From: Nitrospirota bacterium
GTDB lineage: Bacteria > Nitrospirota > JACRHJ01
Assembly (NCBI GenBank): GCA_016212105.1
Contig: JACRHJ010000013.1
Span: 46,782 to 110,781 of the forward strand
Length of the DNA: 64,000 nt
Direction of reading: 5' to 3'
Part shown: positions 1 through 64,000 of the stretch, one piece after another
How positions within the stretch are numbered: position 1 is the first letter of the stretch
How the letters are laid out: the number at the start of each line of letters is the position of its first letter
The notes under the pieces: model-generated
What the model was told of the DNA's origin: nothing
What the model saw: the letters and a program-made list of their open reading frames with translations, nothing else
Database searches by the model: none
Translations under genes and position numbers: made by a program

Positions 1-1099
1 GTATCGCTATTGCCGCGAGTATGCCGAGGATGGCGATACCCGTCACGGCGGCGGCTATCCAGACCACGACGCCGCTCGTCCCGCCTGCCGCGCGCAACCG
101 CTCCTTGAACATCGCCTGGTTCAGCACGCCGCCCGTCTCCAGCCTGCACTCGTCCCTGACGTCGTCCGCCTTCTTGGTCAGGTGCTTCCAGTACAGGTAA
201 TTACCGAGGATGCCGCGCCCTATCATCCAGAATATGCCGAAGAAACCCAGGAATATGTCGAGCACCGCCCAGAGGTACATCTTCCTGTATATGAACCACC
301 AGAACCCGAACAGGAAGCAGGGCCAGTGCCACGTCGTCGCGTACCCGTCGTGCTCGTCGAACTTGTCGAACTTCGCGCCGTACTTTCCGAAGTTCTCGCC
401 CACAAGCAGGGCAAGCTCCTCATCCGGAGACATGACGGCCGGCCTCTGCTGCTCCTTCGCGTATCGCTCGTCCCGCGACGCGGACTGGCCGGACGAAGGG
501 CCGGGGCCGCCGGAGGGACGCGGACGGCCGGTATCGGCCATAGTTATGGGGGCGTCCTCGCCTGCCTGCGCAGGGCCGGTCCGCGCCGGGCCGGGCGCAA
601 GGTCGCCGTAGCCGGACGACAGGCCGGGCGGTACCGGGCTCGGCGCGTCGCCGTAACCCGCGCCTAAGCCCGGGCCGGATTCCGGCGGGGGAGGCGGCGG
701 GGCAGCAGGCTCGTCGTGGCGGGTAAGGCCGGGCAGGTCGCCGTATCCCGCGGACGGCTCCTCCGCGTCCAGAGGCGGGTTCGAGGAGACCAGGCCCCCC
801 GCGGCCTCGAGTATCTCCTTCGTCCTTAAAGCCTTCTCCCTCGTGAACTTCCTGCCGAGCGTGAGCGGCAGCTTCTTCAGGTAGCCCATCGCCGTCTCGA
901 CGTCCTTCTTCGCTAGTTCGGCGAGCTTCGCCGCGACCTCCTCCTCACGGCCGTCCCAGACCGTCTGGAGGACGAGCGTATACTCGGCCGGGGCGCCAGG
1001 CCCGGAGGCCGGCGCTTCCTGAACCACTGCCTTTACACCGCAAGCGGGACAAAAGACGGCGCCGTCCGGAACCCCGGCCCCGCAGGATTTACAGTTCAA
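1..1099 (-). CDS. Partial (C-terminus beyond window edge) zinc-ribbon protein: N-terminal CxxC-x15-CxxC ribbon, a ribosomal L7/L12 C-terminal-domain-like segment, a Pro/Gly-rich linker and a DUF2628-like double-TM membrane domain
   Basis: Minus-strand frame open from a TTG at 1099-1097 to the window edge. TTG is preceded by AGGGGG SD (1104-1109 on the revcomp) and a TAA stop. N-terminus reads CKSCGAGVPDGAVFCPACG; then ...AAKLAELAKKDVETAMGYLKKLPLTLGRKFTREKALRTKEILEAAGG (L7/L12 CTD-like); C-terminus has W/F/Y-rich TM segments (WHWPCFLFGFWWFIYRKMYLWAVLDIFLGFFGIFWMIGRG). GC3 is high. It is missing from the ORF track because it is incomplete. Confidence 0.55.
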   Translation of the reverse strand, partial: MNCKSCGAGVPDGAVFCPACGVKAVVQEAPASGPGAPAEYTLVLQTVWDGREEEVAAKLAELAKKDVETAMGYLKKLPLTLGRKFTREKALRTKEILEAAGGLVSSNPPLDAEEPSAGYGDLPGLTRHDEPAAPPPPPPESGPGLGAGYGDAPSPVPPGLSSGYGDLAPGPARTGPAQAGEDAPITMADTGRPRPSGGPGPSSGQSASRDERYAKEQQRPAVMSPDEELALLVGENFGKYGAKFDKFDEHDGYATTWHWPCFLFGFWWFIYRKMYLWAVLDIFLGFFGIFWMIGRGILGNYLYWKHLTKKADDVRDECRLETGGVLNQAMFKERLRAAGGTSGVVVWIAAAVTGIAILGILAAIAI

Positions 1100-1225
1100 T
1101 TATGCCCCCTGTTTTATAGATATGTGACGTGCGGCAGAGACTTGTAGCGCGGTAAGGCAAACTCCTCCATCAATTTTACACAGCCTCATGAGAATGTCAA
1201 CGCAATTCATGCCCCCGCATCTCCC

Positions 1226-1254
1226 TTGACATCCGGACGGCGGAGGCGGATAAT
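1226..1254 (+). promoter_or_regulatory. Sigma70-like promoter upstream of hflX (TTGACA-17nt-GATAAT)
   Basis: cccTTGACAtccggacggcggaggcgGATAATact: a consensus -35 with a 17-nt spacer and a 5/6 match at -10. Confidence 0.45.
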
Positions 1255-1316
1255 ACTACTAAGGTCAAATTCGGGAAAACACCTCGCCTTTTTGCAAAAA
1301 GGCGACCAAAAAACTT

Positions 1317-3002
1317 TTGAGAGTTAACAGCTACTGCCATCAGGAGGCCCTTATCACCACAGTACACGGAAACACAACCGGGCTGAAGGCCGGGGAGATA
1401 AAGAAGCTCGAAAACATTTACCGCCGCAAGGTGCCTGCGCACGAGTTCGTCACCGCCGAACTGGGCCGGTACATGACGCTCATATCGCGCGACATCGGCC
1501 GACAGGTCGCGGTCCTGATAGACAGGGGCGGCGGGATACCGTTCGTCATCGTAGGCGACAAGCAGGAGATAACCATACCGGACCTCGCGGACTACTCGCT
1601 CGGGCCGAAGAAGCTCCGGGGCCTGCGCCTCGTCCACACCCACCTGCGCGAGGAGCCGCTGACCAACGACGACCTGACCGACCTCGCGCTGCTGCGGCTC
1701 GACGCTATGTGCGCGCTCGGCGTACAGCCGGACGGCTTCCCTGGCCGCGTGTACGTCGCGCACCTCCTCCCGCCCAACCCGGAGGAGAAGACCTGGGCGC
1801 TCATCCCGCCGTTCCCGTTCCACCAGTTGGACATTGACCCGGTAAGCTTCACGGAGGCGCTCGAAGACGAGATGCTCCGCGTGCAGGCCGAGTCCTTCGA
1901 CGTAAAGGACACGAGAGAGAAGGCGATACTCATATCCGTCATGCCCAAGAGAAACAAAGCCGTCCTGGCCGAGCAGAAGGAGGCGATGGAGGAGCTGGTC
2001 GAACTCGCACGCTCCGCCGACGTCCTCGTCCTCGAGACCGTCCTCCAGAGGCCGGACAAGCTCTCACCCAAATACCTGATGGGTTCCGGCCGCCTCAAGG
2101 ACGTCATCATCACCGCGCTCCAGAAGGGCGCGACGATGCTGATATTCGACCAGGAGCTTACCCCTTCCCAGATAAACAACATAACCGAGATGACCGAGAT
2201 GAAGGTCATAGACCGCTCTCAGTTGATACTCGACATATTCTCCCGGCGCGCGCACTCCAAAGACGGCAAGGTGCAGGTCGAGCTTGCCCAGCTCAAGTAC
2301 ATGCTGCCGAGGCTTATGGGCAAGGGCACCGCGATGTCGCGCCTGATGGGCGGCATCGGCGGCCGCGGCCCCGGCGAGACCAAGCTCGAGTCCGACAGGA
2401 GGCGCGTGCGCGACAGGATTTCCCAGTTGGAACGCGCGCTCGGCGCGCTCTCCGCCGCCCGCAAGCAGAGGAAGACCCGCCGCGCCGACGCGGGCCTCCC
2501 GATTGTCTCGATAGTCGGGTACACCAACGCGGGCAAGTCCACGCTCCTGAACAAGCTGACCCAGAGCGACACCATCGTCGAGGACAAGCTGTTCGCAACG
2601 CTCGACACCGCGTCCCGGCGGCTTCGCTTCCCGCGCGACCACGACGTGATAATCACGGACACCGTCGGGTTCATACGCGACCTGCCCGCGCCGCTGTTCG
2701 CCGCGTTCCACGCGACCCTTGAGGAGCTTGCCGACGCGGACCTCCTGATGCACGTCGTGGACATATCCAGCCCGCGGTTCGAGGAGCAGATGGCCTCTGT
2801 CGAGAGCATCCTCCAGCAGTTGGGCCTCGACGACAAGGAGCGGATAATAGTGTTCAACAAGGCCGACCTTGTCGACCCGGACATAGCCTTCTCGATAGCG
2901 CGCCGTTACGAGGGCATCGCGCTGTCCGCGCTCGACAGGAAGACCTTCCCGCCGCTGATGCAGGAGCTTGAGGAGAGGCTGTGGGAGCGGGAGGAGGATT
3001 AG
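1317..3002 (+). CDS. hflX: GTPase HflX (long form with ~190-aa N-terminal extension); start codon uncertain
   Basis: HflX N-domain (ILDIFSRRAHSKDGKVQVELAQLKY, GPGETKLE). G1 motif VGYTNAGKSTLLN. Hallmark DTVGFIRDLP. Longest ORF starts at TTG 1317 with no SD; an AGGAGG at 1342-1347 is not followed by a canonical start codon, so the true start is unclear. Confidence 0.9.
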   Translation: MRVNSYCHQEALITTVHGNTTGLKAGEIKKLENIYRRKVPAHEFVTAELGRYMTLISRDIGRQVAVLIDRGGGIPFVIVGDKQEITIPDLADYSLGPKKLRGLRLVHTHLREEPLTNDDLTDLALLRLDAMCALGVQPDGFPGRVYVAHLLPPNPEEKTWALIPPFPFHQLDIDPVSFTEALEDEMLRVQAESFDVKDTREKAILISVMPKRNKAVLAEQKEAMEELVELARSADVLVLETVLQRPDKLSPKYLMGSGRLKDVIITALQKGATMLIFDQELTPSQINNITEMTEMKVIDRSQLILDIFSRRAHSKDGKVQVELAQLKYMLPRLMGKGTAMSRLMGGIGGRGPGETKLESDRRRVRDRISQLERALGALSAARKQRKTRRADAGLPIVSIVGYTNAGKSTLLNKLTQSDTIVEDKLFATLDTASRRLRFPRDHDVIITDTVGFIRDLPAPLFAAFHATLEELADADLLMHVVDISSPRFEEQMASVESILQQLGLDDKERIIVFNKADLVDPDIAFSIARRYEGIALSALDRKTFPPLMQELEERLWEREED

Positions 3003-3041
3003 ACCGGGTAGGCTTCATTGATATTTCGGGGGTAGACACAA

Positions 3042-3830
3042 ATGCAAAATCGTTACGTCGGGGACATCGGAGATTTCGGTAAGTTCGGACTACTGAAGAC
3101 ATTGTGCCAGCCAGATGAGGAAGGCAACCAGCTTTCCCTTGGGGTAGTTTGGTATCTTGTTCCTGATGAGAACCACAACAACGACGGCAAGCATGTAGCA
3201 TATCTTGAGCCCAGCATAGGCAATATTGCCAATTTCAGAGAATGCGACCCGGTTCTTTATGATGCTATATCAAATATTGTCCGCAATGGTGAACGAACCA
3301 TCACCAGCATACGTCAGCGAAACCTTTTGCCGCGTGGGACTGCTTTTTATGAGGCGGCTTTGACTTTTAACGATATCCCAAATATAGGCTCATCTGCGCG
3401 CAAAACGAGGATTGCCTATCGTCAGGAATGGTTAAGCGGAGCGCTGGAGACTACAAAATCGTGCAATGTTGTTTTTGCAGACCCTGATAACGGTCTTGAA
3501 GTAGGCATTGAGCGTCATCAAGCGAAAGGCCCTAAATACGTCTATTTTGATGAACTATCGCCTTTTATAAAGAGAGGCCAGAGCTTAATTGTTTATCATC
3601 ATCTGTGTAGAGATGGGGACGCCCGCACACAAATTAAACGCAGGCTTGACCAGCTTAGAGGTATGGCTGCCGACACCGAAGGTATTGCCGCTCTGCAATT
3701 TCGTAGAGGAACCGCGAGAGCGTATTTTATCATACCCGCTATAGAGCACAAAACAACACTTTCAAATAATATCCAGGAATTTGTGAGCGGCAATTGGGGG
3801 CGGCATTTTGTACTGCATGAGTCACTCTAA
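3042..3830 (+). CDS. Hypothetical protein of a low-GC island (262 aa); N-terminal YVGDIGDFGKFGLL glycine-rich motif, VVFADPDNGLE and LIVYHH motifs; no family recognised
   Basis: ATG at 3042 preceded by GGGGGTAG. Local GC ~45% versus ~65% in flanking genes. The frame is clean, and 16 nt separate it from the next gene (co-oriented, operon-like). Confidence 0.6.
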   Translation: MQNRYVGDIGDFGKFGLLKTLCQPDEEGNQLSLGVVWYLVPDENHNNDGKHVAYLEPSIGNIANFRECDPVLYDAISNIVRNGERTITSIRQRNLLPRGTAFYEAALTFNDIPNIGSSARKTRIAYRQEWLSGALETTKSCNVVFADPDNGLEVGIERHQAKGPKYVYFDELSPFIKRGQSLIVYHHLCRDGDARTQIKRRLDQLRGMAADTEGIAALQFRRGTARAYFIIPAIEHKTTLSNNIQEFVSGNWGRHFVLHESL

Positions 3831-3845
3831 TACAGGAGAAAAAGT

Positions 3846-4307
3846 ATGAGCCAAGAGACGGAACCCATATGCAATAGGTGGCAGGAGAAGGTGCTCGATA
3901 AGTTTAATGAAGCAATCGAAGACGCAAAGAGAATTATCACAGACAAGAAGAAGATTTCAGCGTTGCTTGACAAGGCACATGAAATGCTTGACGCCCTCAA
4001 GAGAGTAGCCTCGCCAAAATATAAACAGGCATTGGACGAAGTTCAAACGCTGATGAGGTTAATCCGCACATGGGTTTCAGGTGAATACACCAATGTGCCC
4101 GTGTGGACGATAATAATGGCGGTTGCCGCAATTCTCTACTTGGTGAATCCTTTTGACATAATACCAGATACCATCCCCGTCGTTGGACTTCTGGATGATG
4201 CGTTTGTAATTCGTATGGTTTGCATCGCTATAATGGCCGATTTGGATGCGTTCAGGAAGTGGGAGAATTCCAGAGGCAGCGGTGTAGTAGAACCGCAAAC
4301 AGCGTAG
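3846..4307 (+). CDS. DUF1232 (YkvA-like) small membrane protein
   Basis: Signature NPFDIIPDTIPVVGLLDDAFVIRMVCIAIM, typical of PF06803. N-terminal amphipathic helix region; low GC like its upstream partner. Confidence 0.7.
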   Translation: MSQETEPICNRWQEKVLDKFNEAIEDAKRIITDKKKISALLDKAHEMLDALKRVASPKYKQALDEVQTLMRLIRTWVSGEYTNVPVWTIIMAVAAILYLVNPFDIIPDTIPVVGLLDDAFVIRMVCIAIMADLDAFRKWENSRGSGVVEPQTA

Positions 4308-4336
4308 ACAAAGAACGGCATAAACTTATCATCGAA

Positions 4337-4370
4337 GAAGCCCGCGACGTGTGTCGCGGGCTTCTTCGTT
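4337..4370. terminator. Perfect 14-bp-stem hairpin between convergent genes (island operon vs guaA); likely bidirectional terminator
   Basis: gaagaagcccgcgac-gtgtg-tcgcgggcttcttc. On the minus strand it is followed by gatgataagtttatg. Confidence 0.55.
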
Positions 4371-4386
4371 ACATGCAAGCAAAAAC

Positions 4387-5955
4387 CTACTCCCACTCAA
4401 TAGTAGACGGCGGCTTCGACGAAATATCGTAGCACACCCGGTTCACGCCCTTTATCTCGTTTATTATCCGGTTCGATATCACGCCAAGCAGGTCGTACGG
4501 CAGACGCACCCAGTCGGCGGTCATCCCGTCCTTGGAGTTCACGGCACGCAGCGCGACGACGTTCTCGTATGTCCGCTCGTCGCCCATGACGCCGACGGTA
4601 CGAATGGGCAGCAGCACCGCGAACGACTGCCATATCTCCCTGTACAGACCCGCCTTCTTTATCTCCTCCAGGACGACCGCGTCCGCCTCGCGCAGTATGC
4701 GAAGACGCTCCGCGTTTACCTCGCCGAGTATGCGTATGGCAAGCCCCGGGCCGGGGAACGGCTGACGCCAGATTATCTCGTCCGGCATCCCGAGCTCCTT
4801 GCCAAGCTCCCTGACCTCGTCCTTGAACAGCTCGCGGAGCGGCTCGACAAGCTTCAGCTTCATCTTCTCCGGCAAGCCCCCGACGTTGTGGTGGGACTTT
4901 ATGATGGCAGACGGGCCTTTGAGCGACACGCTCTCGATTACGTCCGGGTAGAGCGTACCCTGCGCGAGGAACTCCGCCCCTTCGACCTTCGCAGCCTCGG
5001 CCTCGAACACCTCTATGAACGTCGTGCCGATAATCTTGCGCTTCTTCTCCGGGTCTTCCACTCCCGCCAGCCTGGACAGGAACGTCTCGGAGGAGTCCAC
5101 GTACTTGAGGTTCAGGCCCATCTGCGCGTAGGTCTCCGGCACCCGCTCCGCCTCGCCCTTCCTCAGCACGCCGTTGTTTACGAATATGCAGGAGAGCTGG
5201 TCGCCGATGGCCCTGTGCACGATGACCGCCGCGACCGAGGAGTCCACGCCTCCGGACAGCGCACATATCACCTTCCGGTCGCCGACCTGCTCTCGTATGA
5301 TGCCGACCGCGTAGTCTATGAAGCTGCCCATGTCCCAGGTCGGTTCGCAGCCGCAGATGCCGAACAGGAAGTTCTTGAGTATCTGGAAGCCCTGCGGCGT
5401 GTGTACGACCTCCGGGTGGAACTGCACGCCGTAGAAACGGCGCGCCTTATCCGCCATCGCCGCGGTCGGGGAGTTGTCCGTGTGCGCGACCGGCCCGAAG
5501 CCCTCCGGCATCCGCTCAATCCTGTCGCCGTGCGACATCCAGACCACTGTGCTGCTCGCGGACTCGCCCTCGCCTATGCCGCCGATCGCCTTGAGGAGGT
5601 CCGACTCGTCGTCGATAAGAAGCTCCGCCCGGCCGTACTCGCGCTTGGCCGCCTTGGCGACCTCCCCGCCAAGCAGGTGGGTCATGAGCTGCATCCCGTA
5701 GCATATGCCGAGCACCGGGACTCCGAGGTCCAGGTGCTCCTTCGAGATGAGCGGCGCGCCGTCGTCGTAGACGCTTGACGGGCCGCCGGAGAGTATCAGG
5801 CCTTTGGGGTTGAACGCACGCACCTTCTCGATACCCGCGTTGTACGGCATTATCTCGCAGTAGACCTTCGCCTCCCTGACCCTGCGCGCGATGAGCTGGG
5901 TGTACTGTGAACCGAAGTCGAGTACGAGTACCCTTTGCTGGTGTATGTCTGACAA
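4387..5955 (-). CDS. guaA: GMP synthase (glutamine-hydrolysing)
   Basis: [28 protein letters not shown]..., GATase and ATP-PPase (SGGVDSS) motifs, C-terminus ...[11 protein letters not shown] start at 5955 with GGAGG 8 nt upstream. Confidence 0.95.
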
Positions 5956-5959
5956 GACG

Positions 5960-6277
5960 TTGACCTCCGGTAATTAATTGTGCGGGCGCGGTTTTTCGCG
6001 CCCTTCCAAACTGTAGGGGCCGACCGTCGTGTCGGCCCTTGCGGTTGTTATTATGTAGGGGCGGGCCTCCGTGCCCGCCCTTGCGGTTTATTTGTTCGTC
6101 ATTCCCGCGAAGGCGGGAATCCAGGAAGTTGTAGGGCGCGACGCCCCCGGCGCGCCGGAATAAGGTGCGGGCGCGGAATCCGCGCCCCTACAATATTCAT
6201 ATACAGGCAGATTCTTCGCTTCGCTCAGAATGACACCAAAGAGGGCGGGCACGGGGACCCGCCCCTACATAAAATCC
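5960..6277. repeat. Intergenic mosaic of short hairpin repeat modules (families F, C, D, A, E, F, J, D)
   Basis: tgtaggggccgaccgtcgtgtcggccc; tgtaggggcgggcctccgtgcccgccc; gtcattcccgcgaaggcgggaatcc; tgtagggcgcgacgcccccggcgcgcc; ttcgcttcgctcagaatgacacc; gggcgggcacggggacccgcccctacataaaa. All recur elsewhere in the window. Confidence 0.85.
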
Positions 6278-6361
6278 AAATCCCCCTCATTCCCCCTTTT
6301 TCAAAGGGGGAGGTCAGGTCTTGTCCCCACTTTGTAAAAGGGGGGACTACAGGGGGGATTT
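6278..6361. repeat. 84-bp TIR-bounded hairpin element (copy 1), MITE-like; direct repeat of 6954..7038
   Basis: aaatccccctcattccccctttttcaaagggggaggtcaggtcttgtccccactttgtaaaaggggggactacaggggggattt. Terminal inverted repeats AAATCCCCC/GGGGGGATTT and an internal hairpin ccccctttttcaaaggggg. Confidence 0.75.
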
Positions 6362-6368
6362 GCCTTCC

Positions 6369-6854
6369 TCACTCGTCCTTCAGCTTGAAGTCCGTCCCGC
6401 CCTGGTCGTCGCCGGCGCGCGCCTCCCATACAAGCTCCAGCATGCTGCCGGGGTGGTATATCTCAAGCACCTTCTTCGAATGCCCTCCGGCGGGAAGCGT
6501 GAAGACCCCGACCTTGAAGGACTTCCCGTCCATGCCGATGCTGAACGTGTACTCGTGCCCCGCCGGGAGCCGGACGTGGAACAGGCCGTCGTCCTGGTTT
6601 ATCTCGGCCGTGCGCCTGAAGTCCCCGGCCACGAATAACGCAAGCAGCGGCCCCTTGTGGGGAGTGCCGTACTCGGAGCAGAGCGTCCTGCCGAGCAACT
6701 GGACAGACTCGGCAGTCTCGGCGTCCGTCTTCTCCTCCGTGCACGGGGGCGGGATGTCGTCGATAATGACCGGGCCGGTCGTGGCCGCGTGCGCGGTCAG
6801 CGCGAAGAGCACCAGTGTGGACAGGATTACCAATAGCGCGAACTTGTACATCAT
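6369..6854 (-). CDS. Secreted hypothetical protein (signal peptide MMYKFALLVILSTLVLFALTAHA), flanked by two copies of an 84-bp element
   Basis: Clean 161-aa ORF with host-like GC and an N-terminal signal peptide; no family recognised. Confidence 0.6.
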   Translation of the reverse strand: MMYKFALLVILSTLVLFALTAHAATTGPVIIDDIPPPCTEEKTDAETAESVQLLGRTLCSEYGTPHKGPLLALFVAGDFRRTAEINQDDGLFHVRLPAGHEYTFSIGMDGKSFKVGVFTLPAGGHSKKVLEIYHPGSMLELVWEARAGDDQGGTDFKLKDE

Positions 6855-6953
6855 ACTGCAACTCCATACGTCGAGTCCGTCATTCCCGCTGGTGCGGGAA
6901 TCCAGGAACTTTACTGTTAGCAGTGACCGGTGATGATCATGCCCGGCCTCTTT

Positions 6954-7038
6954 AAATCCCCCTCAATCCCCCTTTTTCAAAGGGGGAGGCTTATGCATTG
7001 TCCCCACTTTGAAAAAGGGGGGACTACAGGGGGGATTT
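6954..7038. repeat. 84-bp TIR-bounded hairpin element (copy 2)
   Basis: aaatccccctcaatccccctttttcaaagggggaggcttatgcattgtccccactttgaaaaaggggggactacaggggggattt. About 85% identical to copy 1, same orientation. Confidence 0.75.
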
Positions 7039-7052
7039 GCTTTTCTCTCCCC

Positions 7053-7475
7053 TCACACCAGCTCCTTGCCCGTCGTCGCCATGCTCAGCTTGCCGTGCAC
7101 GACGCCCTTCGTCCCGATCATCCGGTCGGCAATCCTCTTGACCACCGAGGCCTTGCCGCGCACGACCATCACTTCGAGGCAGTTGTGCTCGTCCAGGTGC
7201 ACGTGCAGGTTAGATATTATCGCGTGGTAGAAGTGGTGCTGGAGGTCGTTCAGGGTGTCCGACAGCTCTCGCGTGTGGTGGTTGTACACGAGCGTGATCG
7301 TACCGACCACCTCCTGGTCCTCCTCCCACTCCCGGCCGACGAGCGCGTCCCGTATCAGGTCGCGTATCGCCTCGGAGCGGTTGGTATAGCCCTTCTCGGC
7401 GGTGAACCCGTCGAACCGGTCCATCAGCTTCTTGTCTATGGAAATCGCAATGCGTGTCAGGTCTTTTCCACCCAA
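7053..7475 (-). CDS. nikR: Nickel-responsive regulator NikR (RHH + ACT-like metal-binding domain)
   Basis: [16 protein letters not shown]...[16 protein letters not shown] (ribbon-helix-helix); C-domain H-rich ([20 protein letters not shown]). TTG start at 7475 with GGAGGG 9 nt upstream. Confidence 0.85.
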
Positions 7476-7518
7476 GGCCGTCCGCCCTCCGAAACCGGTT
7501 AATTTCAGCTATGCCGTT

Positions 7519-7547
7519 TATTATGTATGCTTAGGATTTCAAGTCAA
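7519..7547 (-). promoter_or_regulatory. Putative sigma70 promoter for nikR (TTGACT-17-ATAATA on minus strand)
   Basis: Minus strand reads cTTGACTtgaaatcctaagcatacATAATAaacgg, upstream of nikR. Confidence 0.35.
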
Positions 7548-7629
7548 GAAAAAAATGCCGGGGCCGCAACCATATTGGCGATGATGCGCATAAAATACAG
7601 CGTTAGTTGAACAATCCGCCAGAATTAAC

Positions 7630-7659
7630 TTGACATTAAAAGTACGGTATTGCTATTCT
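7630..7659 (+). promoter_or_regulatory. Putative sigma70 promoter for the ApbE-like gene (TTGACA-18-TATTCT)
   Basis: aacTTGACAttaaaagtacggtattgcTATTCTatg; divergent from the nikR promoter. Confidence 0.35.
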
Positions 7660-7731
7660 ATGTTATACGTTTTCGAAGTCAAGAACAGGGCCGGATAAAC
7701 TTCCCCCCGCTGTTCAGGGGCAGGACGCGGT

Positions 7732-8460
7732 TTGCTTATGTACGAGGAGCGGACTTACAGGGGCAGGGTGCGCGCGGACGGGCTCGTCGCATTCACGGCC
7801 GTCGTCAAGGAGACCGACCTCTTTATCCTCGCGGACAGCGACCTCTCGGCGCTCGCGCTCGAAGTGGTCATAAGGCACCGGCACCAGCTCGAGACCTACA
7901 TCGCGGGCCACCCGGAGTTCCTGACCTCGCTCGTGCCTGTCGAGCTGAAGCTCGGCGCGCCGGAGTCCGCCGTGCGCATGGCGAGGGCCGCGCTGCCCGC
8001 GAACGTCGGGCCCATGGCGGCGGTCGCTGGCACGTTCTCGGAGCTTGTCGGCGAGGCGCTCCTCGCCCGGTCGTCCCAGGCCATCGTCGAGAACGGCGGG
8101 GACATCTATATCAAATCGACAAGCGAGCGGGTTGTCGCCCTTTACGCCGGCGACTCGCCGCTCTCCGGCAGGGTCGGGCTTAACATCCGCCCTGGCGACA
8201 CGCCGCTGGGGGTATGCACGTCGTCGGGGCGGGTCGGCCATTCGCTCTCGCTCGGCAGGGCGCACGCGGCCTGCATAATATCGAAGTCCACCGCACTCGC
8301 GGACGCGGCCGCAACCGCCGTCGGAAACGCCGTGCAGGGGCCGGGCGACGTCGAGAAGGGCATTGCGCGCGCGCAGGAAATCGAAGGCGTCTTGGGCGCC
8401 GTGGTAATCGCGGGCGACCGGCTCGCCGCCTGGGGGCTGGTCGAATTGGTGAAACTGTAG
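7732..8460 (+). CDS. ApbE-like / UPF0280 family protein
   Basis: GPMAAVAGTFSE..., VENGGDIYIKS, LGVCTSSGRVGHSLSLGRAHAACIISKSTALADAAATA, resembling the ApbE fold; 242 aa. Confidence 0.55.
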   Translation: MLMYEERTYRGRVRADGLVAFTAVVKETDLFILADSDLSALALEVVIRHRHQLETYIAGHPEFLTSLVPVELKLGAPESAVRMARAALPANVGPMAAVAGTFSELVGEALLARSSQAIVENGGDIYIKSTSERVVALYAGDSPLSGRVGLNIRPGDTPLGVCTSSGRVGHSLSLGRAHAACIISKSTALADAAATAVGNAVQGPGDVEKGIARAQEIEGVLGAVVIAGDRLAAWGLVELVKL

Positions 8461-8948
8461 GGTGGGCTACGCCCCACCATTGCATATTGGATTTTGGTTC
8501 ACTGTAGGGCGCGACGCCCCCGGCGCGCCGAGGGTTGTCATTGCGAGGAGTCCCGCGCTTCGCGGGACGACGCGGCAATCTCCACCATAATAATACAAAC
8601 GGAGGAGGTTGCTTCGCTCCGCTCGCAAAGACAGATAATAACATGAAGGGCCGACACACGGGTCGGCACCTACATAAAAGCATGGCGGGCAATGCACGCC
8701 CTACAACTAATGTTGCAGGGGGCCGTACCAGGCGAAGCGCGTGTCAGCCCAACCTGTCACCCCCGTGAAAACGGGGGTCCATTTTAACCTTGCGCGGGAA
8801 AATGGATTCCCGCTTTCGCGGGAATGACAACCTTGAAAGGTCTGTCATGGCGGGCAATGCCCGCCCTGCAACTTCCTGGACCCCGTGTCAAGCACGGGGC
8901 GACAAGCATAATCCGTCATTCCCGCGAAGGCGGGAATCCAGGAATTTT
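8461..8948. repeat. Intergenic mosaic of hairpin modules (G, E, C, G-like, B, A, G-like, H, A)
   Basis: tgtagggtgggctacgccccacc; tgtagggcgcgacgcccccggcgcgccg; gggccgacacacgggtcggcacctacataaaag; gtcacccccgtgaaaacgggggtcc; ggattcccgctttcgcgggaatgac; ccccgtgtcaagcacgggg; gtcattcccgcgaaggcgggaatcc. Confidence 0.85.
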
Positions 8949-8979
8949 CACGAACACGAAACACGAACACGAAACACGG
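8949..8979 (+). promoter_or_regulatory. CA-rich tandem element (cgaacacgaaaca x2) occupying the SD position upstream of the FmdE-like gene; a second copy lies upstream of the GT2 gene at 58786..58806
   Basis: cacgaacacgaaacacgaacacgaaacacgg ends 12 nt before ATG 8991 with no SD in between. A 21-nt near-identical copy sits 13 nt before the ATG of the minus-strand gene 57888..58772. Confidence 0.4.
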
Positions 8980-8990
8980 AATTTAGCTAC

Positions 8991-9464
8991 ATGTCTTTCG
9001 ACTTCACAGCCCTCTACGAGTTCCACGGCCACCGCTGCCCGATGTCCACGATGGGCGCGCGTCTCGGTCTTGCCGCGATGGCCGCGCTCGGCGTGACGAA
9101 GGCCGACCAGTTCAAGGTCGAGGGGCTGTTCCATACGAAGAACTGCGCGCTGGACGGCATACAGTTCACCACCGGCTGTACGCTCGGGAACGGGAACCTC
9201 GCATATGCGGAGGAGGGACGCGCGGCGTTCACACTGAATCGGCGGGACGGCCGTGGCGGCGTAGTCGTGACGGTGTCCGGCGCCGCGCTCGAAAGGCTCT
9301 CCGGGTTCAAGGAGTTCAAGGCCCGGCTCATGGAGGAGCGCGATATAAGCGGCCTCGCCCGCGCGATGGAGATAGACGCGGAGATAAACAGGGGTTTCGA
9401 CGCCCTGGTCGACTGGGTACAGTCGGCGGACGAGGGCGGGTTGGTAACAGTGACAGCAGCTTGA
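8991..9464 (+). CDS. FmdE/FwdE-family domain protein (formylmethanofuran dehydrogenase subunit E-like)
   Basis: MSFDFTALYEFHGHRCPMSTMGARLGLAAM..., the HGHxCP motif of PF02663. The upstream part of the longest ORF (8790..) covers repeat modules and is rejected. Confidence 0.75.
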   Translation: MSFDFTALYEFHGHRCPMSTMGARLGLAAMAALGVTKADQFKVEGLFHTKNCALDGIQFTTGCTLGNGNLAYAEEGRAAFTLNRRDGRGGVVVTVSGAALERLSGFKEFKARLMEERDISGLARAMEIDAEINRGFDALVDWVQSADEGGLVTVTAA

Positions 9465-9476
9465 GGAGGTAGCCGC

Positions 9477-10409
9477 ATGGCCGCCAAAATATATGACGGG
9501 GTACTGGAGCTTATCGGCAAGACGCCGCTTGTGCGGCTTGTCCGGATGACCGGCGAGAAGGACGCGGCGGTCTATGCAAAGGTCGAGGGCGCGAACCCCG
9601 GCGGGAGCGTCAAGGACAGGATAGCGCTCTCGATGGTGGAGGAGGCCGAGAAGTCCGGCCACCTCAAGCCCGGCGGGCTGATAATAGAGCCGACGAGCGG
9701 GAATACCGGCATCGGCCTGGGCATAGTCGCGGCCATCAAGGGCTACAAGCTGATACTGACCATGCCGGAGACGATGTCCGTCGAGCGCAGGACGCTCCTT
9801 GCGGCGTACGGGGCGGAGCTTGTGCTGACCCCCGGCCCGGAGGGGATGCGGGGCGCGGTGGTAAAGGCGGAGGAGATAGCGGCCGCCAACCCCGGCAGCT
9901 TCATACCCCAGCAGTTCAACAACCCGGCGAACCCGGAGGTCCACAGGAAGACGACGGCGAGGGAGATACTCTCCGCGCTCGGCCCCCGGATAGACACGTT
10001 CGTCGCGGGCGTCGGCACCGGCGGCACCATCACCGGTGTAGGCGAGGTGCTCCGCTCCAAGAACAAGGACATAAAAATCGTCGCGGTCGAGCCGTCGGCG
10101 TCGCCCGTGCTGTCCGGCGGCACGCCCGGCCCGCACAAGATACAGGGCATAGGCGCGGGCTTTGTCCCGACGGTCCTGAACACGCAGATATACGACGAGA
10201 TAATACAGGTGACGAACGAGGACGCGGCGGATACAGCGAGGCGTCTCGCCGCCCAGGAGGGCATACTCGCCGGCATATCCTCCGGCGCGGCTCTTTTCGC
10301 CGCCCTCGCGGTGGCAAAGAGGCTCGGCAAGGGCAAGAACGTCGTCGTCATACTCCCGGACAGGGGCGAGCGCTACCTCAGCACGGGGCTGTTCGGGGGC
10401 GGGGCGTAG
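9477..10409 (+). CDS. cysK: Cysteine synthase (O-acetylserine sulfhydrylase)
   Basis: GKTPLVRL..., [10 protein letters not shown] (PLP lysine), [20 protein letters not shown]; 310 aa. Confidence 0.9.
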
Positions 10410-10410
10410 A

Positions 10411-10735
10411 TGTAACTTCCTGGGCTCCGTGTCAAAGCCTGCCCTGAGCCCCGGCTTTATGCATACCGGGGTAAACTCCGCCGAATGGGCACGGGGAGAC
10501 ACCAAAAGCCTGTCATTCCCGCGAAAGCGGGAATCCAGCGACGTTGCTTTTATCGTACCATTGAGAAAGGCAGGGCCGACACACGGGTCGGCCCCTACAT
10601 AAAAACAGAACCTTCGGCGCGCCGGGGGCGTCGCGCCCTACGAAATACCGCAGTGGGGGCCACACAGAAGTTCTTGGGCCGCCTTCTTACAAGAAGGCGG
10701 GACTTGTATCGTTAAAGCTGGCGTTTCTCATGCGC
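10411..10735. repeat. Intergenic mosaic (H with nested N insertion, A, C, E, K)
   Basis: ccgtgtcaaagcctgccctgagccccggctttatgcataccggggtaaactccgccgaatgggcacgggg; gtcattcccgcgaaagcgggaatcc; gggccgacacacgggtcggcccctacataaaaac; ggcgcgccgggggcgtcgcgccctac; agttcttgggccgccttcttacaagaaggcgggactt. Confidence 0.85.
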
Positions 10736-10772
10736 CGTTGACCACAACCTGTTCTGACAGGGGGAGAGTGAT

Positions 10773-11237
10773 ATGCAGTTATCGACCAAGGGGCGGTATG
10801 CGGTCAGGGCTATGTTCGACCTGGCGTTTTATTCGCAGGGGGAGCCTGTCCCGCTGTCGAGGATATCGGAGCGGGAGGAGATATCGCTCCATTACCTTGA
10901 GCAGCTCTTCAACAAGCTCCGTAAGGGCGGCGTGGTCGAGTCCGTGCGCGGCCCGTCCGGCGGGTTCAAGCTTGCGAGGAAGCCCTCCGAGATCTCCGTG
11001 GAGGAGATAATCAGCATCGTCGAGGGTCCGATAGTCCCGGTCTCCTGCCTGGAGCACAAGGACAAGGACAGGGTCTGCCACAGGGCGGAGAAATGCGTCA
11101 CGTTCATCCTCTGGAAGCGGCTGGGCAAGAACATAACCGAGTTCCTGTCCTCGGTCACGCTCCAGGACCTGGTGGACGAGGCGAGGGAGCTTCTCGACTC
11201 CGGGAAGGTCACGCACGACTATATGTTCTACATATAA
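10773..11237 (+). CDS. Rrf2-family transcriptional regulator (IscR/CymR-like, Cys-containing)
   Basis: MQLSTKGRYAVRAMFDLA... wHTH, SGGFKL, Cys residues C92/C101/C107; adjacent to cysK. Confidence 0.85.
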   Translation: MQLSTKGRYAVRAMFDLAFYSQGEPVPLSRISEREEISLHYLEQLFNKLRKGGVVESVRGPSGGFKLARKPSEISVEEIISIVEGPIVPVSCLEHKDKDRVCHRAEKCVTFILWKRLGKNITEFLSSVTLQDLVDEARELLDSGKVTHDYMFYI

Positions 11238-11239
11238 GT

Positions 11240-11400
11240 TCTTGTGTCGCCCCGTGCTTGACACGGGGTCCAGGAAGTTGTAGTTGCCCGATTTATCGGG
11301 CGGTTGTCAATGCAGGGCCGACACGCGGGTCGGCCCCTACATAAAAACAAGAACTTCCTGGATTCCCGCCTTCGCGGGAATGACGGCTATACTTGCAATA
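11240..11400. repeat. Intergenic mosaic (H, O, C, A)
   Basis: ccccgtgcttgacacgggg; ttgcccgatttatcgggcgg; gggccgacacgcgggtcggcccctacataaaaac; ggattcccgccttcgcgggaatgac. Confidence 0.8.
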
Positions 11401-11416
11401 GAAAGGACGTTCCATC

Positions 11417-12331
11417 ATGGACGACCACAAGCTTAAGGTCTTCTGCACGGTGGCCGAGACCAAGAGCTTCTCCAGGGCGTCGGAGATAATCCACCTGACC
11501 CAGCCGGCCGTGAGCCTGCAGGTGCAGGCGCTCGAGGAGATATACGAGACGAAGCTGTTCGACCGCTCCGGCGGGACGGTGACGCTCACCCCGGCGGGCG
11601 AGCTGTTGTACAACTACGCCAAGGACATACTCGGCCTGTACGCCTCGGCGAAGAAGGACATCAACGCGATGATCGGCCTCGTCAAGGGGAGCCTGTCCAT
11701 AGGCGCAAGCTCGACCGTCGGCAACTACCTCCTGCCCTCGGTCATCGTCGCCTTCCGGAAGAACCACCCGAGGATAAAGATAAACCTCATCGTCAGCAAC
11801 ACGAAGATGGTCGTGGAAAAGCTCCTCGCGGGCGAGATAGACCTGGGCATAGTCGAGGGCGACGTGACCAAGCACAAGCTTGTGGTGGACAAACTCCTGC
11901 CGGACGAGCTGGTGCTCATCATGAGCCCGGACCACCCGTGGGCGAAGCGCAAGAACGTCTCCGTCTCGGAGCTGCCAAAGGAGCCGTTCGTCATGCGCGA
12001 GCAGGGCTCCGGGACCAGGCAGATGATAGAGAAACGGCTCGAGGAGAACAAGATCTCGCCGGCCAGCCTGACGGTCTCCCTGTACCTCGGCAGCACGGAG
12101 GCGATAAAGACCGCGGTCGAGGACGGGCTCGGCGTGTCCATAGTGTCGTCGTGGGCGGCCCGCAAGGAGCTGCATGCCGGGAGCCTCGTCGCCGCCACAT
12201 TCAAGGACGCGAAGTTCCCGAGGCACTTCACGCTTATCCAGAGGAAGAACTCGTTCGCCTCGCACACGCAGGAGGAGTTCCTCGAGTTCCTCAAGATATA
12301 CCCCTACGAGAACCCGATGAAAAACGCATGA
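11417..12331 (+). CDS. LysR-family transcriptional regulator
   Basis: N-terminal HTH (LKVFCTVAETKSFSRASEIIHLTQPAVSLQVQALEE) and a LysR substrate-binding domain; 304 aa. Confidence 0.9.
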   Translation: MDDHKLKVFCTVAETKSFSRASEIIHLTQPAVSLQVQALEEIYETKLFDRSGGTVTLTPAGELLYNYAKDILGLYASAKKDINAMIGLVKGSLSIGASSTVGNYLLPSVIVAFRKNHPRIKINLIVSNTKMVVEKLLAGEIDLGIVEGDVTKHKLVVDKLLPDELVLIMSPDHPWAKRKNVSVSELPKEPFVMREQGSGTRQMIEKRLEENKISPASLTVSLYLGSTEAIKTAVEDGLGVSIVSSWAARKELHAGSLVAATFKDAKFPRHFTLIQRKNSFASHTQEEFLEFLKIYPYENPMKNA

Positions 12332-13482
12332 CCCTTTCGAAGATTGCAGTCCTCCCGCTGATACTGGCGTTCACGGCCACCCTCCTGGCCTGGACGGAGC
12401 CCGTCCATGCCCGCGACGGCGGGCGGAAGGTTGTTCACACATCCCGCAAGAAGTCCACAAAAAAGTCCCGCAGGTCGTCCTGGAAGAAGAAACCGGCCGT
12501 AAGGCCACCCGCGCATGCGCGCCCGGCAGACCCTGCCGCCGAGGCCGCGGCGCTCGCGGCTTCCGGCGAGGCCCTGCTGGACGGCTACGACGGTACGGAC
12601 AACGCCATGATCGACCGCGCGGAAAGCGAGTTCAGGAAGGCGCTCGCCACGGAACCCGGGCTGGTTGCGGGTTACGTCGGGCTGTCGAAGGTCGCGGCAT
12701 ACCGGGGTTACGCCGGGGGCGGCAGCTTCGACGACAGGGCGCTTACCCGCGCGCTGACGCTCGCGGACAGGGCGCTGGAGCTCGACCCGTCCTCAGGCGC
12801 CGCCTACCTCCAGCGGGGCTACATCCTGTTCTACCTGGAGAGCTACGGGCTTGCGAGGCGGCAGGCGGACAGGGCGGAGGGGCTCGGTGTCAAGGCGTCC
12901 GCGCTTTACGGCGAGCTTGCAATAAAGTCCGGGGACCGTACTGAGGCGAGGCGCATGTTCAAGGCCGCGCTGGGCGAGGCGGGCGAAAGCAGGGGCAGGA
13001 AGGCGGACGCGCTCGACGCGCTCGGGGAGCTTGCGATGGCCGACGCCGACTACGACACCGCCGTGGAGATGTTCAAAGGCGCCTCCGCGCTCAGGCCGGA
13101 CTCGTCATGGGAGGCGTCGAACTACGGGCTGGCCCTTGTCCAGTCCGGGCGTTACGACGAGGCGATAGAGATACTCGGCTACTCGCTGAAGAAGCACGAC
13201 TTCCCGGAGGCGAGGAGCAACCTCGCGCTCGCCTACCTCAAGAAAGGCGTATTCCTGCACGACTCCGGAGAAACGGCGAGGGCGAAGCGCTGCTACCTGA
13301 ATGCGCTGGAAATCGACCCCGGCCTCAAGCCCGTTTACAGGAACCTCGCCGCCATATACCAGGCGGAGGGGAACGACGAGGGCGTGAGGTCCCTGTGCCG
13401 CAGGCTCATGAAGCAAGACCCCGACGACCCCTGGGCAAGGCTCACGCTCGAAGAGATGGCCGGGACAGTACCCCCGCACTGA
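12328..13482 (+). CDS. Secreted TPR-repeat protein
   Basis: ATG 12328 overlaps the LysR stop (ATGA). Signal peptide MTLSKIAVLPLILAFTATLLAWTEPVHA, then multiple TPR-like A/L/Y-rich repeats. The longest ORF from 11938 is rejected because it overlaps LysR in another frame. Confidence 0.75.
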   Translation: MTLSKIAVLPLILAFTATLLAWTEPVHARDGGRKVVHTSRKKSTKKSRRSSWKKKPAVRPPAHARPADPAAEAAALAASGEALLDGYDGTDNAMIDRAESEFRKALATEPGLVAGYVGLSKVAAYRGYAGGGSFDDRALTRALTLADRALELDPSSGAAYLQRGYILFYLESYGLARRQADRAEGLGVKASALYGELAIKSGDRTEARRMFKAALGEAGESRGRKADALDALGELAMADADYDTAVEMFKGASALRPDSSWEASNYGLALVQSGRYDEAIEILGYSLKKHDFPEARSNLALAYLKKGVFLHDSGETARAKRCYLNALEIDPGLKPVYRNLAAIYQAEGNDEGVRSLCRRLMKQDPDDPWARLTLEEMAGTVPPH

Positions 13483-13485
13483 CCC

Positions 13486-14121
13486 CTACCTCCCGAGCGG
13501 CATGCCCCGCTTGAACAGCATCGGGACCCTTGCGGACTCGTGGTCGAGGTAGACCCTGTCGAGGACTACAAGCACCGGCCCGCCCTTCATCTCCTTGGGC
13601 CTCGAAAACACCACGAGCCCGGAGGCCTTCCCGCCCGGCTCTATGGCCAGCGTGTTGTCGAGCGCGGTCTCCCTGTATACCTCCATCCTCTCCTCGACGT
13701 CGTCCATCTTCACCAGTTCGAAGTCTGTATAAAGAGACGTGTAGTCGAGGGCGAAGGTCGGGTCGCCCTTGGGCGGATACAGCTCAGTCCTCCGCGGGTC
13801 GTAAGTGAGGAGCTTCTTCTCGCCCCTGTTCTCTATAGTCATGTACATGACTATGTACGGGCCGGGCGGGAACGGATTCTTGTACTTCCCGTCCTTGAGG
13901 AGCGAGAAGTAGACGTCGAGGTTCTCCGGCGACAGGTACGAGACCTCTACCATCACGTCCGGGACAGTGTACCGCACAGTGTTGCCTTCGTACTGGTACA
14001 GCTTGTCTTCCGCTTCCATATTCTCCTCATAAGGCGAGATGCTCCCGCACCCGGTGAGCGCGAAGGCCGCGAGCGCGGCGCACAGGCTTATCAGGCAGAG
14101 CTTGACGGATGAGTCTCTCAT
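13486..14121 (-). CDS. Lipoprotein, hypothetical
   Basis: Signal peptide plus lipobox LTGC (MRDSSVKLCLISLCAALAAFALTGCGS). GGAGG before the ATG. Confidence 0.65.
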   Translation of the reverse strand: MRDSSVKLCLISLCAALAAFALTGCGSISPYEENMEAEDKLYQYEGNTVRYTVPDVMVEVSYLSPENLDVYFSLLKDGKYKNPFPPGPYIVMYMTIENRGEKKLLTYDPRRTELYPPKGDPTFALDYTSLYTDFELVKMDDVEERMEVYRETALDNTLAIEPGGKASGLVVFSRPKEMKGGPVLVVLDRVYLDHESARVPMLFKRGMPLGR

Positions 14122-14196
14122 TTTGGCACCTCCGGTATTCCGGCCAAGTTATCATAACATGGCCGGGGTGTCAACAGGCCCGGCCAAATAAAGGGT

Positions 14197-14224
14197 TTGA
14201 TTTATCCCGCCTTTGGTTTATAAT
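14197..14224 (+). promoter_or_regulatory. Putative sigma70 promoter (TTGATT-16-TATAAT) for the paralog pair
   Basis: ggTTTGATTtatcccgcctttggttTATAATgtatgc, ~40 nt upstream of ATG 14263. Confidence 0.45.
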
Positions 14225-14262
14225 GTATGCGGTAAAAATACACCCCAACAGCCGGAGTAGAC

Positions 14263-14544
14263 ATGAAACTCACGCCCATGCAGGTAAGGTCTCTGTCGGA
14301 CGAGATGGTGTCGCAGCTGTCCAGGCACGGCCTTGTGAAGCTCAAGGTACCGGCCGAGACGGCCTCGGCGATGGTCGAGAAGGCCCTGACCGACGACCTC
14401 CAGGCCGAGGACAGGCTGAACGAGGAGGTCGAGAAGATACTGAAGGCCCACGAGAGGGACATCGCGGCGGGCCGCATGGACTACAAGACGATGTTCGACC
14501 TCGTCAAGAAGAAGCTCGTGCGCGAGCGCGGCCTGGTACTATAG
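14263..14544 (+). CDS. Small conserved protein, DUF507-like (paralog 1)
   Basis: 93 aa. Shares the pattern M+L..xx..LS....L...G...L.....ED...EV.K.....R.I..G....D.MF with the next gene. Confidence 0.5.
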   Translation: MKLTPMQVRSLSDEMVSQLSRHGLVKLKVPAETASAMVEKALTDDLQAEDRLNEEVEKILKAHERDIAAGRMDYKTMFDLVKKKLVRERGLVL

Positions 14545-14610
14545 CAATTCCCCCTCACCCCCAGCCCCGTACACCCGCGAGGGGAGAGGGGAGCACACGG
14601 AGAATACGAT

Positions 14611-14886
14611 ATGCGCCTTTCGGAAGACAAGATAAGCCACCTCTCGCACGTCGCCTTCGACGCGCTGGTCAAGGGCGGCGCGGCCGAGCTTCTCGCGGAC
14701 GACGCGAAGGTGCGCCGCGAGCTGAAACAGCTCATCGCGCGCCGCGTTAAGGAGGAGGACGAGGTCGGTGACATCGTCAGGAAGAAGATACAGTCCTACT
14801 CGCGCCGCATAATGGAGGGCAGCCCGGAATGGGACGTGATGTTCCGGAAGCACTACGAAGAGGAGATGAACAAGCGGGGGAAGTAG
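14611..14886 (+). CDS. Small conserved protein, DUF507-like (paralog 2)
   Basis: 91 aa: MRLSEDKISHLSHVAFDALVKGG...GSPEWDVMFRKHYEE. Paralogous to 14263..14544; GGAG RBS. Confidence 0.5.
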   Translation: MRLSEDKISHLSHVAFDALVKGGAAELLADDAKVRRELKQLIARRVKEEDEVGDIVRKKIQSYSRRIMEGSPEWDVMFRKHYEEEMNKRGK

Positions 14887-14887
14887 C

Positions 14888-15140
14888 CTCGTTTGCCTTT
14901 ATGTAGGGGCAGGTCCCCGTGCCTGCCCTGCCTGTCACCCCCGCGAACGCGGGGGTCCGGTGACTTGGTTCCGGGCTTGTTTCTTGATTGACGAAAGTCC
15001 CTGGATTCCCGCTGGAGTTTACCCCGGTACTCCTAAGGCCGGGGCGGGAATGACGTTCAACTAAAACGTGAATTGCCGTACCTTTTCTTAACTCACAAAA
15101 GTTCTTGGGCCGCCTTCTTTCAAGAAGGCGGGACTTTGTT
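14888..15140. repeat. Intergenic mosaic (D, B, A with nested N insertion, K)
   Basis: tgtaggggcaggtccccgtgcctgccc; gtcacccccgcgaacgcgggggtcc; ggattcccgc[tggagtttaccccggtactcctaaggccgggg]cgggaatgac; aagttcttgggccgccttctttcaagaaggcgggactt. Confidence 0.85.
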
Positions 15141-15156
15141 CTTCGAGGTTTATGTA

Positions 15157-17271
15157 ATGTCATCCGGCAGGGAAATATCAGCGGAAGGCGTCATCGGCAG
15201 GAACAGGTTCCTCATCGCCGTGTCCGCGGCATACTTGGCCGCGGCCGTCAGCCCGCTGTGGGGGCTCGCATGGGGCACGATGGCCGCGGCGGTCTGGTCC
15301 GGCGTCGTACTCGTCCTGCTCCTTGCCGGGAGCTGGCGGATGCTGCGCGCGGGCGGCCCGCAGTCGAGGACGGACTTCGAGTTCATCGTCCCGCTCATCC
15401 TCGCGGTGAACCTCTTCGCGTCGCTGCTCGGCCCGGACAGGGCATGGCTCCAGCCGATGGCATATCTTGTTGTCGCCCTCTGCGCCCTCTACTTCTCCAT
15501 AGGCTTCAACCTCTCGGTCGCGGGCCTGATATTCGGTCTCGAATTTCTGAACGCCGTCGTCACGCCTGACGGCCTCGACCTCGAGAAGTCCATAAGCCTC
15601 CTCGTCTTCGGCGCGTACCTCGTGGCCGCCGCGCTGGTCCTCGGCAGGCTGTTCCAGTCCGAGTACAGGAAGCGGGAGCGGGCTGTCAAGGCCGTGAAAC
15701 GGCTGCAGGAGGGCGCGCTTTCGCTCGACACCGAAGACACGCCCGACCCGACGGTCGGACACATCTCCCCCGTGGGGAAGATGGGCAGGCTCCTCGACCA
15801 GGCGGCGACGCTCGACCGCGCACTCGAAGACCTCCTCGAGACCGCCCGCTCCGCGATACCCTCCGAGAACGCGCTCCTGTTCATGCCGGAGAGCGGGGGG
15901 GACGGCCTGTTCCTGAGGCTTTACCTGGGCGGCGCGGGCATAATCGAGGACTGCACCATACCCGCGGGCCAAGGGCTTGTCGGCTGGGTGGCCAAGGAGA
16001 AAAAGCCTCTGGTCACGCACGGCAAGGCGAGGGGCATTGGATACGTAAAGAACGAGGAGTCAGTGCGCTCGCTGGTAGCCGCGCCGATAATGAACGGCGG
16101 CTACCTGGAGGGTGTCATAGTGCTCGACTCCTCCCAGCCGGACGCGTTCACGGACGTCGAGAAGGACGTGCTGGAGCGGTTCGCGGGAATCGCGCTGTAC
16201 CTGCTCCAGAACGCGAGGCAGTACCAGCAGGCGGACCACTCAGCCAGGAACTTCGGAGCGCTCCACAAGATAAGCTCCGAGCTGTCTTCCACGCTCGACC
16301 TGGGCGACATACTGGAGCGGCTCGCTACTCTCTCAAAGGACATCCTGCCCTACGACAACCTCACCATCGCCCTGACCGAGGCGGGCGGCAAGGTGCGGTT
16401 CAGGACGATAAAGGGCTACGGGCCGATGCAGCCCCCTGCCGACGCGGTGGCCGTCGAGGGTAGCCTGCTCGGCTGGATCGTCGAGAACCGCCAGCCGCTC
16501 AGCTTCTCGGACCTCGACCAGCGCACCGACAAGCTGCCTATATTCCCCGTCAAGGACCTCCAGGCCTCATGCCGGTCTTTCCTCGGCATACCGCTGGTCA
16601 GCCACGACGAGGTGCTGGGGCTGTTCACGCTGTCGCTCCGGGAGCCGGACGCGATAACCGGATACCAGCAGCACGTGCTGTCCATCATAGCGAACCAGGT
16701 CGCGGTCAACATAGCCAACGCGAAGCTGCACTACATGATGCAGCAGATGGCGACGACCGACGGGCTGACCGGGCTCATCAACCACAGGCATTTCCAGGAG
16801 AAGGCGGACGCGGAGTTCGCGCGCGTGGCGCGGTACCCCGGCCCGCTGTCCATACTCCTGCTGGACATCGACCACTTCAAAAAGGTGAACGACACTTACG
16901 GACACCCCGTCGGGGACGCGGTATTGAAGCGCGTATCGAAGATACTCAAGGACACGGTCCGGGACTCGGACATCGCGGCCCGTTACGGAGGCGAGGAGTT
17001 CGTCGCGCTCCTCACGAACACGGACGAGAAGGGCGCGATGCAGATGGCGGAGCGCATCCGCGTGACCATCGAGAAGAGCCGGTTCCTTCTGGACGGCAAG
17101 AACATACCCATCACGGTAAGCGTCGGCTGCGCGAGCCACCCGGTGGACGCGGGCGACAAGGCCGGGCTTATCGCGAAGGCCGACCAGGCACTCTACTGGT
17201 CCAAGGGCCACGGCAGGAACCGCTGCACGCCGTCGCGCGAGGTGGGCGATGCCGCCCCGGAGAAACATTAG
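15157..17271 (+). CDS. Membrane-anchored diguanylate cyclase with two GAF domains (GGDEF, GGEEF active-site motif)
   Basis: N-terminal multi-TM region, two GAF domains, then the GGDEF domain: LTGLINHRHFQEKADAEFARVARY..LSILLLDIDHFKKVNDTYGH..GDAVL...RYGGEEFVALL. Start set at ATG 15157 (GAGG RBS), after the K hairpin repeat, rather than the upstream TTG 15073. Confidence 0.9.
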   Translation: MSSGREISAEGVIGRNRFLIAVSAAYLAAAVSPLWGLAWGTMAAAVWSGVVLVLLLAGSWRMLRAGGPQSRTDFEFIVPLILAVNLFASLLGPDRAWLQPMAYLVVALCALYFSIGFNLSVAGLIFGLEFLNAVVTPDGLDLEKSISLLVFGAYLVAAALVLGRLFQSEYRKRERAVKAVKRLQEGALSLDTEDTPDPTVGHISPVGKMGRLLDQAATLDRALEDLLETARSAIPSENALLFMPESGGDGLFLRLYLGGAGIIEDCTIPAGQGLVGWVAKEKKPLVTHGKARGIGYVKNEESVRSLVAAPIMNGGYLEGVIVLDSSQPDAFTDVEKDVLERFAGIALYLLQNARQYQQADHSARNFGALHKISSELSSTLDLGDILERLATLSKDILPYDNLTIALTEAGGKVRFRTIKGYGPMQPPADAVAVEGSLLGWIVENRQPLSFSDLDQRTDKLPIFPVKDLQASCRSFLGIPLVSHDEVLGLFTLSLREPDAITGYQQHVLSIIANQVAVNIANAKLHYMMQQMATTDGLTGLINHRHFQEKADAEFARVARYPGPLSILLLDIDHFKKVNDTYGHPVGDAVLKRVSKILKDTVRDSDIAARYGGEEFVALLTNTDEKGAMQMAERIRVTIEKSRFLLDGKNIPITVSVGCASHPVDAGDKAGLIAKADQALYWSKGHGRNRCTPSREVGDAAPEKH

Positions 17272-17372
17272 GACACTTCCACGTCCCGCCTTTTTGTAAA
17301 AAGGCGGCCCAAAAACTTTCGGCAGATTGCATTGTTCCATGCCGCCTGAACTGCTGGTACTGCAAAATTCTA

Positions 17373-17401
17373 TTGCATTTTTGTAATGATGCATCTATTA
17401 T
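17373..17401 (+). promoter_or_regulatory. Putative sigma70 promoter (TTGCAT-17-TATTAT) in an AT-rich leader upstream of the hybrid kinase
   Basis: tctaTTGCATttttgtaatgatgcatcTATTATattaaaat. It overlaps the TGCAAaattctaTTGCA and GATGCATC palindromes, which are possible operators. Confidence 0.45.
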
Positions 17402-17446
17402 ATTAAAATATCTTCACTTTTCCCTCGACATCCCAAGAAAGGAAGC

Positions 17447-20119
17447 ATGAAGAACAGCCTCAGGACAAGAGCCCTGCTGGTCGTCTTTGCAACCCTTTCC
17501 CTCGTGCTGGGCGCGAACACGCTCATCCTTTCCTGGGGGTTCGCGAGCTTCCAGAAGGAGACCCTCCAGACCAAGACCCGGATACTCGGGGAGCACCTGC
17601 GCGAACAGCTCGCCCGCGCGATAAACCTCGGCCTGCCCCTGGACGCGCTCGAGGGCGTCAACGAGTCCTGCCGCGAGATAATCGAGGACGACAAGGACAT
17701 CGGGTACGCCATGCTGGTGGACACCCAGAGCAGGATACTCTACCACAACGACCCGCTCCTCGCCGGCCGCTTCCTCAGGGACCCGGCGTCCGTCAAGGCT
17801 TCCGCCGCCACCGACTACGTCGTCCAGACCCGTACCGAGGACGACGTCAGGTACTACGACGTGTCCATCCCGATATTCGACACGGACCACAAGCTGCTCG
17901 GCTCCGTCCGGCTCGGGCTCAAGTACAACTCCGTCTCGGCGCACATCTACCCGCTGCTCATCAAGTCCTTCTTCGTCGCGCTGTTCACGTTCATCCTCGC
18001 GTCCGCGCTCGTGTCCTTCCTGGTCAGCAGGAAGATAGTCAACCCGATAGTCGAGCTTTCCGGCACGGCGTCCCAGATCGCCGAGGGCGACCTCTCCCGC
18101 CGCCTCGTCATCTCGTCCAGGGACGAGGTCGGCCAGCTCGCGGGCTCCTTCAACCGGATGGCCGAGTCGCTCCGCGAGAGGGAGGAGCGCATACAGGACG
18201 GGTACCGCGACCTCGAGACCGCCAACGAGAGCCTCCAGTACTCCTACGCCCAGCTCGAGGAGGCCGCGGCCGAGCTGGAGCTGAAGGGCTCGCACCTGAA
18301 CGAGAAGGTGGCCGAGCTGTCGTTCCTCCACGACGCGACGGACCGCCTCAGGCTTAGCATCGAGCTGGACGACATCCTCTCCTCCGTCGTGCGCGACACC
18401 ACCGTCGGCCTCGGTTACGAGCGGGTGCTGCTCGCACTCGTGGACGACAGCTCGAAGACGCTGACCGAGAGGCTCGCCATAGGCTTCGACGGGAAGGACA
18501 GGCCGCCGTTCTCCGAGCCGCTCGACGGCAGCAGCGTGTTCGCGGCCGCGGTCTCGGAGCGGGGCGTCCAGTACGTCGCCCAGGCGTCCCTCGACTCGCG
18601 CGTCCCCAAGCACGTCGAGGAGTCCCTGAACCTGAAGGAGTTCGCCGTCATCCCGATGGTGGGCAAGGACCGATGCGTCGGAGCGCTCATAGCGGACAAC
18701 AGGCGTACGTCAATGCCCATACGCAAGGACAAGCTCGACATCATGAACACCTTCGCCTCCACCGCCGCAATGGCGGTCGAGAACGCATACCTCTACCGCC
18801 AGCTCGTGGACAACCTCGACACGGTCGAGCGCGCGAACCGCGAGCTACGCATGCTCGACAGGACGAAGACGAACTTCCTCTCGCTCGCCTCCCACGAGCT
18901 TCGCACCCCGCTCGTCTCGGTGATGGGCTACCTGAACCTCATGCTCGCAGGCGACCTGGGCGAGATCTCAGCCGAGCAGAGGGAGATGCTGGAGATTGCC
19001 ATCAAAGGCGCGTCCCGCCTCCGGGACATTATCGAGGACCTCCTGATGGTCGCGAAGATCGAGGGCGGGCGTATGCCCCTCAAGCTCCGCTGGATCTCGG
19101 CATCGGACGTGGTCGGCTCGTCCATAGACGAGATAAAGACGTTCATGGGCGGGCGCGAGGTGGCGATAAAGACCGAGGGCCTGGAGCTTCTTCCCAAGTT
19201 CGAGGCCGACTTCGACCGTGTTCAGCAGTGCTTCATCAACGTCATAGGGAACGCGGTGAAGTACACCCCGGACGGGGGCAGGATAACCGTCAGCGGCCGC
19301 AAGGTGAAGGTGGACAGGGAAAAGGGCAAGATAAAGCCGGTGCCGTTCGACAACTCCATACTCTCGTCCGACACCTACCTGGAGTTCGTGGTCGAGGACA
19401 CCGGCATAGGCATAAACAAGGAGGACCTCGAAAAGATATTCGACAAGTTCTTCGAGGCCGGCGACGTGGACATGCACTCCACCGGCAAGTCCAAGTTCCT
19501 CGGCGGAGGCACGGGCCTCGGCCTCTCCATAGTCAAGGGCATCGTCGAGGCGCACCACGGCCGAATCTGGGCGGAGAGCGACTGCAGCGACGCCGAGAGA
19601 TGCCCCGGCAGCCGGTTCGTCATGCTCGTCCCGATGAAGCAGCCCGTATCCAAGGCCGAGGCCCCGCTCCCGGTCATGGAAAAAGAGGCGTTTGCGCGCA
19701 CGGAGGCCTCCGTCCCGAACATGCCCAAGGTCGCGGCCCAGAAGCCCAGGGTCCTGCTAATCGAGGACGACGAGGACACCATAGTGTTCACCCGCCTGAT
19801 CCTCGACAAGAAGTTCAGCGTCTCGGTCGCCAAGGACGGGTTCGAGGGGCTGAAGAAGGCCTTCTCGGAGAAGCCGGTCGCCATCCTGTTAGACGTCTGG
19901 ATGCACGGCATAGACGGGCTCGAGGTATGCAGGATACTCAAGGAGAACAAGCGCACGTCCGACATACCGGTGGCGATGTTCACCGCGGCCGCCCAGCAGC
20001 ACGAGAGGGAGCGCGGCATGAGCGCCGGAGCGGACGACTACATCACGAAGCCGTTCACCCCGGCCGAGCTGAACCAGCGTATCGAGAAGCTCATCAGCAG
20101 CGCTGCCAGGGTCTCCTGA
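17447..20119 (+). CDS. Hybrid sensor histidine kinase (periplasmic sensor-HAMP-GAF-HisKA-HATPase_c-REC)
   Basis: Two TM segments flank a ~150-aa periplasmic domain. HAMP (ELSGTASQIAEGDLSRRL). H-box SHELRTPL; G-boxes GTGLGLSI; C-terminal REC (VLLIEDDEDT...DVWMHGIDG...K). Confidence 0.9.
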   Translation: MKNSLRTRALLVVFATLSLVLGANTLILSWGFASFQKETLQTKTRILGEHLREQLARAINLGLPLDALEGVNESCREIIEDDKDIGYAMLVDTQSRILYHNDPLLAGRFLRDPASVKASAATDYVVQTRTEDDVRYYDVSIPIFDTDHKLLGSVRLGLKYNSVSAHIYPLLIKSFFVALFTFILASALVSFLVSRKIVNPIVELSGTASQIAEGDLSRRLVISSRDEVGQLAGSFNRMAESLREREERIQDGYRDLETANESLQYSYAQLEEAAAELELKGSHLNEKVAELSFLHDATDRLRLSIELDDILSSVVRDTTVGLGYERVLLALVDDSSKTLTERLAIGFDGKDRPPFSEPLDGSSVFAAAVSERGVQYVAQASLDSRVPKHVEESLNLKEFAVIPMVGKDRCVGALIADNRRTSMPIRKDKLDIMNTFASTAAMAVENAYLYRQLVDNLDTVERANRELRMLDRTKTNFLSLASHELRTPLVSVMGYLNLMLAGDLGEISAEQREMLEIAIKGASRLRDIIEDLLMVAKIEGGRMPLKLRWISASDVVGSSIDEIKTFMGGREVAIKTEGLELLPKFEADFDRVQQCFINVIGNAVKYTPDGGRITVSGRKVKVDREKGKIKPVPFDNSILSSDTYLEFVVEDTGIGINKEDLEKIFDKFFEAGDVDMHSTGKSKFLGGGTGLGLSIVKGIVEAHHGRIWAESDCSDAERCPGSRFVMLVPMKQPVSKAEAPLPVMEKEAFARTEASVPNMPKVAAQKPRVLLIEDDEDTIVFTRLILDKKFSVSVAKDGFEGLKKAFSEKPVAILLDVWMHGIDGLEVCRILKENKRTSDIPVAMFTAAAQQHERERGMSAGADDYITKPFTPAELNQRIEKLISSAARVS

Positions 20120-20124
20120 CCCCT

Positions 20125-20410
20125 TCCAGATTTGACACCCGCCGATTCCTCCGGTAATATTTATTCAACCCGCCGGGTTGTCATTCCCGCGAAAGCGGGA
20201 ATCCATTGGAAAAGCATAAAGCCAAAATGGACCCCCGTTTTCACGGGGGTGACAATCAAGGGATAAGTAGTAGGGTGGGCTGCGCCCACCAATAATAATC
20301 GGTGGGCATAGCCCACCCTACATGTTCGAGGTCTTTGTAGGGCGCGACGCCCTCGGCGCGCCGAGCCGTCAGACGATCGGTGCATAGCCCACCCTACATA
20401 TACAGGAGCG
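20125..20410. repeat. Intergenic mosaic (A, B, G, E, G)
   Basis: gtcattcccgcgaaagcgggaatcc; ggacccccgttttcacgggggtgac; tagggtgggctgcgcccacc...ggtgggcatagcccaccctaca; tgtagggcgcgacgccctcggcgcgccg. Confidence 0.85.
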
Positions 20411-20414
20411 CCTT

Positions 20415-22505
20415 TTGCTCGACAAATTCTTCAACCCGGCCTCCGTGTCCGTCATAGGGGCCGCACGCGAGCCGGGCAAGGTCGGGCACAGCATACTCTC
20501 CAATATGCTGGCCTACGGCTACAAGGGCGCGGTCTACCCGGTAAACCCGAAGACGGACGAGATAAACGGCCTCCGCTCATACAAGGACGTCCTGTCCATC
20601 CCGGGGCCGGTGGACCTCGCCGTCGTCGCCGTGCCGAGCCCGCATGTGGCGGGCGTGATACGGGACTGCGGCAGGAAGGGCATAACCGCCGCCGTGGTCA
20701 TTACCGCGGGCTTCAAGGAGACCGGGCCGGAGGGCCACGAGGCCGAGAGGGAGATGCTCGCGGCCGCGTCCGAGAACTGCGTCCGCATACTCGGCCCCAA
20801 CTGCCTGGGCCTCCTGAACACCGCCATAGGCCTGAACGCCTCTTTCGCCCCGTCCATGCCGCACAAGGGGAGCATCGCGTTCTTCTCGCAGTCCGGCGCG
20901 CTCTGCACCGCGATACTCGACTGGTCCCTGTCCCGTGGCGTGGGTTTCTCGAAGTTCGTCAGCCTCGGCAACAAGTCCGACGTGAGCGAGCTGGACATGA
21001 TGGCCTACCTCGCGGACGACCCGGAGACGAAGGTCATACTCGGCTACATCGAAGGCGTGGAAAACGGCAGGCTGTTCATGGAGCGCGCCTGGGAGACGGT
21101 CAGGAAGACGCCGGTGATAATAGCCAAATCCGGCGGCACCGCCGCCGGGGCGAAGGCGGCGTCGTCTCACACAGGCTCCCTCGCGGGCTCGGAGCGCGCG
21201 TTCGACGCCGCATTCCGGCAGACCGGGGTGCTCCGAGCGTCCACCATACAGGAGCTTTTCAACTTCGCCCAGGCATTCGCGGCGAGCCCCATACCGGCCG
21301 GGCCGCACATCGCGGTCGTGACCAACGCGGGCGGGCCGGGCATCATCGCGGCCGACGCGGCCGAGCGGTCTGACGCCCGGATGGCCGAGTTCTCGCCGGA
21401 TACGATAGCGAGGCTCCGCGAAAAGCTTCCGCCTTCAGCGGGCTTCTTCAACCCCGTGGACGTCATAGGAGACGCGCGCTCAGACAGGTACGAGGCCGCG
21501 CTGGACGCGGTCCTGGACGACCCGTCCGTGGACGGCGCGCTCGTGATACTTACACCGCAGGCTATGACCGACGTGGAGGAGACCGCCCGCGTGATTACCT
21601 CCGTCCGCGCCAAAAAGGGCAAGCCGGTGCTCGCCTCTTTCATGGGCGGGCAGAGGGTCGCGGCTGGCATAGACCTCCTGAACGCGGCGGGCCTCCCGGT
21701 CTACCCGTACCCGGAGGACGGTGTCAAAGCCTTCGAGGCGCTGGTGCATTACCGCTCCGCGCGAGAGAAGACGCCGCCTGAGCCGAAACACTTCGATGTG
21801 GACTCGGCCTCCGTGCACAGGGCCATATCCAAGGCCATAGGCTCCGGAGGCCGCGAGCTTGGCGAGAAGGACGCGCGCGAGGTGCTCACCGCGTACGGCT
21901 TCCGGGTGCCAGGTAACGTCCTCGCGGTGACGTCTTCCGAGGCGGTCAAGGCCGCGCGCTCCATCGGGTACCCGGTCGTGATGAAGATAGCGTCGCCCGA
22001 CATACTGCACAAGACGGACGTCGGAGGCGTAAAGGTCGGGGTGAAGGACGACAAGGCGGTCGAGGCCGCGTTCCTCGAGATAACGTCGAACGCAAGGCGG
22101 CTGATGCCGTCCGCGCTTGTCCTCGGCTGCATGGTGCAGGAGATGGTGTCCGGAGGCCGCGAGGTCATTATCGGGATGAGCGCGGACCCGCAGTTCGGGC
22201 CGCTTCTGATGTTCGGCATGGGCGGTATATACGTCGAGGCGCTCAAGGACGTGACCTTCCGGGTCGCGCCCATCGACGAAAGAGACGCCAGGGAGATGGT
22301 CGAGGAGATAAAGACCTACAGGATACTTAAAGGTTTACGTGGGGAGAAGTCTTCCGACATGGACGCTATAATCGACGGCATCCTGCGTGTATCGCAGCTC
22401 GTCACGGACTTCCCGGACATAGTCGAGATGGACATCAACCCGTTCCTCGTCATGGAGGAGGGCCGGGGCGCGGTCACCGTGGACGCGAGGTTGACGCTAA
22501 AATAG
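20415..22505 (+). CDS. Acetyl-CoA synthetase (ADP-forming), fused alpha/beta (NDP-forming acyl-CoA synthetase family)
   Basis: N-terminal CoA-binding domain (FNPASVSVIGAAREPGKVGH), ligase-CoA domain and C-terminal ATP-grasp domain; 696 aa. Confidence 0.85.
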   Translation: MLDKFFNPASVSVIGAAREPGKVGHSILSNMLAYGYKGAVYPVNPKTDEINGLRSYKDVLSIPGPVDLAVVAVPSPHVAGVIRDCGRKGITAAVVITAGFKETGPEGHEAEREMLAAASENCVRILGPNCLGLLNTAIGLNASFAPSMPHKGSIAFFSQSGALCTAILDWSLSRGVGFSKFVSLGNKSDVSELDMMAYLADDPETKVILGYIEGVENGRLFMERAWETVRKTPVIIAKSGGTAAGAKAASSHTGSLAGSERAFDAAFRQTGVLRASTIQELFNFAQAFAASPIPAGPHIAVVTNAGGPGIIAADAAERSDARMAEFSPDTIARLREKLPPSAGFFNPVDVIGDARSDRYEAALDAVLDDPSVDGALVILTPQAMTDVEETARVITSVRAKKGKPVLASFMGGQRVAAGIDLLNAAGLPVYPYPEDGVKAFEALVHYRSAREKTPPEPKHFDVDSASVHRAISKAIGSGGRELGEKDAREVLTAYGFRVPGNVLAVTSSEAVKAARSIGYPVVMKIASPDILHKTDVGGVKVGVKDDKAVEAAFLEITSNARRLMPSALVLGCMVQEMVSGGREVIIGMSADPQFGPLLMFGMGGIYVEALKDVTFRVAPIDERDAREMVEEIKTYRILKGLRGEKSSDMDAIIDGILRVSQLVTDFPDIVEMDINPFLVMEEGRGAVTVDARLTLK

Positions 22506-22510
22506 GAGGT

Positions 22511-23587
22511 ATGCGGATGGTCTCGATATACATCGTCTCCACCACGGGCTACTCCGGCAAGAGCCTGGTTACACTCGGGCTCGGCCTGAGGATGCGGGCG
22601 GACGGCATCTCGGCGGGTTTCATGAAGCCATTCGGCAGGTCGCCGGTCGTGGAGGACGGGGTCCTTATGGACGGCGACGCCTCGTTCATGAAGAAGACGC
22701 TCGGCCTCGACGACCCTGTCGGGACGATATGCCCGGTGGTCTACACGCACGACCTGTACGCCGAGGCGCTGCGCGGCAGGGGCCGGGACCTGGCCACGGC
22801 CGTGATGAAGGCACACAAGGCGCTGTCGAAGGGCAGGGACGCCCTCCTTGTCGGCGGCGCGCGCGACGTCTACGACGGCGCGTTCATCGGCATCTCCGCG
22901 CTCCGGCTGATACCAAAGATGGACGCGAAGGTGCTGATGGTGGACCCGTTCGAAGGCGAGGTCTGCGTGGACTGTCTGCTTGCCGTGAAGGAGCTTCTCG
23001 GAGACCGGCTGATAGGCGCCGTGGTCAACAAGGTCCCGGCCGAGGGCGTGGACTTCGTCCGGGGGATGGCCGGGCCCTTCCTCAAGAAAAAGGGCATCCC
23101 GCTCCTGGGCGTAATACCGGCGGACAAGCTGCTCCACTCCATATCCGTCGGCCAGCTCGCCGAGTCGCTCGGCGGCCGCGTGCTGTGCGCGGAGGACAGG
23201 CTCGACGAGCTTGTCGAGAACTTCCTCATAGGCGCGATGGACGCGGAGAGCGCGCTCAAATACTTCCGGAAGACGCCGAACAAGGCTGTAGTCACCGGCG
23301 GCCACCGCTCGGACATACAGCTCGCCGCGCTGGAGACGTCCACCCGCTGCCTCGTCCTGACGGGCGACATGCTGCCGAACAACCTGATAATCGCCAAGGC
23401 ACGCACCGCCGGAGTCCCCATCATCGTGGTCAGGCACGACACGCTCACCACCGTGGAGCGGTTCGAGGCCGTACTCGGCAAGGTCAGGATACGCGAGGAG
23501 CGCAAGGTGGAAAGCGCCCGCTGGATGATGGAGGAGCATTTCGACTACAAGGCCTTCTACAGGCTCGCGGGGCTGAGGAAGCCTTGA
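22511..23587 (+). CDS. Phosphotransacetylase N-terminal-domain-like protein (P-loop/DRTGG domain)
   Basis: MRMVSIYIVSTTGYSGKSLVTLGL (CobQ/Pta-N-like P-loop) and a later DRTGG-like segment (GGHRSD). Adjacent to the ADP-forming acetyl-CoA synthetase. Confidence 0.65.
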   Translation: MRMVSIYIVSTTGYSGKSLVTLGLGLRMRADGISAGFMKPFGRSPVVEDGVLMDGDASFMKKTLGLDDPVGTICPVVYTHDLYAEALRGRGRDLATAVMKAHKALSKGRDALLVGGARDVYDGAFIGISALRLIPKMDAKVLMVDPFEGEVCVDCLLAVKELLGDRLIGAVVNKVPAEGVDFVRGMAGPFLKKKGIPLLGVIPADKLLHSISVGQLAESLGGRVLCAEDRLDELVENFLIGAMDAESALKYFRKTPNKAVVTGGHRSDIQLAALETSTRCLVLTGDMLPNNLIIAKARTAGVPIIVVRHDTLTTVERFEAVLGKVRIREERKVESARWMMEEHFDYKAFYRLAGLRKP

Positions 23588-23943
23588 GCCGAGGTTTCGT
23601 CGCCGCGCTCCTGTCCGGGCTCGCCTGCCCCGGCGCGGGGCAGATATACAACAGGCAGTACGTAAAGGGCGGGATACTTGCCGCCATAACGCTCATTATC
23701 GTCGGCGCGGTTTTCTATCTTACATGGACCGGGATGTCCGAGGCCACTTCGTCCATGCCCCCGGAGGAGGTGCTCCTGGACCTCTTCGGCATTGCCCGCC
23801 GCGTCCTCGAATCCAACAGGGAGACGTTCCTCCGGCTAACGGCCGCGTTCGCCGTCGTGTGGGTGTATGGCATGGTTGACGCATATGTGTGCGGCGGACG
23901 GGTAAAAGACCTCGACACGCCCGGCACGCGTGGGTCTTTGTAG
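23584..23943 (+). CDS. Small membrane protein (TM2/DUF4870-like GxGQxYNxQxxKG motif); TTG start overlapping the upstream stop
   Basis: The tail of ORF 22729..23943 reads MSRGFVAALLSGLACPGAGQIYNRQYVKGGILAAITLIIVGAVFYL... after TTG 23584, which is preceded by GAGGAAG. Not listed separately in the ORF track. Confidence 0.45.
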   Translation: MSRGFVAALLSGLACPGAGQIYNRQYVKGGILAAITLIIVGAVFYLTWTGMSEATSSMPPEEVLLDLFGIARRVLESNRETFLRLTAAFAVVWVYGMVDAYVCGGRVKDLDTPGTRGSL

Positions 23944-24068
23944 GGTGCGACGCCCCCTCAAGCCGATTGTCATTCCCGCGAAAGCGGGAATCCATTGTAA
24001 TGGCCGAGTCAAATTGGACCCCCGTTTTCACGGGGGTGACAGGCAGGGCCGACACACGGGTCGGCCCC
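23944..24068. repeat. Intergenic mosaic (E-like, A, B, C)
   Basis: tgtagggtgcgacgccccc; gtcattcccgcgaaagcgggaatcc; ggacccccgttttcacgggggtgac; gggccgacacacgggtcggcccctacatgaaag. Confidence 0.85.
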
Positions 24069-24071
24069 TAC

Positions 24072-24710
24072 ATGAAAGCAAGAAGATACACCTTGCCCGA
24101 AGACGCCTACAACATAGAATCCGGCGAGGACAAGGCCTGGCGCGAGCTGGCCGCCGCCGGCCCGGAGTCGGTCGTGAAGCGGAGCCTCGCTGCCTACGAC
24201 GCCGCGTCCGGCAGCTACACCCTGACTGTCTTCGGCGAGGAGTACCTCGTTTCACCCGCCACGCGGACCATATCCAACCTCTCAAACCCGTCACGCGCTG
24301 ACGAAATCCTGCTACGCCTCGCTGTACCCGTCTACCTCGTGAACGCCCGCGCGGTTGAGCCGTCCGGCGTGCTGGTCAAGGAGTTCACCGGCGGCGAGAT
24401 ATTCCTCAAGGGCACACACGTCCTGCCGACGGACGAGATAGCGAAGAAGTACGGAAGCGACGGTGATTATTTCCTGAGGGCGGGGATGGCGGAGCTTGGC
24501 GGAGCGCCGGTGAGGCTGGGTGATGCGGCAATCGGGTTCAGGCCGTTCCCGCGCGTCTCGATGACGATGATACTCTGGCTCATGGACGAGGAGTTTCCCG
24601 CGCGGGCGAGCCTTCTCTTCGACGGAAACGCGGACAGGCACATGCCTATTGACGTGGTCTGGGCGGCCGCCCTGCTGGCGTGTGAGAGGATGCTGAAGAT
24701 CCTGAATTAA
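24072..24710 (+). CDS. Hypothetical protein (212 aa)
   Basis: ATG 24072 immediately after the repeat block. Host-like GC; no family recognised by eye. Confidence 0.55.
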   Translation: MKARRYTLPEDAYNIESGEDKAWRELAAAGPESVVKRSLAAYDAASGSYTLTVFGEEYLVSPATRTISNLSNPSRADEILLRLAVPVYLVNARAVEPSGVLVKEFTGGEIFLKGTHVLPTDEIAKKYGSDGDYFLRAGMAELGGAPVRLGDAAIGFRPFPRVSMTMILWLMDEEFPARASLLFDGNADRHMPIDVVWAAALLACERMLKILN

Positions 24711-24716
24711 TATCAG

Positions 24717-25322
24717 TTAAGATATAACCGTTGATTTAAATGCACTTTGAATGTCTTCGATAAACTTCTTGAAACTATTATCTCGTTTTGATGCGAGTTT
24801 TACATCCATTTCTTTTGCTAAATCTCCTCCGTATTCGGCCCCGCCTCTACGTGGCCTTATCCCGCCAGCAATAAAGGCATCCCTCAACATCTTTTTGTAA
24901 ACATCCTTCTCGCATTTTCCAAGTTGCGGGGTATCGGGGGTAGGTATGTTGCCGACCGTCGCCAATGCTTTGCAATCCAATAAATACCAGCACTCGATAT
25001 GTGGCTCTGGTAAAGCCAGGACAAGCGGTGTCAATCCTAATGCATCGCCGGTCTCTTTTTCTACAAGTTTTCGTTTTCCGTTATAGCCAGAACAATTGGC
25101 ATCAACCGAAACCACGACAACATCGTATTTTATAGCACGGCCTATTTTCAACCCGCTCAAATACCGATAGTAGGTCCCCAACGATGCACCTTTTTGATCG
25201 TTAAGGACAACTATTTCGATAGCAATTTTCTTATCGGCGGCGACTCGTTCGATTAAACCGCAGATTATTTCTTTCTGCGCGATGTCCTCCAGAAACACGG
25301 CGACTCGAAGAATTCTACCCAC
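24717..25322 (-). CDS. DUF4276-family protein (TOPRIM/OLD-like, AbiLii-like) in a low-GC island
   Basis: GRILRVAVFLEDIAQKE (N-terminal acidic strand), DVVVVSVDAN (DxD-like), HIECWYLLD (E-x-W motif). Preferred start is GTG 25322 with GGAG 6 nt upstream, overlapping the upstream stop by 8 nt; TTG 25364 and ATG 25358 are alternatives. GC ~45%. Confidence 0.65.
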   Translation of the reverse strand: MGRILRVAVFLEDIAQKEIICGLIERVAADKKIAIEIVVLNDQKGASLGTYYRYLSGLKIGRAIKYDVVVVSVDANCSGYNGKRKLVEKETGDALGLTPLVLALPEPHIECWYLLDCKALATVGNIPTPDTPQLGKCEKDVYKKMLRDAFIAGGIRPRRGGAEYGGDLAKEMDVKLASKRDNSFKKFIEDIQSAFKSTVIS

Positions 25323-26619
25323 CGTAAACTCCGGTCGCAAAGTTCTCTTCGAGCGCATCGTCAATCTCTTGTTTCATGAATAATTCACCAAATGTGCTGA
25401 ACGGCATGATTTGCGTTCTCTGGTTTTCCCAAAGGCTTACAAATAGCTGCTCCGATTCGAAACAACGCGCAAATATGGGGGAATGCGTTGTTATGATTAC
25501 CTGCTTCTGCATCGTCTCAACATATTCAATAAACCAGTCGGCAAGCAGTTGAATCCTGCGGGGATGTACGCCGTTTTCCGGTTCTTCGTAGCCAACTACA
25601 TTCGCAGGTTTCAGGGCGGATAGTATGCTGGCGATACCAATAATCCGGAGAGTACCCTCCGAGACTACCCTTGCGGTCCTTTCCCCGTCTTCTTCCGTAA
25701 CGTGAAGCAGGAGCTGCCCATCTTTAGTACGCTCGATGAGGATATCCTTAACCCTCGGCAATACCTGGGCAAGTGATTTCACCAATGAAGCGAACTGCTT
25801 GGGATTTTCTGCTTCGAGAGTATTTAGAAACGCCGTCAGATTTTCTCCTCGGCTGCCAATGTTTTTCACTTCTGAAATTGGATTTGCCGCCCGCATGATT
25901 TCACGGGGTTCAAAATAATAGAACGCCCATTTTTCCATCTCCCGCTTTGCAAGGCTCATATGCTGATAATGTGGTAAATACAAAGGCGTTGATAGAATTG
26001 TATGGTCTATACCGACATCAAAATATCTGGGATGCGCCTGACCCTCCATGCGTAGCGAAAGTTTACCATTTGATTTTCCAACAAACGGGTTCCGGCTTTT
26101 TAAGGTTTCAGTGAAATCTTTTCGTAATGCTTCCAGCTTTTCATCGAATACACCTATGTTACCGGACTTCAAGTCTACCCTCAGTACAAGTCTGTATCTA
26201 AGTTGCCTGCAAAGTGCAATCCTTTCCTGCGGTGTTGAATCAAATTGAACGTCACCGTGCAGTTCATGCTTAATGTCATCTTTGCTATCGATGTACGGCT
26301 TGCGAATAGCCTTTATTTCTTCTTTAAGTTCTTTTTCCGTATCTTCATCAATCTCAAGGTCGACCTCGAAAGTTATGTCTCTGCTTCCGTATTCATCGGA
26401 GGGGGTCCAGCCGTAAATACACTCTAGTGGTAATCCCCTATGAGAGGAAAAAGCCTTAGTCAGGGTGGGGTTGGTAACAGTGCTTGAGAGCAGGGCCAAA
26501 GCGTCGAGCAGGTTACTTTTGCCCGTGGCGTTCGGCCCCATGATAACGGCAAGCGGGCCGATAGTCAGTTCGAAATCCTTGAACGACTTGTAACCGTCAA
26601 TATAAATGCGTCTTATCAT
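25315..26619 (-). CDS. AAA_21/AAA_15-type ABC ATPase (OLD/AbiLi-like)
   Basis: MIRRIYIDGYKSFKDFELTIGPLAVIMGPNATGKSNLLDAL (Walker A); VVGYEEPENGVHP (Walker B/D-loop); H-loop ITTHSP. Start set at ATG 26619 by the family N-terminus (ORF track gives 26676). GC ~45%. Confidence 0.8.
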   Translation of the reverse strand: MIRRIYIDGYKSFKDFELTIGPLAVIMGPNATGKSNLLDALALLSSTVTNPTLTKAFSSHRGLPLECIYGWTPSDEYGSRDITFEVDLEIDEDTEKELKEEIKAIRKPYIDSKDDIKHELHGDVQFDSTPQERIALCRQLRYRLVLRVDLKSGNIGVFDEKLEALRKDFTETLKSRNPFVGKSNGKLSLRMEGQAHPRYFDVGIDHTILSTPLYLPHYQHMSLAKREMEKWAFYYFEPREIMRAANPISEVKNIGSRGENLTAFLNTLEAENPKQFASLVKSLAQVLPRVKDILIERTKDGQLLLHVTEEDGERTARVVSEGTLRIIGIASILSALKPANVVGYEEPENGVHPRRIQLLADWFIEYVETMQKQVIITTHSPIFARCFESEQLFVSLWENQRTQIMPFSTFGELFMKQEIDDALEENFATGVYGG

Positions 26620-26701
26620 ATTTGCATGCCTTTTCCATCGGTAAACCTGAGAGAATGCCGTCGCCAAGTACGACATGCTATCGGAAACCTTCCGCCACCC
26701 C

Positions 26702-27079
26702 CTACTTCTTCACAAGCGAGCTGACCAGCTTGAGCAGCTCGGCCGTCTGTATGGGCTTCGAGAGGTATGCGTTCGCGCCGAGCGCGAGGCCCTTCTTCCT
26801 GTCCTCTTCCGCGCCCTCGGTCGTGATTATTATTATGGGTATCTCCCTGTACTGGTCGTTGCCCCTGATGAGCGAGACGAGCTTCAGGCCGTCCATGATG
26901 GGCATGTTGATGTCTGTAAGGATAAGGTCGAACTTCGCCGTCGAGAGCTTCTTGAGCGCGTCTATGCCGTCCGAGGCCTCGATTATCTTCGAGCCGTGCA
27001 CCCTCTTCAGGGCGAACGATATGAGCTGCCTCATGGTCGGTGAATCCTCAACTACAAGAAAATGAATATCGGGCATCAC
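26702..27079 (-). CDS. cheY: CheY-like single-domain response regulator
   Basis: HFLVVEDS...DLILTDINMP..DG...K motifs; 125 aa. Confidence 0.85.
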   Translation of the reverse strand: MMPDIHFLVVEDSPTMRQLISFALKRVHGSKIIEASDGIDALKKLSTAKFDLILTDINMPIMDGLKLVSLIRGNDQYREIPIIIITTEGAEEDRKKGLALGANAYLSKPIQTAELLKLVSSLVKK

Positions 27080-27103
27080 GTCCTCCGTAAAGTTTAACCG
27101 GGC

Positions 27104-28003
27104 TTACTCGCCGGCGGGTTTGTCCTTCATCAGCTCCAAAAAGCTCTGTATGGTTACAAGCTTCCTCTCGGACTGGGAGTACAGCTTCGACGAGAATATA
27201 GCCGTCGCCGCGTGCCCCGCGAGCATGGAGAACAGCTCGTAGTCCACGTCCGTGAAGCTCGGCTTCTGGAGGAGCAGCTTGTATATGACTATCACGCCAA
27301 TGACGTGCTCCTTTATCTGGAGCGGTATGCAGACTATCGGGTTTTGCAGGTCGTCGCCCGGCACGGAGGAGATGTCCTCCTCGAAGAAGCTGTCGCCGGA
27401 GAGGGCGACGGAGCCTATCCGCCCCTCGCCGATGGGCACGGCCGGCATGTCCTCGATGGGTATGCCCTCGGTGGCCACGGCGGTCAGGACGTTGGTCTTC
27501 TCGTCCATGAGCATGACCGCGAACCTCTCGGCGCCGACCAGGTTCATTATGATCTCGAGGACGGTCTTGACCGCCTCGCCGAAGTCGAGCGTGGAGTGGA
27601 GCTGGTAGCTCGCAACGTAGAGGTTGGCGAGGTTGTTATTCTCCATCTCGACCTCGATGTACTTCTCGGCGAAGTCCTTGTTCTCCATCTCGACCTCGCG
27701 GTAGCGCTCCATCAGGCGGCGGTTCTCCTCCTCGAGGACGGCGACCTTGTCCTGGAGCGGCTTCAGGTTGCCCGGGCCGCTGGTCCTTATCATCCGGTTT
27801 TCCTCTTCGAGCTGGACCACCTTGAACCGGAGCTTCTCGTTCTCCTTCAGGACCTCCTGGGTGAACTCCTCACCCTTCCTGAACACCTGGAGGAACTCCT
27901 CCGCCTTGTTCTTGATGTGGTTGAACCCGTCCTTCCCGTCTTTCTGGTCCACAACTGCCTCCCTCTTATCGTCCGAATAAAATATCAGTCTCTTTGTCAG
28001 CAA
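27104..28003 (-). CDS. Coiled-coil plus GAF-domain protein of the chemosensory cluster
   Basis: N-terminal heptad-rich region (LEEENRMIR...LEEENRRLMERYREVEMEN) and a C-terminal GAF-like domain. Confidence 0.65.
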   Translation of the reverse strand: MLTKRLIFYSDDKREAVVDQKDGKDGFNHIKNKAEEFLQVFRKGEEFTQEVLKENEKLRFKVVQLEEENRMIRTSGPGNLKPLQDKVAVLEEENRRLMERYREVEMENKDFAEKYIEVEMENNNLANLYVASYQLHSTLDFGEAVKTVLEIIMNLVGAERFAVMLMDEKTNVLTAVATEGIPIEDMPAVPIGEGRIGSVALSGDSFFEEDISSVPGDDLQNPIVCIPLQIKEHVIGVIVIYKLLLQKPSFTDVDYELFSMLAGHAATAIFSSKLYSQSERKLVTIQSFLELMKDKPAGE

Positions 28004-29070
28004 CAGGTCTTTATCAGCTCGTCGGCCATCATGCCGAGCGGCAGGACGTGGTCCACCGCGCCCGACTTGACCGCCTCCTTGGGCATGCCGTAGATGACGG
28101 CCGTCTCCTTGGACTCGGCGAACGTAACCCCGCCCGCGCCCTTTATCGAGACGACGCCCTCCGCCCCGTCGTTACCCATCCCGGTCAGTATAACTCCGGC
28201 CGTCTTCCCGCCGTAACAATGCGCGGCGGACGTCATCATCACGTCTATGGAAGGCGCGTACTTGTCGGACGGCTTTATGTCGCGGAGTACCACCCTGACG
28301 CTGCCGTGCGCGCGCTCGAAGGCCATGTGGCTCCCGCCGGGGCAGATGAGCGCGCGACCGGGGAACACGAGGTCCCCGTGCTGGGCCTCCTTCACCTCGA
28401 GCGCGGACAGCTTGTCGAGCCGCTCCGCGAAGAACCTGGTGAAGTTGGCGGGCATGTGCTGTGACACCGCGACCGCCGCGGGGAAGTCCTTGGGCAGCTT
28501 TGTGAGTATCGCCTGGATCGCGGGCGGCCCGCCGGTGGACGCGCCTATGGCCAGCATCTCGTACCTGCCGCACGCGGCCGCCTTGTCGGCGCCCATCCGT
28601 GGCGGAGGCATGCCCGCGGCCGGCTTCTCCCTCGCCACCTGTTCGAGGAGGGCGACCGAGTTGCTCACCCGCTTCATCTCGACCGGGGCGAAGGTCTTTA
28701 CCTTTGTCAGCAGCTCCGCGCGCAGGTCCTCCATGCTCATGCCCGGCCCGACCGGCTTGGGCAGGAAGTCGACCGCGCCGAACTCGAGCGCGCGTATAAC
28801 GCTCTTGTCGTCCGCGCGCGAGCTGACGACCAGCACCGGCAGCGGCATGGACTTCATCAGCCAGCGCAGGAACGTGAACCCGTCCATCCTCGGCATCTCG
28901 AGGTCGAGCGTGATGAGGTCCGGCTTGAGCCTGACCACCCGCTCTATGGCCTCCTCGCCGTCCGCGGCAGTCCCCACGACGTCCACGTAGGGCGACGAGT
29001 CGAGCATCTTGGACAGGACGTCCCTGTTGTAGGCGGAGTCGTCCACGACGAGGACTTTTATGATTTTCAA
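27997..29070 (-). CDS. cheB: Chemotaxis response regulator protein-glutamate methylesterase CheB
   Basis: N-terminal REC (VLVVDDSAYNR...DLITLDLEMPRMDG). C-terminal methylesterase (GASTGGPPA, H, VILTGMGNDGAEG). Confidence 0.9.
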   Translation of the reverse strand: MKIIKVLVVDDSAYNRDVLSKMLDSSPYVDVVGTAADGEEAIERVVRLKPDLITLDLEMPRMDGFTFLRWLMKSMPLPVLVVSSRADDKSVIRALEFGAVDFLPKPVGPGMSMEDLRAELLTKVKTFAPVEMKRVSNSVALLEQVAREKPAAGMPPPRMGADKAAACGRYEMLAIGASTGGPPAIQAILTKLPKDFPAAVAVSQHMPANFTRFFAERLDKLSALEVKEAQHGDLVFPGRALICPGGSHMAFERAHGSVRVVLRDIKPSDKYAPSIDVMMTSAAHCYGGKTAGVILTGMGNDGAEGVVSIKGAGGVTFAESKETAVIYGMPKEAVKSGAVDHVLPLGMMADELIKTCC

Positions 29071-29104
29071 TTTATGCTGCCTTCTGTAGGGGCCGGAAAA
29101 ATGC

Positions 29105-29300
29105 CGGCCCTCGTTGATTCTGGTTTATGTAGCTGCCCGATTCATCGGGCGTTTTTAATAGCGCCCACAACTGAGCGGGTTACAACTGTTTGTCACCCCC
29201 GTGCAAACGGGGGTCCATTTTGACGTTATTCATGAAAATGGATTCCCGCTTTCGCGGGAATGACGATATCGAGAGTTGGCGCGGGAACTATCCCTGCCAA
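29105..29300. repeat. Intergenic mosaic (O, B, A)
   Basis: ctgcccgattcatcgggcg; gtcacccccgtgcaaacgggggtcc; ggattcccgctttcgcgggaatgac. Confidence 0.8.
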
Positions 29301-29309
29301 CACGCCCCC

Positions 29310-30194
29310 CTATCGTCCGTCCCGGCAGATGGGAGCGCCGACCCCGACTTTGGCCGGCTTCTGGTAGACCATGTCGTTCGTCAGGTGCACCAGCTTGAAC
29401 GCCGCCGATATGTTCATCAGAGACTCGGCGTGGCCGAGCAGGAGGTACCCGCCGGGCACCAGCTTGTTGTAGAACGTCTCCACCAGCTTCTTCTTCGAGT
29501 CCATGTCGAAGTAGATTATAACATTTCGGCAGAAAATCAAGTCAAAATCTTTCAGGAAGCTCAGTTTGTACGGGTCGAACAGGTTGAGGTAGCTGAAGCT
29601 CACCATCTTCCTCACCTCGTCCGCTATCTTGTAGTTCCCCGGTGAGTCCTCCTTGAAGAACCTGGCCAGCCGCCTGTCGTCGGTCGTGCGGAACGCGCTC
29701 TTCTTGTAAATCGCGCGCCTTGCCGAGCCGAGGACCTTCTGGTTTATGTCGCTCCCTATTATCTCTATGTCCCAGCCTGGGCAGTAGCCCTTCTCCATCA
29801 GGAGCATGGCTATGGTGTACGGCTCCTCGCCGGTGGAGCAGCCGGCGCTCCATATCCGGAGCGTCCGGTCTTCCTTCCTCTTCGCTATCTCCGGTACTAT
29901 CTCGTCCGTGAAGGCCTTCAACTGCGCCTCCTCCCGGAAGAAGTACGTCTCGTTCGTCGTGAGCGAGTCTATTACCTCGACCAGCTCCTCCTCCTTCCTG
30001 CGGTCGTACGTCAGGAAGTGGTAGTAGTCCTTGAAGCTCTTGAACTGGTGGAGGCGCACCCTCCTCGTGAGACGCCGCTGGAGGAGGTACTTCGAGTTGT
30101 CGTCGAAGTACATGCCGCAGTAGTCCCTTATATAATCCCTGAGGAGGCGGAACACGTCCTCGGGAAGGTCCATCAGGTCTTCCTGAAAAAGCAT
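29310..30194 (-). CDS. cheR: Chemotaxis protein methyltransferase CheR
   Basis: ETYFFRE..., SAGCSTGEEPYTIAML, FDLIFCRNVIIYF. Confidence 0.9.
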   Translation of the reverse strand: MLFQEDLMDLPEDVFRLLRDYIRDYCGMYFDDNSKYLLQRRLTRRVRLHQFKSFKDYYHFLTYDRRKEEELVEVIDSLTTNETYFFREEAQLKAFTDEIVPEIAKRKEDRTLRIWSAGCSTGEEPYTIAMLLMEKGYCPGWDIEIIGSDINQKVLGSARRAIYKKSAFRTTDDRRLARFFKEDSPGNYKIADEVRKMVSFSYLNLFDPYKLSFLKDFDLIFCRNVIIYFDMDSKKKLVETFYNKLVPGGYLLLGHAESLMNISAAFKLVHLTNDMVYQKPAKVGVGAPICRDGR

Positions 30195-30198
30195 CGGT

Positions 30199-32184
30199 TC
30201 ACCCTTCGAGGAACTTCTTCGCCGTCTCCCTTACTATCGCCTCGTCCGGGGAGGCAAGGACCCCCCCGAGCAGTTCCCTGTAGCCCGGCACGCCGAGCGT
30301 ACCTATCGCCTCGACCGCCGCGAGCCTGACGCTCCAGTCCGGGTCGGCGAGGAGCGCGGAAAGTTCCGCCGTGAGGTCCGCCCCTGGGTAGTTCACGAGC
30401 GCGCCGGCCGCGGCCTTCCTTATCTCCGGGTCGGCGTCCCCGAGCGAGAGCTTCAGGGCGTCCAGCGCGCCGGGGCTCTTGGTCTCGCCGATGGCCTCTA
30501 TAGCGGCTATCTTTACCGGGCCGTAGGAATCCCTCAATAGCGGCATCAGCCCCTCGACCGCCTTGGGGCTGCCGGTCGCGGCCAGGCCGCGCGCGGCGGA
30601 CGCCCTGACCCAGGCGTCCACGTCCTTTATGAGCAGCATGAGCGGCTCGACGGCAAGCTCCGAGCCGGACGCCGAAAGCGCGTTGACCACTGCGAGCCGG
30701 ACGTCCGGGTCCTCGTCGGTGACGGCGGTCAGTATGCCCTTCACCGCCTTGTCCGCCCCGCACCTGGCGAGCGACGCCACGGCCGCCTTCCTTACGTCAG
30801 CCTCCTCGTCCCTTACCAGGCCGGTCAGGAGGTCGTATGCCTCCGGGCCGTCCATCATGCCAGCGAGGGCGGCCACGTTCCTCCGGAAGCCGGGGTCGTC
30901 GTCCCTCGCAAGCTCCGGCAGGTGCGCGGCAAGCTCCGGCCCGGCAAGCATGCCGAGCGTGCTTATCGCCTCCTCCTGCACGTCCTCGTAGTCGTCCTTG
31001 AGGAGCCTCAGCACCGGCCCGACCGCCCTACGGTCCCCCAGCTGCCCGAGCGCCCGTGCGGCCGCGCTCCTCGTATGTCCGTTCTCGTCGTCTATGAGCG
31101 GGATGAGGTAGTCCACGGCGCGGACGTCTCCGGACTTGCCGAGCACGTAGGCGGCCACCATGCGGACGACGCTTTCCTCGTCCGCGAGCAGGGACAGGAC
31201 CGGGTCCACCCCGTCCTTCGAAATCTCGTATATAGCCTCCGCTGCCGCGTCGCGCGCGCCTTCGTAGGGCAGGAGCCTGGCGAGCGCCTCGACCGAGGTC
31301 TTGTCACGCACCGCGCCGAGGAGGCATGCCGCGGCCGTCCGAAGCTCGTCGTCCTCGCCATCCAGGCAGGAGACGATGAAGTCCAGCCCGTCCCGGCCGA
31401 GCGTCCCGGATATGGAAGCCGACGTCCCGGGCTTGTCCGCCGACGCCTTCCATATGCGCGCGAGGCCCTTTATCGCCGTCTCGCGTATGACCGGGGCAGG
31501 GTCTGTGAGCGCCTCGGCAAGCGTCGGGAGCGCGGACTCGCCGCCTATCTTTCCGAGCGCCTCCACTGCGGCCTCTCTGAGGTACCTGTCCTTCGCGGCC
31601 TCTATAAGCGGGCCCACGGCGCCCTTTTCTCCCATCTCTCCGAGTGCGGCGGCGGCATTGAACGCGAGCCACTGGTCCTCGGTGCGTAGCAGCTCCACGA
31701 GCCGCCCGGATGCCTCGGCGTACTTCATCTTCCCCAGGTACTCGGCGGCCGCGGCGCGCACGTTCACGTCCTCGTCGTCGAGCGCGGCCATCAGCGCAGG
31801 CCCCCCGCAAGGGTCGCCTATCTCGCCGACTATGTCCACGATGAACTTCCTGACGTCCGCGTCCGCCTCGGCGAACCTCGCGGACAGTGCGTCTGCCGCG
31901 TGCGGGCCCATCTTGATGAGCGCCTCGGCGGCGGAGTTTCGCATGCCCGCGTTGTCGTCTGAATACAGCGCCCTGTAAAGCCCCTCGAACGCAAGGCCCG
32001 GGTCGAGCCTCAGGATGCCGTCCACCGCGGTCTTCCTGACGCGCCAGTCGGGGTCGCCGATGGCCTTCAGGAGCGGGGCGGCGGCCTCTTCCTGGCCGCA
32101 GTCCATCACCGCCAGGACCGCCTGACGCCTGACCTCCGGGTCGCCGTCATCGAGCATCGCGAGGGCGTCTCTCTCGTTTTCCAA
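30199..32184 (-). CDS. HEAT-repeat protein (PBS-lyase-type HEAT repeats) of the chemosensory cluster
   Basis: About 20 tandem ~31-aa repeats (D..VR..A..ALG.IG...A...L..LL.D). Separated by 4 nt from cheR. Confidence 0.85.
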   Translation of the reverse strand: MENERDALAMLDDGDPEVRRQAVLAVMDCGQEEAAAPLLKAIGDPDWRVRKTAVDGILRLDPGLAFEGLYRALYSDDNAGMRNSAAEALIKMGPHAADALSARFAEADADVRKFIVDIVGEIGDPCGGPALMAALDDEDVNVRAAAAEYLGKMKYAEASGRLVELLRTEDQWLAFNAAAALGEMGEKGAVGPLIEAAKDRYLREAAVEALGKIGGESALPTLAEALTDPAPVIRETAIKGLARIWKASADKPGTSASISGTLGRDGLDFIVSCLDGEDDELRTAAACLLGAVRDKTSVEALARLLPYEGARDAAAEAIYEISKDGVDPVLSLLADEESVVRMVAAYVLGKSGDVRAVDYLIPLIDDENGHTRSAAARALGQLGDRRAVGPVLRLLKDDYEDVQEEAISTLGMLAGPELAAHLPELARDDDPGFRRNVAALAGMMDGPEAYDLLTGLVRDEEADVRKAAVASLARCGADKAVKGILTAVTDEDPDVRLAVVNALSASGSELAVEPLMLLIKDVDAWVRASAARGLAATGSPKAVEGLMPLLRDSYGPVKIAAIEAIGETKSPGALDALKLSLGDADPEIRKAAAGALVNYPGADLTAELSALLADPDWSVRLAAVEAIGTLGVPGYRELLGGVLASPDEAIVRETAKKFLEG

Positions 32185-32214
32185 GACAGTCTCCTTGCTG
32201 TATTATTAATCCGG

Positions 32215-32470
32215 CGGATGAATATCCGGACATCCTCTTACATACGCACGCTCAAGGGGGCGCGCCCCCTTGCACCCCCGGACAAGGGGGAAACGTTCCC
32301 CCTTGCATCCCCTCGACCCTGTACGGATGGAGGCCAACTTATGGCGAGCTTTGCCCGCCGTATTTTTAACAACCTGGCCTCATCCTTGTGCTCCCCCTCT
32401 TAAGATAAGAGGGGGCCGGGGGGCGTTATGAAGTAACGGCGATTAATCTGAATATTCAGCAGCCGGGTTA
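32215..32470. repeat. Intergenic hairpin modules (L family)
   Basis: caagggggcgcgcccccttg, caagggggaaacgttcccccttg and ccctcttaagataagaggg hairpins. Confidence 0.7.
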
Positions 32471-32475
32471 ATATC

Positions 32476-34449
32476 CTAAACCAGCTTGTCCCTCACCGCG
32501 GTCAACATCGTATCGTCGCCCAGCGCCTTCGGGACGTGCCCGCAGCCGAGCTCGGCACGCCTCCTGTCGGAGGCCTCGTCCAGCTGGTTCACGAAGATTA
32601 TGTGTATGTCCCTAGTCGCCGGGTCGTTCTTGAGTATGCTCGCGAAGTCCATACCGTCGAGGTCAGGAAGCGCCGCGTCTATGATTACGAAGCCCGGCAG
32701 CGTCTCACGCGCGAGCCCCAGCGCGGCCGTGCCGCTATACGCCGCCACTACCCTGAACCCGGCCGACTCGAACGTGCGCCTGCGGGCCGCGAGAGTGTCA
32801 GGGTCCGTGTCCACGAGCATTACCGTATTGGTGCTCATGGTCTCCGCCTCGCCCTCGACCGGCACGATCGCGGGCTTCGACGAGGCCTCCGGGGACGCGA
32901 CGAGCGGCCTTGGCAGGCTCATGACGAACCGCGCGCCCGCTCCGCCGTGGCTGGTCGGGCTCTCGGCCCAGATCCTGCCCTCGTGTTCCTTGACTATGGC
33001 CCTGGAGATAGCGAGCCCGAGCCCGCTCCCGCCCCGCCTCCTCGTGGCGGACATGTCCACCTGGTAGAACCTGTCGAATATGCGGTCGAGCTTGTCCGCC
33101 GGTATGCCCGCGCCCTCGTCCTCGACGGTCAGCCTGACCTCGTCCTCAAGGACGCTCGTGATGACCCTTACCCTGCCGCCGGGGCTGGAGAACTTAATCG
33201 CGTTCCCTGCGAGGTTGGTTACCACCTGTTCGAGCTTCTCCCTGTCGCCCAGGACGGTCAGCGGGCCGTCCGGGCAGGAGACCTCGACGGACACGCCCGA
33301 CTGCCTGGCTATGACGCTCGTGGACTTCACGACGCCGCGCGCGAGCTGGTTCAGGTCTATCCGCGTGAACCTTATATGCCCCCCGCCCTCCTCCATCCTC
33401 GAAAGGTCGAGCAGGTTCGTTATCAGGTTTATCAGACGGTCGGTGTTCTGCTCCGCTATCTTGAGGAACTCGCGCCTCGTCTCCGCGTCCTCTATATCGC
33501 TCTCCATCAGGAGGTTTATCGCGCCCTTGATGGATGTGAGCGGGGTGCGCAGCTCGTGGGAGACGGTGGAGACGAAGTTGGTCTTCATCTCGTCCACCTC
33601 CCTTTCCTTCGTGATGTCCTTGAAGGTGACGACCCGGCCCTTCATGCCGCCGGACTCGTCCCTGATGGCCGAGGACAGCCTCCTGAGAACCCTCCGGTAA
33701 GGCCTGACCAGCGTCACTACGAACGACGTCTCGGTCTCCGGGCTGGACGACACCGCCATGTACTTCTTCAGGAACTCGCCGGAGTCCTCGACCCGCTCGG
33801 AGAGCTTGTCCACGAGCGTCCTGACGTGCTCGCCCCTCGCCTGCTCCTCCCTGACGCCGAATATCTCCTCGGCCTCCGGGTTCATGAGGATCACCCGCTC
33901 CGACGCGTCGAGCGCCAAGATGCCGTCCCTGATCGAATGGACTATCGTGTCCGTCTGCACCTTGCCGGCCTTCAGCTCCTGGTTGGCCTCCTCCAGCCGG
34001 AAGGCCATGTCGGTCACCCACTCGTTCATGTGCTGGAGCGACCGGGCCGTCTGGCGGGACTCCTCGGCCGACTCGGTCAGCCTCGCGGTCAGGCCCTCGG
34101 CCTCCTTCCGGGAGGCGTCGAGGCTCTCGATCTTTTCCTTCAGGCTTGCCGCCATCTCGTTGAAGCCGGCCGCCAACGCGGCCAGCTCCCCCGGAGACCC
34201 GACCTCCACCCTGTGGCCGAGGTTGCCCGAGGAAAACTCGGCCGTGCCCCGGACAAGCTCCGCAATCGGCTTCGATACCCAGCCCGCTATCCAGCCCGCG
34301 GCGAGTATCCCGAGCAGGAACGCGGCCAGCGCGGCCGCGAGGGCCTGCCAGAAGCCGCCGTACAACGCCACGGCGCCGACCAGCGCCCCTACAAGGAGGA
34401 CGGTCAGCGATATGTACAACGACAGCCTGAGCCTGAGGGTGTCCTTCAT
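32476..34449 (-). CDS. Hybrid sensor histidine kinase (2TM-HAMP-PAS-HisKA-HATPase_c-REC)
   Basis: HAMP (IAELVRGTAEFSSGNLGHRV). H-box SHELRTPLTSI; G-box GSGLGLAI. C-terminal REC (VMLVDTDPD...IIDAALPDLDG). Confidence 0.85.
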   Translation of the reverse strand: MKDTLRLRLSLYISLTVLLVGALVGAVALYGGFWQALAAALAAFLLGILAAGWIAGWVSKPIAELVRGTAEFSSGNLGHRVEVGSPGELAALAAGFNEMAASLKEKIESLDASRKEAEGLTARLTESAEESRQTARSLQHMNEWVTDMAFRLEEANQELKAGKVQTDTIVHSIRDGILALDASERVILMNPEAEEIFGVREEQARGEHVRTLVDKLSERVEDSGEFLKKYMAVSSSPETETSFVVTLVRPYRRVLRRLSSAIRDESGGMKGRVVTFKDITKEREVDEMKTNFVSTVSHELRTPLTSIKGAINLLMESDIEDAETRREFLKIAEQNTDRLINLITNLLDLSRMEEGGGHIRFTRIDLNQLARGVVKSTSVIARQSGVSVEVSCPDGPLTVLGDREKLEQVVTNLAGNAIKFSSPGGRVRVITSVLEDEVRLTVEDEGAGIPADKLDRIFDRFYQVDMSATRRRGGSGLGLAISRAIVKEHEGRIWAESPTSHGGAGARFVMSLPRPLVASPEASSKPAIVPVEGEAETMSTNTVMLVDTDPDTLAARRRTFESAGFRVVAAYSGTAALGLARETLPGFVIIDAALPDLDGMDFASILKNDPATRDIHIIFVNQLDEASDRRRAELGCGHVPKALGDDTMLTAVRDKLV

Positions 34450-34475
34450 GCCGGGGACCTCCTGACCTTCGCCCG

Positions 34476-36161
34476 TTACGACTTCAGCTCCGACGCCTTC
34501 TTCCCGAGAGACCTGGCCTGGGAGGTGAGCACCTCCACCCCGTCGTTCATCCTGGCGACCAGGTCGACGTTGCCCACGACGCTGTCCTGTATGCGGGCCA
34601 CAAGTTCCTCTATCCTGGCGCTGTCGTCCAGCTGCGTCTTCACCGCGTGGCGCATCTGGCCCGTCATCTCCGAGACCTGGCCGACCGCGTCCTTCAGCCG
34701 CCGGCTGCCCTTCGCCTGCTCGACAGTGGACTTCCTCAGCGCCATCGACAGCTCTTTTATCTTCGAGGCCGAGAGCATGACGCCCTCGGCGGAACGCGCC
34801 TGCTCCTGGGTCGCACCGGAAATCTTCGACGTCATTTCCGCTATGCCAGCGACCGCCTGGCTCACCTGCATCACCTTGTCCACCTGCTCCGCCGTCGCCG
34901 AGGCTATCTCGCCGGTCACTTCCTTGGAGATGACGACGCCCTCGATGATCTTGCCCAGCGCCTCGCCCGCCCTTGCGGTCAGGACGACGCCCTCCTCGAC
35001 CCTGGCCTGGCCGGACTCCATGGACCTGACCGCGAGCGTGACGTCCCTCTGCACCGCCTTGATTATCTTCACGATCTCCTTGGTGGAGACGCCGGTCCTC
35101 TCCGCAAGCTCCTTTATCTCGTCCGCGACGACCGCGAAGGAGCGGCCCTGCTCGCCCGCCTGGGCCGCGATTATCGCGGCGTTCAGCGCGAGCAGGTTGG
35201 TCTTCTCGCTGACCTCCGCTATGACCTTGTTTATCTCGTCGATGGCCTTCGAGCTTCGCCCAAGTCTCCTGACCATCTCGGCCCCGCCCTCGACCTCTTC
35301 CCTTATGCGCTCCATGCCCTCGATGGTCTGCTGGACCGCCACCTTGCCGGTCTCGGCGTCCGAGACGACCTCCTCGGCTAGCTCCGCCGAGCGGCGGGTG
35401 TTCTTGTCCACCCGGGCGAACGAGACCTGAATGCTCTCGATGTTGGCATTGGTCTTTTTCGCCAGCGCGGCGAGCTGGTCCACGCTCCCGGCGGTCTCGA
35501 CTATGGACATCGCCATGCTGTCGGTCATCGAGGCGCTCTCGACGATGGAGTCGAACAGCGCGCCCGCAGAGGAGGAGACGTCCTCGACGGAAGCCGCGAG
35601 CTGGCTTACCGCCACCGCGCTCTCGGACGCCACGGACATCACGCGCTCCACGTTCTCGGAAATCATGCCGCCCGAGCCGTTCAGCTCGCGCATCGCCTCG
35701 GTCACTGTCTCGACCGAGCCTATCTGCGTCTCGGAGTAGTCGATCACCTCGCGGCAGCGCGCGGAGATGCCGTCGGCCGCGGCGAGCATGTCTGCGGAGG
35801 ACCTCTCGACCTCGCCGCCTATCCCGGCCATGCGTCCGGCCAGCCTGTCGAGCCCGGCCCTTATCGCGTCCAGCTCGTCGCGTCCGGAATCCTGAGATGC
35901 GCCGGGCGTCCCGGCCATCGCGTCCACCGCGCCGGACAGCCTGGAAAGCGGGCCTATGACGAGGAGCCCGAAGGCGTAGTACAAGGACGCGACGGCGAGG
36001 CCCGCCCCGAGCAGAGCCAGGAACGACACGGCCGTGACGGACAGCCCGTCGCCGTAGATGACGAGCGCCGCGCCGCCAGGCAGAAGGCCTATGGCGGCTG
36101 ACGCAGCGGCGGAGGCTATGAATTTGACGCCGAGGCCTTTACGGCGCATCTTGTTCTCCAC
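34476..36161 (-). CDS. Methyl-accepting chemotaxis protein (membrane-anchored, no large periplasmic domain)
   Basis: Two TM segments, HAMP-like region and an MCP signalling domain ([35 protein letters not shown]). Confidence 0.9.
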
Positions 36162-36164
36162 GTG

Positions 36165-36350
36165 CCGGCGGTTGATTACCTAAATCCCCCATCCTCTGAT
36201 AAGAGGGGGGCTGGGTGGTGTTATTAATTCAGCAACATAATAGGCAAACTTCCTGGACCCCGTGTCAAGCACGGGGAGACGAACAAGCACACGTCATTCC
36301 CGCCCCGGCTTTAGACATACCGGGGCAGGCTCCAGCGGGAATCCAGTGAC
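36165..36350. repeat. Intergenic mosaic (M, H, A with nested N insertion)
   Basis: cctctgataagaggggggctgggtggtg; ccccgtgtcaagcacgggg; gtcattcccgc[cccggctttagacataccggggcaggctcca]gcgggaatcc. Confidence 0.85.
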
Positions 36351-36414
36351 TTTTGTTACTTCGCATGGTTTGCACATAATGCTGCCAGCTAAATATGAAG
36401 TACCGCAACCTGCG

Positions 36415-36948
36415 TCACGCGGGCGACTGCCCCGCGTCTCTTTTAGCAAGCTCCTCGGCCGCGACGAGCCCCTTCAGCTCGTCGCCGGTAAGAAGCCTGT
36501 CCACGTCGAGTATGACGATAAGCCTGTCGCCTACCTTGCCGACCCCGGTAAAGTACTCCGTGTCCGTGCCCTTGACGGTGTCCGGGGTCGCCTCCACGTT
36601 GTCGGAGTTCAGGTATATGACCTCGTAGACCTCGTCCACCACCATCCCGAGGACGCGCCCCTCGAGCCGGACGATAATGACCCGCACCTTCTTGGGGTCG
36701 CCGCCTTCGGAGTCCACGCCGAACCTCTTTCTGAGGTCTACGATGGGCACCACCTTGCCGCGCAGGTTCATGACCCCCTCGACGAACCGCGGCGCCCTCG
36801 GTATCTTCGTGACCTTCTGGGGCCTGATTATCTCCATGATCTTCATGATGTCCATGGAGTACTCCTCGCCCCCGACCTTGAAGACGGCGAGCTGCATCTC
36901 AGTAACCGCCCTCGAGGCCTCTTTCGGCCTGAGCCTGTCTATAGCCAT
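36415..36948 (-). CDS. cheW: Chemotaxis coupling protein CheW
   Basis: QLAVFKVGGEEYSMDIMKIMEII..., VEGVMNLRGKVVPIVDLRKRFG; 177 aa. Confidence 0.9.
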   Translation of the reverse strand: MAIDRLRPKEASRAVTEMQLAVFKVGGEEYSMDIMKIMEIIRPQKVTKIPRAPRFVEGVMNLRGKVVPIVDLRKRFGVDSEGGDPKKVRVIIVRLEGRVLGMVVDEVYEVIYLNSDNVEATPDTVKGTDTEYFTGVGKVGDRLIVILDVDRLLTGDELKGLVAAEELAKRDAGQSPA

Positions 36949-36961
36949 CTGAAGCCCCTTC

Positions 36962-39859
36962 CTACTTGTATTCTATGCCGTAGATCTGCTTCATCATCTT
37001 CCGCACGCCCTCGTAGTCCGAGTCGGAAGACTTGACGAAGCCGTCGTACTCCGGGTCTATCGCCCGGAGCGCCTTCGCGGCGGCGGGGTCCGTGACCTTC
37101 ATGGCGGCCAGCGCCTCCCGCAGCTGCTCCCGCGTTGCCTTGTCCAGGTTCTTGCCGGCGACAACGTTGAAGTTCGGGATGTCTCCGGAGACGTGTACCA
37201 CGCGGAGCCCCTCCTCCTGGTGCTGCCTGGCGATGGACACCGCCATGCCGCCGGCGTCCGCGTCGCCCTCCAGCACCGCCCTGACCACCTCGTCCTGGCG
37301 GTGCATGTACTTGTATGACTTGAGGTCCTGGAGCTTGATCCCGGCCTCTGCCAGCACCGCCCTCGGCATCAGGTGCGAGGTCGAGGACTTCTCGTCCCCG
37401 AACGCGAACGTCCTGCCGGCGACGTCCGCGAGCGAGTTAACGCCGCTGCCCTCTCGCGTCGCGATCACCGAGTTCGTGGACGGGCGGCCCTTGGCGGACG
37501 CGGTGACGAGCACCTTTGCCCCGAACTTGTGCCTCGCCTCGACGTACGTTGTCGGGCTCATGTAGCAGATGTCCGTCCTGCCCTGCCCGAGGTCGTTCAC
37601 GGTCTCCGACATGTCGTGGCCGGCCACCACCTCGACCTTGACCCCGAGCCTGTCGGACAGGTACTCGGCGAGCGGGGTGAAGTGCCTCCTCATCGCTGAC
37701 GCGTCCTCTATCGGTATCACGCCCATCCGGAGCGTCTTGTCCGCGAGGTTGTATTCCGACATCAGCACGAAGTGGTTTATCTCCTCCCTGAGGACGTCTG
37801 CCTGCCTGGTCAGCTCCGTGACTGACTGGTCCATCTCGGACGCGAGCGTTACGGACTGAGCGGTTATGTCCCTTATCTTCTCTATCGCGCCTACTATCTC
37901 CTGGCTGCCCTTCCTCTGCTCGGACGTCGCGGAGGCTATGTGCTGCACCTTCTCGGAGACGTTCTCGACCGCCATCGTGATCTGCTTGCTGCCCTTGGCC
38001 TGCTCGGCCATCGCGTTACGCACCTGCTTGGCTATCTCGCTCATCTTCTCCGAGGCCATCATTATCTGCTCGGTGCCCTTCGCCTGCTCCTGCGTCGCCT
38101 TGAGTATGTGCTGCACCATGTCGCTGATGGACAGCATCGCGTCCGAGACCTGGCGTATCCCCTCGGCCTGCTCGACCGTCGCCTTCTCGATGCCCTTCGA
38201 CATGCTGGCCGACTTCGACGACGACTCGACTATCTTGACCAGCGCGTCCTTTGCCTCGTATGCTATCTTAACGCCCTGCTCGACGCTGTCGCGGCCGCTC
38301 TTTATGGACACGACCGCGTCCCTCGCCTCGGTCTGGACCGCGCCGATTAGCTTCGCTATCTCGGACGTGGACGAGGACGTCCGCTCCGCCAGGTCCTTTA
38401 TCTCGCTCGCCACGACCGCGAAGCCCTTGCCGTGCTCGCCCGCCTGGGCGGCGAGTATGGCCGCGTTAAGCGCGAGGAGCGACGTCTGGTCCGTGACCTC
38501 GTCGATGACGTTCAGTATCTCGCCTATCTCCTCCGAGCGGCCGCCGAGCTGCTCTATGACGTGCGCGGCCTTGACGACAGTGTCCTTTATCTCCTCCATG
38601 CCCTTTATGGTCTTCTCTACCGCCCTCATGCCGAGCTCAGACGCCTCGGCCGTGACCTTCTCGGACAGCCCGGTGGACTCTTTCGCCACCGACTCGACCT
38701 CCTTGATGGACGCGCCCATCTCTGTCGCGGACGCAGTGGTCTCCTCGGCCGCAGACGACAGGACGTCGACGTTCTCGGAGACCTGCCTGACCGTCGCGGC
38801 CATCTCCATGATGGAAGAAGACGTAGACTCGGTCGAGGCGGACAGGTCGTTCGTGATGCTCGCCACCTCGTCTATCGAGGCGGCCATCTCCATGATGGAA
38901 GAGGAAGACGACTCCGCGGAGGACGAGAGAGACTCGACGCTCTCCGCGACCTCGCGTATGGAGGCGTTCATCTCCTCCATCGACGAGGAAGTGGACTCCG
39001 TCAGCTCCTGCTGCACCAGCGCGCCCTCTGATATCTTCTTCGAGTTTATCGCTATCCGCTCTGTCGCGTTGGTCACGCTTATGGAGGCGTCCTTTACCTT
39101 GCCGAGCATGTTCTTGAGGTTCGCCACCATCGTGTTGATGGCGCCGCCGAGCGCGCCCAGCTCGTCCTCCGTCTTTACGTCTATGGTCTTGGTCAGGTCG
39201 CCCTTGGCGATCTGCGTCGCGGTCACCACGAGGTAGGATATCGGGTCCGTTATGAACCTCGTGATGAAGAACGTGAACGCGAAAATGGCGATGACCAGCG
39301 AGACGACGCCGATGAGCACCGACCTTTTCACAAGCTGGTCCTTCTTCGCGCCAAGCTCCTCGTAGCCGAGCCCCAGCCGGAGCGCGCCGATGTGCTTGTC
39401 CTCTGCGTCCTTGAGCGGTATGACGGCGTCGTAGTACTTCTTGTCCTTGTAGGTGAAGGTCCTGTACTTCCCCTCCTCCACCTCCTTGGCCGCAGCGGCG
39501 CTGACCGCGTCGTCCATAACCTTCCCGACCTGCCCCGGGTCGTCGGCGTAAAGCACCTTGCCGGCCGTGTCGGTGATGATGCAGTACCCGATGTTCTCGT
39601 GCTTCTGGGTAAGTACCATGCACTCGTCGCTCACGCCCTCCAGCGAGTCGAGCGTAAGCCCGAGGTTCAGCGCCTTGGACAGGTTGTTCCTGAACTCCTG
39701 CCCGACCACGAACGCCTTGTCCAGGAACGCGTCCGTGTAGCTGCTCGTGAACCCGTAGGTCAGCGCCACGGTCAGCAGTGTGACCACGAGCACCAGCATC
39801 CCGGTGACCATGCCGAGCGCCCTGAATTTCAGCGATTTAATGGTGAAGTCCAGCTTCAT
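36962..39859 (-). CDS. Methyl-accepting chemotaxis protein with a periplasmic sensor, HAMP, long MA domain and a C-terminal PhnD/SsuA-like substrate-binding (PBP) domain
   Basis: The periplasmic domain resembles the sensor of the kinase at 17447. MA domain ([34 protein letters not shown]). C-terminal ~270 aa: MGVIPIEDASAMRRHFTPLAEYLSDRLGVKVEVV...CYMSPTTYVEARHKFG...TFAFGDEKSSTSHLMP (phosphonate-binding-protein-like). Confidence 0.85.
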   Translation of the reverse strand: MKLDFTIKSLKFRALGMVTGMLVLVVTLLTVALTYGFTSSYTDAFLDKAFVVGQEFRNNLSKALNLGLTLDSLEGVSDECMVLTQKHENIGYCIITDTAGKVLYADDPGQVGKVMDDAVSAAAAKEVEEGKYRTFTYKDKKYYDAVIPLKDAEDKHIGALRLGLGYEELGAKKDQLVKRSVLIGVVSLVIAIFAFTFFITRFITDPISYLVVTATQIAKGDLTKTIDVKTEDELGALGGAINTMVANLKNMLGKVKDASISVTNATERIAINSKKISEGALVQQELTESTSSSMEEMNASIREVAESVESLSSSAESSSSSIMEMAASIDEVASITNDLSASTESTSSSIMEMAATVRQVSENVDVLSSAAEETTASATEMGASIKEVESVAKESTGLSEKVTAEASELGMRAVEKTIKGMEEIKDTVVKAAHVIEQLGGRSEEIGEILNVIDEVTDQTSLLALNAAILAAQAGEHGKGFAVVASEIKDLAERTSSSTSEIAKLIGAVQTEARDAVVSIKSGRDSVEQGVKIAYEAKDALVKIVESSSKSASMSKGIEKATVEQAEGIRQVSDAMLSISDMVQHILKATQEQAKGTEQIMMASEKMSEIAKQVRNAMAEQAKGSKQITMAVENVSEKVQHIASATSEQRKGSQEIVGAIEKIRDITAQSVTLASEMDQSVTELTRQADVLREEINHFVLMSEYNLADKTLRMGVIPIEDASAMRRHFTPLAEYLSDRLGVKVEVVAGHDMSETVNDLGQGRTDICYMSPTTYVEARHKFGAKVLVTASAKGRPSTNSVIATREGSGVNSLADVAGRTFAFGDEKSSTSHLMPRAVLAEAGIKLQDLKSYKYMHRQDEVVRAVLEGDADAGGMAVSIARQHQEEGLRVVHVSGDIPNFNVVAGKNLDKATREQLREALAAMKVTDPAAAKALRAIDPEYDGFVKSSDSDYEGVRKMMKQIYGIEYK

Positions 39860-39868
39860 CGAGGCCTC

Positions 39869-40843
39869 CTACTTTATCACCTTCGTGGCGGCGTTCAGGA
39901 CGTCGAAGGGCACCTTGAGGCCCAGGGTGTTGGCCGCCTTGAGGTTCAGCACGAGGTCGACCCTCTTCGCGTTCTCGACCTCCATGCCGGACGGGGAACC
40001 GCCCTTGAGTATCTTCGCTACCTGTTCCGCGGCCGCCTCGCCCTGCTCCGCGGACGACGGCGCGAGCGCGAGGAGCGCGCCCTTCTCTGCCAGTCCGGCG
40101 ACCTGGGTCACGGCGGGCGTCTTGGCCTTGTTGGTAGCCCCGATAATGCCGACGGCCTCCCTGGACACGACCGCGCTGCACGAGATGTATACGCAGTCGG
40201 AGTCCTTGGCCGCCCCAGGCACCTTGCCCTTGACCTCGGAGGCGCTCCTGGCGGCGACCTCGCTCACCTGGAAGCCGAGGCCCGACGCGCTCTTCTTTAT
40301 CTCGTCGAGCTGCACCACGGAGTCCTTCTCGTCCGGGTTGTAGATTACCGCTATCTTCGCGAACGGCGTTATGGACTTGAGCGTCTTCAGGAGCGTGGTC
40401 ATCGGGACCTTCGAGCTGACCCCGGTCGAGTTGCCCTTCTTCAGCCCGCATGACTGCGGGTCGTAGACGTATGAGAAGACGACCGGTATGCTGGAGGTCT
40501 CCTTGAGCGCGGCGAGCGCGGCCGGCGCGCCGTAGGTGACGATGACGTCCACGCCGACGCCGACGAACTTCCTGACGCTGTTCGTCCAGGACATCGGGTC
40601 CGGGTTAGGGGTCTGGACGAATATCTCCACCTTGTTCTGGTCGAAGCCGTGCTTGGCGAGCGCGCCGACGAACGCCTTGTGGGCGTCCTGGTACCGCTGC
40701 ACGTCGCCGGACATCACGACCCCGATGGACTTTTCCGCCGCCTCCGCCCGCCCGGAGAATCCGAGCACAAGAAGGCATAGCAGCATCATGATTATTTTAT
40801 TCGACCGCATGGTCATCCTCCTGCCTGAAAATATGCATCGCAA
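39869..40843 (-). CDS. Periplasmic substrate-binding protein, COG2984 (ABC-type uncharacterised transport system) family
   Basis: Signal peptide, SIGVVMSGDVQRYQDAHKAFVGALAKHGF, PVVFSYVYDP, GNSTGVS. Start could be 40843, 40816 or 40810. Confidence 0.7.
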   Translation of the reverse strand: MRCIFSGRRMTMRSNKIIMMLLCLLVLGFSGRAEAAEKSIGVVMSGDVQRYQDAHKAFVGALAKHGFDQNKVEIFVQTPNPDPMSWTNSVRKFVGVGVDVIVTYGAPAALAALKETSSIPVVFSYVYDPQSCGLKKGNSTGVSSKVPMTTLLKTLKSITPFAKIAVIYNPDEKDSVVQLDEIKKSASGLGFQVSEVAARSASEVKGKVPGAAKDSDCVYISCSAVVSREAVGIIGATNKAKTPAVTQVAGLAEKGALLALAPSSAEQGEAAAEQVAKILKGGSPSGMEVENAKRVDLVLNLKAANTLGLKVPFDVLNAATKVIK

Positions 40844-40860
40844 TAATTACGGATTAAACC

Positions 40861-42900
40861 CTACCAGTTCCTGGTCAGCAGCACGAGCACAGCCTGGGCG
40901 GTGCCGTCCTGGTCCCCGTCCTGGGGCTGGTCCTGCATGTCCTGGTAGTTGTTCAGGTTATAGCTCGCCTCGGCGCCCCAGCCGTTACGGAAGGCGTACT
41001 TCGCCGTCACGCCGCCGCCGGTCTCGCGGACCTTGAGGTTGGTGAGCGGGCCGATGTACGAGGACGAAACGCCCGCGTTCGCGACGCTTGTCCTGAACCG
41101 CCCCCTGGACCATGACTGGTGGAACTCCCCGTTCAGAGACAGCGGGAACGCGAACTCGTAGTCCGCGCCGAGCAAGTACATGTGGGACGTGTCCCTGTTT
41201 GTCACGTGGTCCTCGGTAGGCGCGGCGAAGGGAGGAAGGTTGAATTCCATCTCCTGGGCCTTCTTGTACCTCGTGTAGTCGTACGACGCGTTGAGCGAGA
41301 GCCTCTCGGCGGGCGTCCAGGACACGAGCGCGCCGACGTTGTCTCTCGACAGCCTCATCTCGGCGTTGTTGTTTTCGGCGCGGGTTATGCGGTAGTAGAG
41401 GTCAGCCGCGACGGACGTGGACGGCGTCCAGTCGACGTCGAACCTTCCCGTGAACTGTGTCTTGGGCCTTATCGCATAGGCCGGGTCGCTGTTGTACAGG
41501 CACTGCACCGCGCCCTTGGCCTTGAGGCTCCTGGACGGCCTTACGTCCACGCCGACCTTCACCGTATGCTGGTTCTCCTCGGACGGTATCGGCAGTATGC
41601 CGGGGATCGTGGGGTCGGTGTACCACACGACCTCCTTGTACCTCTCCTTCTTCTCGAACAGGTACTCGACCTTCATGCCGAACCAGTTGCACGGCGTGTA
41701 ACGCACCGTCGCCTCCGCCTTGTTCGTGCGGCTGTCTACCGCGTTCTTCGTGGGCCGGTTCTTTACGGCCGGCGCGCCCGGGTAGTTCGGCTCGAAGATA
41801 AAGTCCGGCGTCTCGGTGTCGAGCTCAAGGTAGCGGTAACGGAGCGCGACGGTCACATGCTCGAACGGCATCAGCGTCAGGTCCGTGTATGCGCGCCTGA
41901 AGTCCACTTTCGCGTCTGATATGTTGTTCTCCTTGCCGCCGTTGACGAACGTGGCCGAGCCGACTATCCTGCCGGTCAGGTCCGTGTGGGCCTTTACGGC
42001 GTCCTCGCTGGTCGTTATCTCCGGCATGAAGGCATGCTCGGCCGTGTAGGTTGTCGCGCCCACCCTGTACCTGTCGAACAGCGTCGTGTCTTTGTGGGAG
42101 TCGAACGTCTTTATACGGTGGGCGTACTCAAGCTCCACCGGGCCGAAATGGCCGTTGGCCCCGGCCCTGTACTGCCTGGTTATCCAGTCGATCGACCGCG
42201 TCTGGCCGTACTTGGCGCTGCCGGTGTCGCCCGGGTTCCTTGCGTAGAACCTCTTCTGGACGCTGCCCTCCTTCGTGAACTGGCGGAACTCGCCGAATAC
42301 ATGGTACGCCCTGTCCGGCCACTTGAGCCTCAGGTGGAGCCTGTTGTCGTGTACCGTCGCGTGGTATATGTCGTCCCCGCCCAGTTCGAAGTAGGTAGCC
42401 GCCGTCACCGGCTTTAAGTGGTCGAGGTTGTGCCAGAGGCCGAGGCCGATGTAGCTGAGCTTAACCGCATCTTTGTAAGCATACGCGAACTCGGTCTGGT
42501 AGTCGTACTGGTTCTTCATGTCCAGCTCCGCGTCGAACCGGTGCGGGAGCGGGCTGTAGTGGAGCTTGAACCCGCCGGTGACGCTCGAATGCGGCCACCC
42601 GAACTCCATGGCCCGGTTGGCCCCGTTCACGTCGACCACCCTCCCGCCAAGCCAGGTCCTGAATTCCGGCTCGAGGTTGAAGTGCATCGGCGGGAGTTCC
42701 GCTACCTCTTCCTCCCACGCGGCGGCCTCGTCCAGCGAGGCCGAGCCGTCTTCCTCCGCGACTGCGGCCGCGTCATCGGCGCCAGCCTCGGCGCCCGAGT
42801 AGTCCGCCGGCGTCTCGCCGCCCATTACCGGCGCGGCCACGCAGACGATAGATACAATCAGCAGTATATAAAGCAGGTTTTTCATTTTGTCGCCTCCCAA
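40861..42900 (-). CDS. Outer-membrane beta-barrel protein, candidate MtrB/PioB/MtoB-like porin partner of the adjacent decaheme cytochrome
   Basis: Signal peptide; 679 aa rich in alternating aromatic/polar beta-strand patterns (YxY, Y-rich loops). C-terminal ...VLVLLTRNW has the terminal aromatic typical of OMP barrels. Sits 16 nt downstream of the cytochrome. Confidence 0.55.
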   Translation of the reverse strand: MGGDKMKNLLYILLIVSIVCVAAPVMGGETPADYSGAEAGADDAAAVAEEDGSASLDEAAAWEEEVAELPPMHFNLEPEFRTWLGGRVVDVNGANRAMEFGWPHSSVTGGFKLHYSPLPHRFDAELDMKNQYDYQTEFAYAYKDAVKLSYIGLGLWHNLDHLKPVTAATYFELGGDDIYHATVHDNRLHLRLKWPDRAYHVFGEFRQFTKEGSVQKRFYARNPGDTGSAKYGQTRSIDWITRQYRAGANGHFGPVELEYAHRIKTFDSHKDTTLFDRYRVGATTYTAEHAFMPEITTSEDAVKAHTDLTGRIVGSATFVNGGKENNISDAKVDFRRAYTDLTLMPFEHVTVALRYRYLELDTETPDFIFEPNYPGAPAVKNRPTKNAVDSRTNKAEATVRYTPCNWFGMKVEYLFEKKERYKEVVWYTDPTIPGILPIPSEENQHTVKVGVDVRPSRSLKAKGAVQCLYNSDPAYAIRPKTQFTGRFDVDWTPSTSVAADLYYRITRAENNNAEMRLSRDNVGALVSWTPAERLSLNASYDYTRYKKAQEMEFNLPPFAAPTEDHVTNRDTSHMYLLGADYEFAFPLSLNGEFHQSWSRGRFRTSVANAGVSSSYIGPLTNLKVRETGGGVTAKYAFRNGWGAEASYNLNNYQDMQDQPQDGDQDGTAQAVLVLLTRNW

Positions 42901-42916
42901 GGTTGTACCGTAATGC

Positions 42917-43888
42917 CTACTTTAAGAAAACGCCCGGCCTGGTCGCGCTGTTGCTGGGCGAATCCGTGCCGTGTATCTCGGTGTGGCAGTCCGTGCAACG
43001 CGTGGCACGGTCGGTAGAGCCAGTGACCCTGTGGCTCTCGTGGCACTGGTAGCACAGGTACGGCATCTTGGACGTAAGCAGGCCGTCGTTCACCGAGCCG
43101 TGGGAGACGTGGCAGTTGCGGCAGTCCTCGGTCACGTCCGCGTGCTCGTAGGCGAACGGCCCCTCCTTCTCGGCGTGGCAGGCGGTGCAGACCTCCTTGA
43201 CCGTCGCCTCCCTCAGCTGCTTCTCGTTGGCCGTCCCGTGAGGGTCGTGGCAGTCGAGGCAGTTAACCCTCTGCTCCGGCACCGGGTGGTGCGTCGGGAG
43301 CGCGAATTCGGCCTTTATGTACTGGTGGCAGCTGTAGCATAGCTGTGCCACGTCCTTGGGGTGGACCTTGAGGTCGGCGCCCTTGTGGACCTTGTGGCAG
43401 TCGAAACAGGAGACGCCGGACATGTTGTGGACGCCGGAGTTCCAGTTGTGCAGGTTGAACGTCGCGTTGGACGAATGGCATTTCATGCATATCAGCGCCT
43501 GTGCCTGCTTGGGCAGGCCATCCAGGTCTATGAACGTCTCGTAATCACAGGTCTGCACGCCGTCCACGTCCTTGATGCCCTTTATCGCCAGACTCCCCGG
43601 CCCGTGGCAGGACTCGCAGTTGACCAGCGGCAGGCCGGACTCGGCCGAGAGCTGCGCGCCCATCGTTGACGCCTCGAAGTACTTCTTGTACTGGTCGTGG
43701 GCGTGGCACTTGGCCAGGCACGCCTGGTCGCCGACGTAGTCGGCGTCGAGACGGCCGACTATCAGCTTCTCGTACTCCTTCACCGGGATGATCGGCTTGC
43801 TTGCCATCATCGAGACGCAGCCCGTGACCGTAGCGAATACGGCGGCCGCGAACACAACCAGGAAAGGCCCTGTCCTCATACTCAGCAT
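42917..43888 (-). CDS. Decaheme c-type cytochrome (MtrA/PioA/MtoA-like, periplasmic/lipoprotein)
   Basis: Ten CXXCH motifs counted: CLAKCH, CESCH, CMKCH, CFDCH, CYSCH, CLDCH, CTACH, CRNCH, CYQCH, CTDCH. 323 aa; signal peptide with possible lipobox TVTGC. Confidence 0.9.
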   Translation of the reverse strand: MLSMRTGPFLVVFAAAVFATVTGCVSMMASKPIIPVKEYEKLIVGRLDADYVGDQACLAKCHAHDQYKKYFEASTMGAQLSAESGLPLVNCESCHGPGSLAIKGIKDVDGVQTCDYETFIDLDGLPKQAQALICMKCHSSNATFNLHNWNSGVHNMSGVSCFDCHKVHKGADLKVHPKDVAQLCYSCHQYIKAEFALPTHHPVPEQRVNCLDCHDPHGTANEKQLREATVKEVCTACHAEKEGPFAYEHADVTEDCRNCHVSHGSVNDGLLTSKMPYLCYQCHESHRVTGSTDRATRCTDCHTEIHGTDSPSNSATRPGVFLK

Positions 43889-44003
43889 CTCATACCTCCT
43901 TGACTCGCATGTGACAATAACTGCTTACCCTTGATTAATCTTCCTGAAACGAAGCACTGAATATATCAACCAGGCTGTAATGCCTGTAATCGACCGCCGT
44001 CCG

Positions 44004-46871
44004 CTACTGTATCCTCCGCACCATCTCCCTGACGCCGTCGTAGTCCGAGTCGCGGGACTCTATGAAGCCGGTGTAGTCCTTGTCGAGCGACGTGAGGATG
44101 AGCTTCTCCTCCGCGGACCTCGGCGAAAGCGAGGTGAGCGCGAGCTTCAGCTTGTCGGCGAGGACGGTGTCGAGGCCCGGCCTCGCGCAGAAGTTGAACT
44201 CCGGTATGTCGTCGGAGGTCTTTATGAACCGGAGGCCCTTCTCCTTGTACTGGTTCGCGGTGGTCTCCCTGAGGCCGCCCGCGTCCAGCTCGCCCAGGAG
44301 CACCGCCTTGGCCACGTCGTCGTGGTGGCCCAGGAAGCGGTACTCCCTGAGGTCCGTAAGCTTGACGCCCGCCTTGGCGAGCATGTAACGCGGCACCAGG
44401 TAGCTGGACGTGGACATCTCGTCGCCAAAGGCGAACGTCCGCCCCTTCAGGTCCTCGATGCGCTTGACGTCGCTGTCCTGCCTCGTGACTATCATCGTGT
44501 GGGTGTACGGGACGCCGTTCCTCATCGCCTTCGCGAGGAGCGACACTCCGTAATGCTCGTGCGCCTCTATGTACGTCGTCGGCGTCATGTAGCAGATGTC
44601 CGCGACCCCCGTGCCGACGTCCTTTACCGCGTCCGTGAACGACGAGGTGAGCTTGAAGACCACCTCGCGCCCGACCCTGCGGGAGAGGTACGCCGCGAGC
44701 GGCGAGAACTTCTTGTACATCTGGGCCGGGCTCTCCAGCGGCACCAGGCCGAGCTTGATTATCTCGGAGCCGGCCCCGGTAATCCTGAATGTGCCGACCT
44801 CGTCCTTCAGCTCCTCAATGTGCCTGGCGAGTTCCTCGACCGCGAGGCCCATCTCGGAGGCCAGCGTCTCGTTCTCGAGCGCGACGTCCCTGATGCGCTC
44901 GACCGAGCGGACCATGTCCTCGCTGCCCTTCCTCTGCTCGTTAATCGCGTTCGCTATGTGCTGGGCCTGCTGGTTGGTGTTCTCGACCGCCATTATTATA
45001 AGGTCGGAGCCCTTGGACTGCTCGGCGGTCGCGGTCCGTACGTGCCTCGCCACCTCCTTGACCTTGTCCGCCTCGCGCAGTATCTGGTCGGAGCCCTGCG
45101 TAAGCTCGGACGTCGCCCGCTGTATGGACTGGACTATGTCCCTGGTGTTGACCATCGCCTCGGCGACACGCTTGGCGCCCTCCGCCTGCTCCATCGTCGC
45201 GTCCTCTATCCGCTTGGACATCTCGGAGGACTGCGCCGACGACTTCACTATACCCTCCAGCACGTCCTTGGCCTGGTAGACGACGGCCTGGCCCTCCTCG
45301 ACCGCGGCCTTGCCGGACTCCATCGCCTGCACCGCCTCGGAGGCCTCGGCCTGGACGGTGGCGATGAGCTTGGAAATCTCCTGCGTGGACGACGCGGTCC
45401 TCTCCGCCAGGTCCTTTATCTCGTCAGCGACCACCGCGAATCCCTTGCCGTGCTCGCCCGCCTGGGACGCGAGTATGGCAGCGTTCAGCGACAGAAGCTC
45501 CGTCTGGTCGGTGACCTCGTCTATGACGTTCAGTATCTCGCCTATCTGGCGCGAGCGGCCGCCGAGCCGGTTGATGACCTCAGCCGAGCGGTTGACCTCG
45601 TTCTTGATCTTGCTCATTCCCTCGATGGCGCGCTCCATCGCCCCCATACCGAGCCTCCGGGCGTCGGTCGTGACCTTCTCCGAGAGCTGGGCCGACTCCT
45701 TGGCCGCGCCCTCGACGTCCCTGATGGAGTTCGCCACACGCGTGATTGACTCCACGCTCGTGTCGGCCGCGTCCGACAGGACTCCGACGTAGCGCGAGAC
45801 CTCACGGATGGACGCGGTTATCTGGCTGATGGACGAGACGGTCGAGTCTACCGAGGACGACAGCACCGCCGCGCTCCCCGCGATCTCGTCTATCGAGGCG
45901 GTCATCTCCAGTATCGAGGACGACGTGGACTCAGCCGAGTAGTACAGGCTGTCCGCGGACTCCGCTACGCCCTTTATCGAGGCGTTTATCTCCTCGATGC
46001 CGCCGGACGAGGACTCGACCGCGCGCGCCTGGACGTGCGCGCCCTCCGCCACCTTTGCAGAGTTGACGACTATCTGCGTAGAGACCGAGCCGACCTGGTA
46101 GCTCATCCGGTTTATCCTCTGGACGACCCTCTGGACGCTGTCTATGAAACTGTTGAAGCTCCCGGCGAGCTGCCCCATCTCGTCCTTCGACCCGGACTCC
46201 ATGCGGTATGTGAGGTCCTTGTCCCTCTCCATCTGTGTCATGACGCCGACCGCCTTCTCTATCGGTGAAAGCACGACTCTCCTGAGCCAGAGCGCGAGCA
46301 GGAGCGCGACAAGCGCGATCGCGGCAAACGCGTTCAGTATCGCCATGAGCTTGTGGTCCTTGATGTCGGCGTAGACCTTCTCGAGCGAGACGGATACGGC
46401 GAGGACGCCCTGGTACTTGTGGTCGCTCCCGTGGCAGCCCTGGCAGCTCTCCTCGTTCACGAGCGGCTTGAAGAGCGTCAGCGACCGCTTGTCCTTCAGC
46501 TCGGAGACGATGCCCGTCGCGAGCGCCTCCCTCACCCTTGCTTCGACGTCGGCGGGCGGGTCGGGGTAGCCCGCGTCGAGGTATATCTCGTCGCCGTCCT
46601 TGTTGAAGACGCGGACCTCCTTTATGCCGGACACAGTCCTCAGCTCCGAGACCATACCGCTCGCGGACTCCGGCTGGCCGGTGTTCATGACCGTCTTCAT
46701 ACTCGATATGATGGCCGAGGCCAGAAGCTCCGTCTTCGAGTGGTTGGCGGCGAGCAGCTCGGTCTCCTCCTTCTGGAGCGTCATGTATACGAGGAGCCCG
46801 AACCCGCCCATGAGCGTGGCCACGACTATCGCTATAATCTTGGTCTGCATGCGGCTGATGAACATTTTCAC
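44004..46871 (-). CDS. Methyl-accepting chemotaxis protein with a heme-c (CXXCH) periplasmic sensor domain and a C-terminal PhnD/SsuA-like PBP domain
   Basis: TM1 [19 protein letters not shown]; ~140-aa periplasmic domain containing SCQGCH (nt 46445..46431), DUF3365/Tll0287-like; TM2; HAMP; MA domain; C-terminal [35 protein letters not shown]...[16 protein letters not shown]. Paralogous to 36962..39859, with >85% nt identity across parts of the MA domain. Confidence 0.85.
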
Positions 46872-47773
46872 CCTTCCATAGCCAGGATGCGGCCTGTGTT
46901 TAGGAGTATCAGAAGCCGGTCGCCCATGCGGCCGACGCCCTGTATGTATTCCGCCTCGACGCCGCCTATAACGGCGGGCGGGGGCTCAATAGTCTTCATC
47001 GGGAACCTCACGACCCCCGTCACCTTGTCCACGATGACGCCCTGCGGCATGCCCTCCTCGGACACGACGACTATGCGCGTCGCCCTCGTGTGCTCTGCCT
47101 CATCGAAGCCGAGCCGCTTCTTTATGTCGAACACCGGGATTATCACGCCGCGAAGCGATATTATGCCCCTGACGAAGCCCGGCGCCCTCGGGACGTCCGT
47201 TATCTTCTGGAGCCTTATTATCTCGAGCACGTCCTCGACCCGGACCGCGTACTCCTCGCTGCCGAGACGGAACGCGAGGTACTCGACCACGGCGTCTCCG
47301 GTGTCGGCGGCCTCGCCCGGCCCGTCGTCCACCGCGTGAGGGGGCGGAGACGGAGGCTCGTCGGCGGGCGGCTGGTCCCAGACGGGCGGCTCTTCGGGGG
47401 CCTCGGGTCCCGGGACGTCTTCCATCAGATCGCCGGCGGCACCGAATGGCAGAGGCCCGTCCTCGGACAGCGTCAGGAACATGTCGCCAAGCTCCGCATC
47501 GTCTTCGGGCTCCGGCTCAGACTCCGGGACTGGCTCCGTCGCCTTTGCCTTCTTGCGCCCGGCACCGGCCTTTTTCCTTTTCGGTTTGGGTTCCGGCACG
47601 GCGGACGCCACGGGGACGGCGGGCGCACCGCCCTCGTCCGTCACCGGATCGGCTTCCAGCGACGTTGCCGTCTCTTCGGCGGACACTTCAGCCGGGCCGG
47701 CCGCGTCCTTCGCTGCCTCCGCTTCCGCGTCCTTCAGCCCCTTGGCCTTCTTTCTTATCTCAAGCAGGTCCAT
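46868..47773 (-). CDS. cheW: CheW-like protein with ~170-aa disordered Pro/Glu/Ala-rich N-terminal extension
   Basis: C-terminal CheW domain ([58 protein letters not shown]). Overlaps the MCP start by 4 nt. Confidence 0.85.
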
Positions 47774-48579
47774 CAGCCCTCCAGCCCGAGGTCACGGGCC
47801 GCGTCTTCCACCATGGCGCGCGCGACGACCGCCGCGCCAGCGCCCATCCCCGACAGAAGCGCCCCGGTGGCGATGTTGTTTATCACCCTCGGTATCCCGC
47901 CGGAGAACCTGTGTATCGCCTCGACAGCGCCCTCGTCGAAGAGGTCTTCCTCCCTGCCCGCGACCCCGGCCCTGTGCCGGAGGTAGCTCGCCGTGTCATC
48001 GAGGCCGAGCGGTTCGAGGTGGTAGCTCATCCCTATCCTCTGCCGGAGCGCGTCGTAGGCGGGCCGTTTCAGCCGGGCGCGAAGCTCCGGCTGCCCGATG
48101 ATGACCAGGGCGAGCAGGTTCCTGTCGTCCAGCTGGTAGTTCGTGAGGAGGCGTATCTCCTCGAACGTGTCCTTGCCGGGTATGAGCTGGGCCTCGTCGA
48201 CTATTACCACGGGGCAGACGCCCTCCTCGTACATCCTGTAAAGCGCGTCGTTTATCTGCTCCAGCAGGTCGGTCTTGAAATGCTTCGGCCTCTCGACGCC
48301 GAGCTGCCTGGCGAGCATCCGCAGGAGCTGGGCAGGGGAGAGCCTCGGGTTTATGATGAGGAGCGGCCTGTACGACTCGTCCAGCGAGTCGATAAGGGCG
48401 CGCGACAGCGTCGTCTTCCCGGAGCCTATGCCGCCGGTCAGGAGCGCGAAGTCACGCTCCTCGACCGCGTACTGGAGGCGCGCGAGCGCCTCCGCGTGGC
48501 CCTTGCTCATGAAAAGGAACGACGGGTCGGGCGTCTTCGAGAAACACCTCGCCTTCAGGCCGTAGAACTCCTCGTACAT
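47773..48579 (-). CDS. ExeA/GspA-like AAA ATPase (AAA_22, COG3267)
   Basis: ALLTGGIGSGKTTLSRAL (Walker A), VVIVDEAQ (Walker B); 268 aa. Embedded between cheA and cheW. Confidence 0.75.
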   Translation of the reverse strand: MYEEFYGLKARCFSKTPDPSFLFMSKGHAEALARLQYAVEERDFALLTGGIGSGKTTLSRALIDSLDESYRPLLIINPRLSPAQLLRMLARQLGVERPKHFKTDLLEQINDALYRMYEEGVCPVVIVDEAQLIPGKDTFEEIRLLTNYQLDDRNLLALVIIGQPELRARLKRPAYDALRQRIGMSYHLEPLGLDDTASYLRHRAGVAGREEDLFDEGAVEAIHRFSGGIPRVINNIATGALLSGMGAGAAVVARAMVEDAARDLGLEG

Positions 48580-48584
48580 GCTGC

Positions 48585-48855
48585 TACCTCGACTTCATGT
48601 AAAACAACCGCGAAAACCCCGCCTTCTTGTAAGAAGGCGGCCCAAGAACTTTTGTGAGATATTGTAGGGTGGGCATTGCCCGCCATGCTTTTATGCAGGG
48701 GCCGACCCGTGTGTCGGCCCCTGCCTGTCACCCCCGTGAAAACGGGGGTCCATGTTGACTTTATGCGTTACAATGGATTCCCGCTTTCGCGGGAATGACA
48801 ATACATCGTATAAAGGCGGATTCTTCGCTTCGCTCAGAATGACACCATTAAAACA
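48585..48855. repeat. Intergenic mosaic (K, G, C, B, A, J)
   Basis: ccccgccttcttgtaagaaggcggcccaagaactt; tgtagggtgggcattgcccgcc; tgcaggggccgacccgtgtgtcggcccc; gtcacccccgtgaaaacgggggtcc; ggattcccgctttcgcgggaatgac; ttcgcttcgctcagaatgacacc. Confidence 0.85.
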
Positions 48856-48858
48856 AAC

Positions 48859-50841
48859 CTACCTTCTCAGCGTCGCTTCGTCTATCAGCGCCTCGACGTC
48901 CAGCACAAGCACGACCTCGTTGTCGCCGAGCTCGGTCGCACCGGCTATGCCCGGCACGTTCTTCAGCTTCTCGCCTATGCTCTTTATGACTATCTCCTGC
49001 TGACCGACGAGCCTGTCCACCACAAGCCCGAGCCGCCTCTCCGCGATGCCGACTACTACCACGTAGAGGTAGTCGCCCGCGTCTGACTTGGGCAGGCTGA
49101 ACACGCGGTCGAGCCACAGAAGCGGCAGGGTCTCTCCCCTGAGCGAGACGACCTCGCGCTTCTCGATCGTGGTTATCCTGTCCCTCGTTATCATCAGGGA
49201 CTCTAGGACGGACGACAGCGGCACCGCGAACGTCTCGGCCGAGACGTCCACTATCAGCGCCTTGATGATGGCGAGAGTTATGGGCAGCGTTATCGTGAAC
49301 TTCGTCCCCACGCCTATCTCGGTCTCGACGTCTATCATGCCGGAGAGCCTTGATACGTTCTTCTTCACAACGTCCATCCCGACGCCGCGCCCGGAGACCT
49401 CGCTGACCTTCTCCGACGTGGAAAACCCGGGCATGAATATGAAGTCCATTATCTCGCGCTTCGACAGGACGTCCGACTCCTTTATAAGCTCCCTCTCGAC
49501 CGCCTTCCTCCTGACCTTCTCGTGGTCTATGCCGCCACCGTCGTCCTCGACGGTTATCACGACACGGTTCCCCTTGGGGAAGGCGTCCAGCCTGATGGTG
49601 CCCCTCTCCGGCTTGCCGCGCCTCGCCCTTACCTGGGCGGCCTCTATGCCGTGGTCTATCGAGTTCCGGATGAGGTGCATCAAGGGGTCGGACATGTCCT
49701 CGACCATCAGCTTGTCGAGCTCCGTGTCCTCGCCGGACATCTCGAGGTCTATGTCCTTGCCGACGTCGCCGGCGTACTTCCTGACCGCCTGGGTCAGCCT
49801 CGTGAATATCTGGCCGATGGGCACCATCCTGACCTCTATCACGCCCTCCTGAAGCTCGCCGAGCTTACGCTCGAACGTCCGGGTGGCCTTGTGGAGGTCC
49901 ACCGCGATGCCGGTGAAGCCGTGCAGGCCGCGCAGGTCTTTGCTAAGCTGGGATATTATGTTCTTGGAGAGCACCAGCTCGCCGACGATGTTCATCAGGT
50001 GGTCGAGCCGGCTAATGTCCACGCGGACGGTCTTCGACAGGCTCTTGATGGTCGGCGAGGCGGCCTCGGAGGCGGCCTTCTTCTCCTCCGCCTTGTACTT
50101 TATCTCTACGACCTCCGCGCCCAGGCCGCCGACTTCCTCGACCAGCCTGTCCATAGTGGACTTCGTGCCCATCAGGAGGTTGAACTCGATGCCCATGTCC
50201 GGGCTCATCCCGGAGGACGGGAGCGTGCTGATTATCTCGCCCAGGGACTTCAGCTTGTCGTTCAGCGCTGTCAGGTCCTTGTCGAAGGTCATAAGGTCGA
50301 ACCGGGCCTTGACGAGGAATATCCCGTTCTTCGCCTTTACGTTCTCCTTCAGGCGGTGCTCCTCGTACTCCGTCAGGACCGCGACCAGTGCCGGGTCTAT
50401 GGCAAGCTCGTCCACCGGCGACTTCTTGTCCGCCCCGCCGCCGCCCGTCATCGCGGCCTCTATCACGGCGGCGATGTCCGTGGTGTCCGCGCGCTCGAAC
50501 CCGCTCCGGCTTATGTCCTCGGACAGCTCCTTCAGCCGGTCGAGCGCCTGGAAGATGGCCTGCGTGACCTCCGGCGTGATGGGCACCTTGCCGAGCCGGA
50601 GCGCGTCCAACAGCGACTCGAGCTTGTGCGACAGGGTCGAGACACCCGTGAACCCGAACATGCCGGACAGCCCCTTCAGCGAGTGGACGCCCCGGAATAT
50701 CGCGTTCACCACGTCCGGGTCCACCGAGCCGGCCTCGACCATCGCCTCCATCTGGATGAGGTGCTGGTTGAGGTCCTCGAGTATGTCCTCGGCCTCGGCC
50801 AGGAACTCGCCTTTTGACCGTTCGTCTTTTTCTGACGCCAA
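48859..50841 (-). CDS. cheA: Chemotaxis histidine kinase CheA
   Basis: P1/Hpt (FRGVHSLKGLSGMFGF), dimerisation domain, HATPase (DDGGGID, GRGVGMDVV) and C-terminal CheW-like domain. TTG start 50841 with GGAGA 8 nt upstream. Confidence 0.9.
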   Translation of the reverse strand: MASEKDERSKGEFLAEAEDILEDLNQHLIQMEAMVEAGSVDPDVVNAIFRGVHSLKGLSGMFGFTGVSTLSHKLESLLDALRLGKVPITPEVTQAIFQALDRLKELSEDISRSGFERADTTDIAAVIEAAMTGGGGADKKSPVDELAIDPALVAVLTEYEEHRLKENVKAKNGIFLVKARFDLMTFDKDLTALNDKLKSLGEIISTLPSSGMSPDMGIEFNLLMGTKSTMDRLVEEVGGLGAEVVEIKYKAEEKKAASEAASPTIKSLSKTVRVDISRLDHLMNIVGELVLSKNIISQLSKDLRGLHGFTGIAVDLHKATRTFERKLGELQEGVIEVRMVPIGQIFTRLTQAVRKYAGDVGKDIDLEMSGEDTELDKLMVEDMSDPLMHLIRNSIDHGIEAAQVRARRGKPERGTIRLDAFPKGNRVVITVEDDGGGIDHEKVRRKAVERELIKESDVLSKREIMDFIFMPGFSTSEKVSEVSGRGVGMDVVKKNVSRLSGMIDVETEIGVGTKFTITLPITLAIIKALIVDVSAETFAVPLSSVLESLMITRDRITTIEKREVVSLRGETLPLLWLDRVFSLPKSDAGDYLYVVVVGIAERRLGLVVDRLVGQQEIVIKSIGEKLKNVPGIAGATELGDNEVVLVLDVEALIDEATLRR

Positions 50842-50844
50842 GAG

Positions 50845-51170
50845 GAAATCTCCTGAAAGAATCTACGACAAAGTCCCGCCTTCTTGAAAGAAGGCGGCCC
50901 AAGAACTTCTAAACGGCTTCCGTGCGAAACTCGTCGTCCCGAGCGAAGCCGAGGGACCTGCTTTTATGTAGGGGCCGACCCGTGTGTCGGCCCTGACTCT
51001 TCATTAGATTTCGTAGTGGCCGGCCTCTGAATGGCCCGTATGGAGTCCGTGCCCTAAAATTATCGTGTCGCCCCGTGCTTGCCCTCCATTGTCACCCCCG
51101 TGAAAACGGGGGTCCATTTTGACCTTGTGCATTACAATGGATTCCCGCTTTCGCGGGAATGACAAGCGTT
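50845..51170. repeat. Intergenic mosaic (K, C, H, B, A)
   Basis: aagtcccgccttcttgaaagaaggcggcccaagaactt; tgtaggggccgacccgtgtgtcggccc; ccccgtgcttgccc; gtcacccccgtgaaaacgggggtcc; ggattcccgctttcgcgggaatgac. Confidence 0.85.
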
Positions 51171-51172
51171 AT

Positions 51173-51550
51173 TCAGACCGTCACCCCCAGCACCTTCTTG
51201 ATAAGTTCCTGCAGGTCCTCGCCCTTGAACGGCTTGACTATGTAGCCCGAGGCCCCGAGGGCAAGGCCCCGCCTGCGGTCCTCCTCGCTCTTTTCGGTGG
51301 AGACCACGATGAGCGGTATGGACTTGTAGTTGGGGTGGCCCTTGACGAAGCTGATAAGCTCCAGTCCGTTTATGTCGGGCATGTTTATGTCGGTGATTAT
51401 CAGGTCGAACTGGTGGGACGGGAGCGCCTTCAGCGCGTCGAAACCGCTTCCGGCCTCATGGGTGACGAAGCCTGGCAGGGCCTCGACCGTCGCCCGGATG
51501 AGACCCCGCATCGCCTTCGAATCCTCTACTATAAGGACTTTCCTGGTCAT
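51173..51550 (-). CDS. cheY: CheY-like single-domain response regulator
   Basis: KVLIVEDS...DLIITDINMPDINGLE...K; 125 aa. Confidence 0.85.
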   Translation of the reverse strand: MTRKVLIVEDSKAMRGLIRATVEALPGFVTHEAGSGFDALKALPSHQFDLIITDINMPDINGLELISFVKGHPNYKSIPLIVVSTEKSEEDRRRGLALGASGYIVKPFKGEDLQELIKKVLGVTV

Positions 51551-51594
51551 TAAGCGCTCCCCGCCTGAAGGGTTTACCCCTTGTCAAGGTTGGA

Positions 51595-52827
51595 CTACGT
51601 ATTCTTTTCCTTCAGCCTCTCAAGTTCCATAATCTTTCTTTCGAGCAGGGCCTTCTCCATTGCGAGGCCCGCCTGGTACACGAATATCTCAAGGCCGGCG
51701 ATGTTCGGGACCGGCTTCCTGTCCGGGAGGTTGTCCCCGTACAGGAGCGCCACGACCCTGTCGTTGCTGACCAGGGGTATCAGGAAGAACTCCTCCGGCT
51801 CGCTGCCGCCCAGCTCCTTGACGAGGTATGCGTCCCACGCGGTGTGCGAAAACCTCCCGAGCATCGACCTCTTGTTGGCAACCACCTCCGTGAAGATGGA
51901 CTTCTCGGAGACCGGGACGCGTATCTGTCTTACCCTGTGGTCGGCTGAGGCCTCCTTCAGCTCTATGCCGAACTGCCCCAGCCCCTTTACGTCCTCGCGG
52001 GTGACCATGAACAGGACCGAGCGGTTCACGACCTCGCTCGCGTACCGGAGGACGAGGAGCGTTATCTCCGCGGTCGCGGTCGGGAACCTCAGCTCCTCGA
52101 ACATCGACTTCAGCGTGCTCATCTCGCGGGAACGGTCGAGGGCCGCCCTCTCCTCGCCGGAGACCTTCGTGGAGGACGGGGCCATGCCCTGCTCCTCCAG
52201 GAAGTCGGAGAACTCCGAGGCCGCCTTCTTCTTGGCGTTGTCCGGCGCGACCCTGGGCTCCGGGAAGGCCTCGACGGTCTGGGCCGCCTTGGCCTTCGCC
52301 GCAACCTTGCCGTCCCGCTTCTTCTCGTCCATCACCCGGGCGCCTTCCATCAGAAGGTACTCGGGGTTCAGCCCGGCCTTGAGCAGGAACTCCTGCGTCA
52401 CGACCTCTATCTTGTCGCCGGGCGTGACCTCGCCCAGGTCGAAGTTGAAGAACCCGTCCTCCCAGGAAAGCAGGGAGTAAATCATGTTCTCTATCTGGCC
52501 GCGGATCGTGTCCTCTAAGTCCTGCTGCCCGAGGTAGCCCATCTCGACCAGTATCTGGCCGAGACGGATCCCGCCGCCCAGCTTCTTCTGCGTGTCGAGC
52601 GCGCGGGTCAGGTCCCGTTCGTTTATCAGGCCCTTGGATATAAGTATGTTGCCGAGCGTGTCGCGCAGGTTGTCCGTCGCGGCCTGGATGACCTGGCCGT
52701 CCCTGAACACGACGACGGCGGCCCCGGCCTTGCTCTTCAGTACCAGGGTGCCGGTCTTCTTGCTCAGGCTTATTATCTGAAATATATCCGCAAGCGCCAG
52801 GTCTTCCAGACGCCCAACAAGGCTCAT
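51595..52827 (-). CDS. DUF4388-domain protein with C-terminal GAF-like region
   Basis: N-terminus MSLVGRLEDLALADIFQIISLSKKTGTLVLKS (the DUF4388 signature GxLxxhxLxDlhQ). 410 aa. Confidence 0.6.
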   Translation of the reverse strand: MSLVGRLEDLALADIFQIISLSKKTGTLVLKSKAGAAVVVFRDGQVIQAATDNLRDTLGNILISKGLINERDLTRALDTQKKLGGGIRLGQILVEMGYLGQQDLEDTIRGQIENMIYSLLSWEDGFFNFDLGEVTPGDKIEVVTQEFLLKAGLNPEYLLMEGARVMDEKKRDGKVAAKAKAAQTVEAFPEPRVAPDNAKKKAASEFSDFLEEQGMAPSSTKVSGEERAALDRSREMSTLKSMFEELRFPTATAEITLLVLRYASEVVNRSVLFMVTREDVKGLGQFGIELKEASADHRVRQIRVPVSEKSIFTEVVANKRSMLGRFSHTAWDAYLVKELGGSEPEEFFLIPLVSNDRVVALLYGDNLPDRKPVPNIAGLEIFVYQAGLAMEKALLERKIMELERLKEKNT

Positions 52828-52866
52828 AGACTTCCCCTGTCAAAGGTCGGTTTATAAAGATTTGTG

Positions 52867-52895
52867 ATTATATCACCCGTCAAACCGTTTGGCAA
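52867..52895 (-). promoter_or_regulatory. Putative sigma70 promoter (TTGCCA-17-TATAAT, minus strand) upstream of the DUF4388 gene
   Basis: Minus strand reads gTTGCCAaacggtttgacgggtgaTATAATcac. Confidence 0.35.
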
Positions 52896-52947
52896 CAATT
52901 TTGTACCTAAATATATGAGAAGTCTGGATAACGGGACGAGGCCGGTC

Positions 52948-54807
52948 TCATCGCCCCCGCCTTGCCTCAAGTTTCTCCATGAGCGCTGACGCGAGCCCCC
53001 TCTGCCCCTCGTCCGCGGCAAGGCCGAGCGCCTCCCCGGCTCGCGCAACCGCCTCGCCGAACATGCCGTTCTCTGCGTACAGGACGGCAAGGTTGTACGT
53101 CGTCTCGAAACCGGCCGGCGCGGCCTCGACCGCCGCCTCCATCTCCCTGAGCGCCTCAGCCCTCCGGCCGAGACCCCGAAGAGACATGGCGAGCATGTAG
53201 CGCGCCTCGGCGAAGCCCGGGCCGAGCCTGACCGCCTCCGCGAGTTCTCGCGCAGCTTCCCCGTACCGCCCCTCACGGTAGTAGACCTTGCCAAGGTTCA
53301 TGCGGCACTCGGCGCAGGCGGGCTTGAGCCGCACCGCCTCGGCGAACTCGGCCCCGGCCATGTCGGGCCTGCCCATCGCCAGGTAACAGGTGCCGAGGTT
53401 GTTGTGTGCCTTGTACGCCCTCTCGTCGTCCGGCTCCATGGCAAGCGCGCGGCTGAACTCGTCCACTGCCTCCTGGTACCGGCCCGCGTCGAGCAGCGCG
53501 GTGGCGAAATTGACATGCGCCCTCGCGTTGTGCGGAGACTTCCTGGCAACGTCGGCCCAGAGGTCGTAAGGCGTCGCCCAGACCGCGTTCCGGTTGTACG
53601 TAAGCAGCCCGAACAACAGGAGTACCGACACGGCGGCAGCGCGGCGAACGGCAGGCGCGTTTATCAGGCTCCAGCCGGCAACAGCCACGAAGCAGGCGCC
53701 GCCCGCCATCGGCAGGTACAGCCTGTACTCGACGGCGATGTCGGTTATGGGCACTATCACGGACTCAACAACGAAGCCGGCCAGGAACCACAGACCGAAG
53801 AGCGCAAGCTCCGGCCGGGCGCGCCGGAGCCTGTATATCCCCCACAGCATGAAGGCCGCAAGCGCGAGCCCGGCGACAGGAGCGGCCGTGGGCGACGTAA
53901 CGGCCGGAATAGAGTAGTCGGCGTTCTGGTTCACCGGAAACAGCAGCAGACGCGCGTACATCAGGAACGCGCCTGCCTCGGAGAGCCAGTAGGAAAGCAT
54001 GCCGTACTCCCAGACCGGCATCCTCGCGCCGCCCTCCGCATGGCCCCTGAGCGCGAAGTACAGGCCCGCCGCCGTGAGCATGACGGCATATACCGCCCCT
54101 GCCCGCATCCATCCGCGCCCGTCCGCGCGGGACTTCAGGCCCGGCAGTGTGTATACGAGGTCGTACACTGCGTACAATGCGAGGGCATTGAGCGCGATCT
54201 CCTTGGAGAACAGGCCAAACAGGAAGAGTACCGCGGACGATGCGGCCCATCCCCGCTCCGCGCCGTCCCTGTGGCGGATGAAGCAGATAAGCGACAGCAG
54301 GCAGAAAAACACGGCGAAGAGCGACGCGCGGCCCGATATGTAGGTCACGGCATGGGTCTGGACCGGGTGGAGCGCAAATAACGCTGCGGCGAACAGCCGG
54401 GCCGCAAAGCCGTCCCGATGTCCAACCCGACTCATCACCATGCCGGCGAGGACGAAGACGAGCAGCGAGTTCAGTATGTGCACGGCGAGGTTCAGCGCGT
54501 GCCAGCCCGCGACGTCATAGCCTCCGAGGGCGTAGCTCACCGCATAGCTGGCGAGCGTCATTGGGCGGTAGTGCGACCTGTCAGGCCTGTAGCTCGAAAG
54601 CGAGCTGTCCGTGAAGAAATGCGGGAGGTTGGAGATGTCCCGGATGTGCGGGTTGTCCAGTATCTGGTGGTTGTCGTCGTAATGGAACGCCGCGCCGAAT
54701 GTGTTGGAATACGCGAGCGCGCACAGGGCGGCGAGGACGATGACGGCGATGGCCGTCCTCGACGCGCCGGATATATTGCAGAGGCCTCTGGTAGCGTTAT
54801 CTGTCAT
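52948..54807 (-). CDS. Polytopic membrane protein with C-terminal TPR repeats (PMT/DUF1736-like glycosyltransferase-type architecture)
   Basis: About 11 predicted TM helices in the N-terminal 420 aa, then TPR-like repeats (AHVNFATALLDAGRYQEAVDEFSRALAMEPDD...). Confidence 0.65.
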   Translation of the reverse strand: MTDNATRGLCNISGASRTAIAVIVLAALCALAYSNTFGAAFHYDDNHQILDNPHIRDISNLPHFFTDSSLSSYRPDRSHYRPMTLASYAVSYALGGYDVAGWHALNLAVHILNSLLVFVLAGMVMSRVGHRDGFAARLFAAALFALHPVQTHAVTYISGRASLFAVFFCLLSLICFIRHRDGAERGWAASSAVLFLFGLFSKEIALNALALYAVYDLVYTLPGLKSRADGRGWMRAGAVYAVMLTAAGLYFALRGHAEGGARMPVWEYGMLSYWLSEAGAFLMYARLLLFPVNQNADYSIPAVTSPTAAPVAGLALAAFMLWGIYRLRRARPELALFGLWFLAGFVVESVIVPITDIAVEYRLYLPMAGGACFVAVAGWSLINAPAVRRAAAVSVLLLFGLLTYNRNAVWATPYDLWADVARKSPHNARAHVNFATALLDAGRYQEAVDEFSRALAMEPDDERAYKAHNNLGTCYLAMGRPDMAGAEFAEAVRLKPACAECRMNLGKVYYREGRYGEAARELAEAVRLGPGFAEARYMLAMSLRGLGRRAEALREMEAAVEAAPAGFETTYNLAVLYAENGMFGEAVARAGEALGLAADEGQRGLASALMEKLEARRGR

Positions 54808-54920
54808 GTAATCCCGCGTCTCCGTTTGCGCGCTGGCGCGTTATAATGCGCATTAATACCTCTATAAGCAATATTCGAGCCAAATGCCGGAGATGTTTGA
54901 AGATTTTTTCTCGAAAACCC

Positions 54921-54947
54921 TTGACACCCCGGCCGATTTATTATAAT
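54921..54947 (+). promoter_or_regulatory. Putative sigma70 promoter (TTGACA-15-TATAAT) upstream of atpB
   Basis: cccTTGACAccccggccgatttatTATAATatctg. The spacer is slightly short. Confidence 0.35.
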
Positions 54948-55026
54948 ATCTGCCGCTAAGTTTAAAAAGCTAAAAATGCGGACCGGAGAATTTAATCCTG
55001 TATATATAATGTAAAGGGGTAGAACA

Positions 55027-55698
55027 ATGAAAGAAGCGCCGCTTTTCCTGCACAGCCTGCAGCTCGGCAGCTGGCACGTGCCCGCCCACATCGTATACAC
55101 CTGGATCGTCATGGCACTGCTCATAGGCATGTCGCTCATGGTCAGGAGCAACCTGAAGCAGATACCGGGCGGACTCCAGAACCTCGTCGAGGCCTTCATC
55201 GGCGGCATCCGCGACTTCACCGTCAACACGATGGGCCCGCACGGGCTCGACTACTTCCCGCTCATCGGGACCGCGGCCTTCTTCATCCTCATCTCGAACC
55301 TCATCGGCGTCATACCGGGCTTCGAGTCGCCCACGTCGAACCTCAACACCACCGCGGCATGCGCGCTCGTCGTCTTCGCCTCGACCCACGTCGTCGGGCT
55401 GTCGAAGCACGGCCTCGGCTACATCAAGCACTTCATGGGCCCGGTGCCCTGGCTCATCTGGCTTATGTTCCCCATCGAAGTGATAGGCCATCTGGCCCGT
55501 CCGGTCAGCCTTTCGCTCCGTCTCTTCGGCAACATCAAGGGCGAGGACCTGGTCATAGCCGTCCTGTTCTTGCTCGTCCCTTACTTGTTGCCATCGGTAA
55601 TGCTTGGGGTGGCAATATTCACGAGCTTCGTCCAGACGTTCGTCTTCTGTCTGCTGACGATGCTCTACCTTGCGGGCGCGATGGAGCACGCGCATTAA
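55027..55698 (+). CDS. atpB: F0F1 ATP synthase subunit a
   Basis: Five TM helices and the conserved R in LSLRLFGNI; 223 aa. Confidence 0.9.
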   Translation: MKEAPLFLHSLQLGSWHVPAHIVYTWIVMALLIGMSLMVRSNLKQIPGGLQNLVEAFIGGIRDFTVNTMGPHGLDYFPLIGTAAFFILISNLIGVIPGFESPTSNLNTTAACALVVFASTHVVGLSKHGLGYIKHFMGPVPWLIWLMFPIEVIGHLARPVSLSLRLFGNIKGEDLVIAVLFLLVPYLLPSVMLGVAIFTSFVQTFVFCLLTMLYLAGAMEHAH

Positions 55699-55765
55699 GC
55701 CGTAATAACGGGGCCTCGGCCCTCGCATACAGTATCCATCATTCGGGAAAGGAGGAACAAAACAA

Positions 55766-56131
55766 ATGAAAAAGACATTCTTCATGATGCTCATGAGCCT
55801 GGTCGCCGTCGCGCTTTCCGCCCCGGTCGCCCTCGCTGAGGAGATGGCCACCGCCGCCGCTACCGGCGCCGTCGACCACTCCAGCATCTATTCGTACGTC
55901 GCGCTCGGCTCCGGCCTGGGCATCGGCCTCGCCGCCCTCGGCACCGGTATCGGCCAGGGCATCGCGGCCAACGGCGCCGTCGAGGGTATCTCCAGGAACC
56001 CCGGCGCGTCCGGCAAGATCATGACCACCATGATCATCGGCCTCGCCATGATCGAGTCCCTCGCCATCTACGCGCTGGTCGTGTCGCTCATCATGCTCTT
56101 CATGAACCCGTACAAGATCTTCGCGGCCTAA
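55766..56131 (+). CDS. atpE: F0F1 ATP synthase subunit c with N-terminal signal-peptide-like extension
   Basis: [19 protein letters not shown] and [17 protein letters not shown] (the E/D carboxylate helix), preceded by [24 protein letters not shown]. Confidence 0.85.
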
Positions 56132-56156
56132 GGGTTTACGGAACCAGTATGCAAAA

Positions 56157-56188
56157 AGCCCCGTCCTTTTGGACGGGGCTTTTTTTAT
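56157..56188 (+). terminator. Rho-independent terminator after atpE
   Basis: agccccgtcc-tttt-ggacggggct followed by ttttttta. Confidence 0.8.
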
Positions 56189-56189
56189 T

Positions 56190-56385
56190 CAGGTTTTATG
56201 TAGGGGCCGACCCGTGTGTCGGCCCTTCATTTGTCTTATGTCTTGTGTAGGGGCGGGTCCCCGTGCCCGCCCTGGTATTACCGGCGCGCCGGAGTGCCGC
56301 GCCCTGCAAATTCAAAGGCAAGGGCCGACACGACGGTCGGCCCCTACAATTTTGATGGGCGCGGAAAACCGCGCCCATAATCAAT
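56190..56385. repeat. Intergenic mosaic (C, D, E-like, C, F)
   Basis: tgtaggggccgacccgtgtgtcggccc; tgtaggggcgggtccccgtgcccgccc; gggccgacacgacggtcggcccctacaa; gggcgcggaaaaccgcgccc. Confidence 0.85.
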
Positions 56386-56386
56386 A

Positions 56387-57718
56387 TTACACCACCACGC
56401 CCACCAGATCATAAGTGTGCGCCTCTGTAATCTCCACGTCCACCATCATACCCGGCTTTACCTTGCCCTCTGTAATGTATATCACGCCGTCGATGTCCGG
56501 GGCCTGGAAGTACGCGCGCCCCGCTATCAGCATCTCCGACTCCTTCGACGGACCGTCGACAAGGACCTTGTAAACCTGTCCGACGCGCACTTTATTCTTC
56601 GCAAGCGATATCTTCGCCTGCGCCTTCATAAGCTGGTCGCGCCGCTCGGCCGCAAGCTCCTCGCTGACCTTTCCGGCAAAACCCGCCGCGGGCGTCCCCT
56701 CCTCCTCCGAGTACGTGAACACGCCCAGGTGGTCGAACTCCGCGGACTTCACGAACCTGAGCAGCGCCATGAACTTCTCGCGCGTCTCGCCGGGGAAACC
56801 GACGATTATGGACGTCCTGAGCGCGACTCCGGGTATCTTCGCGCGTATCCGCTTTATCAGCGCGCGAATCTGCTTCGACGTCACCTTCCGGCCCATGCTC
56901 GATAGTATCTCGTCGTCTATGTGCTGGACCGGTATGTCGAGGTATTTGACCACTTTGCCGCTTCCCGCGATGAAGTCCAGCAGCTCGTCCGTGTAGTGCG
57001 CGGGATGCGTGTACAGGAGCCGCACCCATTCGAGCCCCTTTATACCTTCGAGCTGGGTCAGGAGGCCGGTCAGAGACTCCGTCGCCTTGAGGTCCGTCCC
57101 GTACGCGGTTATGTCCTGGGCGATTATGCAGACCTCTTTCACTCCCTGCCTGGCCATTGTCCTGGCCTCGGTGACAACGGAAGCCGAAGGCCGGCTCCTG
57201 AGCCTGCCGCGCACGGACGGTATGACACAGTACGAGCAGCGGTTGTCGCAGCCGTCCGAAACCTTGAGGTAGCCCCAATGCTTCGGGGTGAACCGGACAC
57301 GCGGTGTGTCGTGGCTGTAGACGAGCTTGGGCACGGGTACGCGGTGGGCCTTCCTCTCGTCGGCGCCCCTGGCAAGCCCGGCCAGGACCTCGGCGACCCT
57401 GTCGAACTCGCCGGTGCCGAGGTACGCGTCCACTTCGGGAAGCTCCTTGAGCATGCCCGCCTTGTACCTCTGCGACATGCAGCCGGTGACTATGAGGTGC
57501 TTGAGGTGCCCGTGCTCCTTGAGGTCGGCGGTTTCGAGTATCGCCTGTATGGACTCCTCGGTCGCGTCCTTTATAAAGGCGCAGGTATTGACGACGATAA
57601 CCTCCGCGTCCGTCTCGGATGCGGTAATCTCGTGGCCCGCGTCCATCAGGAGCCCGACCATCACCTCCGCGTCCACCTGGTTCTTGGGGCATCCGAGGCT
57701 TATCATACCGACCTTCAT
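56387..57718 (-). CDS. rimO: Ribosomal protein S12 methylthiotransferase RimO (radical SAM MTTase with TRAM domain)
   Basis: MTTase N-domain (ISLGCPKNQVDAE), radical SAM CxxxCxxC (CDNRCSYC), C-terminal TRAM domain. Confidence 0.9.
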   Translation of the reverse strand: MKVGMISLGCPKNQVDAEVMVGLLMDAGHEITASETDAEVIVVNTCAFIKDATEESIQAILETADLKEHGHLKHLIVTGCMSQRYKAGMLKELPEVDAYLGTGEFDRVAEVLAGLARGADERKAHRVPVPKLVYSHDTPRVRFTPKHWGYLKVSDGCDNRCSYCVIPSVRGRLRSRPSASVVTEARTMARQGVKEVCIIAQDITAYGTDLKATESLTGLLTQLEGIKGLEWVRLLYTHPAHYTDELLDFIAGSGKVVKYLDIPVQHIDDEILSSMGRKVTSKQIRALIKRIRAKIPGVALRTSIIVGFPGETREKFMALLRFVKSAEFDHLGVFTYSEEEGTPAAGFAGKVSEELAAERRDQLMKAQAKISLAKNKVRVGQVYKVLVDGPSKESEMLIAGRAYFQAPDIDGVIYITEGKVKPGMMVDVEITEAHTYDLVGVVV

Positions 57719-57724
57719 AATCTA

Positions 57725-57885
57725 CCTCATTTCCTTCAATGGTGTCATTCTGAGCGCAACGAAGAATCCGCCTGTATCAATAAAACCATCCCTCACCCGG
57801 CCCTTCGGGCCACCCTCTCCCCTTGAAGGGATAGGGTACATTATATAAGTCCCTCTTAGTTTCAGAGGGGGCTGGGGGTGAAGGC
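57725..57885. repeat. Intergenic modules (J, M)
   Basis: ggtgtcattctgagcgcaacgaagaatccgcc (revcomp of the J family); ccctcttagtttcagagggggctgggggtg. Confidence 0.7.
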
Positions 57886-57887
57886 TT

Positions 57888-58772
57888 CTACTTTTTCTTC
57901 TCCGCCTTTATGCTCTCCCTCCGGAGCACCGAGCCCCGGAGCATGTATATCACAAGCCTGAGCGCGATGCCCACGTACACCAGCCAGTTGTACAGGAATA
58001 TGTGCTTGTCCGCGAAATGCTTGTTGTAGAATATGAACAGGGACTTGTGGTATATCCAGACCATACGGTAGCCCTTGGTGCTCTTGCCCCGGTAATGGAC
58101 GACCTCGGCCTTGGGTATGTAGAATATACGCCAGCCCGCGTCCTTTATGCGCAGGCACCAGTCCACGTCCTGCGCCGCCATGAAGAACCGCTCGTCCAGG
58201 AGCCCGACCTGGTCGACCACCTCGCGCCGGACCATGAGGCAGGCGCCGTTTATCTGGTCAACTTCCTCGACATCGCCGTAGCCCTCGCGCTCGAAGAAGT
58301 ACTCGCGCGTGTACGGGTTCTTCGGGAACAGCCTGTACAGCCCGGTCGACACGAATATCGCGGCCATCATCGTCGGGCGCATCTTGCCGGTGTGCTGGAT
58401 TGTGCCGTCCGGGTTCAGGAGAGTGCCGCCGCACGCGCCCGCGTCCGGAGTTTTGTCCATGAACTCGACCATCATGTCGAGCGCGTTCGGCTTGACGTAT
58501 GTGTCCTCGTTCAGGAGGACGTAGTAACGCCCGGCCGCAATCTTCATCGCGAGGTTGTTGTTCTCTGAGAAGCCGAGCTTCGTCTTGTTCACGATGAGGC
58601 GGACGTCCGGGTACTCCGCCTTCGTCATCTCAAGGCTGCCGTCGGTCGATGCGTTCTCGACGAGTATCACCTCGAAGCTGATCCGCTGCGTGTTCTCGTA
58701 GACGGACTTCAGGCAGTCCCGCAGGAGGTCGCGGTTGTTCGTGTTAACAATGCATATGGAGAGGTCGGGCAT
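57888..58772 (-). CDS. Family 2 glycosyltransferase
   Basis: ICIVNTNNRDLL..., VILVENASTDGS, DED-like motifs; 294 aa. Confidence 0.85.
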   Translation of the reverse strand: MPDLSICIVNTNNRDLLRDCLKSVYENTQRISFEVILVENASTDGSLEMTKAEYPDVRLIVNKTKLGFSENNNLAMKIAAGRYYVLLNEDTYVKPNALDMMVEFMDKTPDAGACGGTLLNPDGTIQHTGKMRPTMMAAIFVSTGLYRLFPKNPYTREYFFEREGYGDVEEVDQINGACLMVRREVVDQVGLLDERFFMAAQDVDWCLRIKDAGWRIFYIPKAEVVHYRGKSTKGYRMVWIYHKSLFIFYNKHFADKHIFLYNWLVYVGIALRLVIYMLRGSVLRRESIKAEKKK

Positions 58773-58785
58773 AAGTAACGTGTCT

Positions 58786-58806
58786 CGTGTTCGTATTTCG
58801 TGTTCG
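58786..58806 (-). promoter_or_regulatory. Second copy of the CA-rich element cgaacacgaaatacgaacacg, 13 nt upstream of the GT2 start codon
   Basis: Minus strand reads ttaacgaacacgaaatacgaacacgagacacgttacttATG; no SD present. Confidence 0.4.
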
Positions 58807-58809
58807 TTA

Positions 58810-59046
58810 AAATCAAAACCGCCGGGCGCGGCTTTCGCGCCCGTTCCATTTGTAGGGGCCGACCTATGTGTCGGCCCTTCTTAATTATTTGTCGCCCCGT
58901 GCTTGACACGGGGTCCAGGAATTTTAAACTTCCTGGATTCCCGCCTTCGCGGGAATGACGGGCAAAGGCTGAGATTGCCGCGTCGCGTTGCTCCTCGCAA
59001 AGACAGGCAGGGCAGGGCGGGCACGGGGACCCGCCCCTACATAAAA
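58810..59046. repeat. Intergenic mosaic (C, H, A, P, D)
   Basis: tgtaggggccgacctatgtgtcggccc; ccccgtgcttgacacgggg; ggattcccgccttcgcgggaatgac; cgcaaagacagg; gggcgggcacggggacccgcccctacataaaa. Confidence 0.85.
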
Positions 59047-60027
59047 TCAGGCATCCGGCTCCCCGAAGAGCCGCCTCATTTCTTTTGCGGAAATCCTGCG
59101 CCGGGCCATTATATCCCGCCTCTTCGCGAGCGCGTCCGGCAGGAGCTTTACCACGTCCGCGTACGCGAGGAACAGGAACGGTTCAAAGAGGAGCGCGTAG
59201 GTCATGAGCTTCAGCTCGTACCAGAGGAGCCACGGAAGGCTAATCAGCACGTTTACCGGGTCGTCGTCCTTTATCATCGTCAGGTAGCGGTTCTTGTGCG
59301 AATGCCGCCTTATGAACTTGGGCACGGAGCTGCGCCCGGCCTCTTTCCAGCCGCGCCCGTGCTCGGCGACCGCATCCGGGACGTACAGCGTCTCCCAGCC
59401 CATTAAATTCATCCGCCATGCGAGGTCCACGTCTTCCTTGTACGAGAAGAACGACTCGTCGAAGACCTCGCCGTCAACCGCGACGTCGTCCAGCATCCTG
59501 CGCAAGAGGAGGGCGCACGCGCCGCACGGACCGAAGACACGGCAGGGCACGTCGTACTGGCCCATGTCCCGCTCCTCGCGGCCCCGGTCGAGCGCCTTCC
59601 GGTTCCTGTGCATCACCAGCCCGGCGGAGTCGATAAGCCCGGCGCTATCCGGCCTGACGAGCTTGGGGGCGACCGCACCCACGCCTCCGGCGGCCCATCC
59701 GGCGGAGGGTTTGTCGATGGCTGACAGCAGCCTGCCCACGAACCCCGGCACGAAACTTATGTCCGGGTTGACAAGGAGGATGTACTCGCCGGTCGCGGCG
59801 CGTATGCCCTGGTTGGCGGCGGCGGCGAACCCGCGGTTGTCTTCGTTATATATCAGCTTGGCGGATGGGCAACCGGCCCTGACCACGGCAAGAGTGCCGT
59901 CCACCGATCCGTTGTCGACGACGATTATCTCAGTGACGGCGGCATCGGCCGCAAGGCTACTCAGCAGCCCGGCTATTTCCGCCGCGCTGTTCCATGAGAT
60001 CGTCACGGCGGATACCAGCGCGCTCAT
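59047..60027 (-). CDS. Family 2 glycosyltransferase
   Basis: VTISWNSAAEI..., IIVVDNGSVDGT, LLVNPD; 326 aa. Confidence 0.85.
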   Translation of the reverse strand: MSALVSAVTISWNSAAEIAGLLSSLAADAAVTEIIVVDNGSVDGTLAVVRAGCPSAKLIYNEDNRGFAAAANQGIRAATGEYILLVNPDISFVPGFVGRLLSAIDKPSAGWAAGGVGAVAPKLVRPDSAGLIDSAGLVMHRNRKALDRGREERDMGQYDVPCRVFGPCGACALLLRRMLDDVAVDGEVFDESFFSYKEDVDLAWRMNLMGWETLYVPDAVAEHGRGWKEAGRSSVPKFIRRHSHKNRYLTMIKDDDPVNVLISLPWLLWYELKLMTYALLFEPFLFLAYADVVKLLPDALAKRRDIMARRRISAKEMRRLFGEPDA

Positions 60028-60106
60028 CCATCCTCCCCTCGTCCTCGGGACGCATGACCGCGCGCTGACGACGGATACATGGTTTCATCCCTGGCGACCA
60101 GGGCCA

Positions 60107-61516
60107 TCACGGCCTCCTGTATACGTCGTCGAACCTTACGATGTCGTCTTCTTTCAGATACTCCCCGTTCTGCACCTCGATTATCTGGAGCGGGACCTTC
60201 CCGGGGTTCTCGAGCCGGTGCCTGGTGGACATCGGTATGTAAGTGGACTCGTTAACGTGCACGTTCGTCACCTGGTCGCCGTTTGTCACGCGGGCCGTAC
60301 CGGCCACGACCACCCAGTGCTCGCTTCGGTGGTGGTGCATCTGGTGGGAGAGCTTCGCGCCGGGCTTGACCTCTATGCGTTTTATCTTGTACATCGGGCC
60401 TTCCTGCAGGACGGTATACGAGCCCCACGGACGCTTGACGGTCTTGTGCGTGATGTGTTCGTCGTAGCCGCGCCTCTTCAGCTCGGCCACGACCTCCTTC
60501 ACGTCCTGGGCCCGGTCCTTCCTGCAGACCAGCGTCGCGTCGGGGGTGTCCACGATTATCACGTCCTCAAGCCCGACCGCCGCGACCAGCCTGTCCTCGG
60601 CGTAGAACGTAGATCCCTTGCAGCCAACGTTCACGACCTTGCCGACCGAGACGTTTCCGTCCGCGTCCGGCGGAATTACCTCGCCGATAGCGTCCCAGCT
60701 TCCGAGGTCCGACCACGAGAAGTCCGCGACGATTACCGCGACGTTCTTCGAGCGCTCCATCACGCCGTAGTCAATGGAGATGGCCTTGACGGCGGAGAAC
60801 TCCTTATCGAGGACGGCGGCCTCCCTGGGCGTTCCGATCGCCTTGCCTATCCTGCCGAGCGACTTCGACAGCTCCGGCATGTGCTTCTTTATCTCGGCGA
60901 GGACGACGTCAGCGCGCCATACGAACATGCCGCTGTTCCAGAGGTACTCGCCTGATGCGACGTAATTCGCGGCCGTGTCCGTGTCCGGCTTCTCGACGAA
61001 CCGCTCGACCTTGAAGCTTCCCTTGTCTATCTTTGCGCCGAGCTTTATGTACCCATATCCGGTCTCCGGCCTGGTCGGCCTTATGCCGAAGACGACGAGG
61101 TACCCGGCCTCGGCCAGCTTCGCGGCCTTCCTCAGCACCGCGTGGAACTTAGCCTTCTCCTTTATCAGGTGGTCGGAGGGCAGGACGGCGATGACCGACT
61201 CCGGGTCGTCGATGCCCAGGTATAGCGCGCCGAGACCGACGGCCGGGGCGGTGTTCCGGGGCACCGGCTCCAGCATGATGTTTTTCTCCGGACCCGCGAT
61301 ACCCGCGTCGGCGAGCTGGCCCTTAATATCGAGGAGCAACTTGCCGTTGGTTATGATATGCACGTCCGCGGGCTTTATCATGGGCCCAAGCCGGAGCGCG
61401 GTCTCCTGGAGGAGCGTGTGTCCCCCGCCAATCCTGAGGAGCTGCTTGGGGTAGAGTTCCCTCGACAGCGGCCAGAACCTTGTACCCTGCCCGCCTGCCA
61501 ATATCAGCGCTTTCAC
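60107..61516 (-). CDS. manC: Mannose-1-phosphate guanylyltransferase / mannose-6-phosphate isomerase (bifunctional, cupin C-terminus)
   Basis: MKALILAGGQGTRFWPLSRELYPKQ..., C-terminal cupin HHHRSEHWVVVAGTARVT; 469 aa. Confidence 0.9.
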   Translation of the reverse strand: MKALILAGGQGTRFWPLSRELYPKQLLRIGGGHTLLQETALRLGPMIKPADVHIITNGKLLLDIKGQLADAGIAGPEKNIMLEPVPRNTAPAVGLGALYLGIDDPESVIAVLPSDHLIKEKAKFHAVLRKAAKLAEAGYLVVFGIRPTRPETGYGYIKLGAKIDKGSFKVERFVEKPDTDTAANYVASGEYLWNSGMFVWRADVVLAEIKKHMPELSKSLGRIGKAIGTPREAAVLDKEFSAVKAISIDYGVMERSKNVAVIVADFSWSDLGSWDAIGEVIPPDADGNVSVGKVVNVGCKGSTFYAEDRLVAAVGLEDVIIVDTPDATLVCRKDRAQDVKEVVAELKRRGYDEHITHKTVKRPWGSYTVLQEGPMYKIKRIEVKPGAKLSHQMHHHRSEHWVVVAGTARVTNGDQVTNVHVNESTYIPMSTRHRLENPGKVPLQIIEVQNGEYLKEDDIVRFDDVYRRP

Positions 61517-61534
61517 TTTGTGAATCCCTCCAAC

Positions 61535-63037
61535 TCAGTGCAGGTAACCGAGGGCCTTGAGCTGCTTCTTGGTCGCCTCGGACATCTCGGCGGCCTCGGC
61601 CTTCTTCAGGCCGGAGACGCTCTTCTCTTTTTCCATGACGAAGGCCTCAATTTCAGACCTGAGCTTCCGGGCCATGTCGGGCCTCCTGGACGATATGTCG
61701 TCGGCCTCCATCGGGTCGCCGGCCTTGTCGTAAAGGAAGCCATCCCGCCCGGGCGAGACGACCATGATGTACTTGTAACCGCCGGACTGGATGCTCTTCT
61801 TCTCGAACCCGGCCACGACCTGCTCGCTGAACGCGGGCATGTCCTTGATGGCGCCGTCACGGACGGCGGAGACGATGTCCGTCCCCTCCAGCGAGCCGGG
61901 CTTGACGGGCAGCCCTGCGAGCCCGAGCAGCGACGGCATGATGTCGATGTTCCTCACCTGGTCCCTGACGCGTCCGGCGGGCACCCCCGGTCCGTGGAAT
62001 ATGAGCGGGACGTCCAGAAGCTCGCGGAAGAGCGTGCGCCCGTGGTCGCAGCCGTAGTAGTCGTCGCCCAGGTCCCTCATGTATTTTGTCTCGAACACGG
62101 CGTGCTCCCAGAACTCCTCGCCATGGTCGGAGGCGATGACGATCACGGTGTCCTCGTACAGGCCGCCCTTCTTCAGGTAGTCCACGAACTTCGCCAGTTC
62201 CGAGTCCAGGAACGCGAGGCCGCCGTCGTAAAACGATACCTTGTGGTCCCGGAAGTCCCTGAACCCGGCGGTGCCGAGCCCCTTGCCGTCAGAATATTTC
62301 CAGTCGTAATACAGCTTCTTTTTTGACGGGTCGAGCGGCATGAACTTCGAGTCGAACGGCGCGGGCGGGCTGGTCGGCGAATGCAGGTCCATCATCTGAA
62401 GGTGCAGGAAGAACGGCCTGCCCTGCCCCCCTGTGTCCGCCCTGAGGCCGTCTATATACTCCCTCGCCGCCCCGAACATCTTGTCCGCCTTGGCGAAGTA
62501 TATGTACCTGGTCTTGTCGAAACCCCGGCTCATTCCGAAGTCCTTGCCGTAGTGCTTGTCGCCCTTCTTCTCCCCCTCCGTCCCCTTGAGGAACGGGTTG
62601 CCGGTGATGCACGCGGTGGCGTATCCGCCGTCGTGGAAGACCTCGGCTATCGAGGCCGCTCCCGCCGGCAGGCCGTGCACCTTGTCGCCCCTGACCGCCT
62701 TGCCGCCGTGCTCGTACTTCACGCCCGCCCCAAGCTGGAACGGGTACCTGGACGAGAACATGCTCGCCATCGACGGCGCGGTCCAGGGCGCCTGCGACAC
62801 CGCGTTCTCAAAGAGAAGCCCTTCACCCGCAAGCCTGTCGATGAACGGGGATGTGTCCCGCCTGTAGCCGTAGCAGCCGAGGTGGTCCTTCCTCAGCGTG
62901 TCCACAAGCACGACTATGACGTTCGGCCTTCCGGAGCGAGGCGGCTTGCCTGAGGCGTCCTCCCTGCCCCCGCAGCCGAGTGAAAAAACCGCCGCGGCCG
63001 CCGCGAGGAGCGCGCAGCGCAAAAACATCGTCCTCAT
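61535..63037 (-). CDS. Sulfatase-family (alkaline-phosphatase superfamily) lipoprotein
   Basis: Lipobox FSLGCGG; N-terminal NVIVVLVDTLRKDHLGCYGY (the sulfatase metal/FGly region with C-x-x-x-x, though not the canonical CxPxR); DHGEEFWEH. Confidence 0.75.
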   Translation of the reverse strand: MRTMFLRCALLAAAAAVFSLGCGGREDASGKPPRSGRPNVIVVLVDTLRKDHLGCYGYRRDTSPFIDRLAGEGLLFENAVSQAPWTAPSMASMFSSRYPFQLGAGVKYEHGGKAVRGDKVHGLPAGAASIAEVFHDGGYATACITGNPFLKGTEGEKKGDKHYGKDFGMSRGFDKTRYIYFAKADKMFGAAREYIDGLRADTGGQGRPFFLHLQMMDLHSPTSPPAPFDSKFMPLDPSKKKLYYDWKYSDGKGLGTAGFRDFRDHKVSFYDGGLAFLDSELAKFVDYLKKGGLYEDTVIVIASDHGEEFWEHAVFETKYMRDLGDDYYGCDHGRTLFRELLDVPLIFHGPGVPAGRVRDQVRNIDIMPSLLGLAGLPVKPGSLEGTDIVSAVRDGAIKDMPAFSEQVVAGFEKKSIQSGGYKYIMVVSPGRDGFLYDKAGDPMEADDISSRRPDMARKLRSEIEAFVMEKEKSVSGLKKAEAAEMSEATKKQLKALGYLH

Positions 63038-63846
63038 GCAACCCTCCTGTCCACCCCACCCGGGAACCGCGCGTCCTTCGAAGCGCAGTACCTGGCGCTC
63101 TCGAAACCCTCGCCCGCCGCCCCGTCCGCCACGACGTCCAGCAGCCGGCCGCCGGCGCCAGCCACGGCATCCTCAACCTCACGCCGCGGTATCACGTTCA
63201 TCGATATCGTGAACACGCCGCCGGGCGTCATGACGGGGGTGGTGGACTTAGCCTCGCCCCGCCCACGGTCCCCGTCAGGGGCCTGGAAGACCGCCAGCCC
63301 GCCCGGACGCACCACGCGGATGAACTCCCTGACGTATCCGAGCGCGTCTTTTTTGTCCATGTGCTGGAGCACGATGTTCGAGTAAACCAGGTCGAACACG
63401 CCGTCCTCGAACGGGAGGACGCAGCGGGTGTTGAGCGTGAACCTCACCCGCCCTCCGAAGCGGTTGTTTTTCTCCGCCAGGTGCAGCATGTCCTTGGAAA
63501 TATCCACGCCGTCTACAGACCCGTAGTGTTCCGCAAGGGCGAAGCTGAGCCTGCCCACACCGCACCCGAAATCGAGCGCGCGGCCGAAACTGTGGCCGGG
63601 GGCCATCCTCCTGACGTACTCGGCCACACGGGCGGCCTCCGCCTTCCCTGTCGCATAGAACTCGGCTTCGTCCCACCTGCCGCCCCGCTTGGACGGGTCG
63701 GTAAGCACGCCCCACAGCGGGTCGTGCCTGCCTATGGCCTCCCAGTTCTTCCTGACCGAGTCGAGACCTTCCTCCTGCCCGATGCCCAGGTACCTTCGGG
63801 CGAGCTTCCAGGCGTAATACTTCATGTATCCGGCGATACGCATCAT
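63034..63846 (-). CDS. Class I SAM-dependent methyltransferase
   Basis: ALDFGCGVGRLSFALA (motif I), DLVYSNIVLQHM; overlaps the sulfatase start by 4 nt. Confidence 0.8.
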   Translation of the reverse strand: MMRIAGYMKYYAWKLARRYLGIGQEEGLDSVRKNWEAIGRHDPLWGVLTDPSKRGGRWDEAEFYATGKAEAARVAEYVRRMAPGHSFGRALDFGCGVGRLSFALAEHYGSVDGVDISKDMLHLAEKNNRFGGRVRFTLNTRCVLPFEDGVFDLVYSNIVLQHMDKKDALGYVREFIRVVRPGGLAVFQAPDGDRGRGEAKSTTPVMTPGGVFTISMNVIPRREVEDAVAGAGGRLLDVVADGAAGEGFESARYCASKDARFPGGVDRRVA

Positions 63847-64000
63847 CCAGCCTTTTGCCCGCCCGCGGCACGCCCCGTGACGAGCCCGAGCCTCCGCGCA
63901 TAGAGCCTGCCCACCGCCTCCGGCGACAGGACGCGCTGCACGGTCTCCCTGGCGTTGACGGACATTCGCCCCCTCGCCTCCGGGTCGCCGTATACCAGCC
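63843..64000 (-). CDS. Partial glycosyltransferase family 1 (GT4-like) C-terminus; N-terminus beyond window
   Basis: Frame reads ...LVYGDPEARGRMSVNARETVQRVLSPEAVGRLYARRLGLVTGRAAGGQKAG*, a typical GT1 C-terminal motif. Its stop overlaps the methyltransferase ATG. Confidence 0.5.
   Translation of the reverse strand, partial: LVYGDPEARGRMSVNARETVQRVLSPEAVGRLYARRLGLVTGRAAGGQKAG

Follow-up and report, generated by a model that had tools for sequence, protein, structure and literature searches.

The two genes that lie between hflX and guaA in this Nitrospirota bacterium are best explained as recently acquired cargo, in which gene 1 encodes an autonomous enzyme of the RlmJ type and gene 2 an orphan passenger, rather than as a system that recurs elsewhere. 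We put the probability of this reading at roughly 60%. A block of approximately 1.3 kb would have come from a donor of lower GC content and been inserted just 3' of hflX. The island is ordinary cargo of horizontal origin, and it does not belong in a catalogue of defence systems. The analysis was conducted on 64,000 nucleotides of contig JACRHJ010000013.1 (assembly GCA_016212105.1, positions 46,782 to 110,781), referred to as the window, and all coordinates below are those of the window.

A foreign block downstream of hflX

The island and its surroundings consist of the following features.

1317 to 3002, plus strand: hflX, flanking host gene (Pfam GTP-bdg_N, GTP-bdg_M and MMR_HSR1; GC3 0.88)
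3003 to 4332, no strand: low-GC foreign block, from the hflX stop codon to just 5' of the host-like GC-rich hairpin
3042 to 3830, plus strand: gene 1 (ORF1), 262 aa, member of an unannotated family with a modelled RlmJ-type methyltransferase fold
3480 to 3494, plus strand: codons of D147-P-D-N-G151 in gene 1, at the end of strand 143-147, the place of motif IV, (D/N)PP(Y/F), in RlmJ and the DNA amino-methyltransferases
3834 to 3838, plus strand: AGGAG Shine-Dalgarno of gene 2, 7 nt before the ATG, as read from the sequence
3846 to 4307, plus strand: gene 2 (ORF2), 153 aa, orphan DUF1232 protein
4333 to 4368, no strand: perfect hairpin with a 16-bp GC-rich stem (arms 4333-4348 and 4353-4368) and a 4-nt loop, separating the stop codon of gene 2 from that of guaA
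4387 to 5955, minus strand: guaA (GMP synthase), flanking host gene (Pfam GATase and GMP_synt_C; GC3 0.86)

Composition and codon usage both mark the pair as foreign cargo. In 300-nt windows, GC was 0.43-0.48 across positions 3000-4350 compared to 0.60-0.69 in the flanks, and the island as a whole has a GC content of 46.1%, while the mean of the window is 61.8% (z = -3.9, 1300-nt windows). GC3 was 0.43 for gene 1 and 0.53 for gene 2, well below the values of both flanking genes. Codon-usage distances from the island genes to host genes were 0.9-1.07, compared to 0.31-0.44 among the host genes themselves. The codon usage of the island groups instead with that of a second low-GC island in the window, at 24.7-26.7 kb, which has the same composition. 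These results support the original prediction insofar as it described a low-GC two-gene island of foreign composition between convergent hflX and guaA: both ORFs are where it placed them, the flanking genes were confirmed by Pfam, and guaA is convergent with hflX and with both island genes. The copy of gene 1 in the window was also the most compositionally deviant of 71 family loci, with a delta GC3 of -0.43. Elsewhere, the composition of the family follows that of its hosts (GC3 0.32 to 0.90; median delta GC3 -0.01 to -0.09 over the 71 loci), so that the family is a long-term resident of many lineages and the deviant copy in the window a recent import.

The junction between hflX and guaA had been described as conserved, and a comparison of related genomes showed otherwise. 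The DNA 3' of hflX differs in each of the three nearest relatives (HflX 74-78% identical), where it carries a peptidase, a metalloenzyme with thymidine phosphorylase, or MazEF. Neither guaA nor the island pair was found 3' of hflX in any of the three. These differences fit a variable spot. An empty hflX-guaA site was not seen among these three relatives, which are too divergent or rearranged to show one. No tRNA was found in the window, there were no convincing direct repeats or target-site duplication flanking the island, and no integrase or other mobility gene adjoins it.

Gene 1 begins 39 nt after the hflX stop codon, and gene 2 follows gene 1 after 15 nt, a gap that implies co-transcription of the two. 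A scan of both gaps found no promoter-like or terminator-like site, and transcription of the pair therefore probably comes from read-through of hflX, with transcripts that would end at the hairpin. This structure has a folding energy of -33.9 kcal/mol (z = -6.3). It is perfect, as originally described, and its stem measures 16 bp instead of the 14 bp first reported. The terminator scan did not call it because there is no U-tract beside it on either strand. It does not belong to the REP-like repeat families of the host, and Rfam searches of both strands gave nothing above threshold, with only sub-threshold generic matches to the hairpin. The high GC content of the hairpin matches the host, so that it is probably a part of guaA, not of the island. 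It is probably the 3' hairpin of guaA, now ending transcripts from both sides.

Gene 1 represents a large family with a modelled RlmJ-like fold

Gene 1 carries YVGDIGDFGKFGLL at residues 5-18, VVFADPDNGLE at 143-153 and LIVYHH at 182-187, and all the peptide motifs originally quoted for genes 1 and 2 are present. It had been said to match no nameable family, and this held throughout the searches: Pfam and NCBIfam gave no match at E <= 1, and none was found in PADLOC, PHROGs or the PDB with phmmer and profile searches. A word-indexed search recovered over 850 homologs in Nitrospirota, Chloroflexota, Bacillota, Methanosarcinales, ANME-2 and other bacteria and archaea. All carry the label 'hypothetical', and the nearest is only 60% identical to gene 1. 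An exhaustive profile search placed the size of the family at 3,883 clusters at 50% identity, and nearly all of the best 150 of the 3,883 cluster representatives are single-domain proteins of 245-270 aa. Family fusions were considered as a functional clue and rejected: the extension of P0244 looks like a miscalled start, and the C-terminal domain of P0262 (weak DUF6998) has no match among the neighbours.

The invariant core of the family consists of Y5, D8, D11, K14, W37, D48-G49, R85, R127, W130, D147-P-D-N-G151, K165, Y185 and R226. In a set of 205 diverse members, among them homologs from plasmids and viruses that are 28-34% identical, the conserved positions are Y5, D8, G10, D11, K14, L18, W37, G49, Y54, D69, R85, R127, W130, F145, D147, P148, D149, N150, G151, K165, Y185, H187, R226 and W252. 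The DPDNG loop (147-151) was invariant in 45 sequences and present in at least 94% of the 205. Conservation in the family is highest over residues 1-19.

In the structural model, the fold and layout of gene 1 are those of an RlmJ-like Rossmann methyltransferase, which gives no support to the ASKHA or RNase-H-like fold that had been suggested from glycine spacing. The modelled elements are a first strand at 33-37, helices at 59-92, a strand at 143-147 ending in D147-P-D-N-G151, a strand at 181-187 ending in Y185-H-H, a helix at 234-254 and a closing strand at 256-259. In the predicted layout, a conserved N-terminal tail takes the place of 'motif X', a helical subdomain is inserted behind the first strand of a Rossmann core, and one more helix and strand are added at the C-terminus. 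Of these, the Rossmann methyltransferase domain, the helical insert after strand 1 and the additional C-terminal helix and strand are all characteristics of RlmJ. In that enzyme, motif X (residues 1-19, with Y4, H6, D15, K18 and H19) is strictly conserved and closes over cofactor and substrate; motif IV, D164-P-P-Y, and the extra C-terminal elements are further marks of the family (PMC3814359).

The sequence of gene 1 departs from RlmJ at several of these points. Motif IV of RlmJ, DPP(Y/F) (D164-P-P-Y167), is DPDNG in gene 1, with the Asp-Pro alone common to both, and only the Tyr and one Lys of motif X have plausible counterparts. Gene 1 is not a member of the RlmJ sequence profile, PF04378. 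An hhalign comparison of the family with E. coli RlmJ aligned VVFADPDNGL on LILIDPPYEM alone, at a probability of 0.15%, which is not significant. Foldseek searches of the PDB and BFVD likewise gave nothing significant for gene 1, the weak matches being to generic methyltransferases such as Dam and phage adenine methyltransferases. Judged only by their order along the sequence, conserved residues of gene 1 appear to parallel three features of RlmJ: the catalytic Tyr and Lys in motif X, the Asp-Pro in motif IV, and W195, the aromatic residue that stacks on the base where strand 5 ends. The replacement of DPPY by DPDNG and the presence of several invariant acidic residues suggest that the chemistry or the substrate differs from that of RlmJ. 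A search of the literature on 'RlmJ-like' proteins found nothing relevant.

A flipped-out base or a free nucleotide would be held in a pocket formed by Tyr5, Lys14, Asp147-Pro148 and Tyr185. The enzyme would then transfer a group, most simply a methyl from SAM, to adenine or cytosine at the exocyclic amine, whether in a nucleotide, RNA or DNA. Gene 1 has no evident glycine-rich SAM loop, and among the 205 members the acidic residue that follows strand 2 is conserved only in part, so SAM is named here only as the putative cofactor. With the present model, a large unannotated family has been placed structurally next to RlmJ with a defined set of invariant residues. If its members modify bases or nucleotides by non-canonical chemistry, they would form a new branch of amino-methyltransferases.

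Neighbours of gene 1 homologs

The neighbourhood survey comprised 80 loci from species-representative genomes and the loci of individual homologs, for 82 distinct genome loci. A DUF1232 gene was found within 8 kb of the family gene in none of the 82, using phmmer with ORF2 (E <= 10) and a relaxed motif regex; over the homolog loci, both approaches recovered the window's own ORF2 alone. PF06803 was also absent from all eight Pfam-annotated metagenome contigs carrying a family gene. Among the loci examined, 82 in genomes and 8 on metagenome contigs, the pairing of gene 1 with a DUF1232 gene is unique to the present genome. As the pair is never found together elsewhere, nothing shows it to be a defence or toxin module.

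The family gene does have recurrent partners in other genomes. About 21 of 72 loci (~30%) share a cassette with the order PurA-like (~360 aa), dCTP-deaminase-like (~290 aa), family gene, and P-loop nucleotide-kinase-like (~180 aa), mostly in Dehalococcoidia and other Chloroflexota and in some Alphaproteobacteria. This four-gene partnership with nucleotide enzymes is reproducible in other genomes. A variant of the cassette contains a fused kinase-PurA protein and DUF7002 proteins, and its kinase domain matches the PADLOC defensive dCTPase model (E 1.8e-8); the DCD-like proteins of the cassette did not match that model. Literature searches on DUF7002, and on PurA with dCTP deaminase in defence, found nothing relevant. 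The other 51 loci (~70%) have no recurrent neighbour: 142 Pfam families were found in 115 neighbours, none in more than 4 loci and most of them ordinary metabolic families. In six Dehalococcoidia, the solo family gene stands between tpiA and miaA. The gene after one relative, P0003, encodes a GTPase with a generic EngB/Nog2-like match only.

The cassette raises the possibility that gene 1 acts on free nucleotides, as a solo copy of one enzyme of a four-gene pathway that builds, recycles or depletes a modified purine or pyrimidine nucleotide, here tapping the host pool. Action on mononucleotides is not known from any RlmJ-type enzyme. The kept order of the cassette, the fused kinase-PurA variant and the match to the dCTPase model all speak for such a role, as do some loci that adjoin ribonucleotide reductase or a xanthine/uracil permease fusion, and the substrate pocket of RlmJ is able to bind AMP (PMC3814359). 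However, no cassette partner is present in the window, nor in ~70% of the loci, and the adjacency of the window copy to guaA is seen in no other locus and is probably due to chance. We consider this explanation unlikely.

A broader proposal, which we hold tentatively and at somewhat better odds than the free-nucleotide explanation, concerns the family as a whole. It would be an undescribed enzyme class (~3,900 clusters) with an RlmJ scaffold, the DPDNG loop and a pocket of acidic residues that may bind metal. In its native setting it would act in the Chloroflexota cassette, making, recycling or destroying a base-modified nucleotide (at purine C6/N6 or pyrimidine C4/N4) for immunity or for DNA or RNA modification, and the window copy would be a mobile stand-alone version. 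Such an activity could explain a recurrent, unannotated Chloroflexota operon.

Another possible explanation is that gene 1 modifies DNA, either as an orphan enzyme or as the modifying half of systems resembling restriction-modification, and that mobile DNA carries it for the marking or protection of DNA. Its modelled active-site layout resembles that of the DNA m6A methyltransferases to the same degree as the layout of RlmJ does, and some relatives lie near enzymes acting on DNA. On a conjugative plasmid of Ensifer, two GIY-YIG nuclease genes closely flank the family gene; a plasmid of Sulfuricurvum carries it not far from DNA polymerase IV; and a PLD restriction-type nuclease and Mrr_cat_2/ResIII proteins are found in its vicinity in Bacillota and in cassette loci, respectively. 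Carriage by phages or plasmids is essentially absent, though, with 0 of 50,697 phage genomes, 4 distant copies in 2.9 million viral contigs and 3 distant copies in 72,556 plasmids, including the one between the GIY-YIG genes. Gene 1 also lacks a target-recognition domain, its motif IV is not (D/N/S)PP(Y/F/W), and the window contains no nuclease partner. This is the least probable of the explanations considered here.

Gene 2 and the defence context

Gene 2 is a DUF1232 protein, as had been predicted (Pfam PF06803, scoring 49 bits where the cutoff is 23, at E 5e-13). Hydropathy indicates a soluble helical N-terminal region of ~80 residues followed by hydrophobic segments at about 84-103 and 112-136, and the NPFDIIPDTIPVVGLLDD loop stands between these two segments. 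The protein matches phrog_14750, of unknown function (E 1e-11), and a search of 5.8 billion proteins returned no full-length relative other than itself. A literature search on the function of DUF1232/YkvA found nothing. Gene 2 is an orphan two-helix membrane protein and probably a passenger unrelated to gene 1.

The original prediction had combined the two genes into a module of an enzyme and a membrane effector. In such a module, whether for defence, abortive infection or toxin-antitoxin action, gene 1 would sense or modify a target in the course of infection, and the DUF1232 protein would disrupt the membrane. The genes were acquired together, are co-oriented and lie 15 nt apart, gene 2 has its own ribosome-binding site, and DUF1232 proteins occur in phages, as the phrog_14750 match shows. 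With one compositional block and so short a gap, the two may have been functionally linked in the donor. The surroundings of some close relatives of gene 1 are also of the island type. MNT/HepT toxin-antitoxin pairs adjoin relatives in Methanosarcinales; McrBC, a Mu-type transposase and UvrD likewise occur beside close relatives; the PLD nuclease in Bacillota is NgoFVII-like and is accompanied by HEPN_Toprim and DUF6884; and HicAB arrays and a Mutator transposase are near others. In the window itself, the second low-GC island encodes an ATPase that matches PADLOC HEC-01A (E 1.3e-54), with a weak DUF4276 protein as its partner. The second island shows that low-GC cargo of the defence type enters this genome, but it is no proof that the first island is defensive.

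Against the module stand the failure of the pair to recur in any genome locus or metagenome contig and the lack of an ORF2 homolog. No known defence system was recognized either: in PADLOC-DB 2.0, gene 1 had no match and the best for gene 2 was PDC-M50A (E 0.0026, 16 bits), which is not significant, and neither protein matched a toxin or antitoxin family. Several close relatives of gene 1 do lie beside toxin-antitoxin or restriction-type genes, whereas most family loci have ordinary metabolic neighbours, and some are stable among housekeeping genes. We find the module improbable, more so than the free-nucleotide explanation, and retain the reading of the island as imported cargo composed of an autonomous enzyme and a passenger.

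Comparison with known systems

Gene 2 shares with DUF1232/YkvA (PF06803) the signature loop between two hydrophobic helices, and it is unlike that family in its N-terminal ~80 residues and its full-length sequence, which are without a relative. The cassette, found in other genomes only, can be compared with the defensive dCTP deaminase system (a kinase-deaminase fusion, 'dCTPase' in PADLOC). The cassette has dCTP-deaminase-like proteins and a P-loop kinase domain that matches the kinase portion of the dCTPase model, and it differs in having a PurA-like enzyme and an RlmJ-like protein in addition.

For gene 1, the DNA amino-methyltransferases of the (D/N)PPY class (Dam, T4Dam, M.TaqI) have the Rossmann methyltransferase fold in common with the model. 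A catalytic Asp-Pro after strand 4, positioned by the Lys of an N-terminal motif X, would be a further likeness (PMC3814359). In contrast to these enzymes, gene 1 has neither a domain for target recognition nor PP(Y/F), and it gave no significant structural or sequence score. The closest known protein is RlmJ, the 23S rRNA m6A2030 methyltransferase (PDB 6QE5/4BLU family; Legionella LPL1258, 2OO3), to which gene 1 has no detectable sequence homology. Motif X reads Y5/D8/D11/K14 in gene 1, compared to Y4/H6/D15/K18/H19 in RlmJ, and gene 1 appears to lack one beta-alpha unit on the stretch from the insert to strand 4. The two also differ in distribution: the gene 1 family is patchy across bacteria and archaea and often horizontally transferred, whereas RlmJ is mostly a proteobacterial housekeeping enzyme.

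Genomic contexts of the gene family

Homologues of the first gene of island 1 (3042-3830, plus strand), a large unannotated family with a predicted RlmJ-like fold, were found within a four-gene cassette in Dehalococcoidia, other Chloroflexota and some Alphaproteobacteria. The order is kept: an adenylosuccinate-synthetase-like (PurA-like) gene, a dCTP-deaminase-like (DCD-like) gene, the RlmJ-like family gene and a P-loop nucleotide kinase gene. Its surroundings often include a further DCD-like gene, transposases or an Mrr_cat_2/ResIII protein of 1,470-1,770 aa. A literature search found no description of this cassette. A variant carries a 536-aa kinase-PurA-like fusion protein, whose kinase domain matches the defensive dCTPase model of PADLOC (E 1.8e-8), together with DUF7002 proteins, a DCD-like protein and an unannotated protein of 273-300 aa.

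Cassettes carrying the family gene (L-numbers denote loci in other genomes)
L003:4034-7396, four-gene cassette; also in L001, L004, L007, L009, L012-L016, L020, L022, L024 and others
L002:765-8013, variant with the fusion protein (L002 and L017 belong to one genome); similar in L021, L023 and L027

The family is also represented on a plasmid, pCTYH.Ch1_3 of Ensifer adhaerens, by a distant member with 28% identity (L094:5014-7319). Two GIY-YIG nuclease genes flank it tightly in one apparent operon, and genes for an SOS-response-associated peptidase and a DNA methyltransferase lie near. On the Desulfitobacteriia contig JBMNGP010000027.1, the family gene occurs twice (L010 and L011; L011:9023-10876), about 10 kb apart, within an apparent segmental duplication. 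Downstream of one copy, a pair of 75-aa genes that, judged by their sequences, resemble HicA/HicB is present in three tandem repeats, and the other copy has a Mutator-family transposase gene next downstream.

The family gene stands alone in six Dehalococcoidia species, with a host-like GC3 and fixed between tpiA and miaA in the order pgk, gpmI, tpiA, family gene, miaA, dapF (L033, L035, L037, L041, L049 and L051; for example, L037:7225-9791). MiaA modifies N6 of adenine in tRNA at A37, and in E. coli hflX is part of the miaA-hfq-hflX operon. The copy in the window stands after hflX. The placement of the family gene near miaA in Dehalococcoidia and near hflX in the window may be a coincidence or may hint at RNA modification.

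The hflX locus and host repeats

The HflX of the window is extended by about 220 residues ahead of its first Pfam HflX domain, with GTP-bdg_N beginning at residue 222, and relatives of about 564 aa share this extension. A MazE/MazF toxin-antitoxin pair occupies the position directly after hflX in one near relative of the host (L091:6667-7250), which suggests that accessory genes have landed repeatedly 3' of hflX in this lineage. The intergenic regions of the host are crowded with GC-rich REP-like palindromes of several families, such as TGTCATTCCCGCGAAAGCGGGAATCCA (at least nine copies), GGGCCGACACACGGGTCGGCCCCTACAT (five copies) and TGTCACCCCCGTGAAAACGGGGGTCCA. A 96-nt repeat is found at 6282-6377 and 6959-7054.

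Features in the window
1317-1980, N-terminal third of hflX, HflX N-terminal extension
5956-11400, 14890-15140, 20170-20370, 23960-24090 and 29180-29275, REP-like palindromes
24717-26676, minus strand, second low-GC island (GC 0.43-0.49)

A second low-GC island

The second island adjoins a REP-like repeat cluster at 23967-24088. The GC3 values of its two genes are 0.44 and 0.49, and its codon usage is the same as that of island 1. One gene encodes a protein of 215 aa with a weak DUF4276 match, and the other a 453-aa AAA_15/AAA_21 ATPase. The ATPase matches the HEC-01A model of PADLOC (E 1.3e-54) and likewise the AriA, AbiLi and GajA-type models. The island is likely a two-gene defence candidate.

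Follow-up and report, generated by a model that had tools for sequence, protein, structure and literature searches.

The sequence analysed, hereafter called the window, is a 64-kb stretch of a MAG of a Nitrospirota bacterium with a G+C content of 62%. Pfam searches assigned its genes to chromosomal housekeeping and signalling functions, including hflX, guaA, nikR, cysK, rrf2, lysR, atpB/E, glycosyltransferases and a large chemotaxis cluster, and no tRNA or tmRNA genes were found in the window. The encoded GuaA protein is 100% identical to MBI5189413.1 from a Nitrospirota MAG. Pfam scans of the approximately 50 called genes detected no transposases, and six-frame searches of the window with home-made RAYT and Ssn profiles were also empty, so the statement of a preliminary description of this DNA that the window lacks a transposase stands.

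The spaces between these genes are rich in short hairpin modules. Family consensus patterns identified 60 module copies in 15 gaps, a density of 9.4 copies per 10 kb, of which 60 are intergenic and none falls in coding sequence, against a chance expectation of about zero in shuffle controls. Both orientations are present, and a single gap can contain up to seven modules. Family A comprises 11 copies at up to three mismatches, with none found in 100 dinucleotide shuffles; a loop variant at 6878 and long-loop variants at 15003-15054 and 36293-36344 bring it to the 14 originally given. The other families number 7 (B), 10 (C), 5 (D), 4 (E), 4 (G), 4 (H), 3 (J) and 5 (K) copies. The repeat finder, pattern searches and hairpin map located the modules where they had first been described, and the avoidance of coding sequence and the use of both orientations were likewise borne out. 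The modules had also been placed in almost every intergenic gap, which is too strong: on the measure of repeated 12-mers, which yields 14 gaps where the family patterns yield 15, half of the 28 gaps that measure 40 nt or more contain repeats, namely 13 of 22 tandem, one of two convergent and none of four divergent gaps (833 nt of divergent sequence in total).

Several readings of the modules were rejected. Comparison with known ncRNA families, named in the preliminary description as a possible refutation, gave no matches to Rfam covariance models at the gathering score in the window, and a permissive search (E up to 1) of positions 5900-11500 returned irrelevant sub-threshold matches only; a known ncRNA was discarded on this basis. 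The tRNA/tmRNA reading was abandoned with the failure to find such genes, and a CRISPR-like array was rejected as well. An assembly artefact was ruled out because the same arrays occur in an independent conspecific assembly. The arrays of the window, listed in Table 1, are made of two already-described hairpin-repeat superfamilies, which are unusually dense and nested in this Nitrospirota genome.

Table 1. Hairpin modules and arrays of the window (letters, module families; + and -, orientation; square brackets, nesting)
Feature	Position	Strand	Basis or remarks
Untagged F-like hairpin GGGCGCG-GTTTTT-CGCGCCC	5984..6003	.	guaA-proximal edge of focal array; hairpin map
GTAG REP, C variant, GTAG GGGCCGAC CGTCGT GTCGGCCC	6013..6038	+	Tag-stem search, family patterns
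GTAG REP, D variant; outer left arm, pairs with 6243-6268	6055..6080	+	Tag-stem search, fold, patterns
Module A CGTCATTCCCGCGAAGGCGGGAATCCAG; perfect NTS consensus and SRM match	6097..6124	+	Published patterns, PMC11893778
GTAG REP E, imperfect stem; inner doublet with F	6130..6157	+	Family patterns
GTAG REP F, GTAG GGGCGCGG ATT CCGCGCCC	6169..6191	-	Tag-stem search, patterns
Module J, degenerate CGTC-type hairpin GTCATTCTGAGCGAAGCGAAGAATC; inverted partner of A	6210..6234	-	Fold, patterns
GTAG REP D; outer right arm closing D+[A+[E+ F-]J-]D-	6243..6268	-	Tag-stem search, fold, patterns
96-nt unit with C-run hairpins; repeat at 6959-7054, 78% identity; neither superfamily	6282..6377	.	Repeat finder, hairpin map
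A variant, loop TGGT	6878..6901	+	Repeat finder, tag-stem search
Array G+ E+ [long J-like pair] C- G- B+ A- G- H- A+	8457..8941	.	Conspecific MAG colinear, 0 differences
Array H'(with loop insert) A+ C- E- K+	10421..10703	.	A = 10511-10538, mostly deleted in conspecific MAG
Nested array H+[N+ C-]A-	11245..11385	.	Conspecific MAG: A+ H- only
Array D+ B+ A(long loop)- K+	14903..15134	.	Hairpin map, patterns
Solitary K-like hairpin	17283..17310	-	Family patterns
Three heads-out doublets in succession: A+ B-, G+ G-, E+ G-(partial)	20180..20400	.	Hairpin map, patterns
Nested array E'+[A+ B-]C-	23939..24071	.	Hairpin map, patterns
Array P+ N+ B+ A-	29086..29264	.	Tag-stem search, patterns
H- and A(long loop)+; sole tails-out pair	36255..36344	.	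Hairpin map, patterns
Array K- G+ C+ [B+ A-] J-	48616..48843	.	Identical in conspecific MAG
Array K- C+ (truncated H) [B+ A-]	50873..51163	.	Identical in conspecific MAG
Array C+[D+ E'-]C- F, convergent gap, just after canonical terminator 56153-56191	56200..56380	.	ParE cassette instead in conspecific MAG
Solitary J copy	57744..57768	+	Family patterns
Nested array F' C+[H+ A-]J2- D-	58823..59040	.	Conspecific MAG: C+ N- only

Two scaffolds behind the module families

More than twelve module families had been distinguished originally. They are stem variants of two scaffolds, together with a few extras (K and the C-run hairpins), rather than a dozen independent systems. The GTAG-tagged REP class, comprising families C, D, E, F, G, N (GTAGYTGCCCGATTYATCGGGCG) and P (GTAGGGGCCGGAAAAATGCCGGCCC), is built of a GTAG head, a GC-rich stem of 7-8 bp and a loop of 3-8 nt; about 27 copies of this type lie in the 64 kb. 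A head shared by several families had been pointed out before, and TTTATGTAGGG is indeed common to the C and D copies. In the CGTC/TGTC class, (C/T)GTC is followed by an 8-bp stem, a GAAA-type loop of 4-5 nt, the second arm and a CCA(G/T) tail. Families A (YGTC ATTCCCGC GAAR GCGGGAAT CCA) and B (TGTC ACCCCCGT GAAA ACGGGGGT CCA, with a stem starting AC, not AT) fit this plan fully, and H and J are looser variants, J being bulged. The A and B hairpins have CCAG or CCAT ends and no U tract, and the GTAG modules have T-rich tails. Both tags are strongly associated with hairpins: 18 GTAG tags are immediately followed by a perfect stem of 7 bp or longer, against 0.8 in shuffled sequence, and 34 YGTC tags are, against 4.0. 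K and the C-run hairpins fit neither tagged superfamily. The former is locked in orientation, 19-72 nt upstream of start codons, and K, the C-run hairpins and a loop-inserted CCCCGG hairpin may represent further repeat classes with their own putative enzymes.

Judged by tag, stem, loop and tail, both classes of the window match superfamilies defined by Di Nocera (2013). In that survey, GTAG REPs are palindromes of 20-40 bp with an unpaired GTAG or near variant at one end and a stem of 6-13 bp; they are extragenic, located mainly between co-directional or convergent genes, mostly arranged as inverted (HH) dimers or clusters, and number hundreds per genome. The GTAG modules of the window share the tag and stem, as the excess of perfect stems after GTAG indicates, as well as the location, all matches being intergenic and the four divergent gaps empty, and the inverted dimers and clusters (G+G-, D+E'- and C/N, with 10 of 13 arrays heads-out). 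The CGTC class of the same survey has a CGTC head changing to TGTC, a stem of 8-9 bp starting with A-T pairs, a loop of 4-5 nt and a CCA tail; its members prefer head-to-head dimers, CGTC-1 is equated with Neisseria dRS3, and no association of these repeats with a transposase was found (Di Nocera 2013). The head, stem, loop and tail of A and B are those of this class, apart from the AC start of B.

Links to RAYT and Ssn enzymes

The exact C 27-mer was found in 39 stretches from a collection of species-representative genomes, all of them MAGs, and by label these belong to at least eight major groups. The carriers are labelled Acidobacteriota, Nitrospirota, Chloroflexota, Desulfobacterota-type, Gammaproteobacteria, Bacteroidales (36% G+C), Saccharibacteria (39% G+C) and, in one case, Methanosarcinales; a search of viral contigs for C gave no matches. 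In these other genomes C usually forms part of a heads-out doublet, in which the partner is an inverted copy with the same head and loop and another stem. Among 23 distinct GTAG sequences, changes on both sides were observed at five of eight stem pairs beneath an invariant GTAG and a conserved loop; the 100% pairing in this set is uninformative because the sequences were chosen for pairing, and only the variety of stems carries information.

An ORF of 171 aa in one Bacteroidales MAG (locus L010) is bracketed by the exact C module and partner hairpins; it scores 35.3 bits against Pfam Y1_Tnp (cut-off 23), and some of its close homologues carry the JGI name 'REP element-mobilizing transposase RayT'. 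The gene has a G+C content of 0.38, like its host, and its REP stays GC-rich, which points to a constraint imposed by the enzyme rather than to very recent transfer. It is family C alone that makes the link to RAYT, at this locus in another phylum. When 120 homologues of the L010 protein were combined in a profile, L010 was the only match in 1.29 Mb; this profile is clade-specific and may miss distant Y1 enzymes. The sequences of the GTAG-headed families (C, D, E, F, G and others) agree with the REP superfamily associated with RAYT/TnpA_REP. The REP/RAYT organisation suggested in the preliminary description is thus retained for the GTAG families C, D, E, F and G, with the exact C module flanking a Y1_Tnp gene, and not for A and B, which no published evidence makes RAYT substrates and whose sequences are those of CGTC/TGTC-tagged hairpins instead. 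A and B form the most abundant class of the window, for which the Ssn/NTS relationship was missing from the earlier reading.

The NTS of Neisseria meningitidis, CGTCATTCCCGCGMAVGCGGGAATCYRG, is bound by SsnA only as ssDNA and cut a few nucleotides upstream, and SsnA does not act on RNA (Chenal et al. 2025, PMC11893778). Ssn proteins are small single-domain GIY-YIG nucleases tied to SRM hairpins; at least one Ssn-related motif lies near 71% of ssnA homologues, and a homologue of SsnA is encoded by 81% of the genomes in which SRMs number over 200 (PMC11893778). Searching the window with the published 28-nt NTS pattern gave six copies at up to one mismatch, five of them exact, and the degenerate SRM pattern gave 18 matches, about 22-fold above the mean of 0.80 (maximum 4) in 100 dinucleotide shuffles, corresponding to a local density of about 280 SRMs per Mb. 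The window contains both close NTS matches and an SRM excess over shuffles. The SRM matches are A, B and one H copy, with the other H copies and all J outside the pattern.

Outside the window, the exact A 25-mer was present in 95 IMG/VR stretches, in contexts of 40-71% G+C of which many are Neisseria-like; of 97 IMG/VR copies, 91 have C or T immediately before the 25-mer, and the tail is CCAG. In PLSDB, A-like sequences occur in unannotated DNA of Neisseria, Azospirillum, Sphingobium, Legionella, Cupriavidus and Candidatus Manganitrophus, among others. At one IMG/VR locus (L061), a GIY-YIG ORF of 97 aa lies between terminase and portal genes with inverted A copies on either side, and four further homologues (59-64% identity) have the same A bracket; the ssn-like GIY-YIG genes of L142-L146 are bracketed by A-type hairpins in five of five cases. 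The idea that this bracketed gene represents a new 'master gene' of the CGTC repeats was dropped, since the relationship was published in 2025 as SsnA/NTS (PMC11893778). Scanning metagenomes for B returned 106 stretches; none of 80 B-bearing loci encodes a RAYT or Ssn, and no match emerged from a targeted metagenome search that required a B-type hairpin ahead of an ssn N-terminus.

Array architecture and comparison with relatives

The arrays are assembled from heads-out doublets, whose two members are different stem variants (B/A, H/A, C/N, D/E' and E/F); G/G doublets also occur. The window contains six B+..A- doublets, with spacer lengths of 22-24 nt, and the same doublet was found in 29 of 80 B-bearing metagenome loci with a spacer of 18-36 nt, on contigs of 45-70% G+C. 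Spacers of doublets themselves contain further doublets, of the same or the other class, so that the mosaics are nested. The focal region has the order C'+ D+[A+[E+ F-]J-]D-, with its nested part at 6055-6268, and folding it as RNA or as DNA recovers exactly this nesting; the folding check suggested in the preliminary description gave a structure far better than shuffles (z about -9.4). Among multi-module arrays, 10 of 13 run all-plus and then all-minus, a proportion never reached in 200,000 simulations with random orientation. The doublet H+A- occurs 'empty' at 58891-58959 and 'filled', as H+[N+ C-]A-, at 11245-11385, which looks like a GTAG doublet inserted in the spacer of an SRM-type doublet, and nesting in general may have come about through insertion into spacers.

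A conspecific MAG (GCA_016222885.1, contig JACRQC010000002.1) is colinear with the window at 4386-16034 and 48243-64000, at 97.4-99.4% identity and with a coding divergence of 1.7-1.9%. Seven of 11 module-bearing gaps are colinear between the two genomes (0-0.9% differences) and four differ structurally, so that polymorphism between related strains, which had been proposed as a check, is present; none of the module-free gaps examined is structurally different. At 10500-10530 a 31-nt deletion in GCA_016222885.1 takes most of an A module and ends inside its stem. In the gap at 11238-11394, H+[N+ C-]A- of the window is opposed to A+ H-, and in that at 58803-59055, F' C+[H+ A-]J2- D- to C+ N-. Where the window has a five-module array, in the gap at 56189-56386, the conspecific genome carries a ParE toxin-antitoxin cassette immediately behind the same terminator. 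None of the four polymorphic gaps shows a clean insertion or excision; decay or recombination fits them as well as nuclease-driven transposition.

More distant relatives, at 82-88% GuaA identity, have another gene order and 0-0.9 degenerate copies per 10 kb, against 9.4 in the window. The rare degenerate copies were recovered by a looser search. From these comparisons it follows that the families are old in the lineage, were strongly expanded in this species and are mostly inherited vertically with occasional remodelling.

Origin of the arrays and comparison with known systems

The gaps are probably best explained as arrays of GTAG REPs and CGTC/TGTC NTS/SRM hairpins that represent enzyme-made copies, a mechanism proposed from sequence comparison. 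The GTAG REPs are of the class of ssDNA hairpins bound and cut by HUH-Y1 enzymes of the RAYT/TnpA_REP type, and the CGTC/TGTC hairpins are of the NTS/SRM (dRS3-type) class, bound and cut as ssDNA by small Ssn nucleases of the GIY-YIG family. Since the window contains neither a RAYT nor an Ssn gene, we infer that cognate RAYT(s) and Ssn(s) are encoded elsewhere in the genome and generate the arrays, creating and turning over copies on single-stranded DNA. Copies would survive only at harmless sites, which lie downstream of genes and in no case in divergent promoter gaps. Over short times the arrays would be inherited vertically, subject to occasional insertion, deletion or replacement, and effects on transcript 3' ends would be a possible by-product. 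A more speculative extension, which we hold to be possible but doubtful, is that the nested mixing of the two classes does not result from mere crowding. A doublet, whichever its class, would insert by preference into the spacer (the apical loop in ssDNA) of a doublet already in place, likewise of either class, and two unrelated nucleases acting on ssDNA, the HUH RAYT and the GIY-YIG Ssn, would jointly build 'Russian-doll' arrays that the cell may use as bidirectional insulators.

An explanation of the modules as mainly RNA elements, host-selected 3'-end hairpins (terminators, attenuators or mRNA stabilisers) with only an incidental link to nucleases, appears unlikely. It would agree with the restriction of arrays to gaps that receive a gene 3' end, and with the T-rich tails of GTAG modules, several of which were caught by a lax terminator scan (26 sites in 44-64 kb, where shuffled sequence gave 12.9 +/- 3.0). 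In the heads-out layout a transcript from either side meets 'sense' hairpins first, and a role of REPs in transcription termination and mRNA stabilisation has been hypothesised (Di Nocera 2013). In its favour, too, the focal region folds far better than shuffles, as RNA and as DNA alike. However, A and B have no U tract after their CCAG or CCAT ends, and a textbook terminator at 56153-56191 is separate from the array, lies upstream of it and is kept in the conspecific MAG where the array is missing. The same 25-27-mers recur across distantly related groups, bracketing RAYT or ssn genes, and the substrate of SsnA is ssDNA, not RNA (PMC11893778). An RNA role alone also leaves the conserved unpaired tag and tail unexplained.

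The resemblance of the modules to subterminal ends of IS200/IS605 elements, raised in the preliminary description, was not upheld: the window contains no tnpA/tnpB and no IS-length units bounded by modules. In the form of MITE/PATE-like derivatives moved by a classical TnpA (and TnpB) through subterminal hairpins, this origin is very improbable. A single-stranded head followed by a hairpin does recall IS200/IS605 ends, and RAYTs are related to IS200 TnpA, but neither the window nor the 1.7 Mb of loci that carry modules revealed a tnpA/tnpB, the single RAYT aside, and neither the window nor the fetched loci contain a tnpA/tnpB master copy with modules as its ends. The units, moreover, are hairpins of 25-30 nt or doublets of 60-85 nt without distinct left and right ends, and their sequences match described REP and SRM families. 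There is equally little probability that the modules are operator-like sites of a host DNA-binding protein, a palindrome regulon neither mobile nor related to nucleases. Palindromic form, intergenic location and the fixed orientation of K at 19-72 nt upstream of start codons would suit such sites; yet modules are missing from all four divergent promoter gaps, as many as seven crowd into one gap, they come and go between conspecific genomes while the genes remain unchanged, and identical sequences exist in unrelated phyla.

Compared with other GTAG REP/RAYT systems (REPtrons, the REPINs of Pseudomonas and the SMAGs of Stenotrophomonas), the arrays of the window share the GTAG head, the GC-rich stem of 7-8 bp, the extragenic location between co-directional or convergent genes, the heads-out (HH) doublets, the coexistence of several stem variants in one genome and, at L010 in another genome, an identical REP bracketing a RAYT gene. 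They differ in their host, a Nitrospirota MAG, in having at least seven stem variants within 64 kb, in doublets that are usually formed by two different variants and nested rather than solitary, and in the lack of a RAYT in the window. With the NTS/SRM-SsnA system (Chenal et al. 2025) they have in common the 28-nt NTS consensus represented by A, the SRM pattern of A and B, the heads-out pairs and the A-type hairpins bracketing ssn genes in IMG/VR loci. The window differs from that system in having no ssn gene, in most H and all J copies being outside the SRM pattern, and in the interleaving with GTAG REPs.

The composite intergenic mosaics with opposite orientations and with pair partners of different stems resemble the BIMEs of E. 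coli, built of Y and Z REPs. Unlike BIMEs, with their alternating orientation and fixed linkers, the window arrays run all-plus and then all-minus, have variable linkers and combine two unrelated superfamilies; the regular Y/Z alternation with defined linkers was not found in them. Neisseria NIMEs contain the same dRS3/NTS hairpin as a recurring inverted repeat of intergenic mosaics, but the RS-type units of 50-150 bp and Correia elements are missing from the window, where other hairpin families act as fillers. A ssDNA hairpin with an adjacent short guide-like motif and, for the GTAG class, a related enzyme family are shared with IS200/IS605 subterminal hairpins, in contrast to the IS body, tnpA/tnpB and asymmetric left and right ends, none of which is present.

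What sets this case apart is the new host lineage and the dense, mixed and nested arrangement, the repeat systems themselves being already known. Short-read assemblies are interrupted at these repeats, an example being Logan contig L254, whose end lies at an array. In L061 and L010, for instance, modules are also read through as short ORFs, and they could on that account seed spurious ORF calls in MAG annotation. A dense SRM population exists in an uncultured Nitrospirota bacterium, Ssn homologues having been described so far mainly in Pseudomonadati, and the high share of SsnA homologues among SRM-rich genomes (PMC11893778) leads to the prediction of an ssn gene here. In one and the same genome, two hairpin systems associated with nucleases occur side by side and are interleaved within the same gaps, and the two conspecific assemblies, with identical genes and four remodelled arrays, provide a natural comparison for the growth and decay of such arrays.

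Gene pairs and a contig end at the arrays

Coordinates of the features, in window positions unless stated otherwise
Feature	Position	Strand or remark
Two-gene island	24717-26676	- strand; low GC (0.52)
ParE-like toxin and 63-aa antitoxin	L255 12396-12880 (conspecific MAG)	counterpart of window 56189-56386
Two paralogous MCP-phosphonate-binding genes	36962-39859; 44004-46871	
A-type/H-type hairpins with enlarged loop	15003-15054, 36293-36344, 10421-10509	
C-run/G-run hairpins	6282-6377, 6959-7054, 32253-32415, 36186-36210, 57790-57880	example CCCCCTTTTTCAAAGGGGG
K hairpin, strong copies	10676-10703, 15107-15134, 48616-48643, 50873-50900	+, +, -, -
K hairpin, weaker copies	17283-17310; 1283-1325	

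The island adjoining the hairpin-module array at 23939-24071 encodes an ABC/AAA_15-AAA_21 ATPase, whose top PADLOC match is HEC-01A (1.3e-54), together with a DUF4276-like partner, and is located at a sign switch of both gene orientation and GC skew. These two genes probably constitute a defence cassette.

Immediately 3' of the atpE terminator in both genomes begins a variable segment, which is occupied by a five-module array in the window, whereas the toxin and antitoxin genes are found at the same spot in the conspecific MAG. A short-read contig obtained independently for this species (L254; Logan contig SRR12113407_153028) terminates exactly at the beginning of the array 50842-51172, and the hairpin repeats appear to break assemblies. 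The MCP-phosphonate-binding paralogues contain internal repeats of their own, with an 84-nt period (28 aa), at 38712-39013 and 45814-45947.

Occurrence of the C module in distant MAGs

Among the 39 stretches L001-L039, especially L009, L010 and L018, are exact copies of the 27-nt GC-rich C module from a Methanosarcinales MAG and from Bacteroidales and Saccharibacteria MAGs with a G+C content of 36-39%. Binning contamination may explain these occurrences, except in the Bacteroidales stretch L010, where the RAYT gene flanked by the C module has host-like G+C.

Hairpins outside the plain tagged build

In the enlarged-loop hairpins an insert of 30-50 nt, bearing a further hairpin (CCCCGGCTTTAnnCATACCGGGG), replaces the loop; they represent either a long-loop variant or the insertion of a module into the loop. 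The C-run/G-run hairpins fall outside both tagged superfamilies and include a 96-nt direct repeat (6282-6377 and 6959-7054; 78% identity), with one copy overlapping the 3' end of each of two adjacent genes.

Neither the GTAG nor the CGTC/TGTC tag is present on the K hairpin (GGGCCGCCTTCTTnCAAGAAGGCGGGAC). All four strong copies are co-oriented with the downstream gene, lie 19-72 nt 5' of its start and occupy the array edge nearest to it, and no K hairpin was found among 80 metagenome loci bearing the family B hairpin. K is possibly a 5'-leader or terminator-like element specific to this lineage.

Follow-up and report, generated by a model that had tools for sequence, protein, structure and literature searches.

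Motifs of the BoxC, PIT and triplex type have been known since the 1990s. Intrastrand triplex motifs have been described as both numerous and conserved among prokaryotes (Hoyne et al. 2000; Holder et al. 2015, PMC4666352). TM_ECO, which is the same as BoxC and PIT, has the form CCCTCNCCC-N3-6-GGGNGAGGG-N3-GGGNGAGGG and corresponds to a class II purine-motif triplex (PMC4666352), and motifs of this type are found in E. coli and in about 260 proteobacterial genomes (Hoyne et al. 2000; PMC4666352). TM_ECO is always intergenic, is about 35 nt long and comes with two types of linker, TTA and CCG; at five loci of E. coli K-12 the motifs form inverted pairs, and these always consist of one motif of each linker type (PMC4666352). 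In E. coli the motifs are located more often upstream than downstream of ORFs, and TM_ECO loci are unusually variable between strains (PMC4666352). Individual E. coli strains reportedly have between 1 and 29 copies of TM_ECO. The triplex was observed in single-stranded oligonucleotides, and not in duplex DNA or by DMS footprinting in vivo; no promoter or terminator activity was found for PIT/TM_ECO, and no transposase, integrase or mobility function was found near the motifs (PMC4666352).

Here we describe a locus in a member of the Nitrospirota at which two copies of an 84/85-bp repeat, designated copies A and B, flank a gene for a secreted protein of 161 amino acids. Judged from their sequences, the copies are inverted pairs of predicted intrastrand-triplex motifs, and they belong to a sequence family that is distinct from TM_ECO and has G5-6/A3 stems.

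Anatomy and setting of the two copies

The window, by which we mean the whole stretch of 64 kb that was analyzed, has a G+C content of 62%, and the GC3 of its real genes is near 0.88. A first-pass annotation of the window had placed two copies of a hairpin element on the same strand at positions 6278-6361 and 6954-7038, and both reading of the sequence and alignment agree with this placement. The copies are related as claimed, and the identity of ~85% given for them was too low, as a gapped alignment matches 78 of 85 columns (92%). Only seven columns differ, five of them within the central 7-8 nt; there is a single 1-nt indel, and the longest perfect blocks are 26 nt (about 26-28) and 23 nt. 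The 22-mer GGGGGGACTACAGGGGGGATTT occurs exactly twice in the 64-kb window (0 expected, 100 shuffles), and the 19-mer core CCCCCTTTTTCAAAGGGGG and its near-copies are, within the window, confined to copies A and B (0.02 expected). The hairpin folding energies calculated for the two copies are -48.8 and -50.5 kcal/mol (z = -5.0 and -5.6). To the right the similarity extends 2 nt further (GC), after which there is a looser GC-(C/T)TT-(C/T)CTC resemblance; otherwise the alignment stops at the ends of the element. An Rfam scan of the whole window at the gathering threshold matched no family, and a literal search for the repeat sequence in the literature gave no match. A BLAST search of plasmids with copy B, whose low-complexity filter may have masked the query, also gave no match.

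Each copy consists of two units of about 34 nt, which are inverted with respect to each other around a short spacer (Table 1). The C-rich strand of a unit consists of AAATCCCCC, a linker of 4-6 nt, (T)CCCCCTTT, a 3-nt loop and AAAGGGGG(A), and the complementary strand runs CCCCCTTT, loop, AAAGGGGG, linker and GGGGGATTT; the 34-nt G-rich strand of the unit is CCCCCTTTGAAAAAGGGGGATTGAGGGGGATTT. The left halves of the copies (units 1 and 3) have five C residues and the linker TCAT or TCAA, while the right halves (units 2 and 4) have six C residues, the linker ACTACA and a stem with a single A/G mismatch. Each copy is intergenic and combines, in inverted orientation, one unit of the TCAT/TCAA linker type with one of the ACTACA type. 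Because each copy is made up of two inverted three-block units, the terminal inverted repeats (TIRs) of the first-pass annotation are the outermost blocks of these units. The inverted termini are genuine, but they are the third-strand blocks of two predicted motifs, and the internal hairpin that had been described is found twice per copy, in inverted orientation, and not once.

All four units agree with the published search parameters for triplex motifs (stem of 6-15 nt with one mismatch allowed above 7, loops of 1-6 nt; Holder 2015): their stems measure 8-9, and their first and second loops 3 nt and 4-6 nt, respectively. Eight or nine triplets, comprising G·G-C, A·A-T and T·A-T with the A/T triplets at the base, would be expected on the G-rich strand. 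There are four three-block units in the window, all in copies A and B, against 0-1 in shuffled sequences.

Along the minus strand, nikR comes first and is followed in turn by copy B, the 161-aa gene, copy A, a mosaic of other hairpin repeats 320 nt long and guaA, so that both copies lie just past a stop codon and in the same orientation. The hairpin repeat family GTCATTCCCGC-N4-GCGGGAATCC has 12 copies in the window. Other short palindromic repeats, of at least eight families, are densely packed into the intergenic spacers throughout the window. The repeats are also crossed by a 317-aa ORF (5980-6933), which annotators should not take for a gene.

Table 1. Positions of the two copies, their component blocks and the neighboring features in the window
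Feature	Positions	Strand	Description
guaA (GMP synthase)	4387..5955	-	Pfam; conserved downstream neighbor of the 161-aa gene
Spacer between copy A and guaA	5956..6277		BIME-like mosaic of GTAG-headed REPs, a GTCATTCCCGC unit and others
Unit 1 (left half of copy A)	6278..6311	+	C-rich strand is +; mirror-leader hairpin detected; leader AAATCCCCC 6278-6286; linker TCAT 6287-6290; pyrimidine arm TCCCCCTTT 6291-6299; loop TTC 6300-6302; purine arm AAAGGGGGA 6303-6311
Central spacer of copy A	6312..6323		GGTCAGGTCTTG; sole strongly diverged part between the copies (alignments)
Unit 2 (right half of copy A)	6324..6361	-	G-rich strand is +; pyrimidine arm CCCCACTTT 6325-6333, with one A/G mismatch; loop GTA 6334-6336; purine arm AAAGGGGGG 6337-6345; linker ACTACA 6346-6351; predicted third-strand domain GGGGGGATTT 6352-6361
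161-aa secreted-protein gene	6369..6854	-	ORF; stop 6369-6371, 7 nt from copy A; start 6852-6854, 99 nt from copy B
REP-like hairpin, unrelated	6879..6906	+	GTCATTCCCGC-N4-GCGGGAATCCAGG; in the spacer separating copy B from the gene start; one of the 12 window copies of its family
Unit 3 (left half of copy B)	6954..6987	+	Leader AAATCCCCC 6954-6962; linker TCAA 6963-6966; arm TCCCCCTTT 6967-6975; loop TTC 6976-6978; arm AAAGGGGGA 6979-6987
Central spacer of copy B	6988..7000		GGCTTATGCATTG (alignments)
Unit 4 (right half of copy B)	7001..7038	-	Arm CCCCACTTT 7002-7010; loop GAA 7011-7013; arm AAAGGGGGG 7014-7022; linker ACTACA 7023-7028; predicted third-strand domain GGGGGGATTT 7029-7038
nikR (140 aa)	7053..7475	-	Pfam NikR_C (1.8e-31) and RHH_1; stop 7053-7055, 14 nt from copy B

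Mirror covariation and distribution of the unit family

Intramolecular triple helices are built from a Watson-Crick hairpin with a mirror block of pyrimidines (or purines) next to it. When the units with an interrupted C-run were compared over all loci, the leader fitted the mirror of the 5' arm better in 59 distinct units and the direct sequence better in 3. In these variants, the position at which a T interrupts the C-run of the leader mirrors the corresponding position in the 5' arm, as in TCTCCCC-TAA-CCCCTCT, TCCCTCC-…-CCTCCCT and TCCTCCC-…-CCCTCCT, and the covariation spans at least seven arm variants. A simple hairpin constraint would not be expected to produce mirror repeats, and we know of no copying process that would yield them. 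The covariation provides comparative evidence, in a second sequence family that crosses phyla, that the three-block design is probably under selection. The third block, being the mirror of an arm, could occupy the hairpin groove and form a third strand; by Watson-Crick folding, the whole pair can equally form a plain long hairpin. A G-quadruplex or i-motif was considered as a further structure and rejected, as each strand of a pair has just three G-runs and three C-runs, and in TM_ECO a quadruplex has been excluded by NMR (PMC4666352).

The 19-mer core is present in at least 120 genome stretches from many bacterial phyla (scan of one genome per species), and in this respect the structured repeat with inverted termini that was recognized in the first-pass annotation is both genuine and dispersed. 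The hosts listed include members of the Desulfobacterota, Omnitrophota, Beta- and Gammaproteobacteria, Chloroflexota, Ignavibacteria, Binatia and Deinococcota, among others, and the Beta- and Gammaproteobacteria listed include cultured Lysobacter, Pseudoxanthomonas, Iodobacter and Thiothrix. The core also occurs in 48 viral or prophage contig stretches. In nearly all of the matches listed the core is preceded by AAATCCCCC and a short linker, and the linker is the most variable part of the family (CTAGC, CTGC, TAA, CGG and others). The family is highly conserved between taxa: nucleotides 1-37 of copy A match units in six other stretches (L068, L114, L092, L066, L027 and L012) at 97% identity, and full identity (100%) is seen between nucleotides 1-37 of copy B (6954-6990) and units in Sulfuricella (L075 and L111), a Betaproteobacteria MAG (L060) and Pseudoxanthomonas (L030), with nucleotides 1-36 being identical also in L068 (Binatia), L027, L015 and L012. 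Elsewhere the units are arranged as singlets, as convergent pairs like those of the window with spacers of 10-120 nt, or as divergent pairs of the form …GGGGGATTT, 8-50 nt, AAATCCCCC…, and the rule by which the two linker types are paired is seen in other genomes as well.

DUF559 nuclease genes between units

Clustering of the ORFs in the 120 core-selected loci listed identified one small family that is present in four unrelated genomes (L018, L029, L099 and L103). The family is DUF559 (Pfam, 1.7e-35), its nearest solved structure is the endonuclease-like 3HRL, its invariant and presumably catalytic residues include D52, E63, D65 and H69, and all four of the DUF559 genes in the core-selected loci sit directly between units. 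As an independent test, 80 metagenome loci were chosen by DUF559 protein similarity alone and examined for units with a strict and a looser detector. With the strict detector, a unit in the orientation hairpin-linker-GGGGGATTT was found 3-45 nt before the DUF559 start in 47 of 75 assessable loci, and a unit in the orientation AAATCCCCC-linker-hairpin was found within ~30 nt after the stop, or overlapping the 3' end, in 56 of 73; units were present on both sides in 37 of 68. With the looser detector, 55 of 62 DUF559 genes had a unit within 200 nt. The background of units in these loci is 0.2-0.3 per kb, from which we estimate that ~2% would be expected per flank.

The commonest layout of these modules has one unit on each side of the gene (24 loci). 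A full pair of units is present on at least one side in about 25 loci and on both sides in three, and these three display the layout of the window, except that the gene in the middle is DUF559. Within a module the stems of the left and right units are often not the same, each unit keeping its own mirror leader, and the mismatch variant CAAAGTGGGG of unit 2 is also found beside a DUF559 gene (L181). No target-site duplication was evident in the flanks read at the ends of single-unit DUF559 modules.

The link between the units and DUF559 is strong and orientation-specific; it is an association as distinct from a mechanism, and the nuclease may cut at the motif. DUF559 has been grouped with Vsr and with a group I intron homing endonuclease (Steczkiewicz et al.), and its patchy distribution across phyla is compatible with selfish spread. 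We tentatively propose, with somewhat less than even confidence, that the units are the ends or the homing site of a selfish element of ~0.45 kb whose sole gene encodes the DUF559 nuclease and which has spread across phyla, and that solo units and pairs, including those of the window as well as BoxC/TM_ECO, are non-autonomous relics of it. If this is true, the DUF559 element would provide the mobility function for which earlier studies of these repeats searched in vain. The association makes the spread of the repeats biochemically testable, the question being whether the motif, or the DNA adjoining it, is cut by the nuclease. A six-frame hmmsearch detected no DUF559 gene in the 64-kb window, so that copies A and B would be at best gene-less derivatives of such modules.

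The DUF559 gene of E. coli K-12, ycjD, has a BoxC-like sequence over its 3' end, and further downstream, at ~170 nt, there is a full TM_ECO next to a duplicate of part of the ycjD 3' end. The K-12 arrangement is present in 3343 of 5426 E. coli genomes, and in the remaining genomes the sequence of this region diverges ~45 nt from the TM_ECO motif. Since the difference in ST131 is a larger replacement with TetR and RND genes, this polymorphism gives nothing clear on the mobility of DUF559. In a literature search we found no paper that combines DUF559 or YcjD with BoxC or triplex repeats.

Origin of the two copies and relation to known repeats

Taken as a whole, the most probable reading of the locus, and one that we regard as likely, is that copies A and B are gene-less pairs of a phylum-crossing repeat family that occupy two consecutive spacers, and that the 161-aa gene between them is a bystander. 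Anatomy, mirror covariation, distribution and synteny are direct observations; we further infer that the pairs were copied within this genome, because they share a private ACTACA linker, the CCCCACTTT mismatch and the GAGG…TTGTCC edges of the spacer. The central 7-8 nt of the two copies are unrelated, which is awkward for a simple copy-and-paste of the whole pair. The mechanism of copying may be linked to the DUF559 gene that carries units at both ends in other bacteria, and the effect of the pairs on the host would probably be neutral or mildly destabilizing.

The 161-aa signal-peptide gene predicted in the first-pass annotation (6369-6854, minus strand) looks real. Its GC3 of 0.89 is like that of its neighbors, its product begins with a helix resembling a signal peptide, and it has homologs. 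The structural model of the protein (pLDDT 78) comprises a signal peptide, a low-confidence linker and a beta-sandwich, for which only generic beta-sandwich matches, and hence no hint of a function, were obtained, and a Pfam scan of the protein gave no hit. A protein search returned two homologs with 48% and 44% identity, and two further homologs with 45% and 32% identity are located upstream of the closest guaA genes, whose GuaA products are 84-88% identical. Four of the five related Nitrospirota lineages (L121/L122, L124, L255/L256 and L259) carry a homolog directly upstream of guaA and co-oriented with it, the fifth (L257) having an unrelated gene at this position. The 84-bp element was sought in these lineages and was found in none of them. 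The upstream neighbor of the 161-aa homolog varies, being nikR here and a transporter gene or a divergent 396-aa gene elsewhere. In the relatives the same spacer upstream of guaA harbors other triplex motifs, namely a TM_ECO-like inverted pair in L121 and a single motif in L257, and on this basis the spacer appears to have been colonized repeatedly. Because homologs of the 161-aa gene are found upstream of guaA without the element in four of the five lineages, we consider the gene to be an old resident around which the repeats arrived, and the bracket to be a by-product of two occupancies and not a cassette.

Among the alternatives, the one that survives best is that the copies serve the host as 3'-end elements of nikR and the 161-aa gene, acting as terminators or as REP/BIME-like protectors of RNA, a role that would be compatible with a selfish origin. 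The same orientation of the copies just past stop codons could indicate such a function. The pairs lie 7 and 14 nt past the stops of two co-directional genes, their predicted hairpins are very stable on either strand (-49 to -50 kcal/mol), the stem is preceded by an A-tract and followed by a T-tract, and in DUF559 modules the downstream unit starts ~0-10 nt from the stop. However, an intrinsic terminator scan of positions 5900-7700 called five sites, including the adjacent REP-type hairpins, and skipped both copies, in which just 3-4 of the 8 nt that follow the stem are T. The earlier experiments on PIT/TM_ECO and the preference of the E. coli motifs for positions upstream of ORFs (PMC4666352) are also against a role at 3' ends, as is the occurrence of units in all contexts in other genomes. 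We judge a host-serving role to be rather unlikely.

A cassette or composite element that carries the 161-aa gene and is excised, duplicated or moved by way of the copies or an element-specific enzyme, as had been suggested in the first-pass annotation, is improbable. The copies are direct repeats with 92% identity and perfect blocks of 26 and 23 nt, and recombination between the 85-bp copies is physically possible at low frequency (longest perfect block, 26-28 nt). The arrangement of pair, gene and pair does recur in other genomes, for example in L099, L181 and L152, but the gene bracketed there encodes a DUF559 nuclease, and most DUF559 modules have single units and not pairs at each end. 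The notion of a composite unit largely fails, as the units found elsewhere are mostly scattered singlets or pairs in intergenic DNA. The synteny of the 161-aa gene with guaA in four of the five related lineages without the element, its host-like GC3 and the end of the similarity between the copies at the ends of the element do not bear out a cassette either. The locus resembles integron cassettes and composite transposons in that a gene is bounded by repeated structured sites, and it differs from them in that the gene is a resident with conserved synteny, an integrase or transposase is absent, and the repeats are not gene-specific. Annotators should not take the repeat pair as transposon ends.

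Two further alternatives have very little probability. The first is a REPIN-type doublet that is mobilized by a RAYT (REP-associated tyrosine transposase). Units 2 and 4 have TGTAGT as their linker, many GTAG-headed REPs are present in the window, and the architecture of the doublet is similar; like REP, BIME and REPIN sequences, the units are short intergenic palindromes that form inverted doublets or mosaics, and they share spacers with REP-like repeats in the window. We reject this origin because GTAG lies in the variable linker, where it is not conserved in the family and is found only in this genome, and because there is no Y1 transposase among the 28 window proteins scanned with Pfam, a set that covers roughly two-thirds of the window ORFs. 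Unlike REP and REPIN sequences, the family has no conserved GTAG or CGTC tag, it has an extra mirror block for which the REP/RAYT model provides no role, and its associated gene belongs to the PD-(D/E)XK nucleases (DUF559) and not to the Y1 HUH transposases.

The second, to which we attach equally little weight, is an ordinary MITE of an insertion sequence with a DDE transposase. The copies have inverted termini, are ~85 bp long, are intergenic and occur in multiple copies, and they are like the Correia/NEMIS, ERIC and RUP elements in being non-coding repeats of about 100 bp with inverted ends and long hairpins beside genes. They differ from MITEs in that no target-site duplication was seen in the flanks read at the window copies or at the single-unit DUF559 modules, and in that no cognate DDE transposase with matching ends was found, the sole associated gene being DUF559. 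In addition, the supposed TIRs covary as mirror images with the internal arms, which a model of transposase-binding TIRs does not predict.

We retain the reading of copies A and B as gene-less pairs of a dispersed repeat family, and two further known systems are relevant to this family and its associated gene. The characterized relatives of DUF559 are Vsr and the Vsr-like (EDxHD) homing endonucleases such as I-Bth0305I (PMC3424549, PMC9403480). They are alike in having a small free-standing nuclease gene, the same fold clade and a patchy distribution across phyla. The Vsr-like homing enzymes are encoded within introns or inteins and have a coding sequence as their homing target, whereas the DUF559 gene is located between two units in intergenic DNA and its product is a putative nuclease. 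As for the repeats themselves, the units share with TM_ECO a pyrimidine arm, a purine arm and a mirror third block after a linker of 3-6 nt, a length of ~35 nt, an intergenic location, high conservation across taxa, two linker types in inverted pairs, a common one-mismatch variant and the absence of a nearby transposase. They differ from TM_ECO in having the stem AAAGGGGG(G) in place of GGGNGAGGG and A/T triplets at the base, in being found in a Nitrospirota host and in many phyla, in that the triplex is here predicted from sequence, and in being found at the flanks of DUF559 genes, which is unreported in Holder 2015 (PMC4666352).

Orientation of triplex-motif units around DUF559 genes

In the loci compared, triplex-motif units (hairpin, linker and mirror third-strand block, the triplex being predicted from sequence) take a fixed orientation around genes of the Vsr-like nuclease family DUF559. 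The arrangement hairpin-linker-GGGGGATTT lies 5' of the start codon and AAATCCCCC-linker-hairpin lies 3' of the stop codon, in metagenome loci fetched by DUF559 protein similarity (L125 to L204), in loci picked by the 19-mer core of the unit (L018, L029, L099 and L103) and in locus L249. Among loci selected by protein similarity alone, a unit is found within 200 nt of the DUF559 gene in 55 of 62. No report of this flanking was found in the literature searched.

In three metagenome loci (L152, L156 and L171), the third-strand block GAGGGGGATTT stands immediately 5' of the DUF559 ATG and touches it, and in L181 the variant block GAGGTGGATTT does so. The block could serve as the ribosome-binding site too, and translation of the nuclease would then be coupled to folding of the motif.

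Multiplication of unit pairs and a possible insertion site

A viral contig (L240) carries a complete unit pair inside a 448-bp tandem duplication, which shows that local segmental duplication is a further way for pairs to multiply. The guaA-upstream spacer of two related Nitrospirota lineages (L121 and L257), homologous to that of the window, contains other triplex motifs. The 161-aa protein is 3 residues shorter at its C terminus than its homologues (…DFKLKDE versus …DFKVKDAQQK), and the repeat begins 7 nt beyond its stop codon; both would fit insertion at the extreme 3' end of the gene.

Other repeats and genes of the window

At least 8 further short palindromic repeat families saturate the intergenic spacers as mosaics. 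A mechanical 317-aa ORF crosses such a mosaic, copy A of the unit pair (6278-6361) and, in antisense, the 161-aa gene; it has a GC3 of 0.73 and includes repeat-encoded peptides (e.g., IPLIPPFSKGE). This ORF is not a gene, but it might be mis-annotated as one.

A two-gene island, probably acquired horizontally, encodes a 453-aa AAA_15/AAA_21 ATPase matching the candidate defence protein HEC-01A (PADLOC, 1e-54) and a 215-aa partner with no matches. Two ~960-aa ORFs sharing an 883-bp repeat lie in a chemotaxis gene cluster, with CheW, CheR and CheB close by; the Pfam scan covered 36962-39859 and identified it as a methyl-accepting chemotaxis protein whose periplasmic domain is of the phosphonate-binding type.

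Coordinates of features in the window and in compared loci
Feature	Position	Strand	Remarks
TM_ECO-like inverted pair	L121:6530-6640		guaA-upstream spacer
Single CCCCTCCCCC/GGAGGGG/GGGGAGGGGG motif	L257:3830-3880		guaA-upstream spacer
Tandem duplication, viral contig	L240:1030-1640		
fabI-ycjD-sapF, E. coli K-12	L205:11030-11840		
3' end of 161-aa gene	6369-6380	-	
317-aa mechanical ORF	5980-6933	+	GC3 0.73
Two-gene island	24717-26676	-	GC3 0.44-0.49 vs ~0.88
~960-aa ORFs	36962-39859, 44004-46871	both -	
Repeat-saturated spacers	5983-6276, 8503-8978, 10489-10712, 11235-11395, 14893-15139, 20176-20365, 23966-24084, 29190-29271, 48618-48852, 50865-51170, 56194-56376, 58823-59048		
GTCATTCCCGC-N4-GCGGGAATCC palindromic repeat	window spacers		12 copies
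TGTCACCCCCGTGAAAACGGGGGTCC palindromic repeat	window spacers		
GTAG-headed TGTAGGGGC… REPs	window spacers		

The E. coli ycjD region

In E. coli K-12, a BoxC-like sequence covers the 3' end of the DUF559 gene ycjD, and a complete TM_ECO motif lies ~170 nt 3' of the gene, with a duplicated piece of the ycjD 3' end in between. The fabI-ycjD-sapF region diverges ~45 nt from the TM_ECO motif in ~38% of complete E. coli genomes.

Follow-up and report, generated by a model that had tools for sequence, protein, structure and literature searches.

Two unrelated genes of a Nitrospirota bacterium start directly downstream of nearly the same CA-rich sequence, and neither appears to have a Shine-Dalgarno (SD) sequence of its own. 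The question is whether this sequence is a dedicated signal for translation or regulation, or whether it reached the two leaders in another way. The whole 64,000-nt stretch of DNA that was analyzed is called the window. Coordinates of its features are collected in Table 1, and loci in other genomes are designated by L numbers.

The CA-rich tracts and the genes that follow them

The 21-mer CGAACACGAAAYACGAACACG has two exact matches in the window, one on each strand, compared with 0.01 expected from shuffled sequences. Tandem Repeats Finder detects a 13-nt-period array at the first site (CACGAACACGAAA x2.3, 100% match) and a degenerate tandem array at the second. The sequence common to both copies is a 29-nt unit, ACGAACACGAAA[C/T]ACGAACACGA[A/G]ACACG, with an identity of 27/29, and TTTT[C/A] lies directly 5' of this core in each case. 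The core of copy 1 comprises 2.3 units of the 13-nt repeat, contains four ACA motifs and has no T. The tract composition is 52% A, 31% C, 17% G and 0% U, and CACGAA units are repeated in both copies at a regular spacing with a 6/7-nt sub-period. Looser motif searches of the 64-kb window found no further copies, leaving the total at two.

Copy 1 is followed by an FmdE-family gene and then by a PALP/CysK-like gene with a strong SD of its own (anti-SD duplex of -13.5 kcal/mol); copy 2 is followed by a GT2 glycosyltransferase gene. The Pfam matches agree with the gene identities given in the preliminary description. The ATG codons at 8991 and 58772 are backed by 100% identical database proteins of equal length, annotated as derived from a Nitrospirae MAG (P0001, 157 aa, and P0067, 294 aa, respectively), and the N-termini of orthologs agree with both starts. 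Both copies are extragenic and start-proximal, the nearest upstream stop codon being ~490 nt (copy 1) and ~240 nt (copy 2) away. That a CA/ACA-rich element is present twice, each time in sense orientation relative to the downstream gene, is confirmed. The fixed distance of 12-13 nt to the ATG that had been described for it is not. Measured in a common register, from the last CACG, the gap is 12 nt for copy 1 and 6 nt for copy 2, and from the end of the 21-mer it is 19 nt and 13 nt, a difference of 6 nt either way.

SD strength was scored as the duplex energy between the canonical anti-SD and positions -20 to -3 of each start; the canonical tail was assumed, the 16S gene lying outside the window. 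The scores of -3.5 kcal/mol for FmdE and -3.0 kcal/mol for GT2 are at background level (random-position median of -3.0), which upholds the earlier reading that neither gene has an SD. The other starts in the window, some of them picked by eye, have a median of -7.1 kcal/mol, and 31/37 (~84%) score at or below -6 kcal/mol. Leaderless transcription from an internal promoter was considered and rejected, as inspection by eye and a promoter scan found no sigma-70-like -10 box properly placed before either ATG.

The placement of the copies was judged against a model of uniformly random positions in the spacers of the window, which total 6.3 kb and face 27 gene starts. Under this model, two sense-oriented copies that both end no more than 12-20 nt from a start have p 8e-4 to 2e-3, a post hoc value for N=2; within the window, the start-proximal position is therefore unlikely under random intergenic placement. 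Copy 1 lies between two occurrences of the heptamer GGAATTT, a direct repeat that resembles a target-site duplication. Copy 2 has TTA alone on both sides, and the target-site reading, which fits copy 1 only, was rejected.

Table 1. Positions of the CA-rich copies, their downstream genes and the repeat-associated features of the window
Feature	Position	Strand	Description
CA-rich copy 1	8945-8978	+	TTTTC 8945-8949, then 29-nt core ACGAACACGAAACACGAACACGAAACACG 8950-8978
CA-rich copy 2	58779-58812	-	TTTTA 58812-58808, then 29-nt core ACGAACACGAAATACGAACACGAGACACG 58807-58779; 3 ACA motifs
21-mer match, copy 1	8951-8971	+	exact
21-mer match, copy 2	58786-58806	-	exact
13-nt-period tandem array	8949-8978	+	at copy 1
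Degenerate tandem array	58779-58807		at copy 2
GGAATTT direct repeat	8941-8947 and 8978-8984		flanks copy 1
Leader after copy 1	8979-8990	+	12 nt, AT-rich, SD-less, GAATTTAGCTAC
Leader after copy 2	58773-58778	-	6 nt, SD-less, TTACTT
FmdE-family gene	8991-9464	+	157 aa; Pfam PF02663, E 2e-26; first gene after copy 1
PALP/CysK-like gene	9477-10409	+	Pfam PF00291; 12 nt past FmdE stop; SD GAGGAGG
GT2 glycosyltransferase gene	57888-58772	-	294 aa; Pfam PF00535; downstream of copy 2
REP-like GC-rich hairpin mosaic	8461-8944		fills the 530-nt AbpE-like to FmdE spacer
REP-like hairpin array	58813-59046		274-nt spacer upstream of GT2; GC-rich hairpin nearest the element at 58823-58843
Promoter-like GTGTCA-16-CATAAT	8885-8912	+	sigma-70-like; within REP-like module upstream of copy 1
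Spacers with dense REP-like mosaics	5956-6368, 6855-7052, 8461-8990, 10410-10772, 11238-11416, 14887-15156, 20120-20414, 23940-24090, 29071-29309, 36150-36414, 48580-48858, 50842-51172, 56132-56386, 57719-57887, 58773-59046		
Conserved Nitrospirota cluster	7053-12331		NikR divergent; every spacer repeat-expanded
Segment without confident gene call	23588-24716		1.1 kb; REP modules at ~23940-24090
Genes sharing similar 300-nt segments	34476-36149, 36962-39859, 44004-46865	-	segments 34989-35288, 38273-38572, 45291-45590
84-nt-period internal repeats	38712-39013, 45814-45947		in two of these three genes

Orthologous leaders and the repeat arrays of the window

Orthologs of both genes were compared in related Nitrospirota. 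Those of FmdE come from three distinct loci (L016, L017-L019 and L020) with 60-72% amino-acid identity, and those of GT2 from L069-L071 with 75-78% identity and the same MPDLSICIVNTN start. The order NikR / AbpE-like - FmdE - CysK - Rrf2 - LysR is common to the window and the FmdE ortholog loci. The CA-rich element precedes neither FmdE in L016-L020 nor GT2 in L069-L071. Anti-SD energies are -3.2 and -3.4 for FmdE (L017 and L020) and +2.2, -3.1 and -4.0 for GT2 (L069-L071); FmdE of L016 is ambiguous, its value of -8.9 coming from a G-run 15-22 nt upstream. Neighboring genes in the same loci reach about -10. Thus, five of the six distinct orthologous loci are SD-less, and all six are without the element. 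Because the orthologs that do not carry the element are SD-less as well in five of six cases, SD independence is ancestral for both genes. To judge from these comparisons, the CA-rich element is a recent, lineage-specific addition.

The element had been described as conserved and as replacing the SD of the two genes. It is missing at both orthologous positions, where there is no sign of an old regulatory site, and the orthologs of FmdE (L017 and L020, with L016 ambiguous) and of GT2 (L069-L071) do without an SD in its absence; both descriptions are accordingly withdrawn. SD-independent initiation can proceed on locally unstructured A/U-rich leaders in an S1-dependent manner. The ortholog leaders of both genes are short, AU-rich and SD-less in just this way, and the window copies keep 6-12 nt of such sequence. 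In contrast to that type of leader, the CA-rich tract is an addition upstream of it and not the leader itself.

The spacers that hold the two copies are enlarged. The spacer before FmdE is 530 nt in the window versus 31-112 nt in orthologs, and that before GT2 is 274 nt versus 1-42 nt. REP-like modules of at least six families occur in about 18 spacers of the window (examples are GTCATTCCCGCGAAGGCGGGAATCC, GTCACCCCCGTGAAAACGGGGGTCC, TGTAGGGGCCGACCCGTGTGTCGGCCC, CCCGCCTTCTTGTAAGAAGGCGGG and GACCCCGTGTCAAGCACGGGGCGACA), and mosaics of them enlarge most window spacers several-fold compared with related genomes. In both spacers the CA-rich copy forms the gene-proximal edge of the REP-like array, with no further module between it and the gene; all other REP-like modules in the window lie at least 25 nt from starts.

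One module upstream of copy 1 contains a promoter-like sequence which, as a match to consensus, might put copy 1 within a 5' UTR about 70 nt long. This module recurs upstream of copy 2 with a shorter promoter spacer, and there the scan does not report it. Some promoters might be provided by REP modules. Reading the hairpin before copy 2 as a terminator was judged weak, since the gene-strand T-run begins 5 nt past the stem and the scan does not flag it.

Other regions of the window have features of their own. The FmdE cluster corresponds to a conserved Nitrospirota cluster (cf. L016, L017 and L020); its CysK to Rrf2 spacer measures 363 nt versus 21-116 nt in orthologs, and its Rrf2 to LysR spacer 179 nt versus 18-27 nt. 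The 1.1-kb segment without a confident gene call has ORF-like sequence on both sides of its REP modules and a GC content that falls to about 0.52 downstream; insertion of repeats may have disrupted a gene here. Three large minus-strand genes with similar 300-nt segments, two of them with internal repeats, look like genes for paralogous repeat-domain proteins.

A hairpin repeat family in other genomes

Public collections were scanned with the pattern ACGAACACGARANACGAACACG, and the counts do not include the window's own contig. A 22-29-mer of the element is carried by 63 outside loci in total, mostly from Candidatus Binatia. Species-representative genomes account for 15 loci (8 in Candidatus Binatia MAGs, 4 in 'Deltaproteobacteria' MAGs and the remainder in others) and the metagenome scan for 48; the scan of viral contigs gave 0 matches. 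An inverted CGTG-rich arm, CGTGaTCGTGCTCGTGacTCGTGCTCG, precedes the matched sequence by 3-15 nt in 34 instances and completes a long imperfect hairpin, each arm of which is built of 6/7-nt CGTG units. Most of the 15 genome loci form stable hairpins when folded, and the reverse strand is the more stable in 15/15 because C.A mismatches turn into G.U pairs. The consensus fold of 21 hairpins has 17 pairs, with a U.G wobble in 19/21 and essentially no covariation, as expected of a repeat family rather than of an RNA evolving under structural selection. The window copies match the full 29-nt right arm plus the T-rich loop (TTT-ACGAAC...) of the outside hairpins, and the arm at L066 is identical to copy 2 at 28/29 positions. 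Motif searches showed the inverted left arm to be absent throughout the 64-kb window.

The family is dispersed within genomes. Exact matches are found on two contigs in each of three MAGs (L002/L004, L003/L011 and L009/L013), and second copies occur within L013 and L040. Outside hairpins are placed directly after stop codons and face either way. For sense-oriented copies, 35-67 nt separate the preceding stop from the 22-mer, which leaves 0-20 nt between this stop and the left arm; for antisense copies, a stop codon lies 1-3 nt past the arm, often within its last TCACG or TTACG unit. After collapsing orthologous and duplicate loci, there are about 13 sense and 12 antisense contexts. Some ten loci have the hairpin embedded as the central part of a larger palindrome of ~160 bp, bounded by the outer inverted repeats CAGGCTGCTCAAAAAGAyCTCAGAGG, and no consistent target-site duplication was found for these ~160-bp elements. 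The hairpin is kept at one orthologous spacer in L007, L015, L024, L027, L057, L060 and L061, where the flanking codons vary. Where a short spacer between co-directional genes is taken up by the hairpin, the right arm inevitably comes to lie close to the next start codon. Most of these arms are followed by an ordinary SD (L002, L004, the L007 group, L048 and L068). At least one lineage has the arm abutting an SD-less ATG (L021/L026), and L038, whose downstream ORF is only weakly coding-like, may be another. The specific leader element of the preliminary description is, outside this genome, largely a dispersed repeat: one arm of a hairpin that faces either way.

The repeat itself is typical REP/MITE-like DNA. 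The outside copies resemble the REP, BIME and REPIN elements of Enterobacteria and Pseudomonas in being short, extragenic, multi-copy, hairpin-forming, stop-adjacent and found in either orientation. REP singlets are remnants of two-armed REPINs (PMC3337134, PMC3116915), and the mosaic arrays and the single arms, read as remnants of a two-armed element, extend the likeness (PMC3116915, PMC3337134). The sequences are unrelated, however, and each arm is here itself a 6/7-nt tandem repeat. The outside copies form the stem-loop and lie near stop codons; the window copies have no partner arm and lie near starts. As to copy number, there are 2 copies in the 64 kb of the window and several per genome in Binatia MAGs.

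MITEs such as the Correia elements of Neisseria can land in 5' UTRs and alter expression. Several Binatia-like loci resemble MITEs, with the hairpin at the core of a ~160-bp palindrome bounded by outer inverted repeats beginning CAGGCTGCTCAAAAAGA. The window copies do not share these features: they measure about 34 nt versus about 100-400 bp and have no TIR, and GGAATTT is found at copy 1 only.

The other REP modules of this genome occur in none of the 63 outside loci, except for one palindrome in L002 that fits a loose pattern of module A, so the link to Binatia depends on the identity of a low-complexity 29-mer. Rfam 15 gave no gathering-score match to anything in the window, and a permissive E-value search of 8450-9050 returned sub-threshold chance matches to REP modules only. 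In the 18 outside loci searched against Rfam the element was unmatched, the sole gathering-score match being a tRNA gene of a Binatia MAG (L011, 799-870), some 125 nt away from the hairpin repeat. An exact-sequence search did not find the element in the searchable literature, and the CGTG/ACGAAC hairpin repeat family of Binatia-like genomes is apparently undescribed.

Origin and possible role of the tracts

The account that we favor, with moderate confidence, is that the two copies are orphan halves (loop plus right arm) of a dispersed palindromic repeat, that they lie in leaders which were already SD-independent, and that they serve at most as a passive spacer or standby site. A short palindromic repeat of the REP/REPIN or MITE type would have been the source, and the copies would have arisen by truncation of the full element such that each keeps only the T-rich loop and the right arm, much like a REP singlet, the nearest known parallel. 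Their arrival in this Nitrospirota lineage was probably recent and coincided with that of the REP-like arrays that enlarged both spacers. The element would be transcribed inside the 5' leader. The tract lacks a pairing partner, is free of U and poor in G, and is therefore predicted to be single-stranded; in predicted structures the tracts are mostly unpaired, with a mean unpaired probability of 0.60-0.61 versus about 0.47 in other leaders. It would then not sequester the start codon as the neighboring GC-rich hairpins would. Two things would make such a tract tolerable at 6-12 nt from the AUG: the SD independence of both genes before its arrival and its inability to fold. By keeping the start codon apart from the stable upstream hairpins, the unstructured A/C-rich tract would most likely affect translation in a passive way. 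At most it would offer a modest ribosome standby surface, and it would be neither a dedicated SD substitute nor the mark of a regulon.

Two observations do not sit easily with this account. The orphan-half reading requires that the left arm was lost twice independently, which is not parsimonious and counts against it, and the location of both copies in sense orientation, 6-12 nt from a start, counts against random placement of a repeat. The start-proximal position is compatible with the relic right arm of a hairpin that once filled a short ancestral spacer. It is also compatible with selection retaining an unstructured initiation region.

An active part in initiation has to be weighed at this point. 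In Salmonella, translation from the yifK and dppA leaders is enhanced by ACA motifs (PMC3879156), and unstructured 5' tails of the CA series favor ribosome standby (PMC5934652). The window tracts are similar in placing multiple ACA motifs in an unstructured tract directly 5' of the initiation region, but the enterobacterial cases have an SD and were demonstrated by mutagenesis, whereas the present ones are SD-less, unconserved, from another phylum and known from sequence only. An enhancer or ribosome-standby role is possible. It would make the repeat an exapted module whose CA/ACA tract recruits the 30S subunit, by S1-dependent standby or as an ACA enhancer, and which the two SD-less genes need because growth of the REP-array spacers broke their proximity to the upstream gene. 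Growth from 31-112 to 530 nt and from 1-42 to 274 nt would indeed have removed translational coupling. The case for recruitment includes two SD-less genes in an SD-using genome, tracts that abut their starts in sense orientation (p about 1e-3) with four and three ACA motifs, no U, 17% G and a predicted unpaired probability of 0.60-0.61 versus about 0.47, the boost to translation given by ACA motifs and CA-rich 5' tails in enterobacteria (PMC3879156, PMC5934652), and the outside arm that abuts an SD-less ATG in L021/L026, with L038 as a possible second example. The ACA motifs are predicted to lie in a single-stranded tract 6-12 nt 5' of the AUG, as an enhancer would require. Against recruitment, the tract is in no ortholog, and the FmdE orthologs are SD-less and uncoupled (gaps of 31-112 nt) without it; retention at the regulated gene, which an enhancer should show, is lacking for FmdE in L016-L020 and for GT2 in L069-L071. 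The copies are not equidistant from the AUG (a difference of 6 nt), an ordinary SD follows the element in most outside loci, and the known ACA enhancers act jointly with an SD. The in-silico opening energy of positions -15 to +15 puts the wild-type sequences at the 35th (copy 1) and 12th (copy 2) percentile of random spacers, no more than a marginal advantage; a shuffled element gives the same value as wild type, and deletion of copy 2 has no effect. Exaptation as a recruitment site is the main rival to the favored account, though a rather unlikely one. A bolder version is doubtful indeed: that the repeat arm was exapted as a portable SD-independent cassette rescuing REP-isolated genes, with GU-rich arms pairing in trans to form a repeat-based post-transcriptional regulon.

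Regulation through the shared sequence fares less well than recruitment. A DNA- or RNA-binding regulator that recognizes CACGAA units could use the tracts as an operator or RNA-protein site and co-regulate the FmdE-cysK operon with GT2, and the 27/29 identity, equivalent positions and regular repeats with a 6/7-nt sub-period would suit such a site. The sites are missing from orthologous promoters and leaders, the same sequence is elsewhere a stop-codon-proximal palindromic repeat in either orientation, and a 13-bp period is off helical phasing for direct-repeat DNA binders. Neither an Rfam family nor the searchable literature yields a match, and no functional link between FmdE-cysK and GT2 is evident. 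A common operator is very improbable on this evidence, and the co-regulation of sulfur metabolism with an exopolysaccharide gene that had been proposed has nothing behind it beyond the shared repeat. The alphaproteobacterial LexA-type site GAAC-N7-GAAC was also tried and rejected, the spacing here being N9. Pairing of the tract with a GU-rich sRNA or a complementary-arm transcript, in the manner of GcvB, would be favored by the GU-rich reverse complement of the tract, by the complementary arms present in many transcripts of other genomes and by the targeting of CA-rich enhancers by GcvB (PMC3879156). Yet the window contains no left arm or antisense copy, and its best non-self duplex in 64 kb has an energy of -23.1 kcal/mol, compared with -22 to -30 kcal/mol for shuffled elements. 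The search for complementary sRNAs suggested at the outset thus turned up no window segment that beats shuffled controls, and we give an antisense target scarcely any weight. Independent replication slippage would make the tracts similar to one another, and to the Binatia arms, by chance or mutational bias. The sequence is of low complexity, and comparable 6-, 7- and 13-nt arrays are found in unrelated genomes: at least 5 repeats of the 13-mer GACGAACACGAGA in L012 3701-3761, from a Polyangiaceae MAG, ACGAACACGAGAT x3 in L029 513-548 / L045 4391-4426, an (ACGAAC)n microsatellite in L046 728-905 and a CACGAGA/CACGAGG heptamer array in L050 147-292. Some convergence by slippage is possible given the 13-nt arrays in the unrelated taxa L012 and L029/L045, but slippage as the whole explanation is barely credible in view of a 27/29 identity held in one register together with the T-run, and of a 21-mer expected 0.01 times in the window.

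With truncated repeat arms as the preferred origin, these results add a CGTG/ACGAAC hairpin family that is widespread in Binatia-like soil and groundwater bacteria, with a fragment in a Nitrospirota genome. If the passive reading is right, the two tracts are an ordinary by-product of repeat proliferation, and they caution that a motif common to two leaders need not mean co-regulation. They also suggest that SD-less genes can tolerate a repeat insertion almost at the start codon as long as the insert is unable to fold. Should the enhancer reading prove true, the tracts would represent a natural, mobile-repeat-derived form of SD-independent initiation beyond the enterobacterial models.
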